From contig OZ242358.1 of NCBI GenBank assembly GCA_965208835.1, forward strand, positions 736,001-800,000: a DNA stretch of 64,000 nucleotides, in the 5' to 3' direction. The translations under genes were made by a program, and so were the position numbers. The DNA comes from Candidatus Latescibacterota bacterium (GTDB lineage: Bacteria > Latescibacterota > UBA2968 > GCA-2709665). Shown here one piece after another: positions 1 through 64,000 of this stretch. Below the pieces are notes generated by a model. It was not told the DNA's origin. It ran no database searches and saw only the letters and a list, made by a program, of their open reading frames with translations. Every line of letters starts with the position of its first letter. The first letter of the stretch is position 1.

Positions 1-2
1 GT

Positions 3-263
3 TACCGAGTACCTTGGTGGCCGCTGCACCCGCTGGGCCTGGCCGTTACCTGGTCGGGAATGACGGTGCATTCGGTGCTTTCGGTGTTTCTCGCCTGGTC
101 GGTAAAGGCGATCGTGCTGAAGGCGGGCGGCGTTTTTCTCTACCGGCGTTCCATTCCCTTTTTCCTGGGACTGATGGTCGGATATGCGCTGAACGTCGGG
201 GTATCGTTCGTGCTGGACATCACCTGGTTCGGCGGTGAGGGGCACGGTGTACATGCGTATTGA
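3..263 (+). CDS. DUF6785/DUF6784-like integral membrane protein, 3' end only (5' truncated by window edge)
   Basis: Frame open from nt 3: YRVPWWPLHPLGLAV...FLGLMVGY...DITWFGGEGHGVHAY*. Same C-terminal pattern as 13565..15544 (YRLPWWPFHPIAF...DAVWFPGQGHGVHNY). Confidence 0.75.
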   Translation, partial: YRVPWWPLHPLGLAVTWSGMTVHSVLSVFLAWSVKAIVLKAGGVFLYRRSIPFFLGLMVGYALNVGVSFVLDITWFGGEGHGVHAY

Positions 264-282
264 AAGACAGGAGAAGCGTAAC

Positions 283-1536
283 ATGCAGATGGGTCGATGG
301 CTTTCGGTGGGCTGGTTATTCGTTTACGCGCTTGCCGCCTGCGGCGGGTCCGACGATGGATCGCCCGGTGAGAAGACGACGCTCAGAATCGCCTGGATGG
401 GCCCGCAACGGGAAGCGTTCCGGGCGTGGAAGGAGGGATTCGAAGCGGAACATCCGGGCGTGCGGATCGAGCAGAGGTTCATCCCGTACGATCAGGGTCC
501 AACGGTCTACAATACCATGATACAGGGAGGAACGCTTCCGGACCTCGGGTATCTTTTCATGGGGATGATTTCGGAGTACGCGGAGCGCGGGGTGCTGGAG
601 CCGCTGGACGACTACATGTCGGCTGACGAACGCAACGCGTGGATTTCCACGGCTCTGAGCGCGGGCGAATACAGGGGAAAGACGTACGGGGTACCGCTGT
701 GGGGCGCCAACCGGGTCCTCTACGCGCGCAGGGACTGGATGGAAGAGGAAGGGATAAGCGGACACCCCGAAACGTGGGAGGCGGTCCGGGACCTGGCAAT
801 CAAGCTGAACAGCCCGCCCGAACGCTACGGGATCTGTGTGGGAGCGGGAAGGCCGAAACACCTGATGCAGGAACAGATCGCGATGATGTGGGGCTTCGGC
901 GCCGACTTCTTCGACGGCGACGGCAGGCTTGCCATCAACAGCGCCGAGGCGGTGGCGTACGTGACGTTTCTCACGGATCTGCACCTCGTGGACAGGGCCA
1001 TGCCGCCGGGCATCCTGAATCTGAACGCGAATGATTGCTATGCAGTCATGGACGCGGGAAAGGCGGGTCTGACGTTCAGCGGGCCGTGGCAGTACGGACG
1101 GTGCCTGGATGCCGGAGTCGCGTGCGAGCCTCTGATGACGCCGGCGGGACGCGACCGGAAGATGCTGCTGATTCTGGATATTTTCTCCGTGTTCTCCACG
1201 TCGAAGCAGAAGGACCTGGCGTATGACTTCATCCGCTTTACGCAGCGGCCGGAAAATCGGGAGTTGATGGACGTGGAGAACGGGGGCGTGCCGGTGACCG
1301 GGACGGTGTCAGAGCACGCGTACTACAGGACGGTGCCGATCCGCAATTACCTGGCGCAGGCGGACCTGATCAAACTGACGCCAAAGCACCCGGAATGGAC
1401 GAAGATCCAGGACGGCTGGGGAGAGGCGATTCAGATGGTTCTGGCGGGTACGGCGTCTCCGCGTGAGGCGCTGGACAAGGTTTATTCGCGTCTGATGCGA
1501 GAACTGGAAGACCCGACGCTGCCCGGAGAGGATTGA
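283..1536 (+). CDS. Sugar ABC transporter substrate-binding lipoprotein (CUT1 type)
   Basis: AGGAGA RBS before ATG 283; lipobox LAAC; SBP_bac_1-like motifs (FEAEHPGVRIE, LEPLDDY, GKTYGVP, PETWE, FSGPW). Confidence 0.9.
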   Translation: MQMGRWLSVGWLFVYALAACGGSDDGSPGEKTTLRIAWMGPQREAFRAWKEGFEAEHPGVRIEQRFIPYDQGPTVYNTMIQGGTLPDLGYLFMGMISEYAERGVLEPLDDYMSADERNAWISTALSAGEYRGKTYGVPLWGANRVLYARRDWMEEEGISGHPETWEAVRDLAIKLNSPPERYGICVGAGRPKHLMQEQIAMMWGFGADFFDGDGRLAINSAEAVAYVTFLTDLHLVDRAMPPGILNLNANDCYAVMDAGKAGLTFSGPWQYGRCLDAGVACEPLMTPAGRDRKMLLILDIFSVFSTSKQKDLAYDFIRFTQRPENRELMDVENGGVPVTGTVSEHAYYRTVPIRNYLAQADLIKLTPKHPEWTKIQDGWGEAIQMVLAGTASPREALDKVYSRLMRELEDPTLPGED

Positions 1537-1545
1537 GGAGGCCGC

Positions 1546-2412
1546 ATGGAGCGGGAGAAACGACGGCTGGCCTACCTCTACGTTGCCCCCGCGGCGGTGT
1601 GGTTGTTTCTGTTTATGGGGTATCCCATTCTGGACGTGATGGAGACGAGTCTCTATCACACGTCCTACAAGGGAGAGACGTTTGCCGGGTTAGGGAATTA
1701 CCTCGGACTCCTGCAGGACGATCTCTTTCTGCTTGTGCTGAAGAACACGGCCTTGTGGACGGCCCTGGCGGTTGCGATGAACGTGGGATTGGGTCTGGGC
1801 GTGGCGCTGTTGTTGAGCCGGGGGTCGGTTTTGAGCGAATGGGTCCGGGGCATGCTGATCCTGGCCTGGGCCATGCCGCTTGTGGTGGCGGCGATCACCT
1901 GGAAGTGGATGTACAACGGCGAGTACGGGCACCTGAATTCGCTTCTGCTGGGCCTGCAACTCATCGATGCGCCGGTTCAGTGGCTGACGGACGCTTCAAC
2001 GGCCTTTGCCGGTGCGCTGGTTGCCCGGTTGTGGACGGCCCTGCCTTTCACGACGTTCGCATTCCTGTCGGCGCTGCAGTCGATCCCCGGCGATCTGTAC
2101 GAGGCTTCCACGATCGACGGGGCTACGAAATTTCGACAATTCCGCCACATCACCCTGCCGCTCCTGCGTCCGGTTACGCTGGCGGTTCTGCTGGTCAGCG
2201 TGATCTGGTCCTTCAACAGCTTTGTCTTCATCTACGTTATTACGGCGGGAGGCCCGGCAAACCAGACCCAGATTATGGTCACGGAGATCTACAGGCGCGC
2301 GTTCGGCTATTTCAACTTCGGCCAGGCCGGCGCCCTCACCGTTCTGGCGTTCTTCCTGCTGCTTGGAATCAGTCTTCTTCAATGGCGGGTGTTCTACAGG
2401 CGGGAGGTATAG
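1546..2412 (+). CDS. Carbohydrate ABC transporter permease (MalF/UgpA-like)
   Basis: GGAGG RBS; several TM segments; EAA loop LYEASTIDGATKFRQFRHITLPLL. Confidence 0.93.
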   Translation: MEREKRRLAYLYVAPAAVWLFLFMGYPILDVMETSLYHTSYKGETFAGLGNYLGLLQDDLFLLVLKNTALWTALAVAMNVGLGLGVALLLSRGSVLSEWVRGMLILAWAMPLVVAAITWKWMYNGEYGHLNSLLLGLQLIDAPVQWLTDASTAFAGALVARLWTALPFTTFAFLSALQSIPGDLYEASTIDGATKFRQFRHITLPLLRPVTLAVLLVSVIWSFNSFVFIYVITAGGPANQTQIMVTEIYRRAFGYFNFGQAGALTVLAFFLLLGISLLQWRVFYRREV

Positions 2413-3251
2413 TGGTGGGACCGTTCCGCGTGCGGCCAGCCGAAGTATTGCGGGCGCTTCTGATAGCGGGCGTCGCCGCCTTCGCGCTGTTTCCGTTTCT
2501 GGTGGTTGCGGGGACCTCCCTGAAGACGCTGGGCGAAGTGTTCCAATCGCCGGCGACGCTGGTGCCCAAGCTGTTTGCGTGGCAGAATTACGTGGATATC
2601 TTCGTCCGGATTCCAATGACCCGCCATCTGGCGAACAGTATGATTATCGCCACGGCAACCACGGTTCTGAATATTGCCGTTGCGACTCCGGCGGCCTACG
2701 CGATGGCGCGCATCAGGTTCCGCGGGCGCGGAGTGTTCGGTCTGGGCATCCTCGTGATGCAGATGTTTTCCCCCGTAATCGTTCTGATTCCGCTGTTCAA
2801 GGTGATGAAGGTGTTCCATCTTCTGGACACCTACAGCGGCCTGATTCTGGTGAATACCGCCGTTACCCTGCCGTTTTCAATCTGGATACTGGCGGGGTTC
2901 TTCAGGCACATTCCGGAAGAGCTGGAAGATGCCGCGATGATCGACGGCCTTTCCAGGACGGGCATGCTGTTCAGGATCGCCCTGCCGCTTACCGGGCCCG
3001 GGCTGGCGACGACCGCGATCTTTGCGTTCGTGACCGCCTGGAACGAGTTCATCTTCGCGCTGGTGCTGGTTTCCCGGAGGGAAATGCAGCCGATCACGAT
3101 GGCGCTCTATTCGTGGGAAAAGAACAACGTGGTGGAATGGAACCTGCTGATGGCGACCGCGGTGGTAGCGACGGTTCCCACCGTGCTGCTGTTTCTGCTG
3201 GTCAGGAAACGGTTGACATCGGGTCTGATGTCGGGAGCGGTGAAGTCCTGA
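2412..3251 (+). CDS. Carbohydrate ABC transporter permease (MalG/UgpE-like)
   Basis: GTG overlaps the upstream TAG; EAA loop IPEELEDAAMIDG; AWNEF motif; C-terminal SGLMSGAVK. The 1533 start in the ORF track is a spurious extension. Confidence 0.92.
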   Translation: MVGPFRVRPAEVLRALLIAGVAAFALFPFLVVAGTSLKTLGEVFQSPATLVPKLFAWQNYVDIFVRIPMTRHLANSMIIATATTVLNIAVATPAAYAMARIRFRGRGVFGLGILVMQMFSPVIVLIPLFKVMKVFHLLDTYSGLILVNTAVTLPFSIWILAGFFRHIPEELEDAAMIDGLSRTGMLFRIALPLTGPGLATTAIFAFVTAWNEFIFALVLVSRREMQPITMALYSWEKNNVVEWNLLMATAVVATVPTVLLFLLVRKRLTSGLMSGAVKS

Positions 3252-3277
3252 GCGCGTTCAGGCCCCGCGTCCGTTTT

Positions 3278-4393
3278 TTATTCGGGTGTATCCCGGAGCA
3301 GCGCGGCTTCGGTCTCCCGGTCGAAGAAGTGGACGTAGGAGAGGTCGAATGCGAGCCGGACCTCCTCGTCCACCGAGGGGACGGGATCCGCGGTCACCCT
3401 GGCCACGCAGGAGGCGCGTCCGACGGTCAGGTAGAGCAAGGTCTCATGGCCCATCGGTTCGACGAGGTCGACATTCGCGGAGACGTTTTCTGATTCCCCG
3501 GGCCCGCGGGCTGAAGACGCGTAGTGGATGTGCTCGGGGCGGATTCCAAGGATGACGCGGCGGCCGATGTGCCCTGTCAGGCTGTCCCGGTGCCGGTCCG
3601 GTATCGGGAGGCGGAGGCCGTCTCGCCGGAACGCCAGGCCGGCATCCCGGACGAGTTCGCCCTCGAGGAAATTCATTGCCGGGCTGCCAATAAAGCCGGC
3701 GACGAACCGGTTCGCGGGTCTCCGGTACAGGTGGACCGGGGCTCCAACCTGCTGGATCCGTCCGTCTTGCATGACGACGAGGCGGTCGCCCATGGTCATC
3801 GCTTCGACCTGGTCGTGGGTGACGTAAATCATGGTCGCGTTGAGCCGTGCATGCAGCTTGCTGAGTTCCGTTCGCATCTGAACCCGTAGTCTGGCGTCCA
3901 GGTTGGACAGGGGCTCGTCGAATAGGAAGACCTTCGGCTTCCGAACGATAGCACGGCCAAGGGCTACCCGCTGACGCTGTCCGCCTGAGAGTTCCTTCGG
4001 CTTTCGGTGCAGCAGGTCCCGGATTCCCAGGATGTCCGCCGCCTCGCGCACCCGGTCGTCGATCTCCTCTCTGGGATATTTTCGCAGTTTCAGCCCGAAG
4101 GCCATGTTCCGGTAGGCGTCCATGTGGGGGTACAGGGCGTAGTTCTGAAAGACCATCGCGATGTTCCTGTCCTTGGGCGGAAGGTCGTTCGCCAGGCGTC
4201 CGTCAATGAAGATTTCGCCCCCGTCCGCCTCCTCCAGGCCCGCAATCAGCCGGAGCGTGGTCGATTTTCCGCATCCGGACGGCCCCACCAGCACGACAAA
4301 TTCGCCGTCCTCGACGCGAAGGCTGAAGTCGTCTACAGCGACGGTGTTCCCGTTGTAGATCTTTCTGGCGTTTTTGAGGACTACGGTTGCCAT
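3278..4393 (-). CDS. Sugar ABC transporter ATP-binding protein (MalK/UgpC/MsmX family)
   Basis: Walker A GPSGCGKST, VFQNYALYPHM, LSGGQRQR, DEPLSNLDA, FVAGFIGSP, TOBE C-terminus; start MATVVLK at 4393. Confidence 0.95.
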   Translation of the reverse strand: MATVVLKNARKIYNGNTVAVDDFSLRVEDGEFVVLVGPSGCGKSTTLRLIAGLEEADGGEIFIDGRLANDLPPKDRNIAMVFQNYALYPHMDAYRNMAFGLKLRKYPREEIDDRVREAADILGIRDLLHRKPKELSGGQRQRVALGRAIVRKPKVFLFDEPLSNLDARLRVQMRTELSKLHARLNATMIYVTHDQVEAMTMGDRLVVMQDGRIQQVGAPVHLYRRPANRFVAGFIGSPAMNFLEGELVRDAGLAFRRDGLRLPIPDRHRDSLTGHIGRRVILGIRPEHIHYASSARGPGESENVSANVDLVEPMGHETLLYLTVGRASCVARVTADPVPSVDEEVRLAFDLSYVHFFDRETEAALLRDTPE

Positions 4394-4553
4394 CCCGACC
4401 CTTCCGAGGCGTGTGCCGCGATCGACCGGGTAAAGTAAGCACATTCTATCGCAATAACAAGCTCCCCGGGCTTCCTGCCGGCCTGGATCTCGCCGATGGT
4501 CCGGCCCTTCTGGCAGGCACGGACCGGGGTGTGATCACCGCATTGAGTCGGAC

Positions 4554-7307
4554 ATGATGCGTGTCATTTCGAAATCAGGATGGGCAGGAGCCTGTGCACT
4601 GACCGCCTCAATGGCGGTTTCATGGAGTTCGGTTTTCGGGGGTGAGCCTGTGAACATCAGGGATCTGCTGGGAGACCGGGGGATCAGCGGGGCGTTGCTA
4701 GAGGCCGAACGCACGCATCCCTACCTCTTCTTCTCTGCCGAAGACGTGCCGCGTCTGCGCGAAATGGCCGGGCGGGAACCGTACCGGACGTGTGCCGAGG
4801 GGATTGTCCGGGCGGCCAGGCTGACGTTGAGAAACCCGATTCCCAAAGAACCGCCCGCCGGAGCGTCCCACAGCCGTTTACCCGATGGCAGTTACGACGA
4901 GTCGTTTCTGAAGGCGACCTACGATTTTCTGTCCTATGCGTACGCGATGCAATACTACGGCCCGTTGTACGCGTTCGCGTACCTGCTGACGGAGGAGGAG
5001 GTCTTCGCCAGGCGCGCCAAGGCGTGGGCGCTGGCGTACGCGGGCTGGGAGAACTGGGGTCCGGCGGCCGATCCGTGGGATATGGAAGCGGCCATGATTC
5101 TGTCGGGAGCGGTGATCGTCTACGATTGGATTCCCGGTCGATTCTCCCGGGAGGAACGCGAACGTCTGCTTGCGGGACTGCGCGAGAAGGGGCGGAGACT
5201 GTGCGAGAAGGATGCGTACTGGCTGACGCAGGACCCGGCGGCACGGCGCGGGTCGCTTGCGAATAACCACAGGTGGCGGAGCATACCGCTTGAGGGACTG
5301 GCGGGGCTGGGGCTGCTCTACGAGGTCGAAGAGGCGCGGGACTGGCTGGATATGGGGTTGGTGCTCACGCGGGACTACCTCCTGCCGGCGGCCTATGGCA
5401 GAGACGGAGAGCGGATGGAGGGACGCGGCTGGCTGGGGGTCTGCCTGAGTGACGGGGGCCGGTTTATGGAGGCGCTGGCCCGAAACGGAGGGCCGGACCT
5501 GTTCGATACCGGGCCGTTGCGCCGGCTGTCGCACTTTCTGATTTTCGGGATGGAGATGTACAGCTCACGGGGGCACTATAACGATCGGGCGGGCCTTCTG
5601 GCGCACGCCGGCAGACTGCGGGATCCTGCGCTTCAGTGGCTGGCCCTGGAGCACGGTCTGGGACCCGATTTGAAGGGATACCCGGCGTACTGGTATAACC
5701 GGGATAATGCCCTTTACCAGCCTGAAACCCCTTATACGGTTTCCCTGCGGTGGGATGCCGGGACCGGCCGGATGCAGATCGAAGTGAATGGCGTCCCGCG
5801 GGACCGGCAGGATATTGAACGGGTGGAAGGGATCGACATGGTCACGCTTCGGGTTGAGGGCGATCGGGTCGAGATCGGTTCTCTTGAGGTCCTTGACGCC
5901 GCCGGGGGTGTCGTGGAATGCCTGGCCGGACCGGTCGCGCTGACGGAAGAACGGGGGGAGACGGCCCTCGGATTCGCCAGCTTGCGCGCCGGCGAGATCC
6001 GGGCTTCACTGCGTAAGTACCGATCGGACACCGGGCAGGCAATGCTGATGCTGATGTCCGGAGGGCGGCGTGTAAGGGGCATCGCATTTACAGGTGAACA
6101 CGAAATCGCCAAGGCAGTTGAGGAGATGGACGGAACGTATACGCTGGGAGTTGCGGCGGCGAAGGGGCTCTATTTCCACGGGCCCTGGGAGTTCCTGTTC
6201 TACGACGAGAGCCTGCCGCCGGCGGCTCCGAAGAATGACGTGACCGGGTTTCACTTCCGGGACCTTGGGCTGGTTAAGTTATACGACACGCTTCACGCGG
6301 AAGGGGTTAACGTCACGTTCACGTCCGGACCGGAAGTGAGTAAGGAACAGGGAGACAAGAATGCGTTTACGCTCACCGCGTTCGGGGAGCGTCTGTTGTC
6401 GCCGCCGCGGACACCGAAGACGGGCGAAGCGGCGCTGACGCAGGCGCAGTACGATCTGACGGCCTGGTACCAGGGCACACCGGGGCGAAACACGATTCTG
6501 GTGGATGGACGGGGACAGCCGACGGTGCACGAGGAAAGCCCTGTGCCGCGCGAGTACGAATCGCAATGGCTGGGACCGGAGGACGTTGCGAAGAGTGGAC
6601 GGATCGAGGAGACCTATTTCTCAAGGGACTACGATTACGTAAGGGGGGAGGCGGCGCACGCGTACCGACCCCTGCTGGATACCTATCGCCGCCATCTGAT
6701 GTTTTTAAAGCCGCAGGGCGACCCGGACCTGCGGTACCTGGTGCTGTTCGATGAGATCGAAACCGCCGGAAAGCGGCCCAGATCGATCGAATGGCGGCTG
6801 CTGAGCCCGTACGGCGAGGTGACAGTCGCCGGCGAAACGTCCAGAATCGAGGGACGCGCGGCATGGATGCACATCAGACATTTCTCGCCTGAGCCGTCCA
6901 CCGTCAGGATCGATTCCACGCCCGCCCCACGGGATGCGGATCGGCAGCCCTATCTGCGGTTTCCGACGCCGGGGCCGGTGAAGAGGGTGCACTACCTTCA
7001 CCTGCTTCAGCCGCTGCGTTCCGCTGAGGCTGAACCGGTTTCAGCGACGCGGGTGATGGCGCACGGTGGGATCGGCGTCCGGGTAAGCGCACCGGATGTG
7101 ACCGCTCTGGCGGTCTTCAGAACGGGAGATGAAAACGTCACCGCGGGCGGGCTGACCACGGACGCCCTCGCCAGTCTGGTGCGATGGGGACCGGACGGCG
7201 GCGGGTCGGTAGTCGTCCACGGCGGGACGTTTGCCGAGCTTGCCGGGAGACGCGTCTTCAGTTCCGAGGATGCGATGAGCGTTCTGGTCGAGCTACCGGT
7301 TGAGTAA
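4554..7307 (+). CDS. Secreted heparinase II/III-like (DUF4962-type) polysaccharide-lyase-fold protein
   Basis: Signal peptide; HPYLFFSAEDV start of alpha-toroid; NNH motif; DKNAF..AFGE, NTILVDG.GQ, GEAAHAY, RRHLMF, LFDEI beta-domain motifs. Confidence 0.7.
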   Translation: MMRVISKSGWAGACALTASMAVSWSSVFGGEPVNIRDLLGDRGISGALLEAERTHPYLFFSAEDVPRLREMAGREPYRTCAEGIVRAARLTLRNPIPKEPPAGASHSRLPDGSYDESFLKATYDFLSYAYAMQYYGPLYAFAYLLTEEEVFARRAKAWALAYAGWENWGPAADPWDMEAAMILSGAVIVYDWIPGRFSREERERLLAGLREKGRRLCEKDAYWLTQDPAARRGSLANNHRWRSIPLEGLAGLGLLYEVEEARDWLDMGLVLTRDYLLPAAYGRDGERMEGRGWLGVCLSDGGRFMEALARNGGPDLFDTGPLRRLSHFLIFGMEMYSSRGHYNDRAGLLAHAGRLRDPALQWLALEHGLGPDLKGYPAYWYNRDNALYQPETPYTVSLRWDAGTGRMQIEVNGVPRDRQDIERVEGIDMVTLRVEGDRVEIGSLEVLDAAGGVVECLAGPVALTEERGETALGFASLRAGEIRASLRKYRSDTGQAMLMLMSGGRRVRGIAFTGEHEIAKAVEEMDGTYTLGVAAAKGLYFHGPWEFLFYDESLPPAAPKNDVTGFHFRDLGLVKLYDTLHAEGVNVTFTSGPEVSKEQGDKNAFTLTAFGERLLSPPRTPKTGEAALTQAQYDLTAWYQGTPGRNTILVDGRGQPTVHEESPVPREYESQWLGPEDVAKSGRIEETYFSRDYDYVRGEAAHAYRPLLDTYRRHLMFLKPQGDPDLRYLVLFDEIETAGKRPRSIEWRLLSPYGEVTVAGETSRIEGRAAWMHIRHFSPEPSTVRIDSTPAPRDADRQPYLRFPTPGPVKRVHYLHLLQPLRSAEAEPVSATRVMAHGGIGVRVSAPDVTALAVFRTGDENVTAGGLTTDALASLVRWGPDGGGSVVVHGGTFAELAGRRVFSSEDAMSVLVELPVE

Positions 7308-7441
7308 GCAATGGAGAGAATTCGTGCGGCGGGCGTATCCGGGCGACGACGTCTGGTTCGGACCGGTGGTTATCGGAAAGGGATTAGCGGCAGGAAGCGA
7401 GAGCGGGTTCGAGACCCGAGGGGGCCAGGAAGGAATGCGCG

Positions 7442-10400
7442 ATGGCAGGAGATCGGATTGATACGCTGAAGGAGATGCATCTGACCACGGACCTCAGCGA
7501 AGGGGCGGAGATCGTGGCGCCGGTAGAGCCGGAATGGGCGCGTCTCGGTCGGCGGCTGCGTGAGATGATCCGCGCGCATGCGGGCGTGGACCTGCCGATC
7601 GTGGATCCTGAAAGCCTGGCGCCCCTGCCGGATGGCCGGCACCGCGTGCTGCTGGGCAACGCGATGGTCAACGGCTCCATCATGGCGCTTTACCGGCGGC
7701 AATACGCGTTCCTGGACGACTGGTATCCAGGCGGGGACGGGTATGCGGTCCGGACGGTGCATAATCCGGAAAATTGCGGCTATAACGCGTTGCTGGTGGG
7801 CGGCAGCACGCTGGAGGGCGCGGCCAATGCGGTCGAGGCGCTGGAAGGCGTACTGGAAGAGACCGGGGGGCGGCTGAGATATACCAATCGGTCGCGGTCC
7901 GAGGTCCACGAGACATTGCTGCCGGAGATGACGCCGGAGGCGTTCCGGGAGTGGGTGGCGGCAATGTACCGGGACAATCTCAGTTACTATCCCGTAGAGC
8001 AGGGCACCTTCCTGGGTCTGACCCACCACCTGACCCACGATCCCGGCTGCGCGCGGATGTTCCGGGATGCGCTCTTCTACTACGAGGACCTGGTGAGGAA
8101 TCGCTATGACGGGAACTGGCTGTTCGAGCATATGTTGTTCATCTATTCCTGGGCGTGGCGGCTGTTCCTTGTCTGGGACCTGATCGAGGAGAGCGATGCG
8201 TTTACCGACGCGGAACGCCTTCGAATCACCAATGTGTTATGGGGGCTCGCAAACTACGTGGCCCGCACACGCTATTTCAAGGCCGAAACGCCGCCGCCGC
8301 TGGAGATCCGGCAGAACCACTGGACGTTCGCGGGGCTGAGCGGGTCGTTCTGCGCGGGTTATTTCGAATCCTACTACGGGATCACGCGATTCGAGAAGCA
8401 GGTCCGGTTCTCAAAGGCGGTTTTCGACGGCCAGGCGAACAGCTACAAGCCGAACGACGATGCGGGCGGAGGCTGGTGGGGCTACTGCTGGCTGGCGCCG
8501 TATCACCAGGTGATCTACGATTTGAAGCGCGACGATTTTCGCTTCCTGGAGAACGGCCAGCTCCGGACGATTGCCGACTACGGCATACAGGTGACGGACA
8601 ATCTCGGCGTTCCGGTGAGCTTCGGCGACATGTGGTCCTATATCGAGCAGGGGCGGTACGCCGTGGCGCTCAAGAACAAGACGATATCGCTCGAGCTCGC
8701 GATGGCCCTATGCACAGCAGCCTGGTACTATGAGGACGGGAGCTACCTCTGGGCGCTGGACTGGATGGGCGGCGCTCCGTATCCCGGCTGCTATTACCGT
8801 GCGCTGCCGAAGCGGGCGCCCGATCGGCTGGCAGGAGTCACCGTGGCGCCGTTCAACCGTTCGCTTTACGAGTGGGTGGAGCGGCACGCGCGCGGCGGCG
8901 CGAACGTGCCGATCGAGGAAGCGTTCGACAAGCTGGTAATGCGCGGAGGATTCGACAGCGATGACGAATACCTCCTGTTGGACGGGACGTCAACCTTCGC
9001 CCACGGACACGAGGACGGAAACTCGATCGGGCGGCTCACGTGGAAGGGGCGGATGTGGCTGGCGGATCTGGATTATATCTGGAAACGGCCCCGGCACCAC
9101 TCGTCTGTCGTGTCCATCTGTGACGGTGAAACCGTGGAGATGCCGCCCCTGGTGGCGTTGACATGGGCGGAGGCGTCCGGAGAGACCGCCTTCACGCGTA
9201 CGGTCGTGCCGGAATACAACGGACTGGACTGGACACGGGATATCTTCTGGGTGAGGGGCGGGTTCTTTCTGATCGCGGACTCGCTGAGGCTGCTCAAGGA
9301 CACGGATTACGATCTGAAGTGCCTGTGGCGGACGCTTGGCGAGGTCCGTCAGGAAGACCGAGAACTGAGGGTGGGACAGGAGGGCGTGTATTTCCGGCTC
9401 CTGAATGCGGATGATTCGGAAAAGTCGCTTCTGACGGAGGAAGCCCGCGTTGCGGGAACCGACCCCTACGAATCCTATGCGTTTGCCGACGGTCCGATCC
9501 GGATCTTCAGCCAGCACAAGGCGCTCCACGGGCGGCCCGGACACGTTGAACGGTATTTCAACCTGATGGTGGCGGGGTCGGAAGCGGAGATCGATGCGTG
9601 GCGGATCGAGCGCATCGGAGAGGGCAGGGTCAGGGTGGCGCACCCGGACGGTCCGACCGTATTCGGCGTTGACGGCGGGGAAACGCGAATAGGCGGGCTC
9701 AGGGTCGCCGCCGCCGCTTTCGCGTTGACCGAATCGAACCTGATACTGCTTGACGCGACGGGTCTGTGGGCGAATGGCGCGGTGTTTGAAAGCGACATGC
9801 CGGTGCACATCGTACTGTATCCGGGCGAGAGAGCGGGTGAAGTCCGCGCAAGCAAGGAGACCCGGGTTCGGACCGAAGGGATCTGTTTTGGCGGGGAGGT
9901 GGAACCAGAGGCGGACAAACTCACGGCCGGAACCCATCGGATCAGCCTGGAACCCGGTCTTGAGGACGTCCTGCGCGAGGCCGTCCGGTCCGGGACGCCG
10001 TACGAGCATCGCAGAGCGCCGGGAATACACGGTTTCGTGCCGAAAGATACGTCCCTCAGGCGTTTGTGGGAGGCGCAGGTCCGGGGACCGGTCCGATGCG
10101 CCGATGCGAAGGCTGACTCGATTGCGGTTGGGACGGGCAGCGGGCAGGTACTCGTGCTGGACCCCGACGGGCGGATTCGCTGGACGCGCGAGACCCGCGC
10201 CGAAGTGCGCGCCGTGCATCTTGCGGATTTGAAGGAAGGACGGCTTCTGGCCGGTGGCAGGGACCGCGCGCTGACGCTGTTCGATTCCGGAGGCGGGGTC
10301 TGCTGGAAGCGCCGGTTTTCGGAGTCGCACGGGGTGGATCAGAATGTGAACGCGGTGACGACGGCAGATCTGACCGGTGACGGAAATCCGGTGATCCTGA

Positions 10401-11113
10401 CAGCCACGGACGGGTGGCTGGTGTGGGCGCTGACGTCGGACGGAGAGGAAGTTTGGCAGCGGCAGATCGAACACCACGCCGCGCGGTCGATGGTCGTCAG
10501 CGACGTGGAGGGAGACGGCAGGCAGGAAGTCCTGGTGGGCGCTGAATATTACACGTCGAATCTGCTGGAGGCCGACGGGAGGATCCGGTGGACGGTAAAC
10601 GGGGGCCCCTGTTTCTCGGCGCTGGCCCTCGCGGACCTGAATGGCGACGGCGTGAAGGAATCGGTCTACGGCGCCATGGACGGAAACGTCTACACGGTGG
10701 ATTCGACTTCGGGAGAGGTCCTCTGGACGGCCAACCTGGGAGACGATGTCCGGCACGGCGTGGCGGTTCCCGAAAGAGGGTTTGCCGCAGGGAGCGAAAG
10801 CGGGCACGTGGCGCTGTTGAGCAGTACGGGGAAGAAGCGCTGGCGCCGGGACCTCGACGGCGGGGTGACCGGTCTGATTCTTCTCAAGGACGACAAAGCG
10901 GAGACGATAGTCGCCGGGACCTCCGAGGGGTGGGTTGTGTTTCTTTCTCTCGACGGAGAGGTCGTGGGCAGCCACCGCATGGAAGCCGGCGTGACCGTGT
11001 TGACCCGCCTTGCGCTGCCCGGATTGTCCGGTCTGCTGGTAGGGACGCACGGCGGCGGCGTGAGTGCCGTCAGTCCCGGTCCGGCGCCTTTCGATTTGCG
11101 CATCAATCCCTGA
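7442..11113 (+). CDS. Large heparinase II/III-like protein with C-terminal PQQ/FG-GAP beta-propeller
   Basis: QNHW, HGHEDGNSI and WTRDIFW lyase-like motifs; C-terminal repeats (ADLTGDG, DVEGDG, ADLNGDG, G..LW). Confidence 0.65.
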   Translation: MAGDRIDTLKEMHLTTDLSEGAEIVAPVEPEWARLGRRLREMIRAHAGVDLPIVDPESLAPLPDGRHRVLLGNAMVNGSIMALYRRQYAFLDDWYPGGDGYAVRTVHNPENCGYNALLVGGSTLEGAANAVEALEGVLEETGGRLRYTNRSRSEVHETLLPEMTPEAFREWVAAMYRDNLSYYPVEQGTFLGLTHHLTHDPGCARMFRDALFYYEDLVRNRYDGNWLFEHMLFIYSWAWRLFLVWDLIEESDAFTDAERLRITNVLWGLANYVARTRYFKAETPPPLEIRQNHWTFAGLSGSFCAGYFESYYGITRFEKQVRFSKAVFDGQANSYKPNDDAGGGWWGYCWLAPYHQVIYDLKRDDFRFLENGQLRTIADYGIQVTDNLGVPVSFGDMWSYIEQGRYAVALKNKTISLELAMALCTAAWYYEDGSYLWALDWMGGAPYPGCYYRALPKRAPDRLAGVTVAPFNRSLYEWVERHARGGANVPIEEAFDKLVMRGGFDSDDEYLLLDGTSTFAHGHEDGNSIGRLTWKGRMWLADLDYIWKRPRHHSSVVSICDGETVEMPPLVALTWAEASGETAFTRTVVPEYNGLDWTRDIFWVRGGFFLIADSLRLLKDTDYDLKCLWRTLGEVRQEDRELRVGQEGVYFRLLNADDSEKSLLTEEARVAGTDPYESYAFADGPIRIFSQHKALHGRPGHVERYFNLMVAGSEAEIDAWRIERIGEGRVRVAHPDGPTVFGVDGGETRIGGLRVAAAAFALTESNLILLDATGLWANGAVFESDMPVHIVLYPGERAGEVRASKETRVRTEGICFGGEVEPEADKLTAGTHRISLEPGLEDVLREAVRSGTPYEHRRAPGIHGFVPKDTSLRRLWEAQVRGPVRCADAKADSIAVGTGSGQVLVLDPDGRIRWTRETRAEVRAVHLADLKEGRLLAGGRDRALTLFDSGGGVCWKRRFSESHGVDQNVNAVTTADLTGDGNPVILTATDGWLVWALTSDGEEVWQRQIEHHAARSMVVSDVEGDGRQEVLVGAEYYTSNLLEADGRIRWTVNGGPCFSALALADLNGDGVKESVYGAMDGNVYTVDSTSGEVLWTANLGDDVRHGVAVPERGFAAGSESGHVALLSSTGKKRWRRDLDGGVTGLILLKDDKAETIVAGTSEGWVVFLSLDGEVVGSHRMEAGVTVLTRLALPGLSGLLVGTHGGGVSAVSPGPAPFDLRINP

Positions 11114-11198
11114 TCTCATAAATTGGGAGAACCTTGAACCGCCGTCCAATCGGCATGGCGTGGCGCCTTCCATACACCCTATTCCGGAGAACGATCCA

Positions 11199-12140
11199 AT
11201 GAAATTCGCACTCGTCCTGTCTCCTCTCGACGAAGAACGGATGGCCCTCGCCCGCCAGATCGGCGTGACCGACCTGGTGACGACACTTCCCAACGGCGGG
11301 CCGATCTGGGACTTTGACGCCATCGTACATCACAAACAACGCATCGCCGACGCGGGCCTCACGTGGTCCGTGGTGGAGTCCGTACCGATCTCGAACCGCA
11401 TCACGCTGGGTCTGGATGGCCGGGACGAGGATCTCGACGCGTACTGCCAGACCATCCGCAACCTGGGTGCGGCCGGTATCGGGATCATGTGCTGGAACTG
11501 GATGGCGGTGTTCAACTGGATGCGTACCTCGTTCACCACGCGCGGCCGGGGAGATGCGTTTGTGAGCAGCTACGATGACACGCTGATGCAGGACGCGCCC
11601 CCTACGCAATACGGGGAAGTAAGCGAAGTACGGCTCTGGGAAACCCTGGAGTACTTTCTCGAGCGGGTCATTCCCGTGGCCGAAGAGGCCGGCGTCAAGC
11701 AGGCGCTTCATCCGGACGATCCGCCCCTCTCGCCCGTCCGGGGAATCGGCCGCATCATCACCAGCGTGGACGCATTCCAGCGCGTCATCGACATTGTACC
11801 CAGCGAATACAACGGCATAACCTTCTGCCAGGGCAACTTCGCCGCAATGGGCGCGGACGTGCCTGCAGCCATCCGCCGGTTTGGGAACAGGATCCATTTT
11901 TCCCACTTCCGCGACGTGAGAGGAACCGTACCCAGTTTCGAGGAAACCTTCCACGACGAGGGCGACACGGACATGGCCGAGTGCATCCGGGCGTACCGGG
12001 ACATCGGTTTCACCGGACCCATACGGCCGGACCACGTCCCGGTGCTTTCCGGCGAAGCCAACGACCCGCCGGGCTACACCCTGATGGGAAGGCTCTACGC
12101 TGTCGGCTACATGAAAGGGCTGCTGGACGGAACGGCCTGA
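11199..12140 (+). CDS. uxuA: Mannonate dehydratase
   Basis: GGAGA RBS; WSVVESVP, CWNWM, ALHPDDPP, GITFCQGN, HFRDV, RPDHVP, PGYTLMGRLYAVGYMKGL. Confidence 0.93.
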   Translation: MKFALVLSPLDEERMALARQIGVTDLVTTLPNGGPIWDFDAIVHHKQRIADAGLTWSVVESVPISNRITLGLDGRDEDLDAYCQTIRNLGAAGIGIMCWNWMAVFNWMRTSFTTRGRGDAFVSSYDDTLMQDAPPTQYGEVSEVRLWETLEYFLERVIPVAEEAGVKQALHPDDPPLSPVRGIGRIITSVDAFQRVIDIVPSEYNGITFCQGNFAAMGADVPAAIRRFGNRIHFSHFRDVRGTVPSFEETFHDEGDTDMAECIRAYRDIGFTGPIRPDHVPVLSGEANDPPGYTLMGRLYAVGYMKGLLDGTA

Positions 12141-12449
12141 AGCCCGTTCACGAATCTCTCTTGTTCAGAAACAGGTACTTACATGGATGTACAGGATCGA
12201 CAGGATAAAAGCCGAAAACCCGGAAAAATGCCCCGGATATTTGTCGCTGGACGTCAAGTGAATTTACATCCATTTGTACGACCTCAATACCCCGTTTTCG
12301 CACCGTCACCTTCTGTGCCTTTTGTGCATTTTGTGGTAAATTAGCGGTTGTCTTTTTTCGAATTGAGGCAATCACCTGCTCAGTTGCCGAAGAGTTCCGG
12401 TCCGGTAAACTGACTTCAGGGCCACTTGCGGCGGCAAAGACGGAAATCC

Positions 12450-13412
12450 ATGCGCGAAATCAGAATAGGCGCCGCCCAGTTCGAAGCGCGGGATGCCGAC
12501 AAACCCTACAACCTTTCCCGCATCGACGCCCTTACGAGGCGGGCCGTCGACGCGGGCGCCGAAATCGTTTCCTTCCACGAGTGCTGCATTCCTGGCTACA
12601 CCTTTCTGCAGACCCTCCCGCGTTCCCGAATCGCCGAACTGGCCGAGCCCGTACCGGGCGGTCCATCCACGAATCGCCTTATCGACATCGCAAGGGAATA
12701 CAACGTCGCCGTCTTGGCCGGCCTTGTGGAAACGGAACGCGATGCACTCTACAACACCTATGTCGCCGTGGGTCCGGATGGCTACGTCGCAAAGCATCGC
12801 AAGCTGCACGCCTTCATCAGCAAGTTCATCGACTCCGGCGACGCGTTCACCGTTTTCGAACTCTGCGGCTGCCGAATGGGCATCCTGATCTGCTACGACA
12901 ACAACCTGCCTGAAAACGTGCGCCTGACAGCCATGACGGGCGCGGAAGTCATCTTCATGCCGCACGTCACCTGCGGGCTGCCCTCCGCCATGCCCGGCCG
13001 GGGTGTCATCGACCGCGCCCTCTGGGAGAACCGTGATCGCGACCCGGTATCGCTCCGGCAGGAATTCAACGGACCGAAGGGACGGGGCTGGCTCATGCGC
13101 TGGCTTCCGGCGCGCGCCTACGAAAACGGCGTCTACGCCGTTTATACGAATCCCATTGGCGTCGATCACGATACCGTCAAAAACGGCAATGCGATGATCC
13201 TGGACCCGTTCGGCGAAATCCTGGTCGAGTCGGAGGCGCTGGAGGACGACGTCGTGGTGGGGTTGCTCACGCCCGATAAGATACCGGTCTCCTCCGGGTA
13301 CCGCTATCTGCGCGCGCGCCGCCCCGACCTGTACGGCAAACTGGCGGAACCCCTACCGCCGGACATGCAGGGAGGCACGAATCCGGGCTGGAAACTGAAG
13401 GAACCGGAATAG
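12450..13412 (+). CDS. Carbon-nitrogen hydrolase (nitrilase superfamily)
   Basis: Catalytic triad E (FHECC), K (HRKLH), C (LICYDNN); PARAYENG motif. Confidence 0.9.
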   Translation: MREIRIGAAQFEARDADKPYNLSRIDALTRRAVDAGAEIVSFHECCIPGYTFLQTLPRSRIAELAEPVPGGPSTNRLIDIAREYNVAVLAGLVETERDALYNTYVAVGPDGYVAKHRKLHAFISKFIDSGDAFTVFELCGCRMGILICYDNNLPENVRLTAMTGAEVIFMPHVTCGLPSAMPGRGVIDRALWENRDRDPVSLRQEFNGPKGRGWLMRWLPARAYENGVYAVYTNPIGVDHDTVKNGNAMILDPFGEILVESEALEDDVVVGLLTPDKIPVSSGYRYLRARRPDLYGKLAEPLPPDMQGGTNPGWKLKEPE

Positions 13413-13505
13413 ACACGGATGGAACGGATCGAGGGTATAATAGCAGGAGCAAGGGAAATTCCCCTCGATTATGCGTATAAGCGAATAATCCTACCAACTC
13501 GCATT

Positions 13506-13530
13506 GTAGGGGCGTCCTTCACGGGCGCCC
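13506..13530 (+). repeat. GTAG-type REP-like palindrome (copy 1)
   Basis: GTAGGGGCGTCC-TTCAC-GGGCGCCC; related copies at 52587, 59498 and 63372-63396 (reverse). Confidence 0.6.
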
Positions 13531-13564
13531 GTCCTCCGGCGGCGAACTCCACTGAAAGGGAAAT

Positions 13565-15544
13565 ATGGCGCAGAGTTCCGCAATTCGAGCGGAGTCCGAA
13601 TCCCAAACGGCACTGAAGACCGACGCGGTGACGCTTCGCGCGGTCGGCATCGGCCTGCTGCTCGTGCTCGTCGTCAATTTCTGGATTTCAACCACCGAAT
13701 ACGTCATCCACGCCTCGCGGATGCAGCTCTCCTTTTTTCCCCTCGCCCTCTTTGCCGCCTTCCTCGTGCTGGTCATCGTCAACGGCTTCGTCCGCCGCCT
13801 CCGTCCGCACAGCGCCCTGCAGTCGTCCGAACTGCTCGCCATCCTGGCGATGGGGTTCGTGGGCGCCGTGGTGCCCACCTCGGGCATAACCGGCTTTCTC
13901 CTCGGCATTCTTTCGGGGGTCTACTATTTCGCCACGCCCGAGAACCAGTGGGCCAACTATCTCCATCCCAATATTCCGGGATGGGCCGTACCCTCGAACG
14001 AAAACCATGCGATGACCTGGTTTTACGAGGGGCTGCCCGAGGGGCAGCAAGCGCCGTACCAGGCCTGGATTGCGCCTTTGATCAGCTGGATCTTTTTTCT
14101 GCTGGCCCTATGCACGCTCCTGTTCTGTATTTCGGTAATCCTCCGCAAGCAGTGGGTGCGGAACGAGCGCCTGGTCTTTCCGCTGGCTTCCGTGGGGGCT
14201 ACGCTCACGCGCGGGAGCCGCGGCGGTTTCCTTCCGGATGCCCTGCGCGGCGGCCTCTTCTGGGGCGGCTTCGGCGTGGGATTCGGCGCCATTTCCTGGA
14301 ATATCCTCAACTATTTCTGGCCGGTCGTGCCCAAGATCCCCTTGCAGGGCAAGTGGGTCGTCTTTGCAAAAGGCTTTCCGCGCGTCAACACCCGCATCAA
14401 CTTTCTGACTGCGGGATTCGCGTACTTCGCCAACCTGAATATCCTGTTCTCGATCTGGGTCTTCTTTGTACTCTTTTTCTGGTTCGAAAACGGCATCATC
14501 AACCGCATCGGATACGTGATCCCGCGCAAGCCGCTCAACTTCTCTGCCGAAACCGAGGTCACGGCGTGGCAGGGTTTTGGCGCGCTGACCGTGCTGGTGC
14601 TGTGGAACCTCTGGACCGCCCGCACCCATATCAAAGCCGTCTTTGCCAGGGCATTCGGGAAGGGAGACGCGGATGACGCCGGCGAACTGCTCTCGTACCG
14701 GTTTGCCGTGTTCGGACTCATCGGCAGCCTCGTCTTCGTCTGCGCCTTCTTCTCCCAACTGGGCATGCAGGGTAAACTCGTCGCACTGCTCGTGCCCGCC
14801 CTGATCGTCAACTACCTCTCCATCGCCCGAATCGTCTGCGAGACGGGCCTGGCCTATATGCGTACTACGTTGACCGAACAGTACGCCGCCCTGTACACGA
14901 TCGGCACCAGCGCGCTCTCGCCCTCGAGCATGTCCGGCGTCAGCCTCACGTACAGCCTCGTCTGCCAGGGGAAGGGGACCTTTATGTCGCCCTTCATGCA
15001 CGTGGTCCGACTCGCGGACCTCATCCGCCGGAACCGGCGGCGGCTTGTGCCCGCCCTGGCCCTGGTCGTGGTCGTGGGCCTCGCGGCAGACTTCGCTCTC
15101 ACCATCTTCCTGGGTTATCGGACCGGCGCTTTCAATTTCAACGCCTGGCCCTTCTCCAGCGCCGGACGCTTCGCGTACGATCTCACCGTTACCCAGATGA
15201 GAAGCCCCTTCGATACCAGTTGGGAGCGGCTGGCCGTGTTCTGTGTGGGCGCCGCCGCGATGTCACTGCTGACCTTTCTGCACTACCGGCTGCCTTGGTG
15301 GCCGTTTCACCCCATCGCATTTCCCATTGCCTTCTCATGGAACACCCAGCTCACGTTTTTTTCGATCTTCGTCGTCTGGGCGATCAAGGCCATACTGCTC
15401 AAGGTTGGCGGCGTCAATCTCTACAGAAAATGGCAGCCCGCCTTCCTGGGGCTTCTGACCGGATACGTCCTGGCCATCACACTATCCTTCCTCGTGGACG
15501 CCGTCTGGTTCCCCGGCCAGGGTCACGGCGTACACAACTACTAG
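13565..15544 (+). CDS. DUF6785/DUF6784-like multi-pass membrane protein (putative transporter)
   Basis: 659 aa, many TM helices; YFATPENQW, LRKQWVRNERLVFPL, WWPFHPI, GHGVHNY motifs. Confidence 0.75.
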   Translation: MAQSSAIRAESESQTALKTDAVTLRAVGIGLLLVLVVNFWISTTEYVIHASRMQLSFFPLALFAAFLVLVIVNGFVRRLRPHSALQSSELLAILAMGFVGAVVPTSGITGFLLGILSGVYYFATPENQWANYLHPNIPGWAVPSNENHAMTWFYEGLPEGQQAPYQAWIAPLISWIFFLLALCTLLFCISVILRKQWVRNERLVFPLASVGATLTRGSRGGFLPDALRGGLFWGGFGVGFGAISWNILNYFWPVVPKIPLQGKWVVFAKGFPRVNTRINFLTAGFAYFANLNILFSIWVFFVLFFWFENGIINRIGYVIPRKPLNFSAETEVTAWQGFGALTVLVLWNLWTARTHIKAVFARAFGKGDADDAGELLSYRFAVFGLIGSLVFVCAFFSQLGMQGKLVALLVPALIVNYLSIARIVCETGLAYMRTTLTEQYAALYTIGTSALSPSSMSGVSLTYSLVCQGKGTFMSPFMHVVRLADLIRRNRRRLVPALALVVVVGLAADFALTIFLGYRTGAFNFNAWPFSSAGRFAYDLTVTQMRSPFDTSWERLAVFCVGAAAMSLLTFLHYRLPWWPFHPIAFPIAFSWNTQLTFFSIFVVWAIKAILLKVGGVNLYRKWQPAFLGLLTGYVLAITLSFLVDAVWFPGQGHGVHNY

Positions 15545-15637
15545 GCACGATGGATGGCGGACATCCTTCCGCCACAAAACAAAGGGCCGACGATATTCCC
15601 GTCGGCCCTTCCTGTTTGCCCGATTCTCCGGCGATGC

Positions 15638-17671
15638 TCAGGGCATCACCCGAAATACCGCTGAACTTGCCGCCTTGCTCGCCGCCTGCTGGTCCTCCAC
15701 GATCACCCTGAATGCCCATGGTCCCGGCGTGGACCCCTCCATATCCAGTGTGAGATAATGCGGCTGCCAATCCCTCGTTTCTCTGTACGAGTTGGTCACG
15801 GCCGTTGTCCACTCTGGAATGACCACGTCCTTTTCCTTCCACTTCTCCGGAAGCAGGCGGGTCTGGTATGTGATCCGGTAACTGGTGGCACCGAACTCAT
15901 CCCGCTTCAGATTGTAGACCTCGAAGTAGAACGACATGCTGGCGTCCCGCTGGCACTGCTTCAACGGGTTGGGCAACACCATAAACCTGTCCCGGCCGAA
16001 CGGTCGATCGTCCTGTTCGACCACCCGCTGAGCCAGGAGCAGGTCGCTGATTGCCAGTCTGTCCCGGCCGTACCGCCTGATCTGCAACGAATCGCGAAGG
16101 GTCCCCAGGCTGTGTTTGTTCAGGTCTTCCGTTTCGACCGCCAGGTGGTACTTCCCCGGATCCATTGAAAGGCGCTCGCCCCAGAAGAGGTATCCATCCC
16201 GCACGGCATTGCCTTCGATCCACGGCATTCTGTGAATGGGTGAAATGGTCTTCCTGACTTCCTGCCATCCTTCGTCAAACAGGAACAGACCCTGCCTGAG
16301 ATCCACAGCCTGAATTCCCGAGCTGACCTCGCGATGCGCGACGTGTTCGCCGGAAAGCGCATAGTACAGCTCCACCCGGGTCTTGCCGTCCTCGCCGCGA
16401 AACCTCGCGATCTCGAAGGGCGCGTCGTACCGTTTCAGCCAGTACGGGTCGCTGTAGTACTCGGGAACCCGCTTCACGAGGTCCTTGTATTTGCTCCGTA
16501 CCGATCCCCGAATCGAAACTTGCAGCACGTCCCAGTTGTTTTCACCCAGGCGTTCGAACGTTATGCTGAACCCCGGATAGCTCCACGTCTCGCGGAGCAG
16601 CACGTAATTCATCCGGTCCAGATAGATGTTTCGTGCGCCCGGTTGTCCATACCTTATGTATACCTGGCCGCGGTCCGTCTCCCAGCCCTCCACGCCGCGG
16701 TCCGGATCGGCAAACCTCAGATTGGCATACGCCACCCGCCTGCAGTGTTCCAGCATCCGCTCGTTTCCCGGTGTCAGGAACAAGGGGTCCCGGCCTGTCC
16801 AGAACCGGCGCAGGGTCTCTTCGTCCGGAAGTTCACCCCCGTCCCTCAACGCCTCCCGGTCCGTCAAAACCACCACCGACCTGATGAACTGCCGTTCCAG
16901 TCCGGACATCAGTTCCAGGCCTTCCGAATAGGCGGCGAAGGCCTTGTCCAGATTGTCACGGTTCTGGTAACCCAGCCCGGTGAAGAAATAAGCATCCCAG
17001 TCTTCCGGATGACGATCCGCATAATCTTCAAACAGCGCCACGAGCCGATCCGCCATATGGCCTTCAAGGTAGACCTGCCCCAGCAGAATCCGGGCAGGAC
17101 GATGTTCCGGGTCCACTTCCAGCACATGGGTCAGATAGCCGATCGCCTGCTCCCGCATTGCCATGCCGTAATTCCCGTAATTGAACCTTCGTTTCCGCTC
17201 AGGGCCCGATTTCAGGGTTTCCCGTTCCAGATTGTACATCATTTCACGGGCGGCGTATCTTCCGGCCTGATAGAGGGCGTCGGCGTCATTCGGCGAAAGC
17301 GCGATCGCCTTGCGGATCTGCTCGTAAAATTCATCCCTCGAACCCGACTGCCAGAAAATCTCCGCGTACGTCTTGACGTAGGCGGCGTTCTCCGGTTCGC
17401 GCTTCATCGCCCTGTGCACCCACTGCCTCGCGAACCGTCTGGACAACACCGTGCCGCGGCTCAGATAGTGCCTGGCCAGCGCGTGCATCGCCCTTCCCGA
17501 TGGATCGTACCGGACCGCCCGCTCCATCAGCGACACCCGCTTCATGTGCGACAGCGAGGTATCCGCCGCGGAGGCCAGCAGGGCCGCCACTTTGTACGCG
17601 TCCCGCTTTGCGGCCGCCGATGGGCTGGAGACGCAGAGGATGATCGTAAACAGCAGGGCGAGTCGCAACAT
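15638..17671 (-). CDS. GWxTD-domain protein with N-terminal TPRs (paralog 1)
   Basis: Signal peptide MLRLALLF; TPR-like helices; FWTGRDP..TPGNE..EHCRRVAYANLRF; GWETDRGQVYIRYGQP; C-terminal beta-rich region (YFEVYNL). Confidence 0.88.
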   Translation of the reverse strand: MLRLALLFTIILCVSSPSAAAKRDAYKVAALLASAADTSLSHMKRVSLMERAVRYDPSGRAMHALARHYLSRGTVLSRRFARQWVHRAMKREPENAAYVKTYAEIFWQSGSRDEFYEQIRKAIALSPNDADALYQAGRYAAREMMYNLERETLKSGPERKRRFNYGNYGMAMREQAIGYLTHVLEVDPEHRPARILLGQVYLEGHMADRLVALFEDYADRHPEDWDAYFFTGLGYQNRDNLDKAFAAYSEGLELMSGLERQFIRSVVVLTDREALRDGGELPDEETLRRFWTGRDPLFLTPGNERMLEHCRRVAYANLRFADPDRGVEGWETDRGQVYIRYGQPGARNIYLDRMNYVLLRETWSYPGFSITFERLGENNWDVLQVSIRGSVRSKYKDLVKRVPEYYSDPYWLKRYDAPFEIARFRGEDGKTRVELYYALSGEHVAHREVSSGIQAVDLRQGLFLFDEGWQEVRKTISPIHRMPWIEGNAVRDGYLFWGERLSMDPGKYHLAVETEDLNKHSLGTLRDSLQIRRYGRDRLAISDLLLAQRVVEQDDRPFGRDRFMVLPNPLKQCQRDASMSFYFEVYNLKRDEFGATSYRITYQTRLLPEKWKEKDVVIPEWTTAVTNSYRETRDWQPHYLTLDMEGSTPGPWAFRVIVEDQQAASKAASSAVFRVMP

Positions 17672-17775
17672 CAGGATTTCCAATTGATCGGGCGACGAGA
17701 GTCAACCGTCAAAGCGCCGGATTCCAGCGCGAGCGGCAGCCGGTTCAGGGAAGTCCTCAGCGGATTCCGTGTCAT
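17671..17775 (-). CDS. Putative 34-aa leader/small ORF coupled (TGATG) to the GWxTD gene
   Basis: ATG 4 nt after the GTCTA -10 element of the ECF-type promoter; its stop overlaps the GWxTD ATG. No homology evidence. Confidence 0.3.
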   Translation of the reverse strand: MTRNPLRTSLNRLPLALESGALTVDSRRPINWKS

Positions 17776-17779
17776 ATTG

Positions 17780-17807
17780 TAGACCCGCCGGAGGAGTGAA
17801 TGGTTCC
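17780..17807 (-). promoter_or_regulatory. Putative ECF-sigma promoter GGAACC-N17-GTCTA
   Basis: Minus strand reads GGAACC attcactcctccggcgg GTCTA, resembling the sigmaE-class GGAAC/GTC consensus; same spacing as the site at 38033..38060. Confidence 0.55.
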
Positions 17808-17855
17808 CTTGGCAAGAACGTTGTAACGTCGACAGAAGGGCGGGTTCTTCGCCGG

Positions 17856-19976
17856 TTACCACCTGACGCGAAAACGTGTTGTGGATTCGGTCTCGGTGCC
17901 GGACAGCAAGTCCTCGACGACCACCCGGAACGTGCGCAGACCCGGCGACGTCCCGTCCATGTCCACCCGCAGATACCGGGGTTCCCAGTCGCGGACGCCC
18001 CGGTACGTGTAGGACACCGCCGTCGTCCACTCAGGCTCCGGGTCCTCCAGCCGCCGCTTCTCCGGGAGCACCTGCGTCTGATAGCCAATCCTGTAATGCG
18101 TAGCGCCGAAGGTGTCGCGCGCCAGGTTGTACACCTCGAAATAAAACCACGCGCTTCCATCGCGCGAGCACTCATGCAATGGGTTGGGCAGCACGATATA
18201 CCTGCCGCGTTCCACCGGCCATTCATCGCGTTCCACGATCCGGCGCGCCATCAGCAGGCTGCTGATCTCCAGCGAATCGGGGTTGAACCGCCTCGCCTCC
18301 AACGGTTCCCTGAACGTCCCCACCTTCTTGCTCGGCTGGTCCTCCGCCTCCCCGGCCAGGTAATAATCCCCGGGCTCAAGCGTCAACTGCTCGCTCGCAA
18401 TCAGGTATCCGCGTTTGGTCGAGGCGTAATACAGCCAGGGCATCCGCCGCACGCGGCCGACCTCCCGCCGGAGCGTATCCCAGACCGTGTCGAACAGGAA
18501 CAGCGCCTGGACCACGTCCACCTCCCGGACACCGGGACCAACCTCCTTATGCGTGACCTGATCACCGGAAAGCGCATAGTACACTTCCACGCTCGTCTTT
18601 CCGCCGTCGCGCCGGAACTGCGCGATCTGATACGGCACGCTGTACTGATAGGGATAGCGGTAGTAATCCGGGACCAACGCCACCAGTTCGCTGAAGTTCA
18701 GTGTCTGCCCACCCAGCTTCGACTCGCCGAACCGCCACGAGTCCCAGGAATTCGTATTCAGGAATGAAACCTCGAACCCGTCGTACGTCCATGTATCCTT
18801 TCGAGGGTGGAATTCGAATATTCCCCCGGACGGCCGCCGGTTCCGCCGCCTCATCTCCGCTTCTTCCTCAATGGTCTTTGTCAGGCCCAGATCGATGTCC
18901 GCGGGCGTCATGTGCCGAGCCACAGGGTCGCCGTATCGGATATAGGCCTGTCCCCGGTCGGTCTCCCATCCGGCGTACCCGTTGATGGGGTCGCCGAAAC
19001 GCAGATTCGCGAAAGCCACGCGCCTGCACTGCTCCAGCATCCGCTCGTTGATCTCGCTCAGATACAACGGGTCCTTCCCGAACCAGAATTTCCGGATCTC
19101 TTCCACGTCCGGCGGTGGTTCCTCGTTCTTCGACGATTTCTTGTCACGCATCAGAAAGACCGATTGCATGAAGCGGCGTTGCCGGTCGGATAAACGCGCC
19201 AGACCGTCCACGTAGGCGCGGTAGGCGGCTTCGGGGTCGTCCCTTTGCTGATAGCCGAGTCCCATGAAGAAGTAGGCGTCGGCACGGCCCGGATTGCGTT
19301 CGATATCGTCCTGAAACAGGGAAATAAGCGCATTCGGCTTTCGCGCCATATAGTATGCCAGCCCGAGATGCACGCGGGACGGCCAGTGGTCGGCGTCCAG
19401 CCACAGGGCGCGGTCCAGGTATTCAATCCCCGCGTCCACGTCCATATCCGCGTACCCGCGCTGCGCGAACGTGCGCCCGGTCGTCACGTCACCGTCCCCT
19501 GCCACCCGCATCGCGTCCCCTACGTCCTCACGCGTGAAGAACGTCATTTCCCACGACCAGACCACGAACCGTCCCGCCCAATAGTACGCGCGCACGTTCC
19601 TGGGGTCCAGCGCGATGGCCTCCCGCGCTTTCTTGTACGAGGCGGACCTCGGTCCGGTGCGCCAGAGCAGCTCCGCGAAGGTCGCCGTGTATTCCCCGTT
19701 TTCGGGTTCACGCCCCATCGCCCGCTTGAGGAGCGACCGCGCCTGCTGCCGCGAATACGTCGTGCCTTTTTCCAGTCGCAATCGCGCGAGCGCATGGAGG
19801 GCGCGTCCCGTGCGGTCGAGCTTTATCGCCTCCTTCAGGAGGTCCCTGCGTCCGTCCAACCCCAGCGAGGTGTCGGCGGATGCCTGAATCAGGGAGTCAA
19901 CCTTCGCGGGGACGGCACGCGCGGCCTGCGCCGGGGTCGTCAACAACAGCAGGCAATTCAGGATCAATGCAATCAT
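17856..19976 (-). CDS. GWxTD-domain protein with N-terminal TPRs (paralog 2)
   Basis: GGAG RBS, signal peptide MIALILNCLLLL; FWFGKDP..NERMLEQCRRVAFANLRF; GWETDRGQAYIRYGDP; closely similar to paralog 1. Confidence 0.88.
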   Translation of the reverse strand: MIALILNCLLLLTTPAQAARAVPAKVDSLIQASADTSLGLDGRRDLLKEAIKLDRTGRALHALARLRLEKGTTYSRQQARSLLKRAMGREPENGEYTATFAELLWRTGPRSASYKKAREAIALDPRNVRAYYWAGRFVVWSWEMTFFTREDVGDAMRVAGDGDVTTGRTFAQRGYADMDVDAGIEYLDRALWLDADHWPSRVHLGLAYYMARKPNALISLFQDDIERNPGRADAYFFMGLGYQQRDDPEAAYRAYVDGLARLSDRQRRFMQSVFLMRDKKSSKNEEPPPDVEEIRKFWFGKDPLYLSEINERMLEQCRRVAFANLRFGDPINGYAGWETDRGQAYIRYGDPVARHMTPADIDLGLTKTIEEEAEMRRRNRRPSGGIFEFHPRKDTWTYDGFEVSFLNTNSWDSWRFGESKLGGQTLNFSELVALVPDYYRYPYQYSVPYQIAQFRRDGGKTSVEVYYALSGDQVTHKEVGPGVREVDVVQALFLFDTVWDTLRREVGRVRRMPWLYYASTKRGYLIASEQLTLEPGDYYLAGEAEDQPSKKVGTFREPLEARRFNPDSLEISSLLMARRIVERDEWPVERGRYIVLPNPLHECSRDGSAWFYFEVYNLARDTFGATHYRIGYQTQVLPEKRRLEDPEPEWTTAVSYTYRGVRDWEPRYLRVDMDGTSPGLRTFRVVVEDLLSGTETESTTRFRVRW

Positions 19977-20035
19977 TCGGATCTCCGAAAACCCGGCGGG
20001 ATTTTCTGTTATGCTTCTCCGATAACCACAATCTG

Positions 20036-21148
20036 CTACGGCGCCTGAACGGTCTCGCGGGAGCGACTGTACCGTTCGACCGCCTCCATATCCAGCTCGC
20101 ATCCCAGCCCCGGCGCCATGGGGACCGGCGTGAATCCGTCGGCGAATTCTCTCGACTCGCGGATCAGGCTGTGCTTTCTCACCCAGCTTCCGACGATGTC
20201 CGACGCCATCGTGCAGTTAGGCACCACGGCCACCGCGTGTACGTAGGAGGCTTCCAGGATTCCAAGGTCCACTCCGGAACCGTGCCAGCAGCGCATCCCG
20301 GCGGCCTCTGCGACGGCGGCGCTTTTCACGAAGCCCATCATGCTCCCTCCCAGATTCACGCAGTCCACCACGCCGGCCTTCACCGCGCGGATGACGTCCG
20401 ACCCGCTTCCGAGGTGCATCGCAATCGGGATGCTGGTGGCCTCGTAAATTGCAGCGTAGCCGTCCAGGTCCGACTTCGGAATCGGGTCTTCGAACACTTC
20501 CACATTGCCCAGGGCCTCGAGTTCACGGGCGAGTTCAATCGTCTGCGCCGCCGTACGAAACCGCTCGTTGGGGTCCACCGTGACCTTGAATTCCGGGCCG
20601 GCCACGTCCCGGATGGCCCGCAGCCGTTCCACCATCGGTTCCTCGATCTTGCACTTGATCTTGATGCCCTTGAAACCGTGCTCGAGCGCCCGCGCGACGG
20701 TCCGCTTTCCGTCTTCTGGCGTCTGGGAGCCCATCCAGTAGTCCGCGCGCACCCGGTCGCGCACCGCACCACCCATGAGCGCGTGAACGGGAAGCCCGCG
20801 CGCACGGCCTATAAGGTCGAAAACCGCCGTCTCCAGGGCGTGATACGCGGGACCCGTTCCCACGTTCAGCATCGTCTCCGTACCGTCGCTTCGAGGCTCG
20901 TAAATATTCTGCAGCGTTACCGCCTCGGGGTCCCTGCCAAGCACCAGGGCGGCGCCCGCACGCACGTCCTCGACGGGCACGCCACGGCCGGACTCGCCCA
21001 GCCCGTAATGCTCGGTATCCGTGTTGATCCGGAGAATATGCTTGGGTACCACGTCCCATCCGACTTCCGGTACCCATTCGGGGCTGTTCACGCGACCCGG
21101 ACGACTCGGCACCACCACGGTCCACAGATCCATCGACGTCATTTTCAT
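20036..21148 (-). CDS. Mandelate racemase/muconate lactonizing enzyme family (enolase superfamily)
   Basis: GLGES, ALETAVFDLIGR..GLPVHALMGG, KIK motif, VDPNE, EDP, PGLGCELD. Confidence 0.88.
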   Translation of the reverse strand: MKMTSMDLWTVVVPSRPGRVNSPEWVPEVGWDVVPKHILRINTDTEHYGLGESGRGVPVEDVRAGAALVLGRDPEAVTLQNIYEPRSDGTETMLNVGTGPAYHALETAVFDLIGRARGLPVHALMGGAVRDRVRADYWMGSQTPEDGKRTVARALEHGFKGIKIKCKIEEPMVERLRAIRDVAGPEFKVTVDPNERFRTAAQTIELARELEALGNVEVFEDPIPKSDLDGYAAIYEATSIPIAMHLGSGSDVIRAVKAGVVDCVNLGGSMMGFVKSAAVAEAAGMRCWHGSGVDLGILEASYVHAVAVVPNCTMASDIVGSWVRKHSLIRESREFADGFTPVPMAPGLGCELDMEAVERYSRSRETVQAP

Positions 21149-21186
21149 CGTACGCTCCTCGGTTTCTGGTTTTCAACGAAAAGCAT

Positions 21187-21227
21187 TTGACAATCGTACT
21201 GCTATACTGTATATTGATAGTAATACA
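21187..21227 (+). promoter_or_regulatory. Sigma70 promoter (TTGACA-17-TATATT) overlapped by a YtrA-type operator TGTAT-N10-ATACA
   Basis: TTGACA 21187-21192, TATATT 21210-21215; inverted repeat 21208-21227 directly upstream of a YtrA-like GntR gene. Confidence 0.75.
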
Positions 21228-21251
21228 CTAATACACACAGGAGAATTCTCA

Positions 21252-21644
21252 GTGCTGATCGCGATCGATCACCACAGCGGCGTGCCGGTCTACCGGCAGT
21301 TGATGGACCAGATCAAGTTTCATATCGCCAGCGGCCTGTTGAAGCCTGGAGAAAAGCTGCCGGCCACACGCACGCTCTCCGCACAACTTGGCGTCAACCC
21401 GATGACAGTGAGCAAGGCCTACGGGTATCTGGAGGCCGAGGGCATGGTGGAGCGGCGGCGCGGACGTCCGTTGACCGTGAGTTACCTGGAGCCGGAAATG
21501 GTCGAAGTCCACAAGCTCAACCGGCTCCGGCAGAGCCTCGCGCCCGTCGCGGCCATCGCTAGACAGCTTGGCATCGAAAAGTCCCGGGCCCTGGAAATCT
21601 TCGGCCGGATGATAGACGACGCCGGGAATCAGGAGGAGCCATAA
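21252..21644 (+). CDS. GntR family transcriptional regulator, YtrA subfamily
   Basis: AGGAGA RBS + GTG; PVYRQLMDQI..I..G.LKPGEKLP..R.LS..LGVNPMTVSKAY; short C-terminus; precedes an ABC ATPase. Confidence 0.92.
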   Translation: MLIAIDHHSGVPVYRQLMDQIKFHIASGLLKPGEKLPATRTLSAQLGVNPMTVSKAYGYLEAEGMVERRRGRPLTVSYLEPEMVEVHKLNRLRQSLAPVAAIARQLGIEKSRALEIFGRMIDDAGNQEEP

Positions 21645-21645
21645 T

Positions 21646-22530
21646 ATGGAATTCGCACTCGAAGTCAAGAATCTCACCAAGTCCTTCGGTGACGTCACCG
21701 CATTGGACAACGTGAGTGTGTCCGTTCCGAAGCCGGCTGTCGTGGGTCTCATCGGCAGAAACGGAAGCGGGAAGACCACCCTTCTCCGCCACGTCATCGG
21801 ACTCTACCTGCCGACCAGCGGACAATGCACCACCCTCGGATGCTCCAGCGACAAGCTCGGCCCGAACGAACTCTCGCGGATCGGGGTTGTGCACCAGGAG
21901 AACCGGTTCCTGGAATGGATGAAGGTGGAGCAGCATCTGCGCTATGTGTCCACCTTCTACAGGCACTGGGACCGTGACCTCGAGGAACGCCTGCTGGACG
22001 AACTGGAACTGGAATCCGATGCCCGGGTCGGGACCCTCTCACCGGGGAATGCCCAGAAACTGGGCATCATCCTGGCCGTCTGCCACCGGCCCGACCTGCT
22101 GATCCTGGACGAGCCCGTCAGCGGCCTGGACCCCATCACGCGCGAACAGTTCCTGAAATTCCTCCTCGAACTCCTTCAGCAGGACGCAAATACGATCGTC
22201 ATTTCGTCACACGTCCTGCACGACATCGAAAAGGTCATCGACCGCGTGATCTGTCTCGACCGGGGACGGATCAGGGCGGACGCCTCTCTGGACGATCTCC
22301 AGGAACGCTTCGCCGAATGGCGGGTCACCGCTAGGGACGGCAGGCTCCCCATCGGATTCGAAGAGAACTTCGTCATATCCCATGAGGGAGACAGCCGCCA
22401 GGCCCGCCTGCTCGTGAACGGCGCTTCCGACAACCTGGACGCGTTCAAGGCGAAATACGGCGTGGACGTGTCCAGCAGCCCGCTGAACCTGGAGCAGATG
22501 TTCCCGCTCCTGCTTGAGGAAACCCCGTGA
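21646..22530 (+). CDS. ABC-2 type exporter ATP-binding protein (YtrB-like)
   Basis: Walker A GRNGSGKTT, variant signature LSPGN, LILDEPVSGLDP, ISSH. Confidence 0.92.
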   Translation: MEFALEVKNLTKSFGDVTALDNVSVSVPKPAVVGLIGRNGSGKTTLLRHVIGLYLPTSGQCTTLGCSSDKLGPNELSRIGVVHQENRFLEWMKVEQHLRYVSTFYRHWDRDLEERLLDELELESDARVGTLSPGNAQKLGIILAVCHRPDLLILDEPVSGLDPITREQFLKFLLELLQQDANTIVISSHVLHDIEKVIDRVICLDRGRIRADASLDDLQERFAEWRVTARDGRLPIGFEENFVISHEGDSRQARLLVNGASDNLDAFKAKYGVDVSSSPLNLEQMFPLLLEETP

Positions 22531-23858
22531 TCGGAATCTACGCGCTGTACCGTTTGCTCTGGCGTCGGGCGATTCTTGCATTCTACGTGATATTTGCCGG
22601 GCTGATTGTGGGGTTGCTCTGGGCCGCGGGCACGCGACTCCCCGCCCTGTCAGAACCGGGACGCCTCATTCTGGTCACGATGGCCCTACCATCGATCGCC
22701 GGAGTCTTTGTCGGCCAGAGTGTGGGCGAGATCCAGCACACGCCGCTTTCCTGGTCGCTTCCCCGCCTTCACAGGCTGCTCTTTTCATCGGTATGTATCA
22801 CGGGAATCGGGCTCGCCGCCCTGACAACCTGGGCTTACCATTGGATGGGTGGCCTCGCCCCCGCAATCCCGATTCTTGCCTCGGTCTTCCTGTGGTACAG
22901 CCTGGCAATTGCTATCGGGACCTACGAATTCGTCGATGCCCGATCGCTCCGGTACCGCAGTTCAGTTGTCACCTATATTACGATTCTCATTACTATATTC
23001 GGCGTCCTCTCGATCAATCGAATCACCGATTATTACACAGCCCAACCGGTCCTTTGTACGCTTGTTACGCTGCTTGTCGCGATACTCTACCTGAAACGCA
23101 CACTCGCTGTCGGAGTCACCAGAGACAAATCGCTCGTCTCGATGCCGGTGTTCCATCGGTACACGTTCGGACCTCGTCAGACGGCGCGGATGACCGCACG
23201 GCGAGACTCCAGGCGGAAATGGAATCGCGCGGCTCCGCTCACCGGCCTGAACAGCTGGATCCGGGCCGCTGAATATGAGAATTACGGTATCGCACGGGCG
23301 GGATGGCTGGGCAGCGCGTTCCTGTACTCAACTGTCATTCTGTCTATCGTGGCGGTCCTTATTCAGTTATTCGGCCAGGCAGAAGCCGTTATCGTTCCAA
23401 TCACCCTGGGTCTTTGGATGCTGCAACTGTCTTTGTACGTGAAAACCGGATGGCTCTATCCTCTTTCGAGACTTGAACTGGCGAGGCTCACGTACTGGTG
23501 TAGCCTTCTACATAACGCTCTACATTGCGGGATCATGTTATTGACGTTTCTTCTGCTGGATGGCCTGACCGGAATCTTCGCCGGGCTGGACCTCGCGCGT
23601 CCGGTCCTGCTGATGTTCATCTGCAATCCGGTAATTCAATGGGTCCGCTTTCGGAACGAACAGTTCAAAGTTTCTTCATATGTAATTCTGGCGGTTTTTA
23701 TAATCGGCTATTCGATATTGATTACGATATGGCTCGAATTGGGCCCCAACATCCCTTTCGTCTACGAGGCCGCTGCGGCTGTAGGTCTCATCCTCCTGTC
23801 CCAAGCCCTCTTCCGTTACAAAGTGAACAGGTATTTCAGGAGGGGCGATCTCGTCTGA
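22527..23858 (+). CDS. Multi-pass membrane protein, probable ABC-2 permease (paralog A)
   Basis: GTGA overlap with the ATPase; roughly 12 hydrophobic segments; ends FRYKVNRYFRRGDLV. Confidence 0.75.
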   Translation: MIGIYALYRLLWRRAILAFYVIFAGLIVGLLWAAGTRLPALSEPGRLILVTMALPSIAGVFVGQSVGEIQHTPLSWSLPRLHRLLFSSVCITGIGLAALTTWAYHWMGGLAPAIPILASVFLWYSLAIAIGTYEFVDARSLRYRSSVVTYITILITIFGVLSINRITDYYTAQPVLCTLVTLLVAILYLKRTLAVGVTRDKSLVSMPVFHRYTFGPRQTARMTARRDSRRKWNRAAPLTGLNSWIRAAEYENYGIARAGWLGSAFLYSTVILSIVAVLIQLFGQAEAVIVPITLGLWMLQLSLYVKTGWLYPLSRLELARLTYWCSLLHNALHCGIMLLTFLLLDGLTGIFAGLDLARPVLLMFICNPVIQWVRFRNEQFKVSSYVILAVFIIGYSILITIWLELGPNIPFVYEAAAAVGLILLSQALFRYKVNRYFRRGDLV

Positions 23859-23894
23859 TCCGCGTTATTGCGCTTTATTAAAGGAGACCATTAC

Positions 23895-25361
23895 ATGGGA
23901 TTTGACGCGCTGTTCCGATTGCTCTCCTGGCGATCAGGCGTCTTTTTGGCGCTTTATTTAATATTCACTGTATGTTTCGTGTTGTTCTTTTATGCAGATG
24001 AGCGTTTTCCGGGAACGCCAAGACCAGGTCGGCTTAACTTTTTTGCCCTGTTCATTTCAGCATTTGTGGGCAGTTTTCTGGGTGGAGTTGTAGCAGGTAT
24101 CCGACGATGTTGGTTTTCGTGGACGCTTCCTAACCTTGGCAGGCGAATTCTCACCCCGCTGTTATTGTCGGCTATCATCACCGCCTTTCTTGTTGCTTGG
24201 CTTTACAAACGGCTCGGTGGCTCGGCACCTTGGCTCCCGGTTATTACGTTTGATCTCCTCTGGTTCAGTCTAGGTTTTGTTCACGGCTGGTACTTTTGGG
24301 GGATGTTCGGCACGCTCAAAAGCAATGTCCTCCAAACGTCGGTCTTCCACATTCGACCGTTCGGATTTATGATCCTCACTCTATCTGTACTCGTTTTTGC
24401 GAGTTTCGCGATCAACCGAATTGCTGACTTTTCCAGTTCCCAGCCAGTTTACTGTGTCATCCTGTCGATGCTGGCTGCTTGGCTATTACTGCGACACGTC
24501 CTTGGCCACCACGCTGCGAAGTTGATTGCGCTCTTCCCCGCACGTGACGTCAATGGATTCACCGGGGGTCTCACCGTCGCGGCTCCCATGACGTTGAATA
24601 GAATGTCCGTTCGGAAATCGCAGGAAAGGCGTCCGTTTACTGGTATTTTCAACATGATTCGAGCCGGCGAATATGAAAACCTCGGTATGGTGCGAGGAGG
24701 CTGGCCGGTCATTGCCGTCGGACTATCGGTTGTTGCTGTGCTGTGTGTGGTCATTCTGGCATACTACAAGGGATTCGAAAGGGGATCTCACGAAGCCGGG
24801 GTTCAGTTTGTCCACCACGCGATATTCGATCCTGCTTCCAAGAAGAATATGACCGTACTCGTATCGATTTTTCCAGCGATGATTGTCTCATTCCATTCCT
24901 TACTCGGAACGACGTTCCTCAAGGGTAATCTGCTTTATCCGCTTACCCGAATCCAGATTGCAAAAATCGCGTTCTGGGGCAGCTTATTTCACAACGCTGT
25001 TTTCTGTGTAATCCTGCTACTCACCTCTTGTCTTGCAGGAAGTCTAGCGTGGTTTTTCGCGGAATATGAATCTCCATACAAGCTTGTCCCCGAAATTATC
25101 CGGCCTCTTACACTGATGTTTGCCTTCAGCCCGTTCCTTTCGTGGATTCGCCTGCGATTTGGTCTGAGTCTGATGTCGTTTTGGGGAGGAGTTTTCCCCT
25201 TTACGTTTGGCGTTGGGATCCTGGGCATCTTGTGGCTTGAAACAGGTACTGGCATATCCAGTATCTATGAGATCCTCGGATGCACGGCTCTCATCCTCCT
25301 CTCCCAATGCCTCTTTCGTTACAAAGTGAACAGGTATTTCAAGACTGGCGATCTCGTCTGA
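23895..25361 (+). CDS. Multi-pass membrane protein, probable ABC-2 permease (paralog B)
   Basis: AAGGAG RBS; shares SWxLP, INRI, IRAxEYENxG, LYPLxR and FRYKVNRYF..GDLV motifs with paralog A; visibly more AT-rich than the flanks. Confidence 0.75.
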   Translation: MGFDALFRLLSWRSGVFLALYLIFTVCFVLFFYADERFPGTPRPGRLNFFALFISAFVGSFLGGVVAGIRRCWFSWTLPNLGRRILTPLLLSAIITAFLVAWLYKRLGGSAPWLPVITFDLLWFSLGFVHGWYFWGMFGTLKSNVLQTSVFHIRPFGFMILTLSVLVFASFAINRIADFSSSQPVYCVILSMLAAWLLLRHVLGHHAAKLIALFPARDVNGFTGGLTVAAPMTLNRMSVRKSQERRPFTGIFNMIRAGEYENLGMVRGGWPVIAVGLSVVAVLCVVILAYYKGFERGSHEAGVQFVHHAIFDPASKKNMTVLVSIFPAMIVSFHSLLGTTFLKGNLLYPLTRIQIAKIAFWGSLFHNAVFCVILLLTSCLAGSLAWFFAEYESPYKLVPEIIRPLTLMFAFSPFLSWIRLRFGLSLMSFWGGVFPFTFGVGILGILWLETGTGISSIYEILGCTALILLSQCLFRYKVNRYFKTGDLV

Positions 25362-25397
25362 TCTTTCGTGTCCTGGCGGGATTGACTGATTGGCCGC

Positions 25398-28300
25398 CTA
25401 AGGCAGCGCCTCGAATTCACTCCAGACCGCGCCTGCCTTTCCCTCCTCGAGGCTGGTGGCCGGCAGGAGGAAGAACAGCGCCTCGATCCGCTCCCCGGCC
25501 TTCATCCACCTGTCCAGGTTGCCCAGCAGGAAGCATCCGACCTCGCCCAGGGCGAACCCGGCGGCGCGCGCCCCCTCCCCGGCCGCGCTCAGGAACAACG
25601 CCTCTCCATTCTTCCCGACGATCCCTCCCCAGTTCCAATTGCCGCCGCTGGTCCAGTGGGGCGCCGCAAGCGTAGAGACTGACGCTTCGGTTGCGTTATA
25701 AAAGGTCGCGGTGCCGGGTGACGCGGCGAACGCGGGCCAGACGCCGAAGCCCAGATCCCCGTCGGCGCCGACCCCAAGATCGTCGCGGCAGGTCACGCGA
25801 ATGGCCAGAACGTCCGCGCCGGGCGCGAGCAGGTATTCCCACGCGATGGACTGTCCGCGGGCGTGCTCCTGTGCGATACGGCAGTGGACGCGCACCCCGC
25901 GCCAGACCAGGCCCTGGCGACCCTTCCTTTCGATCACCCGGTACCGGAACCGCTCCTTGTAGAGCGTATCCTCGAGCCGGTCGTATTCGGGCGAAACGCC
26001 GCCGTACCACGGATTCATCCAGGCACGGGGTTCAGCGTCGGGGTACGGACAGTTGAGATACTCCCTGCCGTCGCGCCTGAGAGAAATCACGGTTCCCATG
26101 AAAGGAGGCGCGACTTTCACGGTCAATATCCCGTTGTCGACCGCAATGATGCGGCCCTTTTCCTGTCGCGATACCGAAACCGCCCGCGCGTTGGCGGGCA
26201 GGACCAGCGCCTTCTCCGAAAACCGGTAGACCGCCTCCTCGGTCTCGAAACGAACACTGATGTCCTCGACGCCCGGCCGGACCCGCGCCGTGGAGCGAAA
26301 GGCCACCTTCCGGACAACCGGATCGGCTTCACGGAGCGCCGAAACATCGACGGCCTTAACGTCTGGGCGCAGACCGTCGGATGCCTCCAGTATGAGTTTG
26401 CCGTCGAGCTTGTGTCTTCCCACGTGATTGAGGCGCAGCGTCGCTTCCACGGGATCTCCCGCCACGACCAGCGGGCGCGGCTCCATACCGCACGCGATCG
26501 GCCTTCGCGTGGACGCTGCGGACGTTTCGACCTCCGGAACGCTGCCGAACAGGGTCCGCCACCAGGCCCGGACCGTCTGCCAGTTCCCGTCTCCGACAAT
26601 GGCGTTGACAGGGTCGAGCGATTGAGACTCTCCCGGCTTCACGCGGACGGCTCGCGTTCGAAGACTGCCCCACGGGCCGGGGCTCACCCGCTCGGCCCGG
26701 TCCCACAGAATGCCGGTGATACAGCCATCGTCTTTCTCCACGCAGAACCATCCTTCGGGCCAGGCCGACGCTTCTTCCGAAAGCCTGAGGTCGTCCAGGT
26801 CCCGTCCTCCCGAACCGAACGCCTGCCGGGACACCCCTGGCTTCCCCGGCACGACCAGGGACGCGGTGCGGCCCATTCGCATCCACCAGCTTTGCGACAC
26901 CGAAAGGTCCAGCGGCAGGGAACTTCCGTTGATTACGGTATCCAGCACCCTGACCAGCGGGCCCTGTCCAACCAGGACGCTTCTTTCCAGCAACACGCCC
27001 GGTCGAGTCACTGAAGGCGTGTGCAGGCGGAGTACGACCCCGGCGCCGTCCCGCTCGACCCGCGCCTCGGCCTTCTCCTGAAACAGATCGCCACCGGCAA
27101 AGGGCGGGCCGAGGCCCGGGGCCTGCAGCTTCAGCCGGCGGGACCTCAGCGCCCGGAGCGAGTGAAAGATGTATATCTCGCCGCTGCGCAAATCGGCGTT
27201 GACCATCAGTCCGCCGCCGCACAGCAGGGCGTTCCGCTCTCCGACACATCCCGACACGCCGCCCGGCTCAACGGCCAGCAGGTCGAGGCGCCTGGTCTTG
27301 ACAGGAATTCCCTCGCTGTCCACCACCGCGGTGGTCTGGACGTCAATCGCAACAGGCCCTGCCCGCGGGGCCGTTACCGGCACCGTCAGCTCGGCCCCGC
27401 CCTTCGGATCGAGCGTAACCTCCCGCTCGCCGGCGTTGACATCCACGCCGCCCACGGGCATGACCCGGAGTTTCGCAGTACACGCCTCGTCCAGGTTGGA
27501 ACGCAGGGTCAGCGTGGCTTGCTCCGGCTTGCCCGGCGGTAGGATGGAGCGGGGGGCATCGACCGAAACGTCCACGGCCTGGCGTACATCGATCCCCGCC
27601 GCGAGTTCGATCCCCACCCCGTCGATCACCAGGTCGGTCCGTAGAACCGCCGCTTTGGGTTCGCGCGACTTCTCCTGGATGTTGGGATCGATGACGAACG
27701 TGCCCTCGATTTCGGTGGTGTCCGCGACGTCCATCGCCTCGCGTTTTTCGACCTTGATCCCGAGATCGCCCGAGGCGGCGAGAAAGACGCGCGTCGGGTG
27801 CGGCTTCTTGTTGACGATACGCCAGCGGACAGCGTGGGGGACGCCCGAAACCAACTTCTCGTCGGGAAGGCTGCACGACACCGTCAGGTCGTTGTTCTCG
27901 AGCTCAATGATCCCCCAGCTCTGGCGGTCGAACACCAGCCTGAGCAGATCGCCGTCCGGGGCGCGCCAGAGGTATTCGTAAACCTTCACCCTGCCCCGCG
28001 TCATCACGTCCTCTTCGGCCTTGAGTTCGCGCACCTGGGTTTCGTACCAATCGTGCCTGGCAAAGAACGCGGCGGCGAGCGGGTGCCGGCGGGCGGCGGG
28101 CGTAAAATTCTCCATGTGCACGGACGAGTCCGGCCGCCACATGAAGCCCATCTTCTTGTACAGGGGAACCGCCTGCAGGTTCCCCGGCCACGTGTACAGG
28201 TCGACCCGCTGATAGCCCGTCTCGTACGCGCGTTCCAAAGCGCCCCACAGCGCCGATTTTCCGTGCTTCTTCCCGTGGTAATTCGGGTGGCAGTTGAGGT

Positions 28301-28553
28301 GCGGAATGAACGCCTGCGCCTTCTGTCCCGGCGTGGCTCTTATCGTGCACAGGCTGATAATGCGCTCTTCATTCTCCGTGACGATCGCCCCCAGCAGATT
28401 GCTCTCCCGGATTTTTCGCTCCTGCTCCTCGGCCGTGGTCTGCCATCCGCCGCCGCCCGGCCAGCCCACGTCCGCTTCCATCTCGAGCGTGGCGAGCTTC
28501 CGGGCGTCGCCTTCCCGCCAATCCTCGACGAGATTTCTGGTTTTGTGCAGCAA
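25398..28553 (-). CDS. Large GNAT-family N-acetyltransferase-domain protein (about 1050 aa)
   Basis: N-terminal GNAT motifs LNCHPNYHGKKHGK and DLYTWPGN..AVPLYKKMGF; beta-rich C-terminal domains; TTG start 5 nt after GGAGG (ORF open to 28565). Confidence 0.8.
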   Translation of the reverse strand: MLHKTRNLVEDWREGDARKLATLEMEADVGWPGGGGWQTTAEEQERKIRESNLLGAIVTENEERIISLCTIRATPGQKAQAFIPHLNCHPNYHGKKHGKSALWGALERAYETGYQRVDLYTWPGNLQAVPLYKKMGFMWRPDSSVHMENFTPAARRHPLAAAFFARHDWYETQVRELKAEEDVMTRGRVKVYEYLWRAPDGDLLRLVFDRQSWGIIELENNDLTVSCSLPDEKLVSGVPHAVRWRIVNKKPHPTRVFLAASGDLGIKVEKREAMDVADTTEIEGTFVIDPNIQEKSREPKAAVLRTDLVIDGVGIELAAGIDVRQAVDVSVDAPRSILPPGKPEQATLTLRSNLDEACTAKLRVMPVGGVDVNAGEREVTLDPKGGAELTVPVTAPRAGPVAIDVQTTAVVDSEGIPVKTRRLDLLAVEPGGVSGCVGERNALLCGGGLMVNADLRSGEIYIFHSLRALRSRRLKLQAPGLGPPFAGGDLFQEKAEARVERDGAGVVLRLHTPSVTRPGVLLERSVLVGQGPLVRVLDTVINGSSLPLDLSVSQSWWMRMGRTASLVVPGKPGVSRQAFGSGGRDLDDLRLSEEASAWPEGWFCVEKDDGCITGILWDRAERVSPGPWGSLRTRAVRVKPGESQSLDPVNAIVGDGNWQTVRAWWRTLFGSVPEVETSAASTRRPIACGMEPRPLVVAGDPVEATLRLNHVGRHKLDGKLILEASDGLRPDVKAVDVSALREADPVVRKVAFRSTARVRPGVEDISVRFETEEAVYRFSEKALVLPANARAVSVSRQEKGRIIAVDNGILTVKVAPPFMGTVISLRRDGREYLNCPYPDAEPRAWMNPWYGGVSPEYDRLEDTLYKERFRYRVIERKGRQGLVWRGVRVHCRIAQEHARGQSIAWEYLLAPGADVLAIRVTCRDDLGVGADGDLGFGVWPAFAASPGTATFYNATEASVSTLAAPHWTSGGNWNWGGIVGKNGEALFLSAAGEGARAAGFALGEVGCFLLGNLDRWMKAGERIEALFFLLPATSLEEGKAGAVWSEFEALP

Positions 28554-28622
28554 AGGCCCCTCCAACCCAATCAGATTTGAATATTATTGAATATAACTTC
28601 CGAAAAACACATGCGACGGAGT

Positions 28623-30998
28623 TCAACAGGCAGTCTGGCCGGTATACAGGTCCTTCACGGTAACGATGAGCTTGTGGAAACCGGCGGGGGCGTTTGTCGC
28701 GTCGATCTGCAGAAAGGTGAAGTCATTCTTCTGATTTCCCCGGTATTGCGCCGTGACCGTCGTCTCGGTGCCGTCTCGCGTGCGGGGGGTATCCTCGATC
28801 TCTTCGGAGATCCTGTTTCGTTCCGGCAGGATGTATTTGACGCGATAACTCACGGTTTCTTCAGCTTCATCCCGCCAGAGGTCTTCCATGCTCTCGATGA
28901 TCGCTTCCTCCACGATGGTCTGGATTTCCACCGCGGCGCCCGCGCCCGGGGCATCGGTGGCAGCGAACCGCTCAGGCCGGATTTCCTCGCGTTCCGGCCG
29001 GGTCAGCCGGTAGGAAATCCGGTTTTTGGTCCCGCCGAACCGGTCTTTTTTCAGATTGTATATCTCCAGGTAGATAAACACCGGCTCGGACCTGCCGTAG
29101 GTATGTATGGGATTCGGCGTGACGCGAAGGTCCTCGCGACCCTCGGGAAACGCCGTTTTTGGCTGGATCCCGGACGCCAGCAGCAGATCGCTCATGGCCA
29201 GTGACGAATCCGCTGCGTCAAATGTCCGGTATTCGCGAAACGTACCGATAGAACCAGTGCCGCGGTCCCGGACCTCGACGACGAGCCGGTGCTGTCGAGG
29301 AGCGACCCGCAAAGTCCGATAGGACGCGACGTGGCTGCGCCGCAGGCTGTCGCTCTTTGAATCAACCGCCTCGTCGAAAACCGGCCATTGCATTGCGACG
29401 TCCATTTTCCTTCGGTAGACCTGGTCCCATTGTTCGTCGAACAGAAACACGCCATCCTCGAGATCCACAAATCCGTTCGGTTCGGATAAACGGACCCTAT
29501 CCTTTGGAATCGCGTAGGCGAATTCAACGCGAATACTGTCGCGCTCCTGAAAGGCCGCGACCTGGTGGGGCATCTGATATTTCTTTTCGCGATACGGATC
29601 GATATATCGCTGCGGCGTGTCTCGATATATATGCCTGGCAGGAGGCACATGGAGTTCCTGTAGCGTTCTTTGCTTCCGCCGTGCGTAGTGATCTCCCAGA
29701 TCCGGTCTCCATTGTGTGATGTAATACCTATCCCTATCGTCTATTACTTCCAAACTCACAGTCTGTTGTCTCGTACTCCGCCCCGGTGGGTCCGTCCCCA
29801 ACGCAAACCGCCATCCGTCCAACCGGTCGTCGCTCGCGAAAGAGATACTGAAGTCCTCATAGAGCCACGTGTTTTTCCAACCCGTGGAACCTCGGTAGAT
29901 ACGCCGTTTAAGATGGGGACCAAACTTGATGAATGCCTTGCCCTGATCGGTCTGCCATCCGGCAATTTCCTTGAAGGGTCGGCTGAACCTGTGGTTGGCG
30001 TATGCAACCCTGCCGCAATGCTCCATCTTTCTCTCGTTGAACGCCGTCAGAAACAGCGGATCATGGCTGCGCCAGAAACGGCCACGTCCGCCGTTCGTTC
30101 GATCCTCGACGCCGGTGTCACCGTACCGAACCGCCCGCGCCATCCGTGTCCGTTCCTCTTCCGAAGCGACCATCTCCACCGACTCCATTCGGGACCGCTC
30201 CTCAGCGGTCATTCGCTCAAGCGCTCGCTTGTAGTAGCTGTGCGCGACGTCCATTTCACCCAATATCTGATAACCCAGGCCACAGAACAGAAGCGCGTCC
30301 TTGTCCTCCGGCGCCCGATCCAGAAGACGCTTGAAGAGCAGGATCATCGCTTCCGGGTGCCCGATCTCAACGTGAAGGAGACCGAGCAGGTTATACGTGC
30401 CTCGAAACCCTGGGTTCGCGTCAATTCCGCGTTGAAAGTGGGCCTTTGCCTGATCGAGATCCCGCGCGGCAAGATGGTTCCATTTGTCGCTATCGATGTA
30501 GGACAGATACTCCTGCACCGCGAAATATCCTGCCCAGTATGCCGCCTCCGCGGTCTCCGGCTCAGCGTGCAGCAGTTTTTCATAGTGACGCACGGCATGC
30601 CACCAGAACCCCTGCCTGCTGAGCAGTTCGCCCAACGTCAAATGATAGTCTTTATTCTCCGGGTCGAGGCGCATGGCCTCATCAAGCGCTTTGCGGGCGC
30701 TCTGGCGGGTGAGCGGCGTGTTCAATTCCATATAAAGCTTTGCGATCTCATAGAGCGCGGGCGCGAATTTCCAGTTTAGCTTCAAGACCTGCTCGAACGC
30801 CCTGATACTCGCCTCTGGAGGCACTTTGCCGACCTGCGCCAGCGCCTCGCGATACAGCGAATCCCGTCGCGCGTCGTTTGGACCGGCGCGCACGTCGGCT
30901 GTCGCGAGAAGCACCACTGCCATGACGACCAGACCGGACATCAGCCTGACCGGCCGACGGGATGTGGCAGAACTCAAAACGCCCATTTGTAATACCAT
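28623..30998 (-). CDS. GWxTD-domain protein with TPRs (paralog 3); C-terminus possibly truncated
   Basis: Signal peptide; TPRs; FWRSHDP..NERKMEHCGRVAYANHRF; GWQTDQGKAFIKFGP; YLEIYNL. Exact start uncertain. Confidence 0.82.
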   Translation of the reverse strand: MVLQMGVLSSATSRRPVRLMSGLVVMAVVLLATADVRAGPNDARRDSLYREALAQVGKVPPEASIRAFEQVLKLNWKFAPALYEIAKLYMELNTPLTRQSARKALDEAMRLDPENKDYHLTLGELLSRQGFWWHAVRHYEKLLHAEPETAEAAYWAGYFAVQEYLSYIDSDKWNHLAARDLDQAKAHFQRGIDANPGFRGTYNLLGLLHVEIGHPEAMILLFKRLLDRAPEDKDALLFCGLGYQILGEMDVAHSYYKRALERMTAEERSRMESVEMVASEEERTRMARAVRYGDTGVEDRTNGGRGRFWRSHDPLFLTAFNERKMEHCGRVAYANHRFSRPFKEIAGWQTDQGKAFIKFGPHLKRRIYRGSTGWKNTWLYEDFSISFASDDRLDGWRFALGTDPPGRSTRQQTVSLEVIDDRDRYYITQWRPDLGDHYARRKQRTLQELHVPPARHIYRDTPQRYIDPYREKKYQMPHQVAAFQERDSIRVEFAYAIPKDRVRLSEPNGFVDLEDGVFLFDEQWDQVYRRKMDVAMQWPVFDEAVDSKSDSLRRSHVASYRTLRVAPRQHRLVVEVRDRGTGSIGTFREYRTFDAADSSLAMSDLLLASGIQPKTAFPEGREDLRVTPNPIHTYGRSEPVFIYLEIYNLKKDRFGGTKNRISYRLTRPEREEIRPERFAATDAPGAGAAVEIQTIVEEAIIESMEDLWRDEAEETVSYRVKYILPERNRISEEIEDTPRTRDGTETTVTAQYRGNQKNDFTFLQIDATNAPAGFHKLIVTVKDLYTGQTAC

Positions 30999-31047
30999 CC
31001 AGTGACATGCAGCGCCATCAGGCGCGTGCGTACGGCCGCTGTCTCCG

Positions 31048-33381
31048 TCACTTCAACACGAACCCGGCATCCTTGGTCACGGTCTCACCACTGTTCAAAT
31101 CCGTGACGGCCACCTGCAGCACCTGCCGTCCCTCGCTATGCTGCCCGAGCTGCAACGCGACGTATTCCACCTCAGTGGAGTCAGTACCGACCTGCTCGGA
31201 TGCCACCTCGACCTCCACCTGCCGGTTTCCCCGCAGCCTCACAAGCCGTGCGATATTGCTGACGTTGGAATTCCCCTTTTCGCCCACGGTATAGGCGACG
31301 CGATATCTTGTCCGTCCGAACGTATCCTTCGTCAGATTATAGATTTCGTAATATACATTGACGCTGTGGCCCTTTCCGTACGTCCGGGTCGGCATTGGCA
31401 CAACGTGCAGGTCTCCCTTGCTGAACTTGCCGACCGCGTTGTCCTCAGTGATCCGCCAGGCCAGTTCCAGATCGCTCATCCGGAGACCGGTCTCAGGGTA
31501 GGCTTCTACCTGGATCATCTGGCGGTACCGCCCGCGCCTGCCGGTGCGTTTGTCCCTGGCCTCCACTTCCATCCTGTAGTGGCCCGGCGGAACGTCCAGC
31601 CGAACCAGGTCCGGAACAAATGCGCCTTCCTGCTGGGTCACGTCTCCGTGGCGCCGGAACAGTACGTCCCCACTCTCGCGGTAAACCTGACCTGTTTCCT
31701 TGTTCAATACGGCGACTGTCCTTTCGACGTCCAGGAACGTCGCGTCCTCAGCCTCCAGGTACTGCGCTGCCTGATGTGGAATCCCTGCATAGATTTCCAG
31801 TGCGGATGCCGTGTCAGCCTGCCCTCGGAAATCCGCCAGATCGTAGTAGAACTCCAGGGGATCTTCGTTCGCTGGCGGCTGGTAGTAGTCGGGGTATCGC
31901 GCCGCCGTTCGCATGCTCACGTTCCGGGGACTCAACCGGTTGAACGCGGCCAGCTTTCGGATGTCAATATCCACGTCGACCGGTGGCGGTGCGAAATCAA
32001 AGTTCCCGTTCAACATCTCATCCGTAAACGTCACCTCCATGCCGCCCCCCACGCCGTTGTTTACGTAGACCCAGCTTTCCCACGGGACCGTCGAGGTATC
32101 CATTTCATTGGCAAGCACGGGCCTGTAGGCGGGCGCCGTGAAGCCATCAAGGTCTTGCGGTCCTCGGATACTGCGAACCGGAAAAGCAACCAGGATGTCT
32201 CCCCAGTTCGCAACCTCCGCCGCACCGTGGATCTGCATTGCAAGCGCCTCCTTAACCCTGTGTACATCCACGCTCTGCTGGAAATCCTTCCAGTCCGATC
32301 TCGATCGATGGTCCGGCTCTCCGAATCTCACGTATACCTCTCCCCGCGTATCCCAGGGCTGCTGCGATTTGGAAAAATGCCGTCGCGCGAACGACACGCG
32401 CCGGTAATGCTCCAGCCGCCGCTCGTTCGCCGCAGTTGTCAGATCCGGGTCCCGGTCTCCCCAGAACCGGGTCAGAGACGCGTCTTTATCCGGCGCCTGG
32501 GCAAAAGCCTTGTATTCATCAGCAGAAGCAAGGAGGCGGATATCCTCATACAGCATCCGTTCTGCCGGTTCACAGGCTTCGAAATATCTCTCGAACGCGA
32601 CCTCCGCCAGGTCCAGGGAATCCAGTTCCATGTAGGCGTACGCGAGTACGGGCAACAGCCTGATCGCGTCGGGATGGTTCAGCATCTGCGTGCGCATCAG
32701 GTCCACAACGCGAGCGTGGTCGCCGGCTTTACCAAGCGCTCCGGCCAGGAGCAGAGTGACGTCCAGATCTTCGGGCCGGAGAGAGAGGTATTGTTCGTAG
32801 TGCTCCGCCGCGCGCAGATGATCTTCCTTGAATGTCCCGTACCATTCACCGAGCAGCCGGTGCGCAGGTGCAAACGTTGCATCCATTTGGAGGAGCTTTT
32901 CCGCTTCGCGCTTTACATCGTGTTCCCCCAATGCGTACCTCGCCTCGGCGATATGATAACGCGCTTCCAGGTAGTGCCGGTCGTATTGCAGTGCCTTCTT
33001 GAAGTAGTCGATCGCCGTGTACAGGCCCTTGGGTTTTTCTCGCCACACCAACCCGAGTCCGTTGTACGCCGGAGCGTATTTGTGCTGCCTACTCCGCGCA
33101 TCCCCAAATGCCCGTTCGGCGGCTTTCAAATCCCCATCCTTCAAATACACGTGGCCCAAACCCACGTGCGAAGGCGCATGTTTCCTGTCGATCTCGATTG
33201 CCGCGCGGAATCTTGACGCTGCCGCGTCCAGGCTGTCGCTGTCGAGCAGGTTCATACCCTCGCTGTAGAGGTTCTTAACCAACGCCCGATCCTCAGTGGA
33301 CATCGTCGTCGCTCCGGCCTCCGCATTGAAGAACGTCACCGCGGCAATCGCCAGAACATTCATAACCGCTCCTGGTCTCAT
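31048..33381 (-). CDS. GWxTD-domain protein with TPRs (paralog 4)
   Basis: GGAGG RBS; signal peptide; multiple TPRs; FWGDRDPD.TT..NERRLEHYRRV; variant PWDTRGEVYVRFGEP; YYEIYNL. Confidence 0.87.
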   Translation of the reverse strand: MRPGAVMNVLAIAAVTFFNAEAGATTMSTEDRALVKNLYSEGMNLLDSDSLDAAASRFRAAIEIDRKHAPSHVGLGHVYLKDGDLKAAERAFGDARSRQHKYAPAYNGLGLVWREKPKGLYTAIDYFKKALQYDRHYLEARYHIAEARYALGEHDVKREAEKLLQMDATFAPAHRLLGEWYGTFKEDHLRAAEHYEQYLSLRPEDLDVTLLLAGALGKAGDHARVVDLMRTQMLNHPDAIRLLPVLAYAYMELDSLDLAEVAFERYFEACEPAERMLYEDIRLLASADEYKAFAQAPDKDASLTRFWGDRDPDLTTAANERRLEHYRRVSFARRHFSKSQQPWDTRGEVYVRFGEPDHRSRSDWKDFQQSVDVHRVKEALAMQIHGAAEVANWGDILVAFPVRSIRGPQDLDGFTAPAYRPVLANEMDTSTVPWESWVYVNNGVGGGMEVTFTDEMLNGNFDFAPPPVDVDIDIRKLAAFNRLSPRNVSMRTAARYPDYYQPPANEDPLEFYYDLADFRGQADTASALEIYAGIPHQAAQYLEAEDATFLDVERTVAVLNKETGQVYRESGDVLFRRHGDVTQQEGAFVPDLVRLDVPPGHYRMEVEARDKRTGRRGRYRQMIQVEAYPETGLRMSDLELAWRITEDNAVGKFSKGDLHVVPMPTRTYGKGHSVNVYYEIYNLTKDTFGRTRYRVAYTVGEKGNSNVSNIARLVRLRGNRQVEVEVASEQVGTDSTEVEYVALQLGQHSEGRQVLQVAVTDLNSGETVTKDAGFVLK

Positions 33382-33439
33382 TTTGGACCTCCACGAGATA
33401 AACAGTTCTTGCGGTAATCTGGAGCTGTTTCAGGTGCTC

Positions 33440-36400
33440 CTATTCCAATACCAGTTCCACCGACCGCTCACGCTCGGTGCCCGCGTGGATATCGCGGACC
33501 TTTACCTTCAGCAGAAACTCGCCAGAGCCGGCTTTGTTCAGGTCCAGCGCCAGTGACTCCCTTGTATCCGGCGTGTCGCCGATGCGCTCGACCGTGACGG
33601 TCGTGGCGGGCTTTTCGCCGCTGCCGAAGATTCTGAGCAGCCGCCGGATGCCCTGCCGTTTCAGCCGGGTCAACCCGTAGGAGACCTCGAACGACGTCGT
33701 GCCGCGTTCGTCCGGCGTCAGATTGTAAAGCTCGAAATAGATGTACACGGGATCCCTGCGAGAGAACCTGAGCGAGGGATTCGGTACGGCCTGGATTCCT
33801 CGAAGATTGAACCCGTGGGATCCCTCGACGTCGGCCCGGATCACGTGCGCCGGCACGACGCTGCTCATATCCAGTTCGGTCTCCGAGAATTCAGGTATTC
33901 GCATGTCCTGCTTCCAGCCGCCAAGGAGGTTGTCCCGTGAGGGTCTGAGGAAAAACGCCGCGTGCCCTGAATCGGGGTCGGCGGAAAACCGGAGTACGCC
34001 GAAGCTCCGGTCTTCGTAGCGCGACCGTTCGACATGGGATTTACGCACGTAGCCGGTCAGGTTCTCGTACCGGTTCCACTGCATGTCATGCAGCGCAAGG
34101 CCGTATTGGTAGACCGCAGCCGTATCGGGCAATTGACGAAAGTCCTTCTTCAATTCCTTGAATGGCATTCCGTAATAAAGCTCAATGTCGCCCCTGCCGC
34201 GTTCGCCCTTGAAATACGCCAGGTAGGACTCGTAATCGAGGTCATCCACGTCGTCTTCCCAGGTATGGCGGTCTGTCTGGAGCGCCGTCTCCACGGACCG
34301 GCGCACTTCGCGCCTGAGTTTCTCATTCTCCCACCGAAGGCGTCGTCCATAGTTTCCCGAACCGGACAGGGACTCCACAAGACGCCAGTTGGAACCCATA
34401 CTGCTGGGTGTTGCGGCGAAATTGAATAACATCTTGTCAAATGCATCCGTCTTCCAGTAGTGCCAGACTTCGGCCATGGAGAACTTCTGCGTATCTGACG
34501 GTCGGCCGTGACGAATGTATATCAGACCCGGATCGTTGAACCTGTCGTTCAATTCGACCGTAGTCGGGTACGGGATGTCATCGCCCTGGTCCGGATCGTA
34601 GAACCAGGTCCGAAATCCATCGTAAATGTAGTACCGTTCGGCATACAAAATCCGCCGGTAGTGCTCCCCCAGCCGCACGTTGGGAGACACGGCAGGGGTG
34701 GGGTCCCTGCTCGCCCAGAACTTCCGGAAGAACTCCCGATAGGCCTCCGGCGTTTCGAGTTTGGAAAACGCATCCATTTCCTCTACGGTTACGATGTATT
34801 TCACGTCTTCGTACATCAGTTGCGCGTCCAGAGAGTCCCGGATGTTTTCAACCGCCTTGCTGTAATGCCGCTCTCCGGTCTCGAAGGCCTCGCTTCCGTA
34901 AGCGATGCGCGCCAGTGAAAGATAGGCCGGTATTACGCTCAAAGAAGGATCAGACGAAAGCCATGACCGCAGAACCGTATCCGCGCGCGCCGACTGCCCG
35001 GCGAGCCGCAGGGCCTCGCCCTCGAAGTAACGCGCGTATTCGGTACCATGTCTGCGTAACCACTTCAGCGCGTCGTTCGGATCCGTATTGTCCAGGAAAT
35101 ACAGGTACAGACGCCGCAGCCCGCGCCGGTGTATGAATTCATCCGGCTTGATCCGGACCTGATTTTCGCCCAGCCGAATCGCCTTTACGAACGCCTTGTC
35201 ATAACGTTTGAGTACTGCAAACTGATAGAGCACGTCACGGTAATGCGGCGCTTTGTTAACGAGTTGGCTGAATATCCGTTCCGATCGCCTCCAGTCCAGC
35301 CAGCGCGGGACCGTCCCCTTGTGTTTGCCGGATTCCCGGTAGGCGATAGCCCGCCGGTAGAGCGCCTCCAGATTGCCCGGATCGCGCGTCAGGATCTGCC
35401 CCGACCACTTCTTGAGGTCGCTCCAATCCTCCGCCTGCATCGCCGCGTCGCTGAGCGCTTTTAACGCCGCTGGAGACCCTGGCGACCGCTTCAGCGCCTT
35501 CTTCAGGAAATATTCCGCGTCTTCCCGGGCGCCCTGCCCCATATAAGCCCTTCCCAACCCCACAAAGGAAGGCGCGTACCCGTCGTTTTCGGAGATGGCA
35601 TCTTCGAATCGCTGCTTCGCTTCGGCGAAATTGCCGGCGGCCAGCAGACCGACTCCCTGGTTGAATGCGGCCGGTCCCCTGGGGTCGGTTACCAGCGCAG
35701 CGGGCGGCGCAGTGCGTCTGGTGACACCTCGCCGGGAAGATCCCGGTTCGCGCATTGCCGGCACAGGCAGCGCACCGCGTTGCGCCCAGTATCCCTCAAA
35801 TCCCGTTGTCCGCTGGAAAGCCGCGGTCCGCTTCCGTGGCGCGGCCTTCAGGCGCTCCAGCAGCATGCCGCTGTCGACGAGATGGACCACCTGGACGCCT
35901 TCCATGTCCCGAATCGCCACGGGCTCCGCTCGATCCAGCAACAGCCGTTCGGGGCGCGGCACCATCGTGGAAGGAAAGACCACCATCCCGCGCGCGGGCG
36001 GGTCATCCGTGGTGGACCCCGGCGGCGCGTGTACCCCGGTGGGATCCGATACCCAAACCACGGTTATCGCACCGGATATGCCCCCTCCATGGGCTTCATC
36101 GAGTCCCTCAACCGCGGCAGCGACGGCCTCGGCGCTGTGAACGGAAACATCCGCCTTTACATCCGCCGCCTCGTCCAGTGCGTTCTCGTCCGGCATGGCC
36201 TCCTTCGTGAAACCGGAGAACGCGGGAACGTACACCACGCGAATGGTATCGGCGTCCCAGACGTCCGCCGCCAGCTGTCCCCGGGTGCGATTCACGATCA
36301 GGATGTTGGGCGTCGCCGAAGCCGGCATGAACAGGCGCACAGGGTCGCTCCACAGCCCGGACAGGTCCTCATCCTGCGCAACGCGGTTCATAAAGCCCAT

Positions 36401-36772
36401 CAGATTCAGGCTCACACGCGCGTCAATGCGGCGCATCCGGATGTCGGCCAGCAGCAATCGGGTCTCGTCGGCGCCGACCGAGCCCGCCTCCAACGCAAGA
36501 TTCATCGCGTCGACGTCCCGCTTGAGCTCCAAGAGCGACTTGCGGTTCTGGATTCGCAGGTCCTTGAGCATCTCCCGGAAGTCGCCCGGGGTGGACGGTG
36601 TCTCCGGCACGGATCCCACCGTTGAAACAGGCCGTCTTCCGTCCCACTTCAGATGGATGCTGTCCGCCGGTCCCTGCGCTCCCTGAACCTGCACTTCCAC
36701 CGTATCCCCGCGGGCTGAATGCACAAATGCCAATAAAGCAAAGCCCAGGACGACTGAAATCATATGTCGCAT
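33440..36772 (-). CDS. GWxTD-domain protein with long N-terminal extension and TPRs (paralog 5)
   Basis: Signal peptide MRHMISVVLG; TPRs; FWASRDPTP..N.RLGEHYRRILYA; variant FNDPGLIYIRHGRP; YFELYNL. Confidence 0.82.
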   Translation of the reverse strand: MRHMISVVLGFALLAFVHSARGDTVEVQVQGAQGPADSIHLKWDGRRPVSTVGSVPETPSTPGDFREMLKDLRIQNRKSLLELKRDVDAMNLALEAGSVGADETRLLLADIRMRRIDARVSLNLMGFMNRVAQDEDLSGLWSDPVRLFMPASATPNILIVNRTRGQLAADVWDADTIRVVYVPAFSGFTKEAMPDENALDEAADVKADVSVHSAEAVAAAVEGLDEAHGGGISGAITVVWVSDPTGVHAPPGSTTDDPPARGMVVFPSTMVPRPERLLLDRAEPVAIRDMEGVQVVHLVDSGMLLERLKAAPRKRTAAFQRTTGFEGYWAQRGALPVPAMREPGSSRRGVTRRTAPPAALVTDPRGPAAFNQGVGLLAAGNFAEAKQRFEDAISENDGYAPSFVGLGRAYMGQGAREDAEYFLKKALKRSPGSPAALKALSDAAMQAEDWSDLKKWSGQILTRDPGNLEALYRRAIAYRESGKHKGTVPRWLDWRRSERIFSQLVNKAPHYRDVLYQFAVLKRYDKAFVKAIRLGENQVRIKPDEFIHRRGLRRLYLYFLDNTDPNDALKWLRRHGTEYARYFEGEALRLAGQSARADTVLRSWLSSDPSLSVIPAYLSLARIAYGSEAFETGERHYSKAVENIRDSLDAQLMYEDVKYIVTVEEMDAFSKLETPEAYREFFRKFWASRDPTPAVSPNVRLGEHYRRILYAERYYIYDGFRTWFYDPDQGDDIPYPTTVELNDRFNDPGLIYIRHGRPSDTQKFSMAEVWHYWKTDAFDKMLFNFAATPSSMGSNWRLVESLSGSGNYGRRLRWENEKLRREVRRSVETALQTDRHTWEDDVDDLDYESYLAYFKGERGRGDIELYYGMPFKELKKDFRQLPDTAAVYQYGLALHDMQWNRYENLTGYVRKSHVERSRYEDRSFGVLRFSADPDSGHAAFFLRPSRDNLLGGWKQDMRIPEFSETELDMSSVVPAHVIRADVEGSHGFNLRGIQAVPNPSLRFSRRDPVYIYFELYNLTPDERGTTSFEVSYGLTRLKRQGIRRLLRIFGSGEKPATTVTVERIGDTPDTRESLALDLNKAGSGEFLLKVKVRDIHAGTERERSVELVLE

Positions 36773-36777
36773 AGCCG

Positions 36778-37251
36778 CTATCTCCACTGTTGCTCCAGTT
36801 CGGCTTCCATATCCAGGATTGATGCCCGGATCTGCGCCAGTTCTTTACGCACCGGCGCAGATTCCCCATTCCCCGCCGGCACGTCCGTTTCATACACCTC
36901 CATTCCCCAGACCGCAAGCATCAGCACCGCTGCTACCGCCGCCGGCGCGAGTACGCCGCGGGGAACCCTCTCGATGAGGTCTTGCAGGCGCCAACGGACG
37001 CGCCCCGGCCGGGCTTCCAACCGTTCCGACAGACCATCCCAGAAGCCGGCTGGCGCCGTCTCGTTCGCGACGGACGCATTGAAATGGCTCCGGACCGCGT
37101 CCTCGCTTCGCCGCAGCCGCTCGAATGCAGCCGCGCAGTCCCCGCACCGAGCAAGGTGAACACGCATGGCCTCTTCCCGGTCCGGCGACAAATCGCCGTC
37201 CAGATAGCCATGCATCAGCTTCTTCGTTTCACGACATTCCAGATTCGGCAT
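36778..37251 (-). CDS. Zinc-finger (zf-HC2/ZAS) transmembrane anti-sigma factor
   Basis: C...YLDGDL...HLARCGDC (HxxxCxxC); single TM helix; directly downstream of the ECF sigma gene. Confidence 0.9.
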   Translation of the reverse strand: MPNLECRETKKLMHGYLDGDLSPDREEAMRVHLARCGDCAAAFERLRRSEDAVRSHFNASVANETAPAGFWDGLSERLEARPGRVRWRLQDLIERVPRGVLAPAAVAAVLMLAVWGMEVYETDVPAGNGESAPVRKELAQIRASILDMEAELEQQWR

Positions 37252-37275
37252 GTTTTCTGCCCTCTTTCGTTGCGG

Positions 37276-37836
37276 TCAATCCAGCAGACCATGTCTCTCG
37301 ATCTCTTTCTGCAGTTTTTCCCGCGCACGGTGCAGCCGGGATTTGACCGTGCCTTCAGGGATGTTCAGGATTATAGCGATTTCGCTGCCGGCAAGTTCCT
37401 GCAGATAGGACAACACCACAACCTCGTGGAGCTTTCCCGGCAGCCGGTCGATTATCGCCCTCAGGCGGACCTTCACGTCTTGTCTTGCGAACCGGGTGTC
37501 CGGCGATTCTGTCGCGGCCGAAGCCTGGCCGCCGAACCAGGCGGGCGGCGTCAGGCGCTCAAACAAACGTCGTCGCCGTCGCCTGCGCACGTTCAGGGCG
37601 GTCCGAACCGCAATACGGTACATCCATGCCTGAAACGGAACCTTCCCCGAAAACGAACCCAGCCCGCGGTAAGCGCGTACAAATGCATCCTGGGCCGCTT
37701 CCTCCGCCTCCTCACGGTTGCCCAGGATTGAAAGCGCAACCCGGAAGACGAAGTCCTGGTGCGGTTCGATCAACCTCCGGAACGCTTCCTGATTTCCCGA
37801 GAGACACTGCTGAATCAGGAACCGTTCCGTGGGCAT
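37276..37836 (-). CDS. ECF (sigma-70 family) RNA polymerase sigma factor
   Basis: Region 2 (EEAEEAAQDAFVRAY, FQAWMYRIAV) and region 4 (EIAIILNIPEGTVKSRLHRAR); start MPTERF inferred. Confidence 0.93.
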   Translation of the reverse strand: MPTERFLIQQCLSGNQEAFRRLIEPHQDFVFRVALSILGNREEAEEAAQDAFVRAYRGLGSFSGKVPFQAWMYRIAVRTALNVRRRRRRRLFERLTPPAWFGGQASAATESPDTRFARQDVKVRLRAIIDRLPGKLHEVVVLSYLQELAGSEIAIILNIPEGTVKSRLHRAREKLQKEIERHGLLD

Positions 37837-38032
37837 GCGGGACTCCGGCGTATTGGCGCGCTGAGGAATCGGTATCGTAAACTGCCTTTTAAGATCGACG
37901 GATAACACTTCATTACCCAAAAACGTAGTGTTCTGACCCGGAAACGGGTTGACTGAAATCGGCGGTATATCGGCGAGGAATTATTGCGACACGACTCCGG
38001 ACACGCGATGTGTTCCCTGTCTCACATCCTGC

Positions 38033-38060
38033 AAGACACGCCTTCCGTCTAAACGGTTCA
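38033..38060 (-). promoter_or_regulatory. Putative autoregulatory ECF promoter TGAACC-N17-GTCTT
   Basis: Minus strand reads TGAACC gtttagacggaaggcgt GTCTT about 200 nt upstream of the sigma start; same architecture as 17780..17807. Confidence 0.45.
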
Positions 38061-38174
38061 TTATAAATTCGCCAGATCACTGGAAAAAGCAACAGTTATT
38101 GCCAGAAAAAAAAGAATGGATGTGCCAATCCTGGGCGTCACGCGCCCGCCCGCTGCTCGCCGCAGAATAATCCC

Positions 38175-38203
38175 TTGACGCGTATATGCCATGTCCGTAC
38201 TTT
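38175..38203 (+). promoter_or_regulatory. Sigma70-like promoter TTGACG-17-TACTTT
   Basis: Near-consensus hexamers with a 17-nt spacer, about 70 nt upstream of the PhyH-HEAT start. Confidence 0.5.
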
Positions 38204-38273
38204 TTCGATTGTTGAGGCGCAAGAAAGCGAACACGCCCTGCCCCTGCTCACCATCTATACGGAGACTTGTGCT

Positions 38274-39644
38274 ATGCCGGACCCGAAATACCTCCTCGAC
38301 GACGCAAAAATGCAGGAATTCATCGCCAACGGGTTTATAACGATCAAGGTGAACCTCCCGCCCGAGTTCCACGAGGAAATCTACAGAAAGACCGACGAAG
38401 TCTTCATCAAGGAAGGCAACCCGGGCAACAACGTCCTTCCCCGCATTCCCGAAATCCAGACGGTCTTCGACCAGCCCGAAGTCCACGGCGCCTTTTCGTC
38501 CATCCTGGGTCACGACCATGCCATGCACATCCACCGCCACTGTCATTTCAACAAGCCCAACGGCCCGGGCGGAGGATGGCACAAGGACAGCTATTGGGGG
38601 TACTACAAGCTGCGTTATCACCGCAACCGGTGGGCGATGGCCTTCTACTATCCCCAGGACGTGGAACTGATTAACGGTCCGACGGGGGTCATACCCCACA
38701 CGCATTGCTACATGGACCGCCTCGAAGATCCGGACGACGCCGGAGTTTCCGTGTGCGGCGAAGCCGGAACGATCGCAATCGTCCACTTCGACATCTGGCA
38801 TCGGGCTATGCCCAACCTAGTGGACAAGACACGGTATATGATGAAGTTCCAGTTCACGCGCATGTCCGAGCCCACGCAGCCTGATTGGTACCACACCGAC
38901 GAGGCATGGAGCAACTCGCACGTGGGCGAAAGGCACCCGTTTGTCTGGAACAGCATCTGGGAGTGGTCGCGCGGTTCGAACGCCAACGGACACGCCGGCA
39001 ACGTGGAGGCGCTTACCCGGACGCTTCACGACGGCGACGAACATGCCCGGCTAAACGCGGCTTACGAACTGGCCGCAACCGGTGAGCCGGCTGTCGGTCC
39101 GCTCTGTCGGGCCCTTCAGTCTGAGGACGACGGCGTAAAACTCAACGCCGCCTACGCGCTGGGCGCGATTGGAGAGCCCGCCGTGCCCGACCTGGAGGCA
39201 TCGCTCGGTCATGACGATGAGAAAGTGCGCGGCCATGCCGTCTTCGCGCTGGGCGACGCGGGCTCGGCGGCAGTCGAGGCGGTATCCGCGATCGCGCATA
39301 CGCTGAACGATCCGTCGGAATGGGTCCGTCACCACGCGGCCGAAGCCCTAGGTACCATCGCCGGCAATCCGGACGTGTCCGTGACCGCATTGGCGAACGC
39401 GCTGAAAGACGACGACGACCAGGTCCGTTACACCGCGGCGTATGCCCTGGCGCGATTCGGAACGGACGGCGAGTCCGCCATCCCTGCCCTGCGTGACGCC
39501 CTGGAAGACGAGAACCGCTACGCCTCCGGTCACGCTGCGGTTGCGCTCCAGTATATCGGCACGTCCGATGCGCTCAACATCCTCCTGGACCATCTCAACA
39601 CCGCCCGGTGGTGTCCGATAACGACGCGGGAAGATCTGTACTAG
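38274..39644 (+). CDS. Phytanoyl-CoA dioxygenase (PhyH) family Fe(II)/2OG oxygenase fused to HEAT repeats
   Basis: HxD...H triad (WHKDS; DIWHRAMPN); C-terminal HEAT/PBS-lyase repeats (NAAYALGAIG, HAAEALG). Confidence 0.87.
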   Translation: MPDPKYLLDDAKMQEFIANGFITIKVNLPPEFHEEIYRKTDEVFIKEGNPGNNVLPRIPEIQTVFDQPEVHGAFSSILGHDHAMHIHRHCHFNKPNGPGGGWHKDSYWGYYKLRYHRNRWAMAFYYPQDVELINGPTGVIPHTHCYMDRLEDPDDAGVSVCGEAGTIAIVHFDIWHRAMPNLVDKTRYMMKFQFTRMSEPTQPDWYHTDEAWSNSHVGERHPFVWNSIWEWSRGSNANGHAGNVEALTRTLHDGDEHARLNAAYELAATGEPAVGPLCRALQSEDDGVKLNAAYALGAIGEPAVPDLEASLGHDDEKVRGHAVFALGDAGSAAVEAVSAIAHTLNDPSEWVRHHAAEALGTIAGNPDVSVTALANALKDDDDQVRYTAAYALARFGTDGESAIPALRDALEDENRYASGHAAVALQYIGTSDALNILLDHLNTARWCPITTREDLY

Positions 39645-39714
39645 ATATGATCCCAGTCGGGAAATCATATACGCGTTGCGAGGCTGCCTTTCTCGAATGG
39701 AGACTTGAATCCGT

Positions 39715-39838
39715 TAGACGCAAGACGGGAGAGGGGAGAGATTGTCTGCCTTGTTAGGCTTCTTCTCGTGCCGGAGACAAGGGAAAATAACATAACGGGC
39801 AAGGATTTCTTCTACCGTCTAACGTCTCCCGTCTACCC
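39715..39838 (+). repeat. Intergenic repeat family R1 (about 125 bp, heptamer-rich inverted ends), copy A
   Basis: Reverse complement aligns with 57932..58044 and 59321..59447 (shared core AGAAGAAATCCTTGCCCG...ACAAGGCAG..AATCTCTCCC). Confidence 0.85.
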
Positions 39839-39869
39839 ACTTACCGGGTGGTGTGTACGCGAGGTGTTT

Positions 39870-41003
39870 ATGCCAACATCGTTGTGCAAGCTGCTCACCT
39901 GTCTCGGCGTACTGATTCTCCTTTCGGCCTGCGGCGGGGAGGAAAAGCCCGCCGCCCCTGCGCCGGAGCCGACGCCTGCCGAGACCACGGATAGCACCCC
40001 CCGGCAGCCCAGGCCCCTGCTGTCGGACAGCACGTTTGGCGCCGACTCGAACCCCACGGGCAATCCCATCGGTGGGGGTGAAGGATACGACCGACTGGTC
40101 GACGAGTACGACTATTTCGTCAACAACCGGGCGGAACTGCTGGATGCGCTCAAGCAGGCGACCCAGGGCAAGGTGGTCTATCTGGCGGACACCGCCAGGG
40201 TGGACCTTACGGGCGACCAGAAAATCGAGATTGGCGCCGGTGTGACGCTGGCCAGCGGACGTGGCAAGCCCGATACCGAGGGCGGCCTGGTCTACTCGAA
40301 GGAACTGGAGACGATTCCACTCTTTGTCGCCACCGGTCCCGGCGTGCGCGTTACCGGACTCCGGCTGGAGGGCCCGGACACGATGAGACGCACGGAGCAA
40401 ATGAGGCAGCTCAGTGCGGAAGGACGGTATTACAGCATCCCCAACTCCCGGGGCATCGAGACCTCCGAATCCCGACTTGAAGTGGACAACTGCGAGCTCT
40501 TTGGCTGGAGTCACGGCGCGATTTTCCTGAGGGCCAATTCCACGGACAACCACATTCACCACAACTATTTTCACCACAACCAGCGCCACGGTCTGGGCTA
40601 CGGCGTGGTCATGGACCGGTCGGAAGCGCTGATCGAGGCCAACCTGTTCGACTGGTGCCGGCACCACATCGCCGGTACGGGCAGGCCCGGCACGAGCTAC
40701 GAGGCCCGCTACAACCTCGTCCTGGAAAACGCCAACAGCCACAGCTTCGACATGCACGGCGGCAGGGACCGGGGCGACGGTACGGACATCGCCGGGACGG
40801 TCATTACCATCCATCACAACACGTTTCTGGCCATCGATGTGGCGGCCGTCGTCATCCGGGGCGTTCCCGAGGAATACTGCGACATCTACAACAACTGGTT
40901 CATCCACTTTGTGCCGAGCGTCGCCGTCAAACAGACCAACGCCAAGGGCAACGTCCGGCACTATTCGAACCAGTACACCAACGATCGGGTCGTCAAGGAC
41001 TGA
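39870..41003 (+). CDS. Lipoprotein with right-handed parallel beta-helix (pectin lyase-like) domain, tandem copy 1
   Basis: GAGGTG RBS; lipobox LSAC; Pro-rich linker; beta-helix repeats (VRVTGLRLEGP, VDNCEL, IHHNYFHHN, LIEANLF). Confidence 0.8.
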   Translation: MPTSLCKLLTCLGVLILLSACGGEEKPAAPAPEPTPAETTDSTPRQPRPLLSDSTFGADSNPTGNPIGGGEGYDRLVDEYDYFVNNRAELLDALKQATQGKVVYLADTARVDLTGDQKIEIGAGVTLASGRGKPDTEGGLVYSKELETIPLFVATGPGVRVTGLRLEGPDTMRRTEQMRQLSAEGRYYSIPNSRGIETSESRLEVDNCELFGWSHGAIFLRANSTDNHIHHNYFHHNQRHGLGYGVVMDRSEALIEANLFDWCRHHIAGTGRPGTSYEARYNLVLENANSHSFDMHGGRDRGDGTDIAGTVITIHHNTFLAIDVAAVVIRGVPEEYCDIYNNWFIHFVPSVAVKQTNAKGNVRHYSNQYTNDRVVKD

Positions 41004-41069
41004 GAAGAATGCGATGGACGATCTGTTGATGAGATACGCGATGGTGAGCGGATCGATCTTTTCCACGGG

Positions 41070-42209
41070 ATGAGGCCCGATTTGCCAACATCCATCTGCA
41101 AGCGGCTTGCCTGTCTCGCGGCGCTGTTTTTTATCGCGTCCTGCGGCGGCAAGGAAACGCCCCCGGCGCCCGAACCGCAGCCAACCGAACCGACGGGCGG
41201 GCGGGACCTGAGCAACCGCGCGCTGCTTTCCGACGACAAGTTCGGGGCCGACTCTAACCCCACCGGCAATCCGATCGGCGGCGGCGAGGGATACGATCAA
41301 CTGGTTGAGGAGTACGATTTCTTCGTCACCAACCGGGCGGAGTTGCTGGATGCGCTCAAGCAGGCGACGGGGGGGCAGGTGGTCTACGTGGCGGATACCG
41401 CGAGGGTGGACCTGACCGGGGATACGGACATCGAGATCCGTGCGGGCGTCACGCTGGCCAGCGGCCGGGGCAAGCCCGATTCCGACGGCGGCCTCATTTT
41501 TTCTGAACTGCTGGATACGGCGCCGTTGTTTGTCTCCGTCGGTCCCGACGTTCGGCTTACCGGCCTCAGGCTGGAGGGACCGGACTCGATGAGACGCACC
41601 GAACAGATGACGCAGCTCCTGAGGGAAGGGCGGTTCTACAGCATACCCAACTCCAGGGCCATCGAGACCTTCCAACCGAGGCTGGAAGTGGACAACTGCG
41701 AACTCTGGGGCTGGAGTCACGGCGCGATTTTCCTCCGGAGGAATTCCACGGACAACCACATCCACCACAACTATATCCACCACAATCAGCGCCACGGCCT
41801 CGGCTACGGCGTGGTGATGGACAATTCCGAAGCGCTCATCGAAGCCAACCTGTTCGACTGGTGCCGGCACCACATCGCGGGCACGGGCAGGCCGAACACC
41901 AGCTACGAAGCCAGATACAACATGGTTCTGGAGAACGCCAACAGCCACAGCTTCGATATGCACGGCGGCAGAGACCGCGAAGACGGAACGCACATTGCCG
42001 GAAACCTCATTCTCATCCACCACAACACGTTTCTAGCCGTCGACGTGGAAGCGGTGGTCATCCGGGGCATACCACAGGATATATGCGAAGTCTACAACAA
42101 TTGGTTTATCCACTGGCTCCCGGCTACGGCCATCAAACAGGTCTACGCTACGGGAAATATGAGAAACTACTCAAACCAGTACACGCATACCCGGGTCGTG
42201 AAGGACTGA
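41070..42209 (+). CDS. Lipoprotein with right-handed parallel beta-helix domain, tandem copy 2
   Basis: Lipobox IASC; long stretches identical to copy 1. The start could be TTG 41082 (LPTSICK versus MPTSLCK). Confidence 0.8.
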   Translation: MRPDLPTSICKRLACLAALFFIASCGGKETPPAPEPQPTEPTGGRDLSNRALLSDDKFGADSNPTGNPIGGGEGYDQLVEEYDFFVTNRAELLDALKQATGGQVVYVADTARVDLTGDTDIEIRAGVTLASGRGKPDSDGGLIFSELLDTAPLFVSVGPDVRLTGLRLEGPDSMRRTEQMTQLLREGRFYSIPNSRAIETFQPRLEVDNCELWGWSHGAIFLRRNSTDNHIHHNYIHHNQRHGLGYGVVMDNSEALIEANLFDWCRHHIAGTGRPNTSYEARYNMVLENANSHSFDMHGGRDREDGTHIAGNLILIHHNTFLAVDVEAVVIRGIPQDICEVYNNWFIHWLPATAIKQVYATGNMRNYSNQYTHTRVVKD

Positions 42210-42346
42210 GCGACGAAGAATGCACACCGTCTGGCGTCCAGAAGAGCGCTTTCCCTGATCCCGTCGCACATCGGCGGGATTCTTGCGAATCTTTCAGAAA
42301 CACAACGCCAGGGAAGTTTCCATATTCGAGGAGAGGAGTCCGGCGA

Positions 42347-42799
42347 ATGTCGAAATGCTGGAAGGTCTACCTGGCCGGCGAAATCCACAGCGACTGGCGG
42401 GACCGGATCGCAAGCGCGGCGGCGGAAAGGGAGCTTCCGGTTTCCTTCACGGCTCCGGTGACCGACCACGCCGCCAGCGACAACTGCGGCGTGGATATCC
42501 TGGGTCCGGAGGAGTCCTCGTTCTGGAAGGACCACAAGGGCGCGAAGATCAATGCCATCCGGACCCGGACGCTCATTGGCGACGCCGACGTCGTGGTCGT
42601 GCGTTTCGGAGACAAGTACCGGCAGTGGAACGCGGCGTTCGACGCCGGGTTCGCCGCTGCCCTGGGCAAGCCGATAATTGTGATACACGACGCAGGCATC
42701 GCCCACGCGCTCAAGGAAGTCGACTCGGCGGCCCTGGCGGTGGCGGAGACGCCCGAACAGGTGGCGGACGTACTCGGTTACGTTGTCCATGGGACCTGA
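42347..42799 (+). CDS. YtoQ family protein
   Basis: AGGAG RBS; VYLAGEIHSDWR, PVTDHAASD, KINAIRTRT, VRFGDKYRQWNAAFDAG, HALKEVD. Confidence 0.9.
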   Translation: MSKCWKVYLAGEIHSDWRDRIASAAAERELPVSFTAPVTDHAASDNCGVDILGPEESSFWKDHKGAKINAIRTRTLIGDADVVVVRFGDKYRQWNAAFDAGFAAALGKPIIVIHDAGIAHALKEVDSAALAVAETPEQVADVLGYVVHGT

Positions 42800-42860
42800 A
42801 AGTCGCATTCCGAAATCCCATTCTTCCCGACGCCCCTCGTGCCGGCGTGCAAAAAACACC

Positions 42861-42889
42861 TTGAAAGATGAACAAAGATGCACTATATT
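42861..42889 (+). promoter_or_regulatory. Sigma70-like promoter TTGAAA-17-TATATT for parE-parC
   Basis: Near-consensus hexamers with a 17-nt spacer upstream of parE. Confidence 0.55.
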
Positions 42890-43037
42890 TAGGTGCTGTC
42901 TTTCCCCTTTATTTCCCCACAGTTAGGTTCCTTTTAGGCCCCATTCCGACCTGATTCCGCGTCAGGTTCGTCTGTCTCCCCGGTTGTACATTCGCCGCGC
43001 GGGGTCGCATCATCCAGCGATCCCGAAAAGGTGGGTT

Positions 43038-44939
43038 ATGCCCGAAACAAATCCGACGATTCAGAGTCCAGGTCAGCTCTCGCTCTCCATCAACGGAAAA
43101 CCCGCGACCACCCGTCGATCCTCCGGCAGGAACACCAACGGCGCGTCGCCCGAACACGGGTACGACGAGTCCAAGGTCAAAACGCTCAGCTCGCTGGAAC
43201 ACATACGGCTCCGCACAGGCATGTACATCGGCCGGCTGGGCGACGGTTCCAATCCGGACGACGGCATCTACGTCCTGCTCAAGGAAGTCATCGACAACGC
43301 CGTAGACGAATTCATCATGGGTTATGGTAAAAAGATTGACGTCAGCATCGAAGACAACCGGGTCCGTGTCCGGGACTACGGCCGCGGCATTCCGCTGGGC
43401 AAGGTCATCGACTGCGTTTCCATCATCAATACCGGCGCGAAGTACAACGACGACGTCTTCCAGTTCAGCGTGGGCCTCAACGGCGTCGGCACCAAGGCCG
43501 TCAATGCCCTCTCTTCCGATTTCAGGGCGGTCGCCTACAGGGAGGGAGAATTCTTCGAAGCCCGCTTCGAGCGCGGCCGGTTGAAGAAGAAGCTGAAGGG
43601 ACGGAAACCCGGGGAACCCGACGGCTCCTATTTCGAGTTTCTTCCCGATGTTCAGATCTTCGGCGATGACTTCGCGTTCAACTTCGATTACGTCCGGCAG
43701 CGGCTGTGGAATTACGCATGCCTGAACAGTGGACTTTCGCTGGTCTTCAACAAGGAACGATTTGTATCCAGGAACGGATTGCTGGACTTCCTCACACGCG
43801 AAGTCGGCGAGACCGCCCTCTATGAGCCATTGTATCACAAGTCCCAATACCTGGAGTTCGCGTTTAGCCACACGGCCAGCTTTGGGGAGACGTATTTCTC
43901 TTTCGTCAACGGCCAACACACCAGCGACGGCGGGGCCCACCAGAGCGCCTTTCGCGAGGGCATCCTCAAGGGTGTGAATGAATTCTACAAGAAGAACTAC
44001 AACGGCATCGACGTGCGGGAGAGCATCTCCGGCGCCGTTGCCGTCAAGCTCAAGGCGCCTGTCTTCGAGTCGCAGACCAAGAACAAGCTTGGGAATACGG
44101 ATATTCGGGGGTGGATTGTCACGGAGGTCAAGAGCGCCGTGGTCGACCTCCTTCACAAGAACCAGACCGCGGCCGGGCGCCTGTCCGAGAAGATCGCCCA
44201 GAACGAAAAGTTGAGAAAGGAACTCAACGCCGTAAAGAAAGAAGCCAAGGAAGCCGCCCGGAAGATCGCAATCAAGATTCCGCACTTTAAAGACTGCAAG
44301 TTCCACCTGGGCCAGAAGAAGCATGGCGAAGACTCAACCATCTTCATCACCGAGGGCCCGTCCGCGGCGGGGTCCATGGTCGCTGCGCGCGACGTCCTCA
44401 CCCAGGCGATATTCGGCCTGAAGGGCGTTCCATTGAACGTATTCGGCAAGAACAAGGCCGCGGTGTACAAGAACGAGGAATTGTACAACCTCATGATGGC
44501 GCTGGGTATCGAAGACAGCATCGAAAACCTGCGTTTTAACAAAATCGTCATTGCCACCGATGCCGACCACGATGGTTACCATATCCGGTACCTGCTCCTC
44601 ACGTATTTCCTGAACTACTTCGAGGAACTGGTGCTGGCCGGCCATCTCTATATCCTCGAAACCCCGCTGTTCCGCGTCCGGAACAGCAAGGTCACGCGCT
44701 ACTGTTACAACAACCGGGAGCGCGACAGCGCCGTTGCGGAGGTCAAAAACCCGGAAATCACCCGCTTCAAGGGGCTTGGGGAAATCTCGCCGAAAGAATT
44801 CGGTCAATTCATCGGCGACGACATGCGTCTGGTCAAAGTCAATATCCGCTCCATATCCGAAATCGCCAACACGCTCAGCTTCTACATGGGCAAGAACACC
44901 CCCGAACGCAGGGACTACATCGTCGAAAACCTGATCTGA
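43038..44939 (+). CDS. parE: DNA topoisomerase IV subunit B (Bacteroidetes/spirochete-like type)
   Basis: EHIRLRTGMYIG, KEVIDNAVDE, GLNGVGTKAVNALS, TOPRIM ITEG.SA and ATDAD.DG.HI, TRFKGLGEI. Confidence 0.92.
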   Translation: MPETNPTIQSPGQLSLSINGKPATTRRSSGRNTNGASPEHGYDESKVKTLSSLEHIRLRTGMYIGRLGDGSNPDDGIYVLLKEVIDNAVDEFIMGYGKKIDVSIEDNRVRVRDYGRGIPLGKVIDCVSIINTGAKYNDDVFQFSVGLNGVGTKAVNALSSDFRAVAYREGEFFEARFERGRLKKKLKGRKPGEPDGSYFEFLPDVQIFGDDFAFNFDYVRQRLWNYACLNSGLSLVFNKERFVSRNGLLDFLTREVGETALYEPLYHKSQYLEFAFSHTASFGETYFSFVNGQHTSDGGAHQSAFREGILKGVNEFYKKNYNGIDVRESISGAVAVKLKAPVFESQTKNKLGNTDIRGWIVTEVKSAVVDLLHKNQTAAGRLSEKIAQNEKLRKELNAVKKEAKEAARKIAIKIPHFKDCKFHLGQKKHGEDSTIFITEGPSAAGSMVAARDVLTQAIFGLKGVPLNVFGKNKAAVYKNEELYNLMMALGIEDSIENLRFNKIVIATDADHDGYHIRYLLLTYFLNYFEELVLAGHLYILETPLFRVRNSKVTRYCYNNRERDSAVAEVKNPEITRFKGLGEISPKEFGQFIGDDMRLVKVNIRSISEIANTLSFYMGKNTPERRDYIVENLI

Positions 44940-45148
44940 GAAGCTGTTTTAAAATTCCCGGTGAGTCCCGAGCGCGAGCGAAAATGTGTCGGTTATGAGG
45001 CGCGAGGGGCGCGCAGCGCCGACGGGCAAAGGCGCCTAAGAGAGGCGAGCAAGCGCAGCCTCGACCTCTCGATACGGGTGCTTTTGACCAACGCAGACCG
45101 ACGGGTTTGCAGCCGCGCGAAGACCGCTGAGGGTTTTAAGACAGCTTC
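44940..45148 (+). mobile_element. MITE (209 bp) with TIRs GAAGCTGTYTTAAAA between parE and parC
   Basis: Left end GAAGCTGTTTTAAAA, right end TTTTAAGACAGCTTC; flanked by TGA/CGA; homologous inverted copy at 56492..56676. Confidence 0.85.
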
Positions 45149-45244
45149 CGAACACCGGGTCAACCCCAATGCAGGGGTCAGGAGAAAACCGTGTTTCCGT
45201 CTTTTCCTGGCCCCTGAGTTCTTACGCGGCAAAGAGGAGAAACC

Positions 45245-47134
45245 GTGGCGTTCGTAGACACCCTTTACGAAAAATACTACCTCGAATTTGCGTCCTATTC
45301 CATCAAGAACCGGGCGATACCCAGTATCGACGACGGTTTCAAGCCGGTTCAGCGGCGCATCCTGCACGCCCTCCACGAGATGGACGACGGCAAGTACCAC
45401 AAGGTTGCCAACGTCGTGGGCCAGACCATGAGGTACCATCCCCATGGGGATCTCTCAATCTTCGGCGCCCTCGTCAACCTGGCGAACAAGGAGCTGTTCA
45501 TCGACAGGCAGGGCAACTTCGGCAACATCTTCACGGGCGACGAGGCCTCCGCGGCGCGCTATATCGAATGCCGGCTCACGCCTTTGGCCAGAGAGGTCCT
45601 GTTCAACCCTGAGACGACCGAATTTGAAGATTCGTACGACGGCCGCAACCGTGAGCCACTCGCCTTTCCTGCGAAGATCCCGGTCCTGCTCGCCATAGGC
45701 TCCGAGGGCATCGCCGCGGGCATGACCACCCGGATTCTCCCGCACAACCTGATCGAACTGCTCGAGGCGCAGATCGCCTGCCTGCAGGACAGGCCCTTCC
45801 GCCTCCATCCCGACTTTCCCACGGGCGGGATGGTGGATGTCTCTCAATATGACGACGGCAACGGAAAGGTTCTGGCCAGGGCAAGGCTGGATACAAAGGA
45901 TCCGAAACGCATCATCGTGCGTGAACTGCCATTCGGTACGACAACCGAGACCCTCATCGCCTCCATCGAAGACGCATCCAAAAAAGGCAAACTCAAAATC
46001 TCGGGTATCAGCGACTATACGACCGATCAGGTGGAAATTGAAATCCAGCTCGCCCGCGGCGTGCATACCAGGGATACCGTCGACGCCCTGTATGCGTTTA
46101 CGGACTGCGAGACGTCAATTGCGGCGAATCTGCTGGTCATACGCGAGAACCGGCCGCAGATCACCACCGTGACCGATGTGATCCGATACAATACGGACCG
46201 CCTGGTCGAGCTGCTCAGGACCGAACTCAAACTCGAAGAGCGACGGTTGACCGCGCGCCATCACGCGAAGACGCTCGAACAGATCTTCATCGAAAACCGG
46301 ATTTACAAGAGCATCGAGGAGGAGACCACCTCCGAGGATGTGTACCGTGCGGTATTCGAAGGGCTCGAACACTTCAAGGAGAGCATCAGGGCGGAAGTCT
46401 CCCATGAGGACGTGGATAACCTGCTCAAGATCCCCATCAGGCGCATCTCGCTCTACGATATCAACAAGGTCCAGGAAGAAATGCAGGAAATCCGCAGGCG
46501 CCTCAGGGAGGTCCGCGCCAACCTGCGCGGCATCCAGGCCTACGCCATTGCATTTCTCGAGGGAGTCATTGAGAAATACCGCGTCGATCACCCCCGGAAG
46601 ACCGAGGTCGCAAGCATCCAGAGAGTCGACGTCCGGGAAGCCGCCCAGCGAAATCTTAAGCTGCGCTACGACAAGAATACCGGTTACCTGGGCCACCAGG
46701 TCAACGGCGTCGCCCTTTTCGATGTGTCTGCGTACGACCGTGTTCTGGTGATCCGCAAGTCCGGAATGTACTCCGTGGTGGACGTCCCTGAAAAACTCTT
46801 CGTGGACAAGGGCATGCTTTTCTGCGGTTTCGTGGTGGAAGACCGCGTCTACAACGTCTTCTACAAAGAGAACAGGACCGGATATCTCTACATCAAACGG
46901 TGCAGGATCGACAAGTTCATCCTGAACCGGGGGTACGAACTGGCGCCCGAAGGCTGCCGCATACTGAAACTCACCACGGATTCCAGCCGCACGGTCCGGG
47001 CTTTCTTCAAACCCAAACCGCGGGTGAGAATCACCGAAGAGGATTTCACAATCGACGAGTATCCCGTTCGCGGCAACAAGGCCCGGGGAATCCGCCTGGC
47101 CAACCGCGAAGTCCGGAGCGTGAAGTTTGTCTGA
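45245..47134 (+). CDS. parC: DNA topoisomerase IV subunit A (short C-terminal domain)
   Basis: GAGGAG RBS + GTG; RAIP..DGFKPVQRRIL, YHPHGD, catalytic AARYIE, GIAAG..T.ILPHN; 629 aa, no GyrA box seen. Confidence 0.92.
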   Translation: MAFVDTLYEKYYLEFASYSIKNRAIPSIDDGFKPVQRRILHALHEMDDGKYHKVANVVGQTMRYHPHGDLSIFGALVNLANKELFIDRQGNFGNIFTGDEASAARYIECRLTPLAREVLFNPETTEFEDSYDGRNREPLAFPAKIPVLLAIGSEGIAAGMTTRILPHNLIELLEAQIACLQDRPFRLHPDFPTGGMVDVSQYDDGNGKVLARARLDTKDPKRIIVRELPFGTTTETLIASIEDASKKGKLKISGISDYTTDQVEIEIQLARGVHTRDTVDALYAFTDCETSIAANLLVIRENRPQITTVTDVIRYNTDRLVELLRTELKLEERRLTARHHAKTLEQIFIENRIYKSIEEETTSEDVYRAVFEGLEHFKESIRAEVSHEDVDNLLKIPIRRISLYDINKVQEEMQEIRRRLREVRANLRGIQAYAIAFLEGVIEKYRVDHPRKTEVASIQRVDVREAAQRNLKLRYDKNTGYLGHQVNGVALFDVSAYDRVLVIRKSGMYSVVDVPEKLFVDKGMLFCGFVVEDRVYNVFYKENRTGYLYIKRCRIDKFILNRGYELAPEGCRILKLTTDSSRTVRAFFKPKPRVRITEEDFTIDEYPVRGNKARGIRLANREVRSVKFV

Positions 47135-47226
47135 TCGCGCCCGCGGGCACCAATCGGGATGAGGCGACACGGCCGGAATAGCCTCTGTTTACGTATCCGG
47201 GCATCACTATAGAAGAATACCCCCAA

Positions 47227-47991
47227 ATGTTCCAGAAACCTCTTGCCGACCTTCTGGACCTGTCCGGACAGGTCGCCATCGTCACCGGCGCAAGCCGGGG
47301 CATCGGAAAATGCATCGCCGAGGTGTTCCATCAGGCGGGCGCCCGCCTCACGCTGGTTGCGCGAAACGCGGGTCCATTGGAAGCGGTCGCCGATGCGCTG
47401 TCTGCCGGGGAAGACGTACTCCCCGCGCCGGCCGACGTTGCGGACGAGGCCCAGGTCAACGCGTTCGTGCAAAGGACCGTGGACGAATTCGGCCGCGTCG
47501 ACGTCCTGGTCAACAATGCCGGGGTGTCGAGCCCGGGACCCTATACGGGCGTGGATCACGCCGAGTGGCAGCGGGTGATCGGCGCCAATCTCACCGGCGC
47601 GTATCTCTGCTGCCTGGCGGCGGCCCCTTACCTGGAAAAACAAAAAAGCGGCCGCATCATCAATATCTCATCCATAAGCGGCCAGACGGGCGGGGTCGCC
47701 GGCGGCGTCCACTATGGCAGCTCGAAGGCCGGAATGATCGGGATGACAAAGACCCTCTCCCGCGACCTGGCTGCCAGCAACGTCACGGTCAACGCAATTA
47801 CTCCGGGCGTCATCGAAACCAGCATGCAAATCCCTCCGGATACCCGAAGCCGCATCAACGAACTCATTCCTCTGGGTTACGTGGGCCAGCCCGAGGAAAT
47901 CGCCTACGCCGCCCTTTTCCTGGCGTCGCGGATGGGCGCGTATATCACCGGCGCCACGATCGACGTGAACGGGGGGATTTTGAAGCGGTGA
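47227..47991 (+). CDS. Short-chain dehydrogenase/reductase (FabG-like)
   Basis: TGASRGIG, NNAG, YGSSK catalytic motif, VNAITPG, VNGG. Confidence 0.92.
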   Translation: MFQKPLADLLDLSGQVAIVTGASRGIGKCIAEVFHQAGARLTLVARNAGPLEAVADALSAGEDVLPAPADVADEAQVNAFVQRTVDEFGRVDVLVNNAGVSSPGPYTGVDHAEWQRVIGANLTGAYLCCLAAAPYLEKQKSGRIINISSISGQTGGVAGGVHYGSSKAGMIGMTKTLSRDLAASNVTVNAITPGVIETSMQIPPDTRSRINELIPLGYVGQPEEIAYAALFLASRMGAYITGATIDVNGGILKR

Positions 47992-48060
47992 GAAAACCGG
48001 GTAGGCGTAAGCCGGGAGAGGGTAGAGAACCACACCCCAGCCCACCACCTGGTGAGAAGG

Positions 48061-48167
48061 AAGACGGGAGAGGGGAGAGATTGGACGCCGTAAAGGGTTT
48101 TTTTCATGCCGCAGGCAAGTCGGGGCAACAGATCGGCAAGGGCGTCTTCTCCCGTCTCACCTCTACC
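48061..48167 (+). repeat. Repeat family R1, diverged copy D
   Basis: AAGACGGGAGAGGGGAGAGATTG...GGCAAGG..TCTTCTCCCGTCTCACCTCT, colinear with 39722..39835. Confidence 0.65.
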
Positions 48168-48339
48168 GGCTCCCCGCATTTCTTCTACCCTCTTCCCTCT
48201 CACCGCCTCTAACCGACCTCTCCCCCCGGCCCCCTCTCCTGAAGGAAAGGGGGAGAAGAATCAGGAAGACCCGGCTCACACGGAGACACGAAGACACAAA
48301 GAAAGGCAAGGAAGAACGAAAACCGAACAGGAGATGAAT

Positions 48340-49530
48340 ATGGATGCTCGACAAGCCCGATGGAAACCCGGTCCGGAGACGATTAAGTCTCTGCTCTCGC
48401 TGATCAAGTCCGATCCCGAAGAAGTACGGTGGACGGATATCGGCTGGGAGACCGACCTCTGGGCGGCCCGCCGCCGCGCGGCCGCGGTGCGGAGACCGCT
48501 GTTTATCTGGGCGATGAACGGCAACCCGCTCGGCTGCGTCTGAAACAACGGCATCGCGGGCCGTGAGTCCGTCTTCTCCCATCCGAAAATTATCCGGATC
48601 CTGAACGAATCCTACATTCCCGTTGCGGACAACTGCAGCTATACCCAGACGCAGAAAGACGCCAAGGGCGAGTTCTTCCGCCTCGTGGCCGAACAGGGCC
48701 ATTACGGTGGAGTCACCGAACCCACGGCCACCCGGCAGGGCCTGTACGCGTGTACCTCGGACGGCGAGCTGCTGGGGTCCATCAACACGCGGGATGCAGC
48801 CCCGCTCCTGGAAGTACTCGAGCAAAGCCTGGAACGGTGGCGGAAACGCCCGGATGCCGGCGATTCGACCGACATTCCCGAATCCTATCCCGTCGATCCC
48901 ATGCTCGGTTGGTCCTATCCCGAAAACGGCCTTGTACTGAAAGTCACGGTTCGCGACCTTCCGCGAAACTCCGGCGGCGTCGACCCCCGGCACAACATCG
49001 ACTTCGCGTGGTTTACCGAAGAGGAGGCCCTGTCACTCGTGCCTGAAAATGCCGGGCACGGTCAGACCTTTCGCGCGCCGGATTTTTTCACGAGGCGTCT
49101 GGCCCTGAATCAATTCATCGATACGGCCCGCGGTCAATCGCACGGATGGAAGGATGAAGACCTGAAAGACGGAGAGATCAGCCTGACGGTCGAATCTTTC
49201 CAATCCGACCTCGTCCGGCTCCGCATGGAGGGCCGCATCCACCTGGAAGGGGAACCCAATTTCGAATCCAATCCCCACAGCGGCCTGACGGTTGACAAGC
49301 CTCGCGGATTGAAACTGGATCTGTATGGGCGGCTCGCGTACGATCCGATTCGGCGAAAATTCAAGGCTTTCGATGCCGTCGCGACCGGTGACCGCTGGGG
49401 CTGCACCACCTACAACGTTCGCTTCGACGACCCAGGCCCCGCGCCCATCGGCTTCGCCTTCGAACTCGCGTCTGACGATCTCATCGAACGCACCCCTCCC
49501 GCATCAATCCGGCGGAATTATTTCGAATAA
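48340..49530 (+). CDS. Putative selenoprotein (396 aa): thioredoxin-like N-terminal domain with C-x-U motif (UGA at 48541-48543, codon 68)
   Basis: AGGAG RBS + ATG 48340; frame reads ...RPLFIWAMNGNPLGCV-UGA-NNGIAGRESVFSHPKIIRILNESYIPVADN... and continues without a stop into the 48685..49530 ORF; SECIS-like hairpin follows the UGA. Confidence 0.8.
48556..48572 (+). promoter_or_regulatory. Candidate bacterial SECIS stem-loop
   Basis: GCGGGC-CGTGA-GTCCGT: 6-bp stem including two G-U pairs; loop starts 18 nt after the UGA, with G-U at loop positions 2-3. Confidence 0.55.
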
Positions 49531-49595
49531 CGATGCCGTTGGGGATTTAGAAAAAGAATCGGATTGTTGCTGCAACCAGTCGTTACCGGTAAACC

Positions 49596-49628
49596 AAAGG
49601 CGCCTCGGCGAAGAGCCGAGGCGCTTTT
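49596..49628 (+). terminator. Rho-independent terminator after the putative selenoprotein gene
   Basis: AAAG-GCGCCTCGGC-GAAGA-GCCGAGGCGC-TTTT, perfect 10-bp stem. Confidence 0.8.
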
Positions 49629-49806
49629 AACGTCCATATATACTGCTTTACCCGCGAATCATTCATCAAGCGCGGCTGAGCGGAGCGAAGCCACACAATT
49701 GGGGTGCAGGTCGCGTCGCTGCGTCCTTGACACCGGCGGCCACTGAGGTTTTATATGGTATGTCGTCCGGTACGACCGACTTCACAACCAATGAAGGAGC
49801 GTTTCA

Positions 49807-50787
49807 GTGAACGTCCCGCCGAAAGACGGTATTCGCGTCCCTGTCGAAGACCTGCGACACCTCGTATGCGCGATCTACGAGGCCGTACCTCTGCCACGGG
49901 ACCACGCCCGATTGATCGCCGACCTGCTGGTCGACACCGAATTGCGCGGCGTGGTCAGCCACGGCGTTTTGCAGGTGGAGCGATACGTCCGCTCATTCCA
50001 GGATGGACGCGCGAATCCTGATCCGGCCATCCGGGTCCTGCACGAAGGCCCGGCGACCGCCGCGCTCAACGGAGACGGCGGCCTGGGGATGATCGTCGCG
50101 ACCCGGGCGATGCAGTTGGCCATTGCCAAAGCCAAAGAACTCGGCGTTGGCGCGGTCACCACTGTCTATCACGACCATCTGGGAAGTTCGGGGAAGTACG
50201 TGCGGATGGCCCTCAAGGAGGACCTCGTCGGCATCAGCCTCTCCGGCCGGAACGCCGCGCCGTCTTACAATCGCGCCGACAGCATCCGCGGCTCGATCCA
50301 GGGCAGCCCGCCGCTGGCCTTCGGGATGCCGTCGGGCCCCGGTCGGCCCAACTTCCTGCTCGATTATGCCAGCCATTTCGTGGTGGAAGACGAAGACATC
50401 CGCAGGAATCCGGCGGTATTTATGAAGGCCATCGGCATGTCTCACGTGGCCAACATCCTCTCGGGGACCCTGGGGGGTCAGATGTTGCCCGAATTCGACC
50501 GGAGATCCACAAAGTTCCAGGGCGCCGATCAGTCCGGATTTCACATGGCCCTGGACGTGAGCCGCTTTACCTCTCCCGGCGCGTTCAGTGCGGACATGGA
50601 CTACCTGATGGACGAGACCGCGAAGATGGAGCCGCTGCCCGGACTTTCGGATGCGGGTCTGCCGGGGCAGAGGGCCTGGAAGAAGGAGGCCGATTATCGG
50701 CAGAACGGCATTCCCATCAGTGCGAAAGCAGTAACGTCGCTCGAGGGTCTCTCCCAAGAGTTCGATCTCAAGGTACCCTGGACGTAG
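49807..50787 (+). CDS. Ldh_2 family (type 2 malate/L-lactate/sulfolactate dehydrogenase-like) oxidoreductase
   Basis: AAGGAG RBS + GTG; ELRGVVSHG, NGDGGLG, A..KAKELGVG, HLG, LPG....E...RQNGIPI. Confidence 0.85.
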   Translation: MNVPPKDGIRVPVEDLRHLVCAIYEAVPLPRDHARLIADLLVDTELRGVVSHGVLQVERYVRSFQDGRANPDPAIRVLHEGPATAALNGDGGLGMIVATRAMQLAIAKAKELGVGAVTTVYHDHLGSSGKYVRMALKEDLVGISLSGRNAAPSYNRADSIRGSIQGSPPLAFGMPSGPGRPNFLLDYASHFVVEDEDIRRNPAVFMKAIGMSHVANILSGTLGGQMLPEFDRRSTKFQGADQSGFHMALDVSRFTSPGAFSADMDYLMDETAKMEPLPGLSDAGLPGQRAWKKEADYRQNGIPISAKAVTSLEGLSQEFDLKVPWT

Positions 50788-50829
50788 GATCCCGGCACAA
50801 CCGGGCGATACGGGACGGGATTTCGTTTT

Positions 50830-51951
50830 CTAACGGAACCAGTCGTAGTTCAGCCCTAGTGAACGGTCTTCAAGAGGAAGCTCCACGCGCTCTCCGCCTC
50901 GCGCCGAGGAAAGCTTCAACGCAATCTCCACTTCCAGGGCCACGGCAATCCGCCGTCCCGAGTTCTTCGGTTCCTCCAGCCGACCTTCCATGCAGTCGAT
51001 CACGTCGTTCAGCGAGTAGACAGCGCCGTACGGATGCACGAACTGCGGCTCCGGCCACGGCATTTCCACGCGAATATTGCCGGTCGTCTCCAGCTGCTGG
51101 CTCAGCCGCCATCGACGGCCCGCCCTGAACTCGATCTCACCCGTACTCCCCTCCAGCCGGACCCCCGGCGCTCCCGCCCGAAAGTGTACGACCGTCTGGT
51201 CTGCCGTGACCATGATTCCCTGGCCCCTGAATTCGTCGCTTCCTCCAGGTCCCGCGAACTCGTCGGTGCCCGCTCCACGACGGGGAAGGTCTCCGATTCC
51301 TGAGACCCAGGCAGGGGCGCTATCCAGGAAATACGACCAGTTCTGATGTTGCGCGAACGGCGAGTTCGCCTCGATCGACAGGATCTCCCCGATGGCACCG
51401 CTTTGCACCAGTTCTCTGGCTTTTCCGAAAGAGGGGTGGGTCGTCGAGATCGCGCCGCAATTGAGGGGGACGCCCGCATCCGCGCAGGTTGAAACCATGC
51501 GGTCCGCCTCCTCGAGCGTGTGGCACATCGGCTTGTCGGTAACGATGCCGCGTGCGCCGCATTGTACCGCGAGACACGTCAGGTCGGCGCGACCCTTTGT
51601 ATTCGTGGCAATGGCCACGATGTCCGGGCGCTCGGCGCGCAGCATCGCTTCGGCATCCTCGTAAGTCGCCTCGATCCCGTAGCGTTCGGTGAACGCCGCG
51701 AGTCGCTTCGGGTCCCGGTCGGCCGCAGACGCCAGCTCCACCTCGGGTCGGCTGTGCAGCGCCTCGGCATAGGACGTCGGATTTCCTTCGGTGCCCGGAT
51801 GGTCGTGGTGATAGAACCGGCGATGGACGTCCAGTTCGGGCGTCGGGCGGTGCACGTCGTCGATTTCGAAGAGGTCCGGGATACGCTCCGCCAGATCGTA
51901 GAGCATGCCCATCCATCCCAGGCCGATCACTCCGGCTCGATATTTGGCCAT
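50830..51951 (-). CDS. Gfo/Idh/MocA family oxidoreductase
   Basis: GVIGLGWMG, PDIVAIAT, TDKPMC..LEEADRM; GGAGA RBS before MAKYRAG. Confidence 0.88.
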   Translation of the reverse strand: MAKYRAGVIGLGWMGMLYDLAERIPDLFEIDDVHRPTPELDVHRRFYHHDHPGTEGNPTSYAEALHSRPEVELASAADRDPKRLAAFTERYGIEATYEDAEAMLRAERPDIVAIATNTKGRADLTCLAVQCGARGIVTDKPMCHTLEEADRMVSTCADAGVPLNCGAISTTHPSFGKARELVQSGAIGEILSIEANSPFAQHQNWSYFLDSAPAWVSGIGDLPRRGAGTDEFAGPGGSDEFRGQGIMVTADQTVVHFRAGAPGVRLEGSTGEIEFRAGRRWRLSQQLETTGNIRVEMPWPEPQFVHPYGAVYSLNDVIDCMEGRLEEPKNSGRRIAVALEVEIALKLSSARGGERVELPLEDRSLGLNYDWFR

Positions 51952-52564
51952 GGTATCTCCTATCGCTGTGGTACTCAAACGGGCTGGCAACTTTCGGCAT
52001 AAACCACAATCAGCTACAATCGAACATCAACTCACACGAAGACACAAAGACACAGAGTAAAACAGAGATCAACGGTCGGTTAAATCAGCTATCAGCCGTC
52101 TGCTTAAATCAAGAATTAAAAGCCGAACAGCAAAGCCCAAGCAGCGTAAATGTCAACGCTGTTGTTGCTTTCGCAGGGTGCCCATGGTTCGCCCGCCCGG
52201 TGGATTGCCAATTTTCGATTGCCTAAGCCAGAGCGGTAACGCTATCCGCATTTCGCTCTATCTGATTAAAGCCTGTCGCTATCTCACGCGATATCTCTGG
52301 AGAGCACGATCAGAGCAGGGCGCGTTGTTCCGTCCGGCACCGAACTAATTCATCTTCCGTGGCTGGCAGGCCAACGTATCGGGTGAGTCCTATGTGGGTA
52401 TTCGCGCCATGCATAAGGCAGGCCCCGCGCCCAGCGGCGACTTTTGGTTCCTTTTGGTCGTTTCAAAAGGAACACGCCGTAGGCAGGGAATTTTGGGAAA
52501 AGGGGATTATTGGTTTTGTTTTTGACCTTTGCTATCAGCCGTCCGCCGTCAGCAAAACCGTCAA

Positions 52565-52672
52565 AACCTGCACCTGTTATGCGTTTGTAGGGGCAACACT
52601 TGTGGCTGCACGCCTCGTCGTGTTTACGGTTTTCCCTTTGTGGCCCTTTGCGCCTTCGTGTCTCCGTGTGAG
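52565..52672 (+). repeat. Composite repeat R2 (GTAG-REP plus 9-mer GACACAAAG-like tandem units)
   Basis: Reverse complement aligns with 63314..63413; the 9-mer block also occurs at 48275-48301 and 52031-52057. Confidence 0.7.
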
Positions 52673-52855
52673 GATTCTCTGTCCCGACATCCTCGTCAGA
52701 AGATGCTGGTGTTCCTGTCGCGTATCCTGTATGGTATACACTTCTGCGAGACGGGATAAATCGGCGGTCGAGTGGTGAGGAATTGTTGGGACAGGACACT
52801 ACATCCGACTCGAGGGACCCGGAAGGATTCAATCCACACGCCAGGAGTCACCAAT

Positions 52856-53632
52856 ATGCGCAAAAGCAAACTGCTTGCGAAAATACGCGATGGCAGGCCG
52901 GCCCGGATCTGCGGACTCGGTCACTTCATACCTGCGTACATCCGAATGGCTGCAGACGCGGGCTACGACTGTATCTGGCTGGACGGGGAGCATCGCTGTT
53001 TCACCGACCGGGAAATCCAGTCCATGCTCGCCTACTTCCACCTGTTCGACATCGACTGCATGTTCCGACCTCCCACCACGGAGCGGACCAGGCTGTATCG
53101 TTACCTGGAAGACGGCGCTACAGGCCTCATGATACCCCACGTCTCGACGCCTGAGAAGGCGGGGATGCTGGTTGACGCCGTCAAGTTTCCGCCGGTTGGC
53201 GACCGCGGCCAGGACGCGGCCGGGCTCGATGCCGACTTCTATATGTCAGGCGGGGAAACATACGTGGACGATGCCAACCGCGAGACCTTCCTCGTCGTTC
53301 AGATCGAAACGCCCCTGGCCCTGGAAAACCTGGACGCGATCGTATCCGTCGAGGGCGTCGACGGCCTGTTCATCGGACCGGGCGACCTCGCTTTGAGGAT
53401 CGACCGGCTGAAACCGGGATACACACTTGACGAAGCTATCAGGAAGGTGGCGGCCGTCGCGGGCGAACGGGAGCTGGCGTGGGGCTGTCCGGCGGCCTCC
53501 GTGGAGCACGTTCAGGAGCTGCACGACATGGGCGCGAGGTTGATCGCGTACGGCAGCGAGTTTTTTGCGCTGACACAGATGCTTGAAGCGTGTTCGCACG
53601 ACCTCGACCGGGCCTACGGCGACGACGACTGA
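52856..53632 (+). CDS. HpcH/HpaI aldolase family protein
   Basis: AGGAG RBS; GYDCIWLDGEH, LEDGATGLMIPHV, KFPPVGDRG, VQIET, DGLFIGPGDL. Confidence 0.92.
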   Translation: MRKSKLLAKIRDGRPARICGLGHFIPAYIRMAADAGYDCIWLDGEHRCFTDREIQSMLAYFHLFDIDCMFRPPTTERTRLYRYLEDGATGLMIPHVSTPEKAGMLVDAVKFPPVGDRGQDAAGLDADFYMSGGETYVDDANRETFLVVQIETPLALENLDAIVSVEGVDGLFIGPGDLALRIDRLKPGYTLDEAIRKVAAVAGERELAWGCPAASVEHVQELHDMGARLIAYGSEFFALTQMLEACSHDLDRAYGDDD

Positions 53633-53649
53633 AATGCGCGGCTGCTAAC

Positions 53650-54657
53650 TCAGTTCCCCTCGAACCGGGCCAGCAGTTCGGCCGCCCTTTCCCGCATCGC
53701 CGGATCGTTGTGCCGCGCGATGATGCGCTGGAGCGCGGAGACGGCGGTCTCGTCTCCCGCCTCGGCCAGGTCGAAAGCCATCCGGTCCCGCCTGTCGTGG
53801 TAACTGTTGTCGTATTCCACGACATCCAGTTCGTGATTCTCCCAGTAATACTTCAGCGATTCGTCTCGCCAGCCTCGATAGATCTTCTCCCAGGTGTTCG
53901 GCTGGCTGTGGGGAAGGATGCTGCCCGGCGCGATGGGATCGCTGGTCCTCTGATATCGCGCGTCGATGGACATGCGGAGACGGTCGGAGCGGTTCGGCAG
54001 GCCCTTGTGGACGAGCATGCTGTGGAAGAAGAGGACGTCGCCCTGCTCGAACGGACTGTTGACCCAGGCGCCTTCCAGGGGATCGGTAATCTCAATACCG
54101 CCTGCGCCGAGGGCCGGCTTGAAGTCGTACACGCCGTGGCGATGGGAACCGGCGGCGACCTGCAGACCGCCCATCTCCGCAGGCAGTTCGCTTAGCGGTA
54201 TCCACGCGGTGTACGTTTCCGCTGTCCCTTGGATGGGGATGAAGTCCTGGTGGGCGGGGGTCGTATACGCCTCCCGCTGAGGAAAGATGGTCCTCGCGAT
54301 AATCCGCGGATGTGGCAGAATCGGCTCGCCGGCCATACACTCGAGGAGCCTGACGACGTTCGGGTGATGCTGGAGTTCGTGAAAGGCCTCTATCGCGTAC
54401 ATATCTGCGTAGACGTCCATGTAGGCCGCCTCCGGCTCCACGCAGAAACCGTTGAGATCCGCGATGCCATCCTCCGGCGGCGTGTCCGCCCTGGCCCATC
54501 CGGCTTCGCGGGCGGTCTTGAGGAACGCGAGCCGCAGTGCCTCCAGGATCTCTCCCGGCAAGAGGCTGCGGATGTAGAGGTATCCGTCCTCATGCATACC
54601 CTGTCGCAGAAGAGATCCGTCTCCCGCGATGTCAGTGGAATCCTTGAAAGGCTTCAA
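53650..54657 (-). CDS. Phytanoyl-CoA dioxygenase (PhyH) family protein
   Basis: DGYLYIR, TPAHQD, AWIPL...MGGL...GSH, GDVLFFH..LVH.G.PN...RMSIDARY. Confidence 0.88.
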   Translation of the reverse strand: MKPFKDSTDIAGDGSLLRQGMHEDGYLYIRSLLPGEILEALRLAFLKTAREAGWARADTPPEDGIADLNGFCVEPEAAYMDVYADMYAIEAFHELQHHPNVVRLLECMAGEPILPHPRIIARTIFPQREAYTTPAHQDFIPIQGTAETYTAWIPLSELPAEMGGLQVAAGSHRHGVYDFKPALGAGGIEITDPLEGAWVNSPFEQGDVLFFHSMLVHKGLPNRSDRLRMSIDARYQRTSDPIAPGSILPHSQPNTWEKIYRGWRDESLKYYWENHELDVVEYDNSYHDRRDRMAFDLAEAGDETAVSALQRIIARHNDPAMRERAAELLARFEGN

Positions 54658-54702
54658 AACCAGTCCTCCCTGTCAGGTGCGTCTGAGATGCGTCGTGTAC
54701 GA

Positions 54703-55560
54703 TCACGCCAGATGGGGGAAGAAGAAACGCTGCGCGGTGCCCCATAGAATGGCGTCTTTCTCGGCGGGGCTGAGGAAGCTCGCGTGGTCCCGGATCAGGG
54801 CGACGGAAGCAGGAAAATCGGTCATCGGGTCCTCCATCTCAATGGGTCCGCCGCTGTCGGACTCCCACATGCAGCGATGGGCGCCGTACGCTTCGACCAC
54901 CCGCCGGATCAGCGGCAGCACGTCCAGGTAGGGTGCGCGGCGCGAACACAGCGCCTGGAGCGGACCGATCTTGACCATCACTTTCTTGTGCCTGGCAAAT
55001 CGGAGCAGCGCTTCCAGGTCTTGCTCGCTGTAGTCTGCCTCCCGGATGCCCACGTGGCAAACGTGGTCGAGAATGACCGGCGTATCCGGGAATCGGGTGC
55101 ACAGCCCGTCCAGATCGGGCAGCAGATCGACCTGCATGTTGAAGCTGAGGGCGAGTTCGTGTTCGGCTCCGACCGCGAACATTTTCTCGAATACCGGATG
55201 ATCCAGCGCGGAGGGCGGCTCGCGAAAGGCGAAACATCCCTGTTGCGCGAGTTCGAGCATGGTCCTGTCCGGCTCGGGATCCTCCAGGCTGATCATGCCC
55301 GTGCCCGCGTACGTCTCCGGATCGTCGGCGATGAGGTCGAGGATGTAGCTGTGGTCGTAGTCGTACCAGATCATCTGGACGAGGTTGATGCGCACGTTGC
55401 CCACCGACCGGCTGTAGCTGAAGTACTCGTCCGGCGTGAAGGTGGGATGCCAGAGGTCTTCTACTTTGACCCTTGGGGACAGCGGGTAGCGCGCAAAGTC
55501 ATCGGTCCAGACGTGGATGTGCGCGTCGACAATCCGACGGGAGGATGACTGTTCCGCCAT
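54703..55560 (-). CDS. Amidohydrolase_2 family protein (L-fuconolactonase-like)
   Basis: IVDAHIHVW, VILDH, YGAHRCMWESD, ILWGTAQR. Confidence 0.88.
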   Translation of the reverse strand: MAEQSSSRRIVDAHIHVWTDDFARYPLSPRVKVEDLWHPTFTPDEYFSYSRSVGNVRINLVQMIWYDYDHSYILDLIADDPETYAGTGMISLEDPEPDRTMLELAQQGCFAFREPPSALDHPVFEKMFAVGAEHELALSFNMQVDLLPDLDGLCTRFPDTPVILDHVCHVGIREADYSEQDLEALLRFARHKKVMVKIGPLQALCSRRAPYLDVLPLIRRVVEAYGAHRCMWESDSGGPIEMEDPMTDFPASVALIRDHASFLSPAEKDAILWGTAQRFFFPHLA

Positions 55561-55706
55561 AGATACGCTCCCTTTTTTGATTCTGGGCGGGCCTCGAAAA
55601 ATCCGCCGTCCCTGTCATTCTTCTCCGCCAGTTTTGCGTCTTCAGGTCGGATTGTATATATTAGTCCGAACCTGCAGATCACCGATCCTCTTAACCGGAA
55701 ATCGAT

Positions 55707-56465
55707 ATGACAAGAGAAGGAACCGACGCCGTCTGGCAGCCCGATATGCTGGACCGGTATCCGATGAATCCCAACGTGATGGTGCGGGACCTGGACGAGG
55801 AACGGCTGGACCTTCTCCTCACTTACGTGGCGGAAACGGGCCGCAGCGAATCCCTTTCCGCGTTCATATCGGGAGTTGTGGATCGTCACCCGAAGTATCT
55901 GCGTGTGAAAGAACTCTTCGAAACCTTCGAGGCATACAGGCGCATCGGCCAGGCCATCTACGAACAGTGGCGCGAGGGAAACGTGGAGACGATCTACGAC
56001 CTGGCCTGCGGCCACGGTCTGCTGGGCATTCTGCTGGCCTGGCGGTTCCCTGCGCTTCGCGTTGTCTGCGTGGACCGGGAACGCCGGCCGGCCTTCGACC
56101 ACTACCTGGAGATCGTGCGCGAACAGGCAGTGCCGATGGAGAACGTCGAGTACATCGAATCCGACTTCAATGACGTGGAACTGGGCCCAAGGTCCTACGT
56201 CATCTGCATCCACGCCTGCAACGAAGGCACCCGGGATGCCCTGGATATGGCCGGCGCGGCGAACGCGTGTTTCGCGGCCATGCCCTGCTGCATCCGGGAC
56301 CGGCTCTACCTGCGCCGCATCAACCACCTCGACGACGACAAACGATACACGGCGGCGGTAGGCGTTATTGCAGGCCGGTACGGGGCCTACAAGATCACCG
56401 CGATCGACGAGCGCATCACCAACCGCAACCTCATCATCCTCGGCGCGCCCGCGCCGTCATCCTGA
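55707..56465 (+). CDS. SAM-dependent methyltransferase (Methyltransf_32-like)
   Basis: IYDLACGHGLLG, IHAC, AAMPCC motifs. Confidence 0.8.
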   Translation: MTREGTDAVWQPDMLDRYPMNPNVMVRDLDEERLDLLLTYVAETGRSESLSAFISGVVDRHPKYLRVKELFETFEAYRRIGQAIYEQWREGNVETIYDLACGHGLLGILLAWRFPALRVVCVDRERRPAFDHYLEIVREQAVPMENVEYIESDFNDVELGPRSYVICIHACNEGTRDALDMAGAANACFAAMPCCIRDRLYLRRINHLDDDKRYTAAVGVIAGRYGAYKITAIDERITNRNLIILGAPAPSS

Positions 56466-56491
56466 TCCGTGAAACGCAACGCCGCCCCTAA

Positions 56492-56676
56492 GAAGCTGTC
56501 TTAAAACACCCAGCGGTCTTCGCGCGGCTGCAAAAGCGTCGGTCTGCGTTGGTCATATCCACCCGTCTTACGAGATCGAGGCTGCGCTTGCTCGCCTCTC
56601 ATAGTCGAATCTGCCCGTCTTGACCGACACATTTTCGCTCGCACTCGGGACTCACCAGGAATTTTAAAACAGCTTC
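56492..56676 (-). mobile_element. MITE (185 bp), inverted copy of the parE-parC element, with TAA target-site duplication
   Basis: TAA-GAAGCTGTCTTAAAA...TTTTAAAACAGCTTC-TAA; interior matches the reverse complement of 44940..45148. Confidence 0.88.
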
Positions 56677-56733
56677 TAACTGCCGGACCGTCCAGTCCTC
56701 CGCGCAGCATCGATATTTCCCCGACGTCGTCTC

Positions 56734-57738
56734 TCACCACCGGTAGTCCATCTCTCCGGCCTCGAAGGCCGCGGCCGACGCCATCATTGTCTCCAGGTCT
56801 CCCCTGGGCCGGAATCCGATCAGCGATTTCGCTTTCGTGATGTCGTGGTCGTACATCCAGCGCACCGGTAACGTCACCTCCAGGGGTTCCCGTCCCCTGA
56901 CTTCCCCGAGCAGCCGGGCGCCCTCGGGATACGTGAACGGGGCCGGGGCGCCGCCGTTGAAGGACTCGCCAACCGCATCCGGAGACCGCAGCGCGCACAC
57001 GATGCAATGTGCGATATCCCGCGCGTCGTTCGGCTGGTAGTACCAGGGCCGCCCCGCCTCGTCACGCGTGGCGCACGGTTGATCGGGATCTTCGGCCCGC
57101 GCCTCGACTTCGTGCCACAATTCGGTTCCGTCGGCCATATACATCTCCGTACGCGGCCCCACCTGTCCTGCTTTCAGGATCGAGCAGACCCGTCCGGTCG
57201 TGAACTGATCGAAAATCGCGCTTCCGGACAGCACGTGGCTGGGCCGTACGATGGAAATCCGCAGCCCGGTCTCGCGGGACGTTCGTTCGGCCATCAGTTC
57301 CCCGATGTATTTGGAGAGGGAATACTCGTTATCCGGCCGCTTGGGATGCAGTTCATCCACCGGATGGTAGGCGCAGGCGATGTTCTCGCCGTTATTCGGA
57401 AATACGCCGGACGAGCTCACGTACACGTAGCGCTCCAGACTGTCCGCGAACTGCCCGCACGCCCGAGATACCTCCAGGTTGATCTGCGTGTTGATCTCGA
57501 AGTGCGGTCCCACCAGGTTGGCCGTGTGGATCACGGCATCCGCCCCCGAAACCACCCCCTTGGTGAACTCTCCGTCCGTCAGGTCCCCTTCCACGAGTTC
57601 CACGTCCAGGCCGTCCAAACGGCTCAGAAAGGGATCGCCCGTCAATACGGAACCCCGGACCTCCAGGTTCAGGTCCAGAAGCTGCCTTACCAGCCGGCAG
57701 CCCACCTGACCCGCGGCGCCGGTAACCAGTACTTTCAT
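56734..57738 (-). CDS. NAD-dependent epimerase/dehydratase family protein
   Basis: AGGAGG RBS; MKVLVTGAAGQVG, YVSS, YSLSK catalytic motif. Confidence 0.9.
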   Translation of the reverse strand: MKVLVTGAAGQVGCRLVRQLLDLNLEVRGSVLTGDPFLSRLDGLDVELVEGDLTDGEFTKGVVSGADAVIHTANLVGPHFEINTQINLEVSRACGQFADSLERYVYVSSSGVFPNNGENIACAYHPVDELHPKRPDNEYSLSKYIGELMAERTSRETGLRISIVRPSHVLSGSAIFDQFTTGRVCSILKAGQVGPRTEMYMADGTELWHEVEARAEDPDQPCATRDEAGRPWYYQPNDARDIAHCIVCALRSPDAVGESFNGGAPAPFTYPEGARLLGEVRGREPLEVTLPVRWMYDHDITKAKSLIGFRPRGDLETMMASAAAFEAGEMDYRW

Positions 57739-57931
57739 GGCTGACCTCCTGATCGATATGCGGGAAGGCAGAAAATCCCTCTTCCGTCGCAAGGGACGGA
57801 CGAACGACTCCAATATATCCCCCGCAATCAGGAATCGCAACCCCTGCGCCAACACACGGGTATTCCTGATTATCCTCCCCCTATCCCCCGGGAGAAGGGG
57901 TCGAGGTATAGGTCGCCTAAATGCGGTAAGA

Positions 57932-58044
57932 GGGTAGAGGGAAGACGGTAGAAGAAATCCTTGCCCGATATTTTTTCCCTCCTTGCCTCAGGCACGAGAA
58001 GAGACCACACAAGGCAGGTAATCTCTCCCGTCTCACCTCTCCCC
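57932..58044 (-). repeat. Repeat family R1, copy B
   Basis: AGACGGTAGAAGAAATCCTTGCCCG...ACAAGGCAGGTAATCTCTCCCGTCTCACCTCTCCC; direct repeat with copy C. Confidence 0.85.
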
Positions 58045-58254
58045 ACATTTGAGGGGCCGGGGCGAGAGTTCCCGCGGATGATTGAGATCGCATGTCCCGA
58101 CGCGCTCCCTTTGTTCTAATGGAAAGTGTCTGTCCGATTTGCTAAATTGGCTGGACGTAACGTGCGGATCTTCGCGATTTCGAAACCGCAGCGCGAATCC
58201 AATATGCCCCTGCCGTTCGTCCTGGCAGCCCATGCCCTTCCCGGAGCGCAGACC

Positions 58255-59325
58255 ATGTCCACCGCACAACGCTTCCGCCCCGCGCACATGCATGCCGTCT
58301 CCCGCAATCTGCTGATGGCTTCAGGCGCGCCCCGCCACGTTGCGGACGTCGTTTCCGAAATTCTGGTCGGTGCCAACCTGTGTGGCCACGATTCCCATGG
58401 CGTGCTACGTATACCGACGTATCTAAACGGTATCGAAGGGGGCTCCATTGTGCCGGCGGCGGAACCCGAGGTTGTCCAACGGGGCGGGAATACGATGATT
58501 GTGGACGGCCACAACGGGATGGGCATCTACACCGCGCGAAAGGCCATCGACCTGGCCATTGACAAAGCCGCGGGATCGGGCGTTTGCTGCATCAGTTTCA
58601 GACGCATCGGCCACTTCGGCCGGCTCGGCGAGTACGCGGAGGTCGCCGCTCGCGCCGGATGCATCGCCATCATCACCATCGGCGTGGGGACGGTGGACGC
58701 CGTCGCGCCATACGGCGCGGCCCGCGGTCCGCTGGGCACCAATCCGATCGCGGTGGGCGTACCGACAGGCGACGCCACCCCGTTCATCCTGGACATCGCC
58801 ACGAGCGTCGTTGCCGAGGGCAAACTACAGGTCGCCCGCGCCGAAGGGTCGTCAATTCCGGGAGGATACATCCTGGACAAACACGGGAAATCCAGTACGG
58901 ACCCCCAGGACTTTTACGACGGCGGATATCTCCTGCCATTCGGGGCCCACAAGGGCTCCGGTCTCCTGCTGCTGACCTGCCTGTTGAGCGGGCTGTCGGG
59001 TGTTCCGGAAGTGGAAGAGGGTACACTTTCAGGCGCATTCATGCAGGTGATACGCGTCGACGCCTTCACCCCGCTCGAGCCCTACCAGCGGGGTATCCGC
59101 GCCTTCCTGGACATGATCAAAGCCATCCCCCCGGCACCCGGCTTCGATGAGGTTCTCGTGCCCGGGGACTTCGAACACCGCACCCGCGTGCAACGCCTGC
59201 GAGACGGATTCGACGTTCCAGGCCCCATTATCGAGGCGTTAAAGGATCGCGCGGACCGGCTGAACGTCTCCGTGTCGGAAGACAACGTTGAACCGGGAGA
59301 TGAGGAAAGGTATATAGGGCGGTGA
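58255..59325 (+). CDS. Ldh_2 family oxidoreductase (YbiC/hydroxycarboxylate dehydrogenase-like)
   Basis: ANLCGHDSHG, VDGHNGMG, HFGRLGEY, GTNPI, LDIATS..A.GK, LLPFGAHKG.GL, VLVPG. Confidence 0.9.
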   Translation: MSTAQRFRPAHMHAVSRNLLMASGAPRHVADVVSEILVGANLCGHDSHGVLRIPTYLNGIEGGSIVPAAEPEVVQRGGNTMIVDGHNGMGIYTARKAIDLAIDKAAGSGVCCISFRRIGHFGRLGEYAEVAARAGCIAIITIGVGTVDAVAPYGAARGPLGTNPIAVGVPTGDATPFILDIATSVVAEGKLQVARAEGSSIPGGYILDKHGKSSTDPQDFYDGGYLLPFGAHKGSGLLLLTCLLSGLSGVPEVEEGTLSGAFMQVIRVDAFTPLEPYQRGIRAFLDMIKAIPPAPGFDEVLVPGDFEHRTRVQRLRDGFDVPGPIIEALKDRADRLNVSVSEDNVEPGDEERYIGR

Positions 59326-59447
59326 GACGGGAGAGGTGAGACGTTAGAAGAAATCCTTGCCCGGTATTTTATTCCTCCTTGCCTCCGGCATGAGAAGAAA
59401 CCTCACAAGGCAGGCAATCTCTCCCATCTCCCGGCTTGCGTCTACCC
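59321..59447 (-). repeat. Repeat family R1, copy C (overlaps the Ldh stop codon)
   Basis: Colinear with copy B and with the reverse complement of copy A. Confidence 0.85.
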
Positions 59448-59606
59448 GCTATTGATGGTCCGGGGGGAGAGGTCCCGTGTGCACCGACGTTGCATCTGTA
59501 GGGGCGTCCCTTGTGGGCGCCCGCCTCTCCGGTGTTCCTCTCACCTAAATAAAAACGGGGGCGATCAGTCTCGCCCCCGTTTCTCTTTCGCTTTTCTTCT
59601 CCGCGC

Positions 59607-60200
59607 CTATACGTGCGGCCCGCGTTCCCTGATGATCCGTAACGCCAGGTCCGGATCGACCTGCACAATCATCTCCGGTTCGATCTTGCAATGGCCCGGA
59701 AGGTCGAACCCCGCCACCGCGCTCCTGGCGTGCCATCCCGACAGCGACGCGTCCATCCCGTCCTCCCCGAACCGCGAACCCGGACCTCCGAACACGTCGT
59801 GAAAGACTGTGCTGTACCCGTCCACGACCTGGGGTGACTTGGAAAAGGATCCGCCGCCGGCGGAATTCACCATCCCTATGCATTTTACGCAATACCACAC
59901 GTCATTCAGCGTGCCGTACGGGTCCAGCGCCCAATGCAGCGTCACGACGTGGGAAATGCCCGCCTCTCTGCCCGCCTCGAAACCGGCTTCCACGTCCGCG
60001 TCGTCGTTGGTGACCGCGCCGACCCCACCGCCTGTGCCCGATGTAAACACCAGACCGGAAGGTGTAAACGTGGCCATGCAGATCCGCCTTCCCTGAGGCG
60101 CCGGACACGCGTCCTCCCTCGATCCCAGATCGATCCCCAGTTCCTCCAGACGGTCGTAAACGTCAAAATCCCGATGCCACGAACTGTGCAGCTCTGCCAT
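59607..60200 (-). CDS. RidA/YjgF-like (Atu1372-type) protein
   Basis: GGAGG RBS; RLEELGIDL, VFTSG, VKCIGMVNS, VVDGYS....VFG, HARSAV...LP...IE.E.IVQV. Confidence 0.7.
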   Translation of the reverse strand: MAELHSSWHRDFDVYDRLEELGIDLGSREDACPAPQGRRICMATFTPSGLVFTSGTGGGVGAVTNDDADVEAGFEAGREAGISHVVTLHWALDPYGTLNDVWYCVKCIGMVNSAGGGSFSKSPQVVDGYSTVFHDVFGGPGSRFGEDGMDASLSGWHARSAVAGFDLPGHCKIEPEMIVQVDPDLALRIIRERGPHV

Positions 60201-60245
60201 TTGCTTTCCTCCGTGTGAGTTGGCGTTTTTCAATTAGGTCCCTTC

Positions 60246-60273
60246 AAAATAAGGTCTGTATGCGCGATGTCAA
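60246..60273 (-). promoter_or_regulatory. Sigma70-like promoter TTGACA-16-TATTTT for the RidA-like gene
   Basis: Minus strand TTGACA tcgcgcatacagacct TATTTT, 45 nt upstream of the start. Confidence 0.45.
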
Positions 60274-60323
60274 GCCCCGATAAAGCCAGGCGTCGCGGAA
60301 TCCGGTCCCTCTTCGCGTTCCCG

Positions 60324-61394
60324 TTACCAGATGGTGGCGGCGATATAGCGCTCGCCGTCGGGTTCGTCGTCATAATAATATGCGGATACGACCCTGCCGT
60401 CCGGCCGCTGCACCGCGCGTGGATACCCGACGTCGTGATCACCGCCGTCATCCCTCAGGATAACGGGCTCGGACCACGTCGCTCCCTCGTCTTCGCTCAA
60501 TACTGCCCGCAGCCCCGAGGGCGCGTCGCGATATCCGTATACCAGGCACAGGCGCCCGTCAGCCAGCAGCATCATCGCGGGCGGATTGCCTCCGGTCCCG
60601 GTTTCGGCGACCGGCCGGTTGACGTAACGCCAGCTCGCCGCGTTGTCGTCCGAACAGTAAAGGTCGATCCAGTTGCCCTCCCTGCTTCCGCCGCCTCCCC
60701 TGCACCGCACGGACACCAGGATGCGCCCTCCGGGAAGCCGGACGCTGGCGGGCATGATTGCGAAGCCCGCGGGCTCCTCTCCGATCCACGACAGAAAGTG
60801 GAATGTCCTCCCGCCGTCCACCGTGCGCGCACAGAACACCCTTCCCTCGCGCCCGTTGGACTTGGCCGACGTGAGGAATAACGTGCAGGTGTCGTTTCCC
60901 TCAGTCAGGTAGTCGGTCCGCGCCGCGATTCCCGGCAGCCCGAACATGGGCAGACCGAACGGTCCGTCCCATGACCGGCACCTGTCGGTCGACGTGTAGA
61001 ACCACGACCGCGCGCCCGCCGCGAGTCCCGTCCGGGCGCACATGAGGGCGGAATCCGGGTGGCTGAAGTCGATCCCGCTCGGGTGTCCCGTCGGCAGCGC
61101 AACCGCCATTTCAATCTCCAGCGAGCGGTTCACATGCTCGTTCGCCGATACCCCCTTGCCTTCCGGAGAGGCGATCGGTACCGGTTCAACCGTCCAGGTC
61201 CCGCCTCCGTCGAGGCTGCGGGCCTGCATCGTCTCGAACGGCCGGTCACGGTCTCGCCGGTGAAATCCCCCGTCCGATTTGTGATACCCCAGCGTGAAGC
61301 CCACCACGATCTCGTCTCCCCACGACCAGATCCCGTAGTTCGCCGGCCACCCGGCGTATCGCCCCTGTTCCCTGTAGATGACAACGTGTTCCAT
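60324..61394 (-). CDS. BNR/Asp-box beta-propeller protein (sialidase-like)
   Basis: Repeated Asp boxes SLDGGGTW, STDRCRSW, TVDGGRTF, SDDNAASW, SEDEGATW; DVGYP. Confidence 0.85.
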   Translation of the reverse strand: MEHVVIYREQGRYAGWPANYGIWSWGDEIVVGFTLGYHKSDGGFHRRDRDRPFETMQARSLDGGGTWTVEPVPIASPEGKGVSANEHVNRSLEIEMAVALPTGHPSGIDFSHPDSALMCARTGLAAGARSWFYTSTDRCRSWDGPFGLPMFGLPGIAARTDYLTEGNDTCTLFLTSAKSNGREGRVFCARTVDGGRTFHFLSWIGEEPAGFAIMPASVRLPGGRILVSVRCRGGGGSREGNWIDLYCSDDNAASWRYVNRPVAETGTGGNPPAMMLLADGRLCLVYGYRDAPSGLRAVLSEDEGATWSEPVILRDDGGDHDVGYPRAVQRPDGRVVSAYYYDDEPDGERYIAATIW

Positions 61395-61592
61395 TCCTAA
61401 TCCTCCCAACGTCTGAATTTTGCGCCGCGCCAACCGGTTTCTGACGCTTCCCGTCAAATCATCCGTCTGGCGACCACGGTTATCGCCCATAACGGGACTT
61501 CACAACACCAGCCCGCGCAAATCCGCCTTGTGCGCCGTGTCGGGCGGCATTATTCTATACCGGCCATGGCATCTGGATTTCCACGCCCTTGG

Positions 61593-61738
61593 CAGCCCGT
61601 TGAAAAAGCCCATCCGGGCTACGGCCGGCCCTTGCGGTCGAAATACTGCGTTGCGCTCCCTCGCCGAATCGCAGGATGGGACTCGGTCGCGCGCCTTGTC
61701 TTCGGCCTCGCCTGCAGAGCGACTTAATCAACGGACTG
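61593..61738. mobile_element. Putative MITE with CAGYCCGTTGA terminal inverted repeats
   Basis: CAGCCCGTTGAAAAAG ... CTTAATCAACGGACTG; no coding capacity; single copy in the window. Confidence 0.55.
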
Positions 61739-61776
61739 TAAGCGTCCGGACCCAATAAGAGAGAAAGGACTCTTCG

Positions 61777-62421
61777 ATGGATACACTGCAACTCGCGGCG
61801 CCCTCTAATGCCTTTTTCCTGTTCAACGGCAGGGACCTCAGCAACTGGACCGCCCGGGACGGCGGCGATCCCGGCTGGACCGTGGAAGACGGTGTCCTTC
61901 AGGTCGCGCCCCGGACGGGTGACATCATCCACACCGAGCCGCTGACCGATTTCTATCTTCACCTGGAATTCCGTTGTCCCGACATGCCCGAAGCCACGGG
62001 ACAGGCCAAAGGCAACAGCGGGGTGTTTTTGCAAGCCCTCTACGAGATTCAGGTCCTGGATTCCTCCCACGTCAACATTCCGGGCACCGGCGACTGCGGC
62101 GCTTTTTACCTTGAGTCCGCCCCACTCGTGAACGCCTGCAGACCCGCCATGGAGTGGCAGACGTACGATATCTGCTTCCGGGCGCCCCGCCTTGACGAGT
62201 CCGGCGACGTGTCCGAACACGCCCGCGCCACCGTTCTCCAGAACGGCATCGTGATTCAGAACAACGTGCAGATATCAGGCCCCACAGGATCCGCCTCCGG
62301 AATGACGGTCGGAACCTCCGGGCCGCTGCGCCTGCAGGACCACGGAGACCGCGTCGCCTACCGCAACATCTGGGCCGTTCCGCTTCCGTCAAAGGGATCC
62401 GATACGTACGAACCGCAATAA
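61777..62421 (+). CDS. DUF1080 (3-keto-disaccharide hydrolase-like) protein
   Basis: LFNGRDLSNW, W.VEDGVL, DF.LHLEF, GNSGVF, YEIQVLDS, WQTYDI, LQDHG..V.YRNIW. Confidence 0.92.
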   Translation: MDTLQLAAPSNAFFLFNGRDLSNWTARDGGDPGWTVEDGVLQVAPRTGDIIHTEPLTDFYLHLEFRCPDMPEATGQAKGNSGVFLQALYEIQVLDSSHVNIPGTGDCGAFYLESAPLVNACRPAMEWQTYDICFRAPRLDESGDVSEHARATVLQNGIVIQNNVQISGPTGSASGMTVGTSGPLRLQDHGDRVAYRNIWAVPLPSKGSDTYEPQ

Positions 62422-62555
62422 CATTCGCGACGGGAGAAAAGCAAACCGGCAGATTAGACTTTCGGATACTGTCCCGAGAACGCATCACTATTCTGCTGCC
62501 GATTTATCCCGACCAGATGCGCCGGTGTAGGTGGAGTCTTGCGAAACGTGGTCAT

Positions 62556-62642
62556 TGAGCTTGTCGAAATGCCCGCGTTTCGATACCCCCTTGAACAGGC
62601 CGGGTCTGCTTACTTACCTTCGCCGACCCTTCGACAAGCTCA
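62556..62642. repeat. 13-bp perfect inverted repeat TGAGCTTGTCGAA / TTCGACAAGCTCA (REP-like)
   Basis: Arms at 62556-62568 and 62630-62642 in an intergenic region. Confidence 0.65.
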
Positions 62643-62672
62643 GGGAGCGGCTCAGATCTGAGAAACGATCCC

Positions 62673-63269
62673 ATGACCGACACGATCGACCTCGCCAGCC
62701 TTGACACAGACGCCGACCTCCTCAGGTTCGCTCTGAACGGAAGCTGCGTCGACGGCCCGTCATTCGAGACCTGGAGGCGGGCGCGATCATTCATCGCATC
62801 CGAGATCCATCGCCCGGGAACCGTGCTGGATATCGGCTGCGCCAACGGTTTCCTCCTGCGGTGCCTCCAGGAATGGTCCGATCACGCGCTCACGCCGTTC
62901 GGTATCGACTCCAGCGCGGGCAGGGCTCGGGATATCGCCAGGTTCTTTCCCTCGCAGGGAGACCATTTCGCCCGTCTTCCCGCGGAGCGGTTGGGCGAAA
63001 TCGACGCTCAGGGTCTTCCCGGAAAGTACGATTTCATCTATTGGGCCGTCTGGGACAATTACGCATTCGATTGTCAGGACCGGATCGATCTGCTTACACA
63101 CGCTTACGATAGCGTGAAAGACGACGGACGGCTGATTCTGGGTTTCTACGACCGCGAGCCCGAGATAATCGAAAACAAAATCGCCCGGATTCAGGACATC
63201 AATCTCGGGCACGCGGTCCGCGTGGCGAATCCCGACGGGCCGCAGGTACTTCTCAGGATATCAAGATAG
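62673..63269 (+). CDS. Class I SAM-dependent methyltransferase
   Basis: VLDIGCANGFLL motif I, FGID, KYDFIY, GRLILG. Confidence 0.8.
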   Translation: MTDTIDLASLDTDADLLRFALNGSCVDGPSFETWRRARSFIASEIHRPGTVLDIGCANGFLLRCLQEWSDHALTPFGIDSSAGRARDIARFFPSQGDHFARLPAERLGEIDAQGLPGKYDFIYWAVWDNYAFDCQDRIDLLTHAYDSVKDDGRLILGFYDREPEIIENKIARIQDINLGHAVRVANPDGPQVLLRISR

Positions 63270-63313
63270 CAGAGGCTGGAAGAGAGGAGCAGATCCGACA
63301 GGACGAAATTCGG

Positions 63314-63413
63314 CTCACACAAAGACACAATGACACAAAGACGCAAAGGAAAACCTGGAACAGCAAAAGGCGGGCAACCACAAGGGTTGCCCCTACAAAT
63401 GCAAAACAGGCGC
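63314..63413 (-). repeat. Composite repeat R2, second copy
   Basis: CTCACACAAAGACACAATGACACAAAG...GGGCAACCACAAGGGTTGCCCCTAC; inverted relative to 52565..52672. Confidence 0.7.
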
Positions 63414-63535
63414 AGAAAAGCCGGTGACCGGCCGGTCGCCCCTGCCACGAATCGACATCGCCTGGTCATTTCGCTAACCGCGGGTCGCGGAGGGGTCCTC
63501 TTCCGTCTTACCTCTCCCGTCTACCCTTGTTTCAT

Positions 63536-64000
63536 TCATCTCTTGATGACGTCCTCGAACTCCTGGAACATCTCGATGCTGATCCCGTCCGGATCCAGTG
63601 CATACATGGCGCGGGCAACCACCACGCCGTCGCGGTCCACGTCAGTGGGCGGATTGATGGACCCGAACCCCGCCTCTGTAAGTTGTGCGTACATCGCGTC
63701 CACGTCGTCCACTTCGAACGCCACGTGCGATGCGCCCAGGTACCTGTTTTCCTGGGGTCGCGCCTCAACCTCCGGATGGACGTATTGAACGAGTTCAAGT
63801 ATAAACTCGTTCACGGGATGCCGAAGAATCGCAATATTCAGATGGACCTTGTCGTAACCCAGAATCGTATCGTACGCAGGCAGGTCCCTGCGCTCGGATA
63901 TCCGCACCAGTTCCATCCCGAGCAGGTCCCGGTAGAACGAAACCGAACGATCCAGGTCCGAGACGGTAAATCCATGGTGGTGCCCCATTACAATGCCCAT
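63536..64000 (-). CDS. VOC/glyoxalase family protein
   Basis: HHGFTVSDLDRSVSFYRDLLG, ILELVQY, HVAFEVDDVD, YALDPDGISIE; the start codon lies at the window edge. Confidence 0.9.
   Translation of the reverse strand: MGIVMGHHHGFTVSDLDRSVSFYRDLLGMELVRISERRDLPAYDTILGYDKVHLNIAILRHPVNEFILELVQYVHPEVEARPQENRYLGASHVAFEVDDVDAMYAQLTEAGFGSINPPTDVDRDGVVVARAMYALDPDGISIEMFQEFEDVIKR

Follow-up and report, generated by a model that had tools for sequence, protein, structure and literature searches.

The locus described here lies on the minus strand of the window (the whole 64,000-nt stretch that was analysed, from a Candidatus Latescibacterota genome) and comprises the genes for an ECF sigma factor, an anti-sigma and three exported TPR-GWxTD proteins, named here GW1115, GW777 and GW791 (Table 1). 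Family models and coordinates agree with an earlier, sequence-only reading of this DNA, which had described the five genes as co-oriented and tightly packed (the successive gaps are 24, 5, 58 and 49 nt) and had placed two further GWxTD paralogs on the same strand. GW1115 has 1110 residues if translation begins at an ATG; in the ORF list the gene begins at a GTG (36787). A simple scan of the intergenic gaps of the putative operon detected no terminator-like sequence and no sigma-70-like site, and Rfam gave zero family matches within the window. Downstream of GW791, at a distance of 57 nt and in the same orientation, is a gene for a 1055-aa protein that is unassigned beyond its GNAT domain. A homolog of this gene follows the GWxTD genes in 12 of the 12 same-genus loci whose contig is long enough (it is reduced or split in two of them), and the operon may end with it.

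Table 1. Features of the window, their positions and the evidence for them
Feature	Position	Strand	Evidence
ECF (group 4) sigma-70 factor, 186 aa	37276..37836	-	Sigma70_r2 + Sigma70_r4_2; TIGR02937
ZAS (zf-HC2) anti-sigma, 157 aa	36778..37251	-	PF13490
GW1115: signal peptide, N-domain (~residues 23-372), TPR, GWxTD core, C-terminal beta region	33440..36772	-	family-model searches
GW777: signal peptide, TPR arm, GWxTD core, two beta-sandwich domains; 777 aa	31048..33381	-	TIGR04514 61.5 bits
GW791: signal peptide, TPR, GWxTD, C-terminal beta region; 791 aa	28623..30998	-	TIGR04514 47.6 bits
1055-aa protein, N-terminal GNAT domain	25398..28565	-	PF00583 E 7e-11
GWxTD paralog, 748-aa ORF, probable start 19976	17856..20102	-	TIGR04514 48.0 bits
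GWxTD paralog, 681 aa	15638..17683	-	TIGR04514 62.1 bits
DUF6785/DUF6784 polytopic membrane protein	13565..15544	+	Pfam E 6e-108
Predicted ECF-type autoregulatory promoter	38027..38071, core 38035-38059	-	conserved blocks in 15 species

The sigma factor and its anti-sigma

The sigma factor carries Sigma70_r2 (PF04542; E 9e-18) and Sigma70_r4_2 (PF08281; E 6e-16) as the sole sigma regions detected by Pfam, and it passes TIGR02937 (104.7 bits; cut-off 42.9). Its best NCBIfam matches are the PRK11922, SigW and RpoE models, and it stays below the equivalog cut-offs of SigW (TIGR02948, 120.5 versus 243.1; NF007223, 130.3 versus 209) and RpoE (TIGR02939, 105.9 versus 236.15). The ATG start at 37836 and the GGAG that precedes it are kept across 15 species.

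The anti-sigma passes the zf-HC2 model PF13490 (E 3e-11; 43.5 bits, cut-off 22.2). As the sequence-only reading had it, the protein has one membrane stretch (hydrophobic residues ~99–118) and a short outer tail of ~38 residues, both read off the sequence. The tail holds its most conserved part, residues 132–157 being invariant at 21 of 26 positions, versus 40 of 131 in the remainder, among 15 orthologs; of 17 variable tail codons, 12 show synonymous changes only. The last ~7 tail codons are invariant at the DNA level as well, in keeping with a constraint from the ribosome-binding site of the gene that follows. Weak matches to the sigma and anti-sigma in other genera proved to be orthologs of another sigma pair of this genome, at 3.677 Mb.

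The candidate zinc ligands C6, H32, C36 and C39 form a complete set (C-x25-H-x3-C-x2-C) that is invariant in 15/15 anti-sigma orthologs, with a spacing that we take to be that of RsrA, and the protein weakly matches the RsrA model (E 9e-9). It could accordingly be argued that the signal is cytoplasmic and that the anti-sigma is an RsrA-type redox/thiol sensor that works by way of its zinc site, while the tail and GW1115 have no part in sensing. The RsrA score is 35.4 bits against a cut-off of 62.5, however, and RsrA-type sensors are soluble, whereas this anti-sigma has a membrane stretch and is most conserved in the tail beyond it. We find a cytoplasmic signal of this kind quite improbable.

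An expanded family of exported GWxTD proteins

All five GWxTD proteins of the window pass TIGR04514 (47.6–62.1 bits; cut-off 28); with PF20094 (cut-off 26.9) two of the five pass (34.0 and 37.7), two fall below (25.2 and 18.4) and one is unlisted. The conserved motifs FW-x2-RDP, NER-x2-EH-x-RR and (G/P)W-x(T/D)-x-RG are found in the window proteins, the invariant core residues being D, W, R, E, H, R and R, and the second half of the GWxTD core of GW791 has diverged. The genome holds 32 GWxTD genes in 5.18 Mb, so that ~0.14 would be expected per 22 kb; the five copies within 22 kb are thus not due to chance. Two other stretches, of ~19 and ~25 kb, also contain five copies each, and different GWxTD subfamilies are repeatedly co-clustered in the genome. 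Within the order of the source bacterium there are 8–39 copies per genome; phmmer retrieved 2775 cluster representatives at E <=1e-10, 294 of them at E <=1e-30, and a full-text literature search found no paper on the family.

The three proteins of the operon have different relatives. The closest paralogs of GW777 (41–47% identical) lie elsewhere in the genome, two of them within the other five-gene clusters. GW791 is sister (61% identity) to g3688, the motif-bearing head gene of a cluster at 5.12–5.15 Mb (g-numbers denote gene calls made in this analysis outside the window). The N-domain of GW1115 has no paralog in the genome, and its matches are proteins of the same architecture (at least 68% identity) plus one other genus at 42%. 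The DUF6785/DUF6784 membrane protein is a recurrent GWxTD neighbour: at three other loci of the genome a paralog of it is found no more than four genes away from GWxTD genes, and the gene is syntenic in G021, the only genome outside the genus in which a GW1115 ortholog was found.

An AlphaFold2 model of GW777 (pLDDT 90.9, pTM 0.85) suggests that GWxTD proteins combine a TPR arm and two beta-sandwiches with an unmatched alpha/beta core (residues ~270–510 of GW777). In structure searches the TPR arm and the beta-sandwiches took up the match lists. Against PDB sequences a core-only profile gave nothing better than E = 1 and a full-length profile gave TPR proteins only, and an Atlas search with the core and with the GW1115 N-domain returned no usable match. 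The C-terminal domain pair of GW777 resembles MG4-MG5 of C5 (Z 9.5, 201 aligned, rmsd 4.1), alpha-2-macroglobulin (Z 9.3, 192 aligned, rmsd 3.3) and C3b (Z 9.2, 192 aligned, rmsd 4.7), and the best Foldseek match is Vibrio cholerae RbmA (E 1e-8); the Z-scores are middling, as is typical of common Ig/FnIII-like folds, and identity is 9–15%. The likeness to MG4-MG5 and RbmA is one of fold only and a shared function is unsupported; alpha-2-macroglobulin and complement families gave no Pfam match in the window proteins. A transglutaminase-like core was also considered and set aside, the alignments with factor XIII and protein 4.2 having an rmsd of 14–17 and the family having no conserved cysteine.

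A promoter-like motif shared by the sigma gene and GWxTD genes

Upstream of the sigma gene we find a T-rich stretch, TGAACC (-35-like), a 15-nt spacer and GTGTCTT (-10-like). Across 15 species these blocks show little or no variation and the flanks have diverged. ECF sigmas usually autoregulate, and on the assumption that this one does so we assign the motif to it.

The exact pattern GAACC-N15-GTGTC has 12 matches in the genome. Seven are non-coding: the sigma's own site, five that lie 36–216 nt upstream of the GWxTD genes g152, g2847, g3115, g3119 and g3688, and one orphan. Each of the 13 control spacings (9–14 and 16–22 nt) gave 6–17 genome matches and none upstream of a GWxTD gene; by a simple binomial, the probability that at least five of six sites fall on 32 of 3709 genes is 2.8e-10. 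When the pattern was extended to GTGTCT, all five genome matches were sigma or GWxTD sites and the reversed control gave 0. With a position weight matrix (PWM), the five highest-scoring genome positions on both strands were the sigma site and four GWxTD sites (42.4, 37.4, 34.5, 30.0 and 20.1, the next being intragenic at 18.2), a ranking that is descriptive only because the matrix was built from relatives' sites, partly from loci picked for holding GWxTD genes. The spacer sequences vary from site to site; some GWxTD promoter spacers are alike, and part of the motif sharing may therefore stem from duplication of whole clusters and not from independent sites.

Within the window the sigma site is the sole PWM match above 7, and there is no second ECF-type site. 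The GWxTD paralog at 17856..20102 is not behind the sigma promoter and has no motif upstream, and that at 15638..17683 has a single one-mismatch site at -123. Upstream of g3688 there is, besides the ECF-type site, a sigma-54-type -24/-12 element (TGGTAC-N5-TTGCA; 373 nt from the gene and 133 nt upstream of the ECF-type site), which suggests that control of this cluster is at least dual. No sigma-54-type site with correct spacing was found in the window operon: a conserved GCAAT-AAC-TGTTGC block upstream of the sigma promoter was rejected as a sigma-54 promoter, its GG-to-GC spacing being one base too long and its TGG occurring in this genome only.

The same association recurs in relatives. In three of them (G008, G009 and G010) 14 of the 50 matches examined lie upstream of GWxTD homologs (5, 5 and 4, respectively) and two upstream of the sigma ortholog; the third sigma-ortholog site, in G010, corresponds to locus L049 of the promoter alignment, and the remaining matches are mostly intragenic. 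In four other genera, whose relatives of the sigma are at most 39% identical, the motif has 1, 1, 3 and 3 matches versus 2, 1, 0 and 1 for the controls, and in the sister family it is at control level. Among the genera compared, the motif thus appears to track the presence of this sigma.

These data bear on whether the sigma controls its own operon only, with another ECF, or several sigmas of overlapping specificity, recognising the remaining GWxTD sites. Nine further ECF-like genes are present in the genome; in two sister-family genomes a non-orthologous ECF has an upstream T-rich/GAACC-N15-GTGTC sequence and is followed by a ~1030-aa non-GWxTD protein; and in G021, where no close ortholog of the sigma was found, one motif match lies upstream of a GWxTD gene. 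Set against this, no other sigma gene of the genome carries the motif (exact pattern and PWM), and the enrichment is confined to the genus that has this sigma. We therefore regard a sigma restricted to its own operon as unlikely. The sequence-only reading had also taken the GWxTD proteins for effectors or the sensing partner of the ECF, possibly as a hetero-oligomeric assembly or quality-control complex. The effector part is supported in silico, by the lack of a predicted internal promoter or terminator and by the motif at five other GWxTD genes and at 14 homologs in three relatives, and the predicted link is broader than first proposed, with sites at GWxTD genes beyond the operon. For a putative sensing partner or hetero-oligomer there are indirect hints, in the near-invariant anti-sigma tail, in its tight coupling to GW1115 with the lineage-specific N-domain and in the recurrent clustering of different GWxTD subfamilies; a role in quality control is unsupported.

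A candidate regulatory circuit for GWxTD genes

The sigma/anti-sigma pair is retained next to GWxTD genes in 14/14 genomes of the genus, where the 5-nt gap between anti-sigma and GW1115 is kept too; the flanking genes are also syntenic within the genus, so that this conservation of adjacency says little by itself. In G021 a truncated receiver-domain ORF occupies the slot where the sigma/anti-sigma pair would be expected, 64 of 74 loci of the GW777 subfamily (surveyed in same-phylum genomes) have no sigma within 7 kb, and in the present genome just one cluster, which accounts for 3 of the 32 GWxTD genes, lies next to a sigma. The sequence-only reading had taken a lack of conserved adjacency in relatives as grounds for refutation; the adjacency stands within the genus and is missing from the one ortholog found outside it and from most loci of the subfamily, and the earlier interpretation as a whole is partly supported, in its effector part and not in the adjacency beyond the genus. 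Such a distribution would fit a genus-specific accident in which the pair landed upstream and the GWxTD genes are unrelated passengers, transcribed by read-through or from promoters of their own. The promoter-motif link to five other GWxTD loci is independent of adjacency, however; no internal promoter is predicted in the operon, and co-function is favoured by the 5-nt coupling and by how little the tail varies. An accident of this kind seems to us very improbable.

Taken with the motif data, we consider it rather probable that an autoregulated ECF/ZAS switch heads a single operon and that its regulon consists of GWxTD genes. The operon would comprise the sigma, the anti-sigma and the three exported TPR-GWxTD proteins, perhaps also the GNAT-domain protein, on a single transcript. 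The sigma would stay bound to the membrane anti-sigma until an envelope signal takes the latter away; once free, it would read its own promoter (T-rich, TGAACC, 15 nt, GTGTCTT) and like promoters before other GWxTD genes or gene clusters, at least five in number. As a reader of both, the sigma would be a regulator dedicated to an expanded, exported and apparently non-enzymatic TPR/beta-sandwich family.

SigW-RsiW of Bacillus and RpoE-RseA of E. coli each pair an ECF sigma with a single-pass ZAS anti-sigma that is released by regulated proteolysis. The present system resembles them in its two-domain sigma, in the zf-HC2 anti-sigma encoded downstream, which has a single membrane stretch, and in a predicted autoregulatory promoter whose -35 element contains AAC. 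It differs from them in scores far below the equivalog cut-offs, in an anti-sigma whose outer part has only ~38 residues, in having no RseB-like gene, and in a predicted regulon that is one paralogous family and not a general envelope-repair set. A second parallel is with FecI-FecR-FecA and the ECF/anti-sigma/SusC-like transducers of Bacteroidota, where, as here, one exported paralog with an extra N-terminal domain lies beside the sigma and anti-sigma and members that lack the extension are encoded elsewhere, behind promoters of the same type. In contrast to FecI-FecR-FecA, neither the anti-sigma nor GW1115 has a FecR, STN, Plug or TonB-dependent barrel match (Pfam, E <=0.01), and the candidate partner is a soluble TPR-GWxTD protein.

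The absence of a FecR match in the anti-sigma, and of STN or Plug in GW1115, also speaks against the regulated GWxTD proteins being accessories of TonB-dependent outer-membrane uptake modules, with the ECF pair comparable to regulators of polysaccharide-utilisation loci. Three of the 32 GWxTD genes do adjoin a repeated set consisting of a small barrel, a CarboxypepD_reg/Plug receptor, a ~800-aa protein without assignment and a PorV-like barrel, but such a receptor set lies beside neither the sigma operon nor any motif-bearing GWxTD gene, their neighbours being Kelch, FGE-sulfatase-like and SLBB/Tcp10_C/CAP proteins. An accessory role in uptake is, in our judgement, clearly unlikely.

For the dedicated switch that we favour, GW1115 would be the most likely periplasmic partner of the short anti-sigma tail, a more weakly founded step that we suggest because GW1115 is the first downstream gene, has a lineage-specific N-domain and appears translationally coupled to the anti-sigma, and because residues 132–157 of the latter are near-invariant. 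We put forward, tentatively and as a rather unlikely extension, that GW1115 may be a signalling paralog whose N-domain binds the 26-residue tail. Through such feedback, 8 to 17 of the 32 GWxTD genes, spread over six or seven loci, would have their transcription adjusted to the state of the exported GWxTD assemblies, be it ligand load, assembly or damage. The GW1115 ortholog of G021 retains the N-domain without an adjacent anti-sigma, which weakens the idea that this domain exists to bind the tail.

A dedicated regulator would be new for the GWxTD family, of which it is the first predicted. With it, an anonymous family would become a regulon open to testing, in which the sigma, the anti-sigma and the 25-nt promoter core are tractable in E. 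coli, and one could ask what the inducing signal is, which members are co-expressed and whether members of the repeatedly clustered subfamilies work together. The analysis also supplies a predicted ECF promoter and regulon for a phylum that is represented, in the records listed, by metagenome-assembled genomes alone. Finally, if signalling through GW1115 is true, a soluble TPR-GWxTD protein would stand in this cell-surface-signalling circuit where others have a TonB-dependent transducer, and the GWxTD family would gain its first functional handle.

The sigma–GWxTD operon and its conservation

The source genome is a single contig of 5.18 Mb, of which the window represents bases 736001–800000; gene calls outside the window were made in this analysis, which is computational throughout. 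We confirm the gene set and order proposed in the sequence-only reading, namely a sigma gene, a zf-HC2 anti-sigma gene and three exported TPR-GWxTD genes, with intergenic gaps of 24, 5, 58 and 49 nt in which a simple scan found no terminator-like and no sigma-70-like site. All three operon GWxTD proteins start with a signal-peptidase-I type leader (read by eye), and the two further GWxTD paralogs of the window are likewise present; TIGR04514 is passed by all five genes, and the PF20094 cut-off (Pfam) by only two. A gene for a 1055-aa protein with an N-terminal GNAT domain follows 57 nt after the third operon GWxTD gene. Converging on it are genes for a GntR regulator, for an ABC ATPase and for a pair of multi-pass membrane-protein paralogs (443 and 497 aa), which match no Pfam family and differ in copy number among species. 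A PhyH/HEAT-repeat gene is divergent, and just beyond it come two paralogs in tandem, both containing a right-handed beta-helix region.

Features of the window and of other loci (window coordinates unless marked genome or with a locus name)
Feature	Position	Strand	Family
ECF sigma, 186 aa	37276–37836	-	
zf-HC2 anti-sigma, 157 aa	36778–37251	-	
TPR-GWxTD gene (GW1115)	33440–36772	-	TIGR04514
TPR-GWxTD gene (777-aa protein)	31048–33381	-	TIGR04514
TPR-GWxTD gene (GW791)	28623–30998	-	TIGR04514
GWxTD paralog	17856–20102		TIGR04514
GWxTD paralog	15638–17683		TIGR04514
GCAAT-AAC-TGTTGC block	38084–38102	-	
Sigma leader block	37895–37918	-	
PhyH/HEAT-repeat gene	38175–39644		
Beta-helix pair	39705–41003, 41070–42209	+	
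GntR/ABC/membrane protein genes	21249–25361	+	
g3688 upstream region (L020)	genome 5146828–5147465		
Transposase/methylase pairs (L001, L019)	genome 219733–222239, 5118826–5121332		
SLBB/Tcp10_C/CAP or Tcp10_C-only genes (L004, L013)	genome 1618352–1623019, 3927732–3932632		
Receiver ORF of G021	L072:5156–5392		PF00072

Genome-wide, 32 GWxTD, 19 Sigma70_r2 and three zf-HC2 matches were found, and the three combine only at the window cluster. The anti-sigma and the N-domain of GW1115 (the first operon GWxTD protein, 1110 aa) are encoded in all 14 same-genus genomes, and the order sigma, anti-sigma, GW1115 is preserved in each of them; the two GWxTD genes that follow vary in order and number within the genus, and a homolog of the GNAT gene lies downstream in 12/12 same-genus loci whose contig extends there. 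Outside the genus a GW1115 ortholog (48% identity) was found only in G021, a relative of another genus, at whose syntenic place sigma and anti-sigma are absent; their slot is occupied by a 78-aa ORF for a truncated response-regulator receiver (profile positions 12–63 of 111), ending 1 nt before the ortholog. The window sigma has no match above 39% identity in five other-genus genomes, and weak sigma/anti-sigma pairs of other genera were rejected as counterparts, being orthologous to another of this genome's sigmas. Among 74 loci encoding relatives of the 777-aa protein (record titles mostly Candidatus Latescibacterota, some Gemmatimonadota), a sigma-like gene lies no more than 7 kb away at ten, each of which is the orthologous locus. 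Considering the 14/14 genomes within the genus, the absence in G021 and the purely orthologous nature of the ten linked loci, sigma–GWxTD adjacency alone is a genus-level trait and not a general one. The adjacency expected in relatives holds in the 14 same-genus genomes and fails at the G021 locus and at 64 of the 74 loci.

A predicted promoter motif at sigma and at distant GWxTD genes

Alignment of the region upstream of sigma across 15 species revealed invariant islands amid diverged sequence. In order, these are a run rich in T, TGAACC (the -35-like element) and, after a spacer of 15 nt that varies in sequence, GTGTCTTGCAGG; together they form a predicted promoter with ECF-type anatomy. Also present in the 15 species, some 25–45 nt upstream of the -35-like element, is a GCAAT-AAC-TGTTGC block followed by Ts, which may act as an operator or UP-like element; its reading as a sigma-54 promoter was rejected on spacing and missing conservation. 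The sigma 5' leader holds a conserved block, GGGTAA..AAGTGTTATCCG, in 15/15 species, with no Rfam match; in this genome and one relative the leader carries an extra insertion of ~73 nt.

With the search pattern reduced to both core blocks at their fixed distance (GAACC-N15-GTGTC), we found 12 matches in the genome, seven of them outside gene calls: sigma's own site, one orphan and five sites located 36–216 nt upstream of the GWxTD genes g152, g2847, g3115, g3119 and g3688. Thirteen control spacings (9–14 and 16–22) gave 6–17 matches each and none upstream of GWxTD genes, and a simple binomial estimate for at least 5/6 non-self sites falling on 32/3709 genes is 2.8e-10. A looser pattern occurs upstream of 5/32 GWxTD genes as against 38/3677 other genes; with GTGTCT, all five genome matches are sigma or GWxTD sites, and the reversed control has none in the genome. 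The sites have in common T-rich sequence upstream and, following GTGTC, a TT; their spacers differ.

Three complete same-genus genomes yielded 51 matches, of which 50 were examined (the remaining one, the third sigma-ortholog site, fits locus L049). GWxTD homologs lie downstream of 14 of these (5, 5 and 4 in the respective genomes); two precede the sigma ortholog and two SLBB/Tcp10_C/CAP-type proteins, and the other 32 are mostly intragenic. We also derived a PWM from 31 sites in relatives; it is descriptive only, since part of its training loci were picked as GWxTD loci. Its top five positions in this genome are the sigma site plus four sites of GWxTD genes; a weaker site precedes g1084, the gene directly before the GWxTD gene g1085. 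In two sister-family genomes and four other genera of the same family the motif is at control level, the exception being one site upstream of a GWxTD gene in G021. In two relatives the motif occurs at proteins best matching g2181 of this genome (31–36% identity), which by eye resembles the SLBB/Tcp10_C/CAP type. At two loci of this genome, GWxTD genes have as neighbours proteins that combine SLBB, Tcp10_C repeats and CAP, or hold Tcp10_C repeats only (778 and 761 aa).

The anti-sigma tail and its putative partner

As the sequence-only reading had described, the anti-sigma has a single hydrophobic stretch (approximately residues 99–118, read by eye) with ~38 residues beyond it. Its zinc ligands C6, H32, C36 and C39 show no variation. 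Conservation is, unexpectedly, highest in the short extramembrane tail, where 21/26 residues (132–157) are invariant compared with 40/131 elsewhere. Of 17 variable tail codons, 12 show synonymous changes only; among the preceding 38 codons 35 vary, and 29 of these alter the residue. The final few tail codons are fixed also as DNA, probably since they contain the ribosome-binding site of the GW1115 gene, whose start lies 5 nt after the anti-sigma stop codon.

GW1115 is the most divergent paralog (best paralog 24% identical, long branch), and its N-domain of 350 residues has no paralog in the genome; in a collection of 5.8 billion proteins, relatives of this domain (15 and one partial, at least 68% identity) occur only in proteins of the same architecture. 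Given the conserved tail, the 5-nt gap and the GW1115-specific N-domain, we favour GW1115 as the putative periplasmic partner of the tail. Against this, the G021 ortholog retains the N-domain without an adjacent anti-sigma. In FecIRA-type systems TonB-dependent transducers carry an extra signalling domain, which the N-domain would parallel; the present system differs from them in that no FecR, STN or Plug domain was detected.

GWxTD proteins and the predicted regulon

AlphaFold2 models of the whole 777-aa protein (pLDDT 90.9, pTM 0.85) and of its residues 270–777 (pLDDT 91.7, pTM 0.86) are confident and reveal a TPR superhelix (~29–270), an alpha/beta GWxTD core (~270–510) and two beta-sandwich domains. 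Residues invariant in the core are D, W, R, E, H, R, R and G; it lacks a conserved cysteine, and by sequence no solved relative is detectable. The modelled sandwiches resemble common Ig/FnIII-type modules, with Z 11.4 to GH2 Ig-like domains, Z 9.6 to the Wzt carbohydrate-binding domain and a Foldseek E of 1e-8 to RbmA; taken together, the two resemble MG4–MG5 of C5, C3 and alpha-2-macroglobulin (Z 9.2–9.5). Such likenesses point to a common fold, not to a common function.

In a maximum-likelihood tree of the 32 paralogs the three operon genes fall in three different clades, members of which are held by both other five-gene clusters; such a distribution is compatible with sets of dissimilar subunits or steps, though it falls short of proving an assembly. 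Both of these clusters are bordered by an IS1595-family transposase paired with a DNA methylase; the two pairs agree exactly in Pfam scores and lengths and might be mobile copies recently placed at the cluster edges. Recurrent GWxTD neighbours in this genome are FGE-sulfatase-like proteins (7), Kelch proteins (5), DUF6785/6784 membrane proteins (4) and three copies of a set comprising a small barrel, a TonB-type receptor, an unknown protein and a PorV-like barrel; the receptor-adjacent GWxTD genes are not the motif-bearing ones.

The most economical reading of the sites is a predicted autoregulated ECF with a regulon of GWxTD genes. The earlier proposal that GWxTD proteins are tied to this ECF is supported in part, by the shared promoter motif, and weakened by the restriction of adjacency to the genus. 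On a conservative count it directly includes eight GWxTD genes, the operon's three and five more that have a site of their own; it would reach 16–17 of the 32 if the co-oriented clusters behind g152 and g3688 and the g1084–g1085 pair are co-transcribed, which is uncertain because gaps within the clusters reach 319 and 799 nt. Moreover, upstream of g3688 a sigma-54-type element (TGGTAC-N5-TTGCA, at -373) lies 133 nt upstream of the ECF-type site (-240), two copies of a TGTATACA-containing palindrome precede it, and a large kinase/AAA/GAF enhancer-binding protein adjoins the cluster. This suggests dual control of the cluster, by sigma-54 and the ECF; the two predicted promoters appear to stand in tandem.

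Finally, full-text searches on GWxTD, TIGR04514/PF20094 and Latescibacteria sigma factors turned up no relevant paper. We suggest that the switch itself, which pairs an ECF sigma and a ZAS anti-sigma, is of a familiar kind, whereas its predicted regulon is new and specific and its sensing partner possibly of a new kind.
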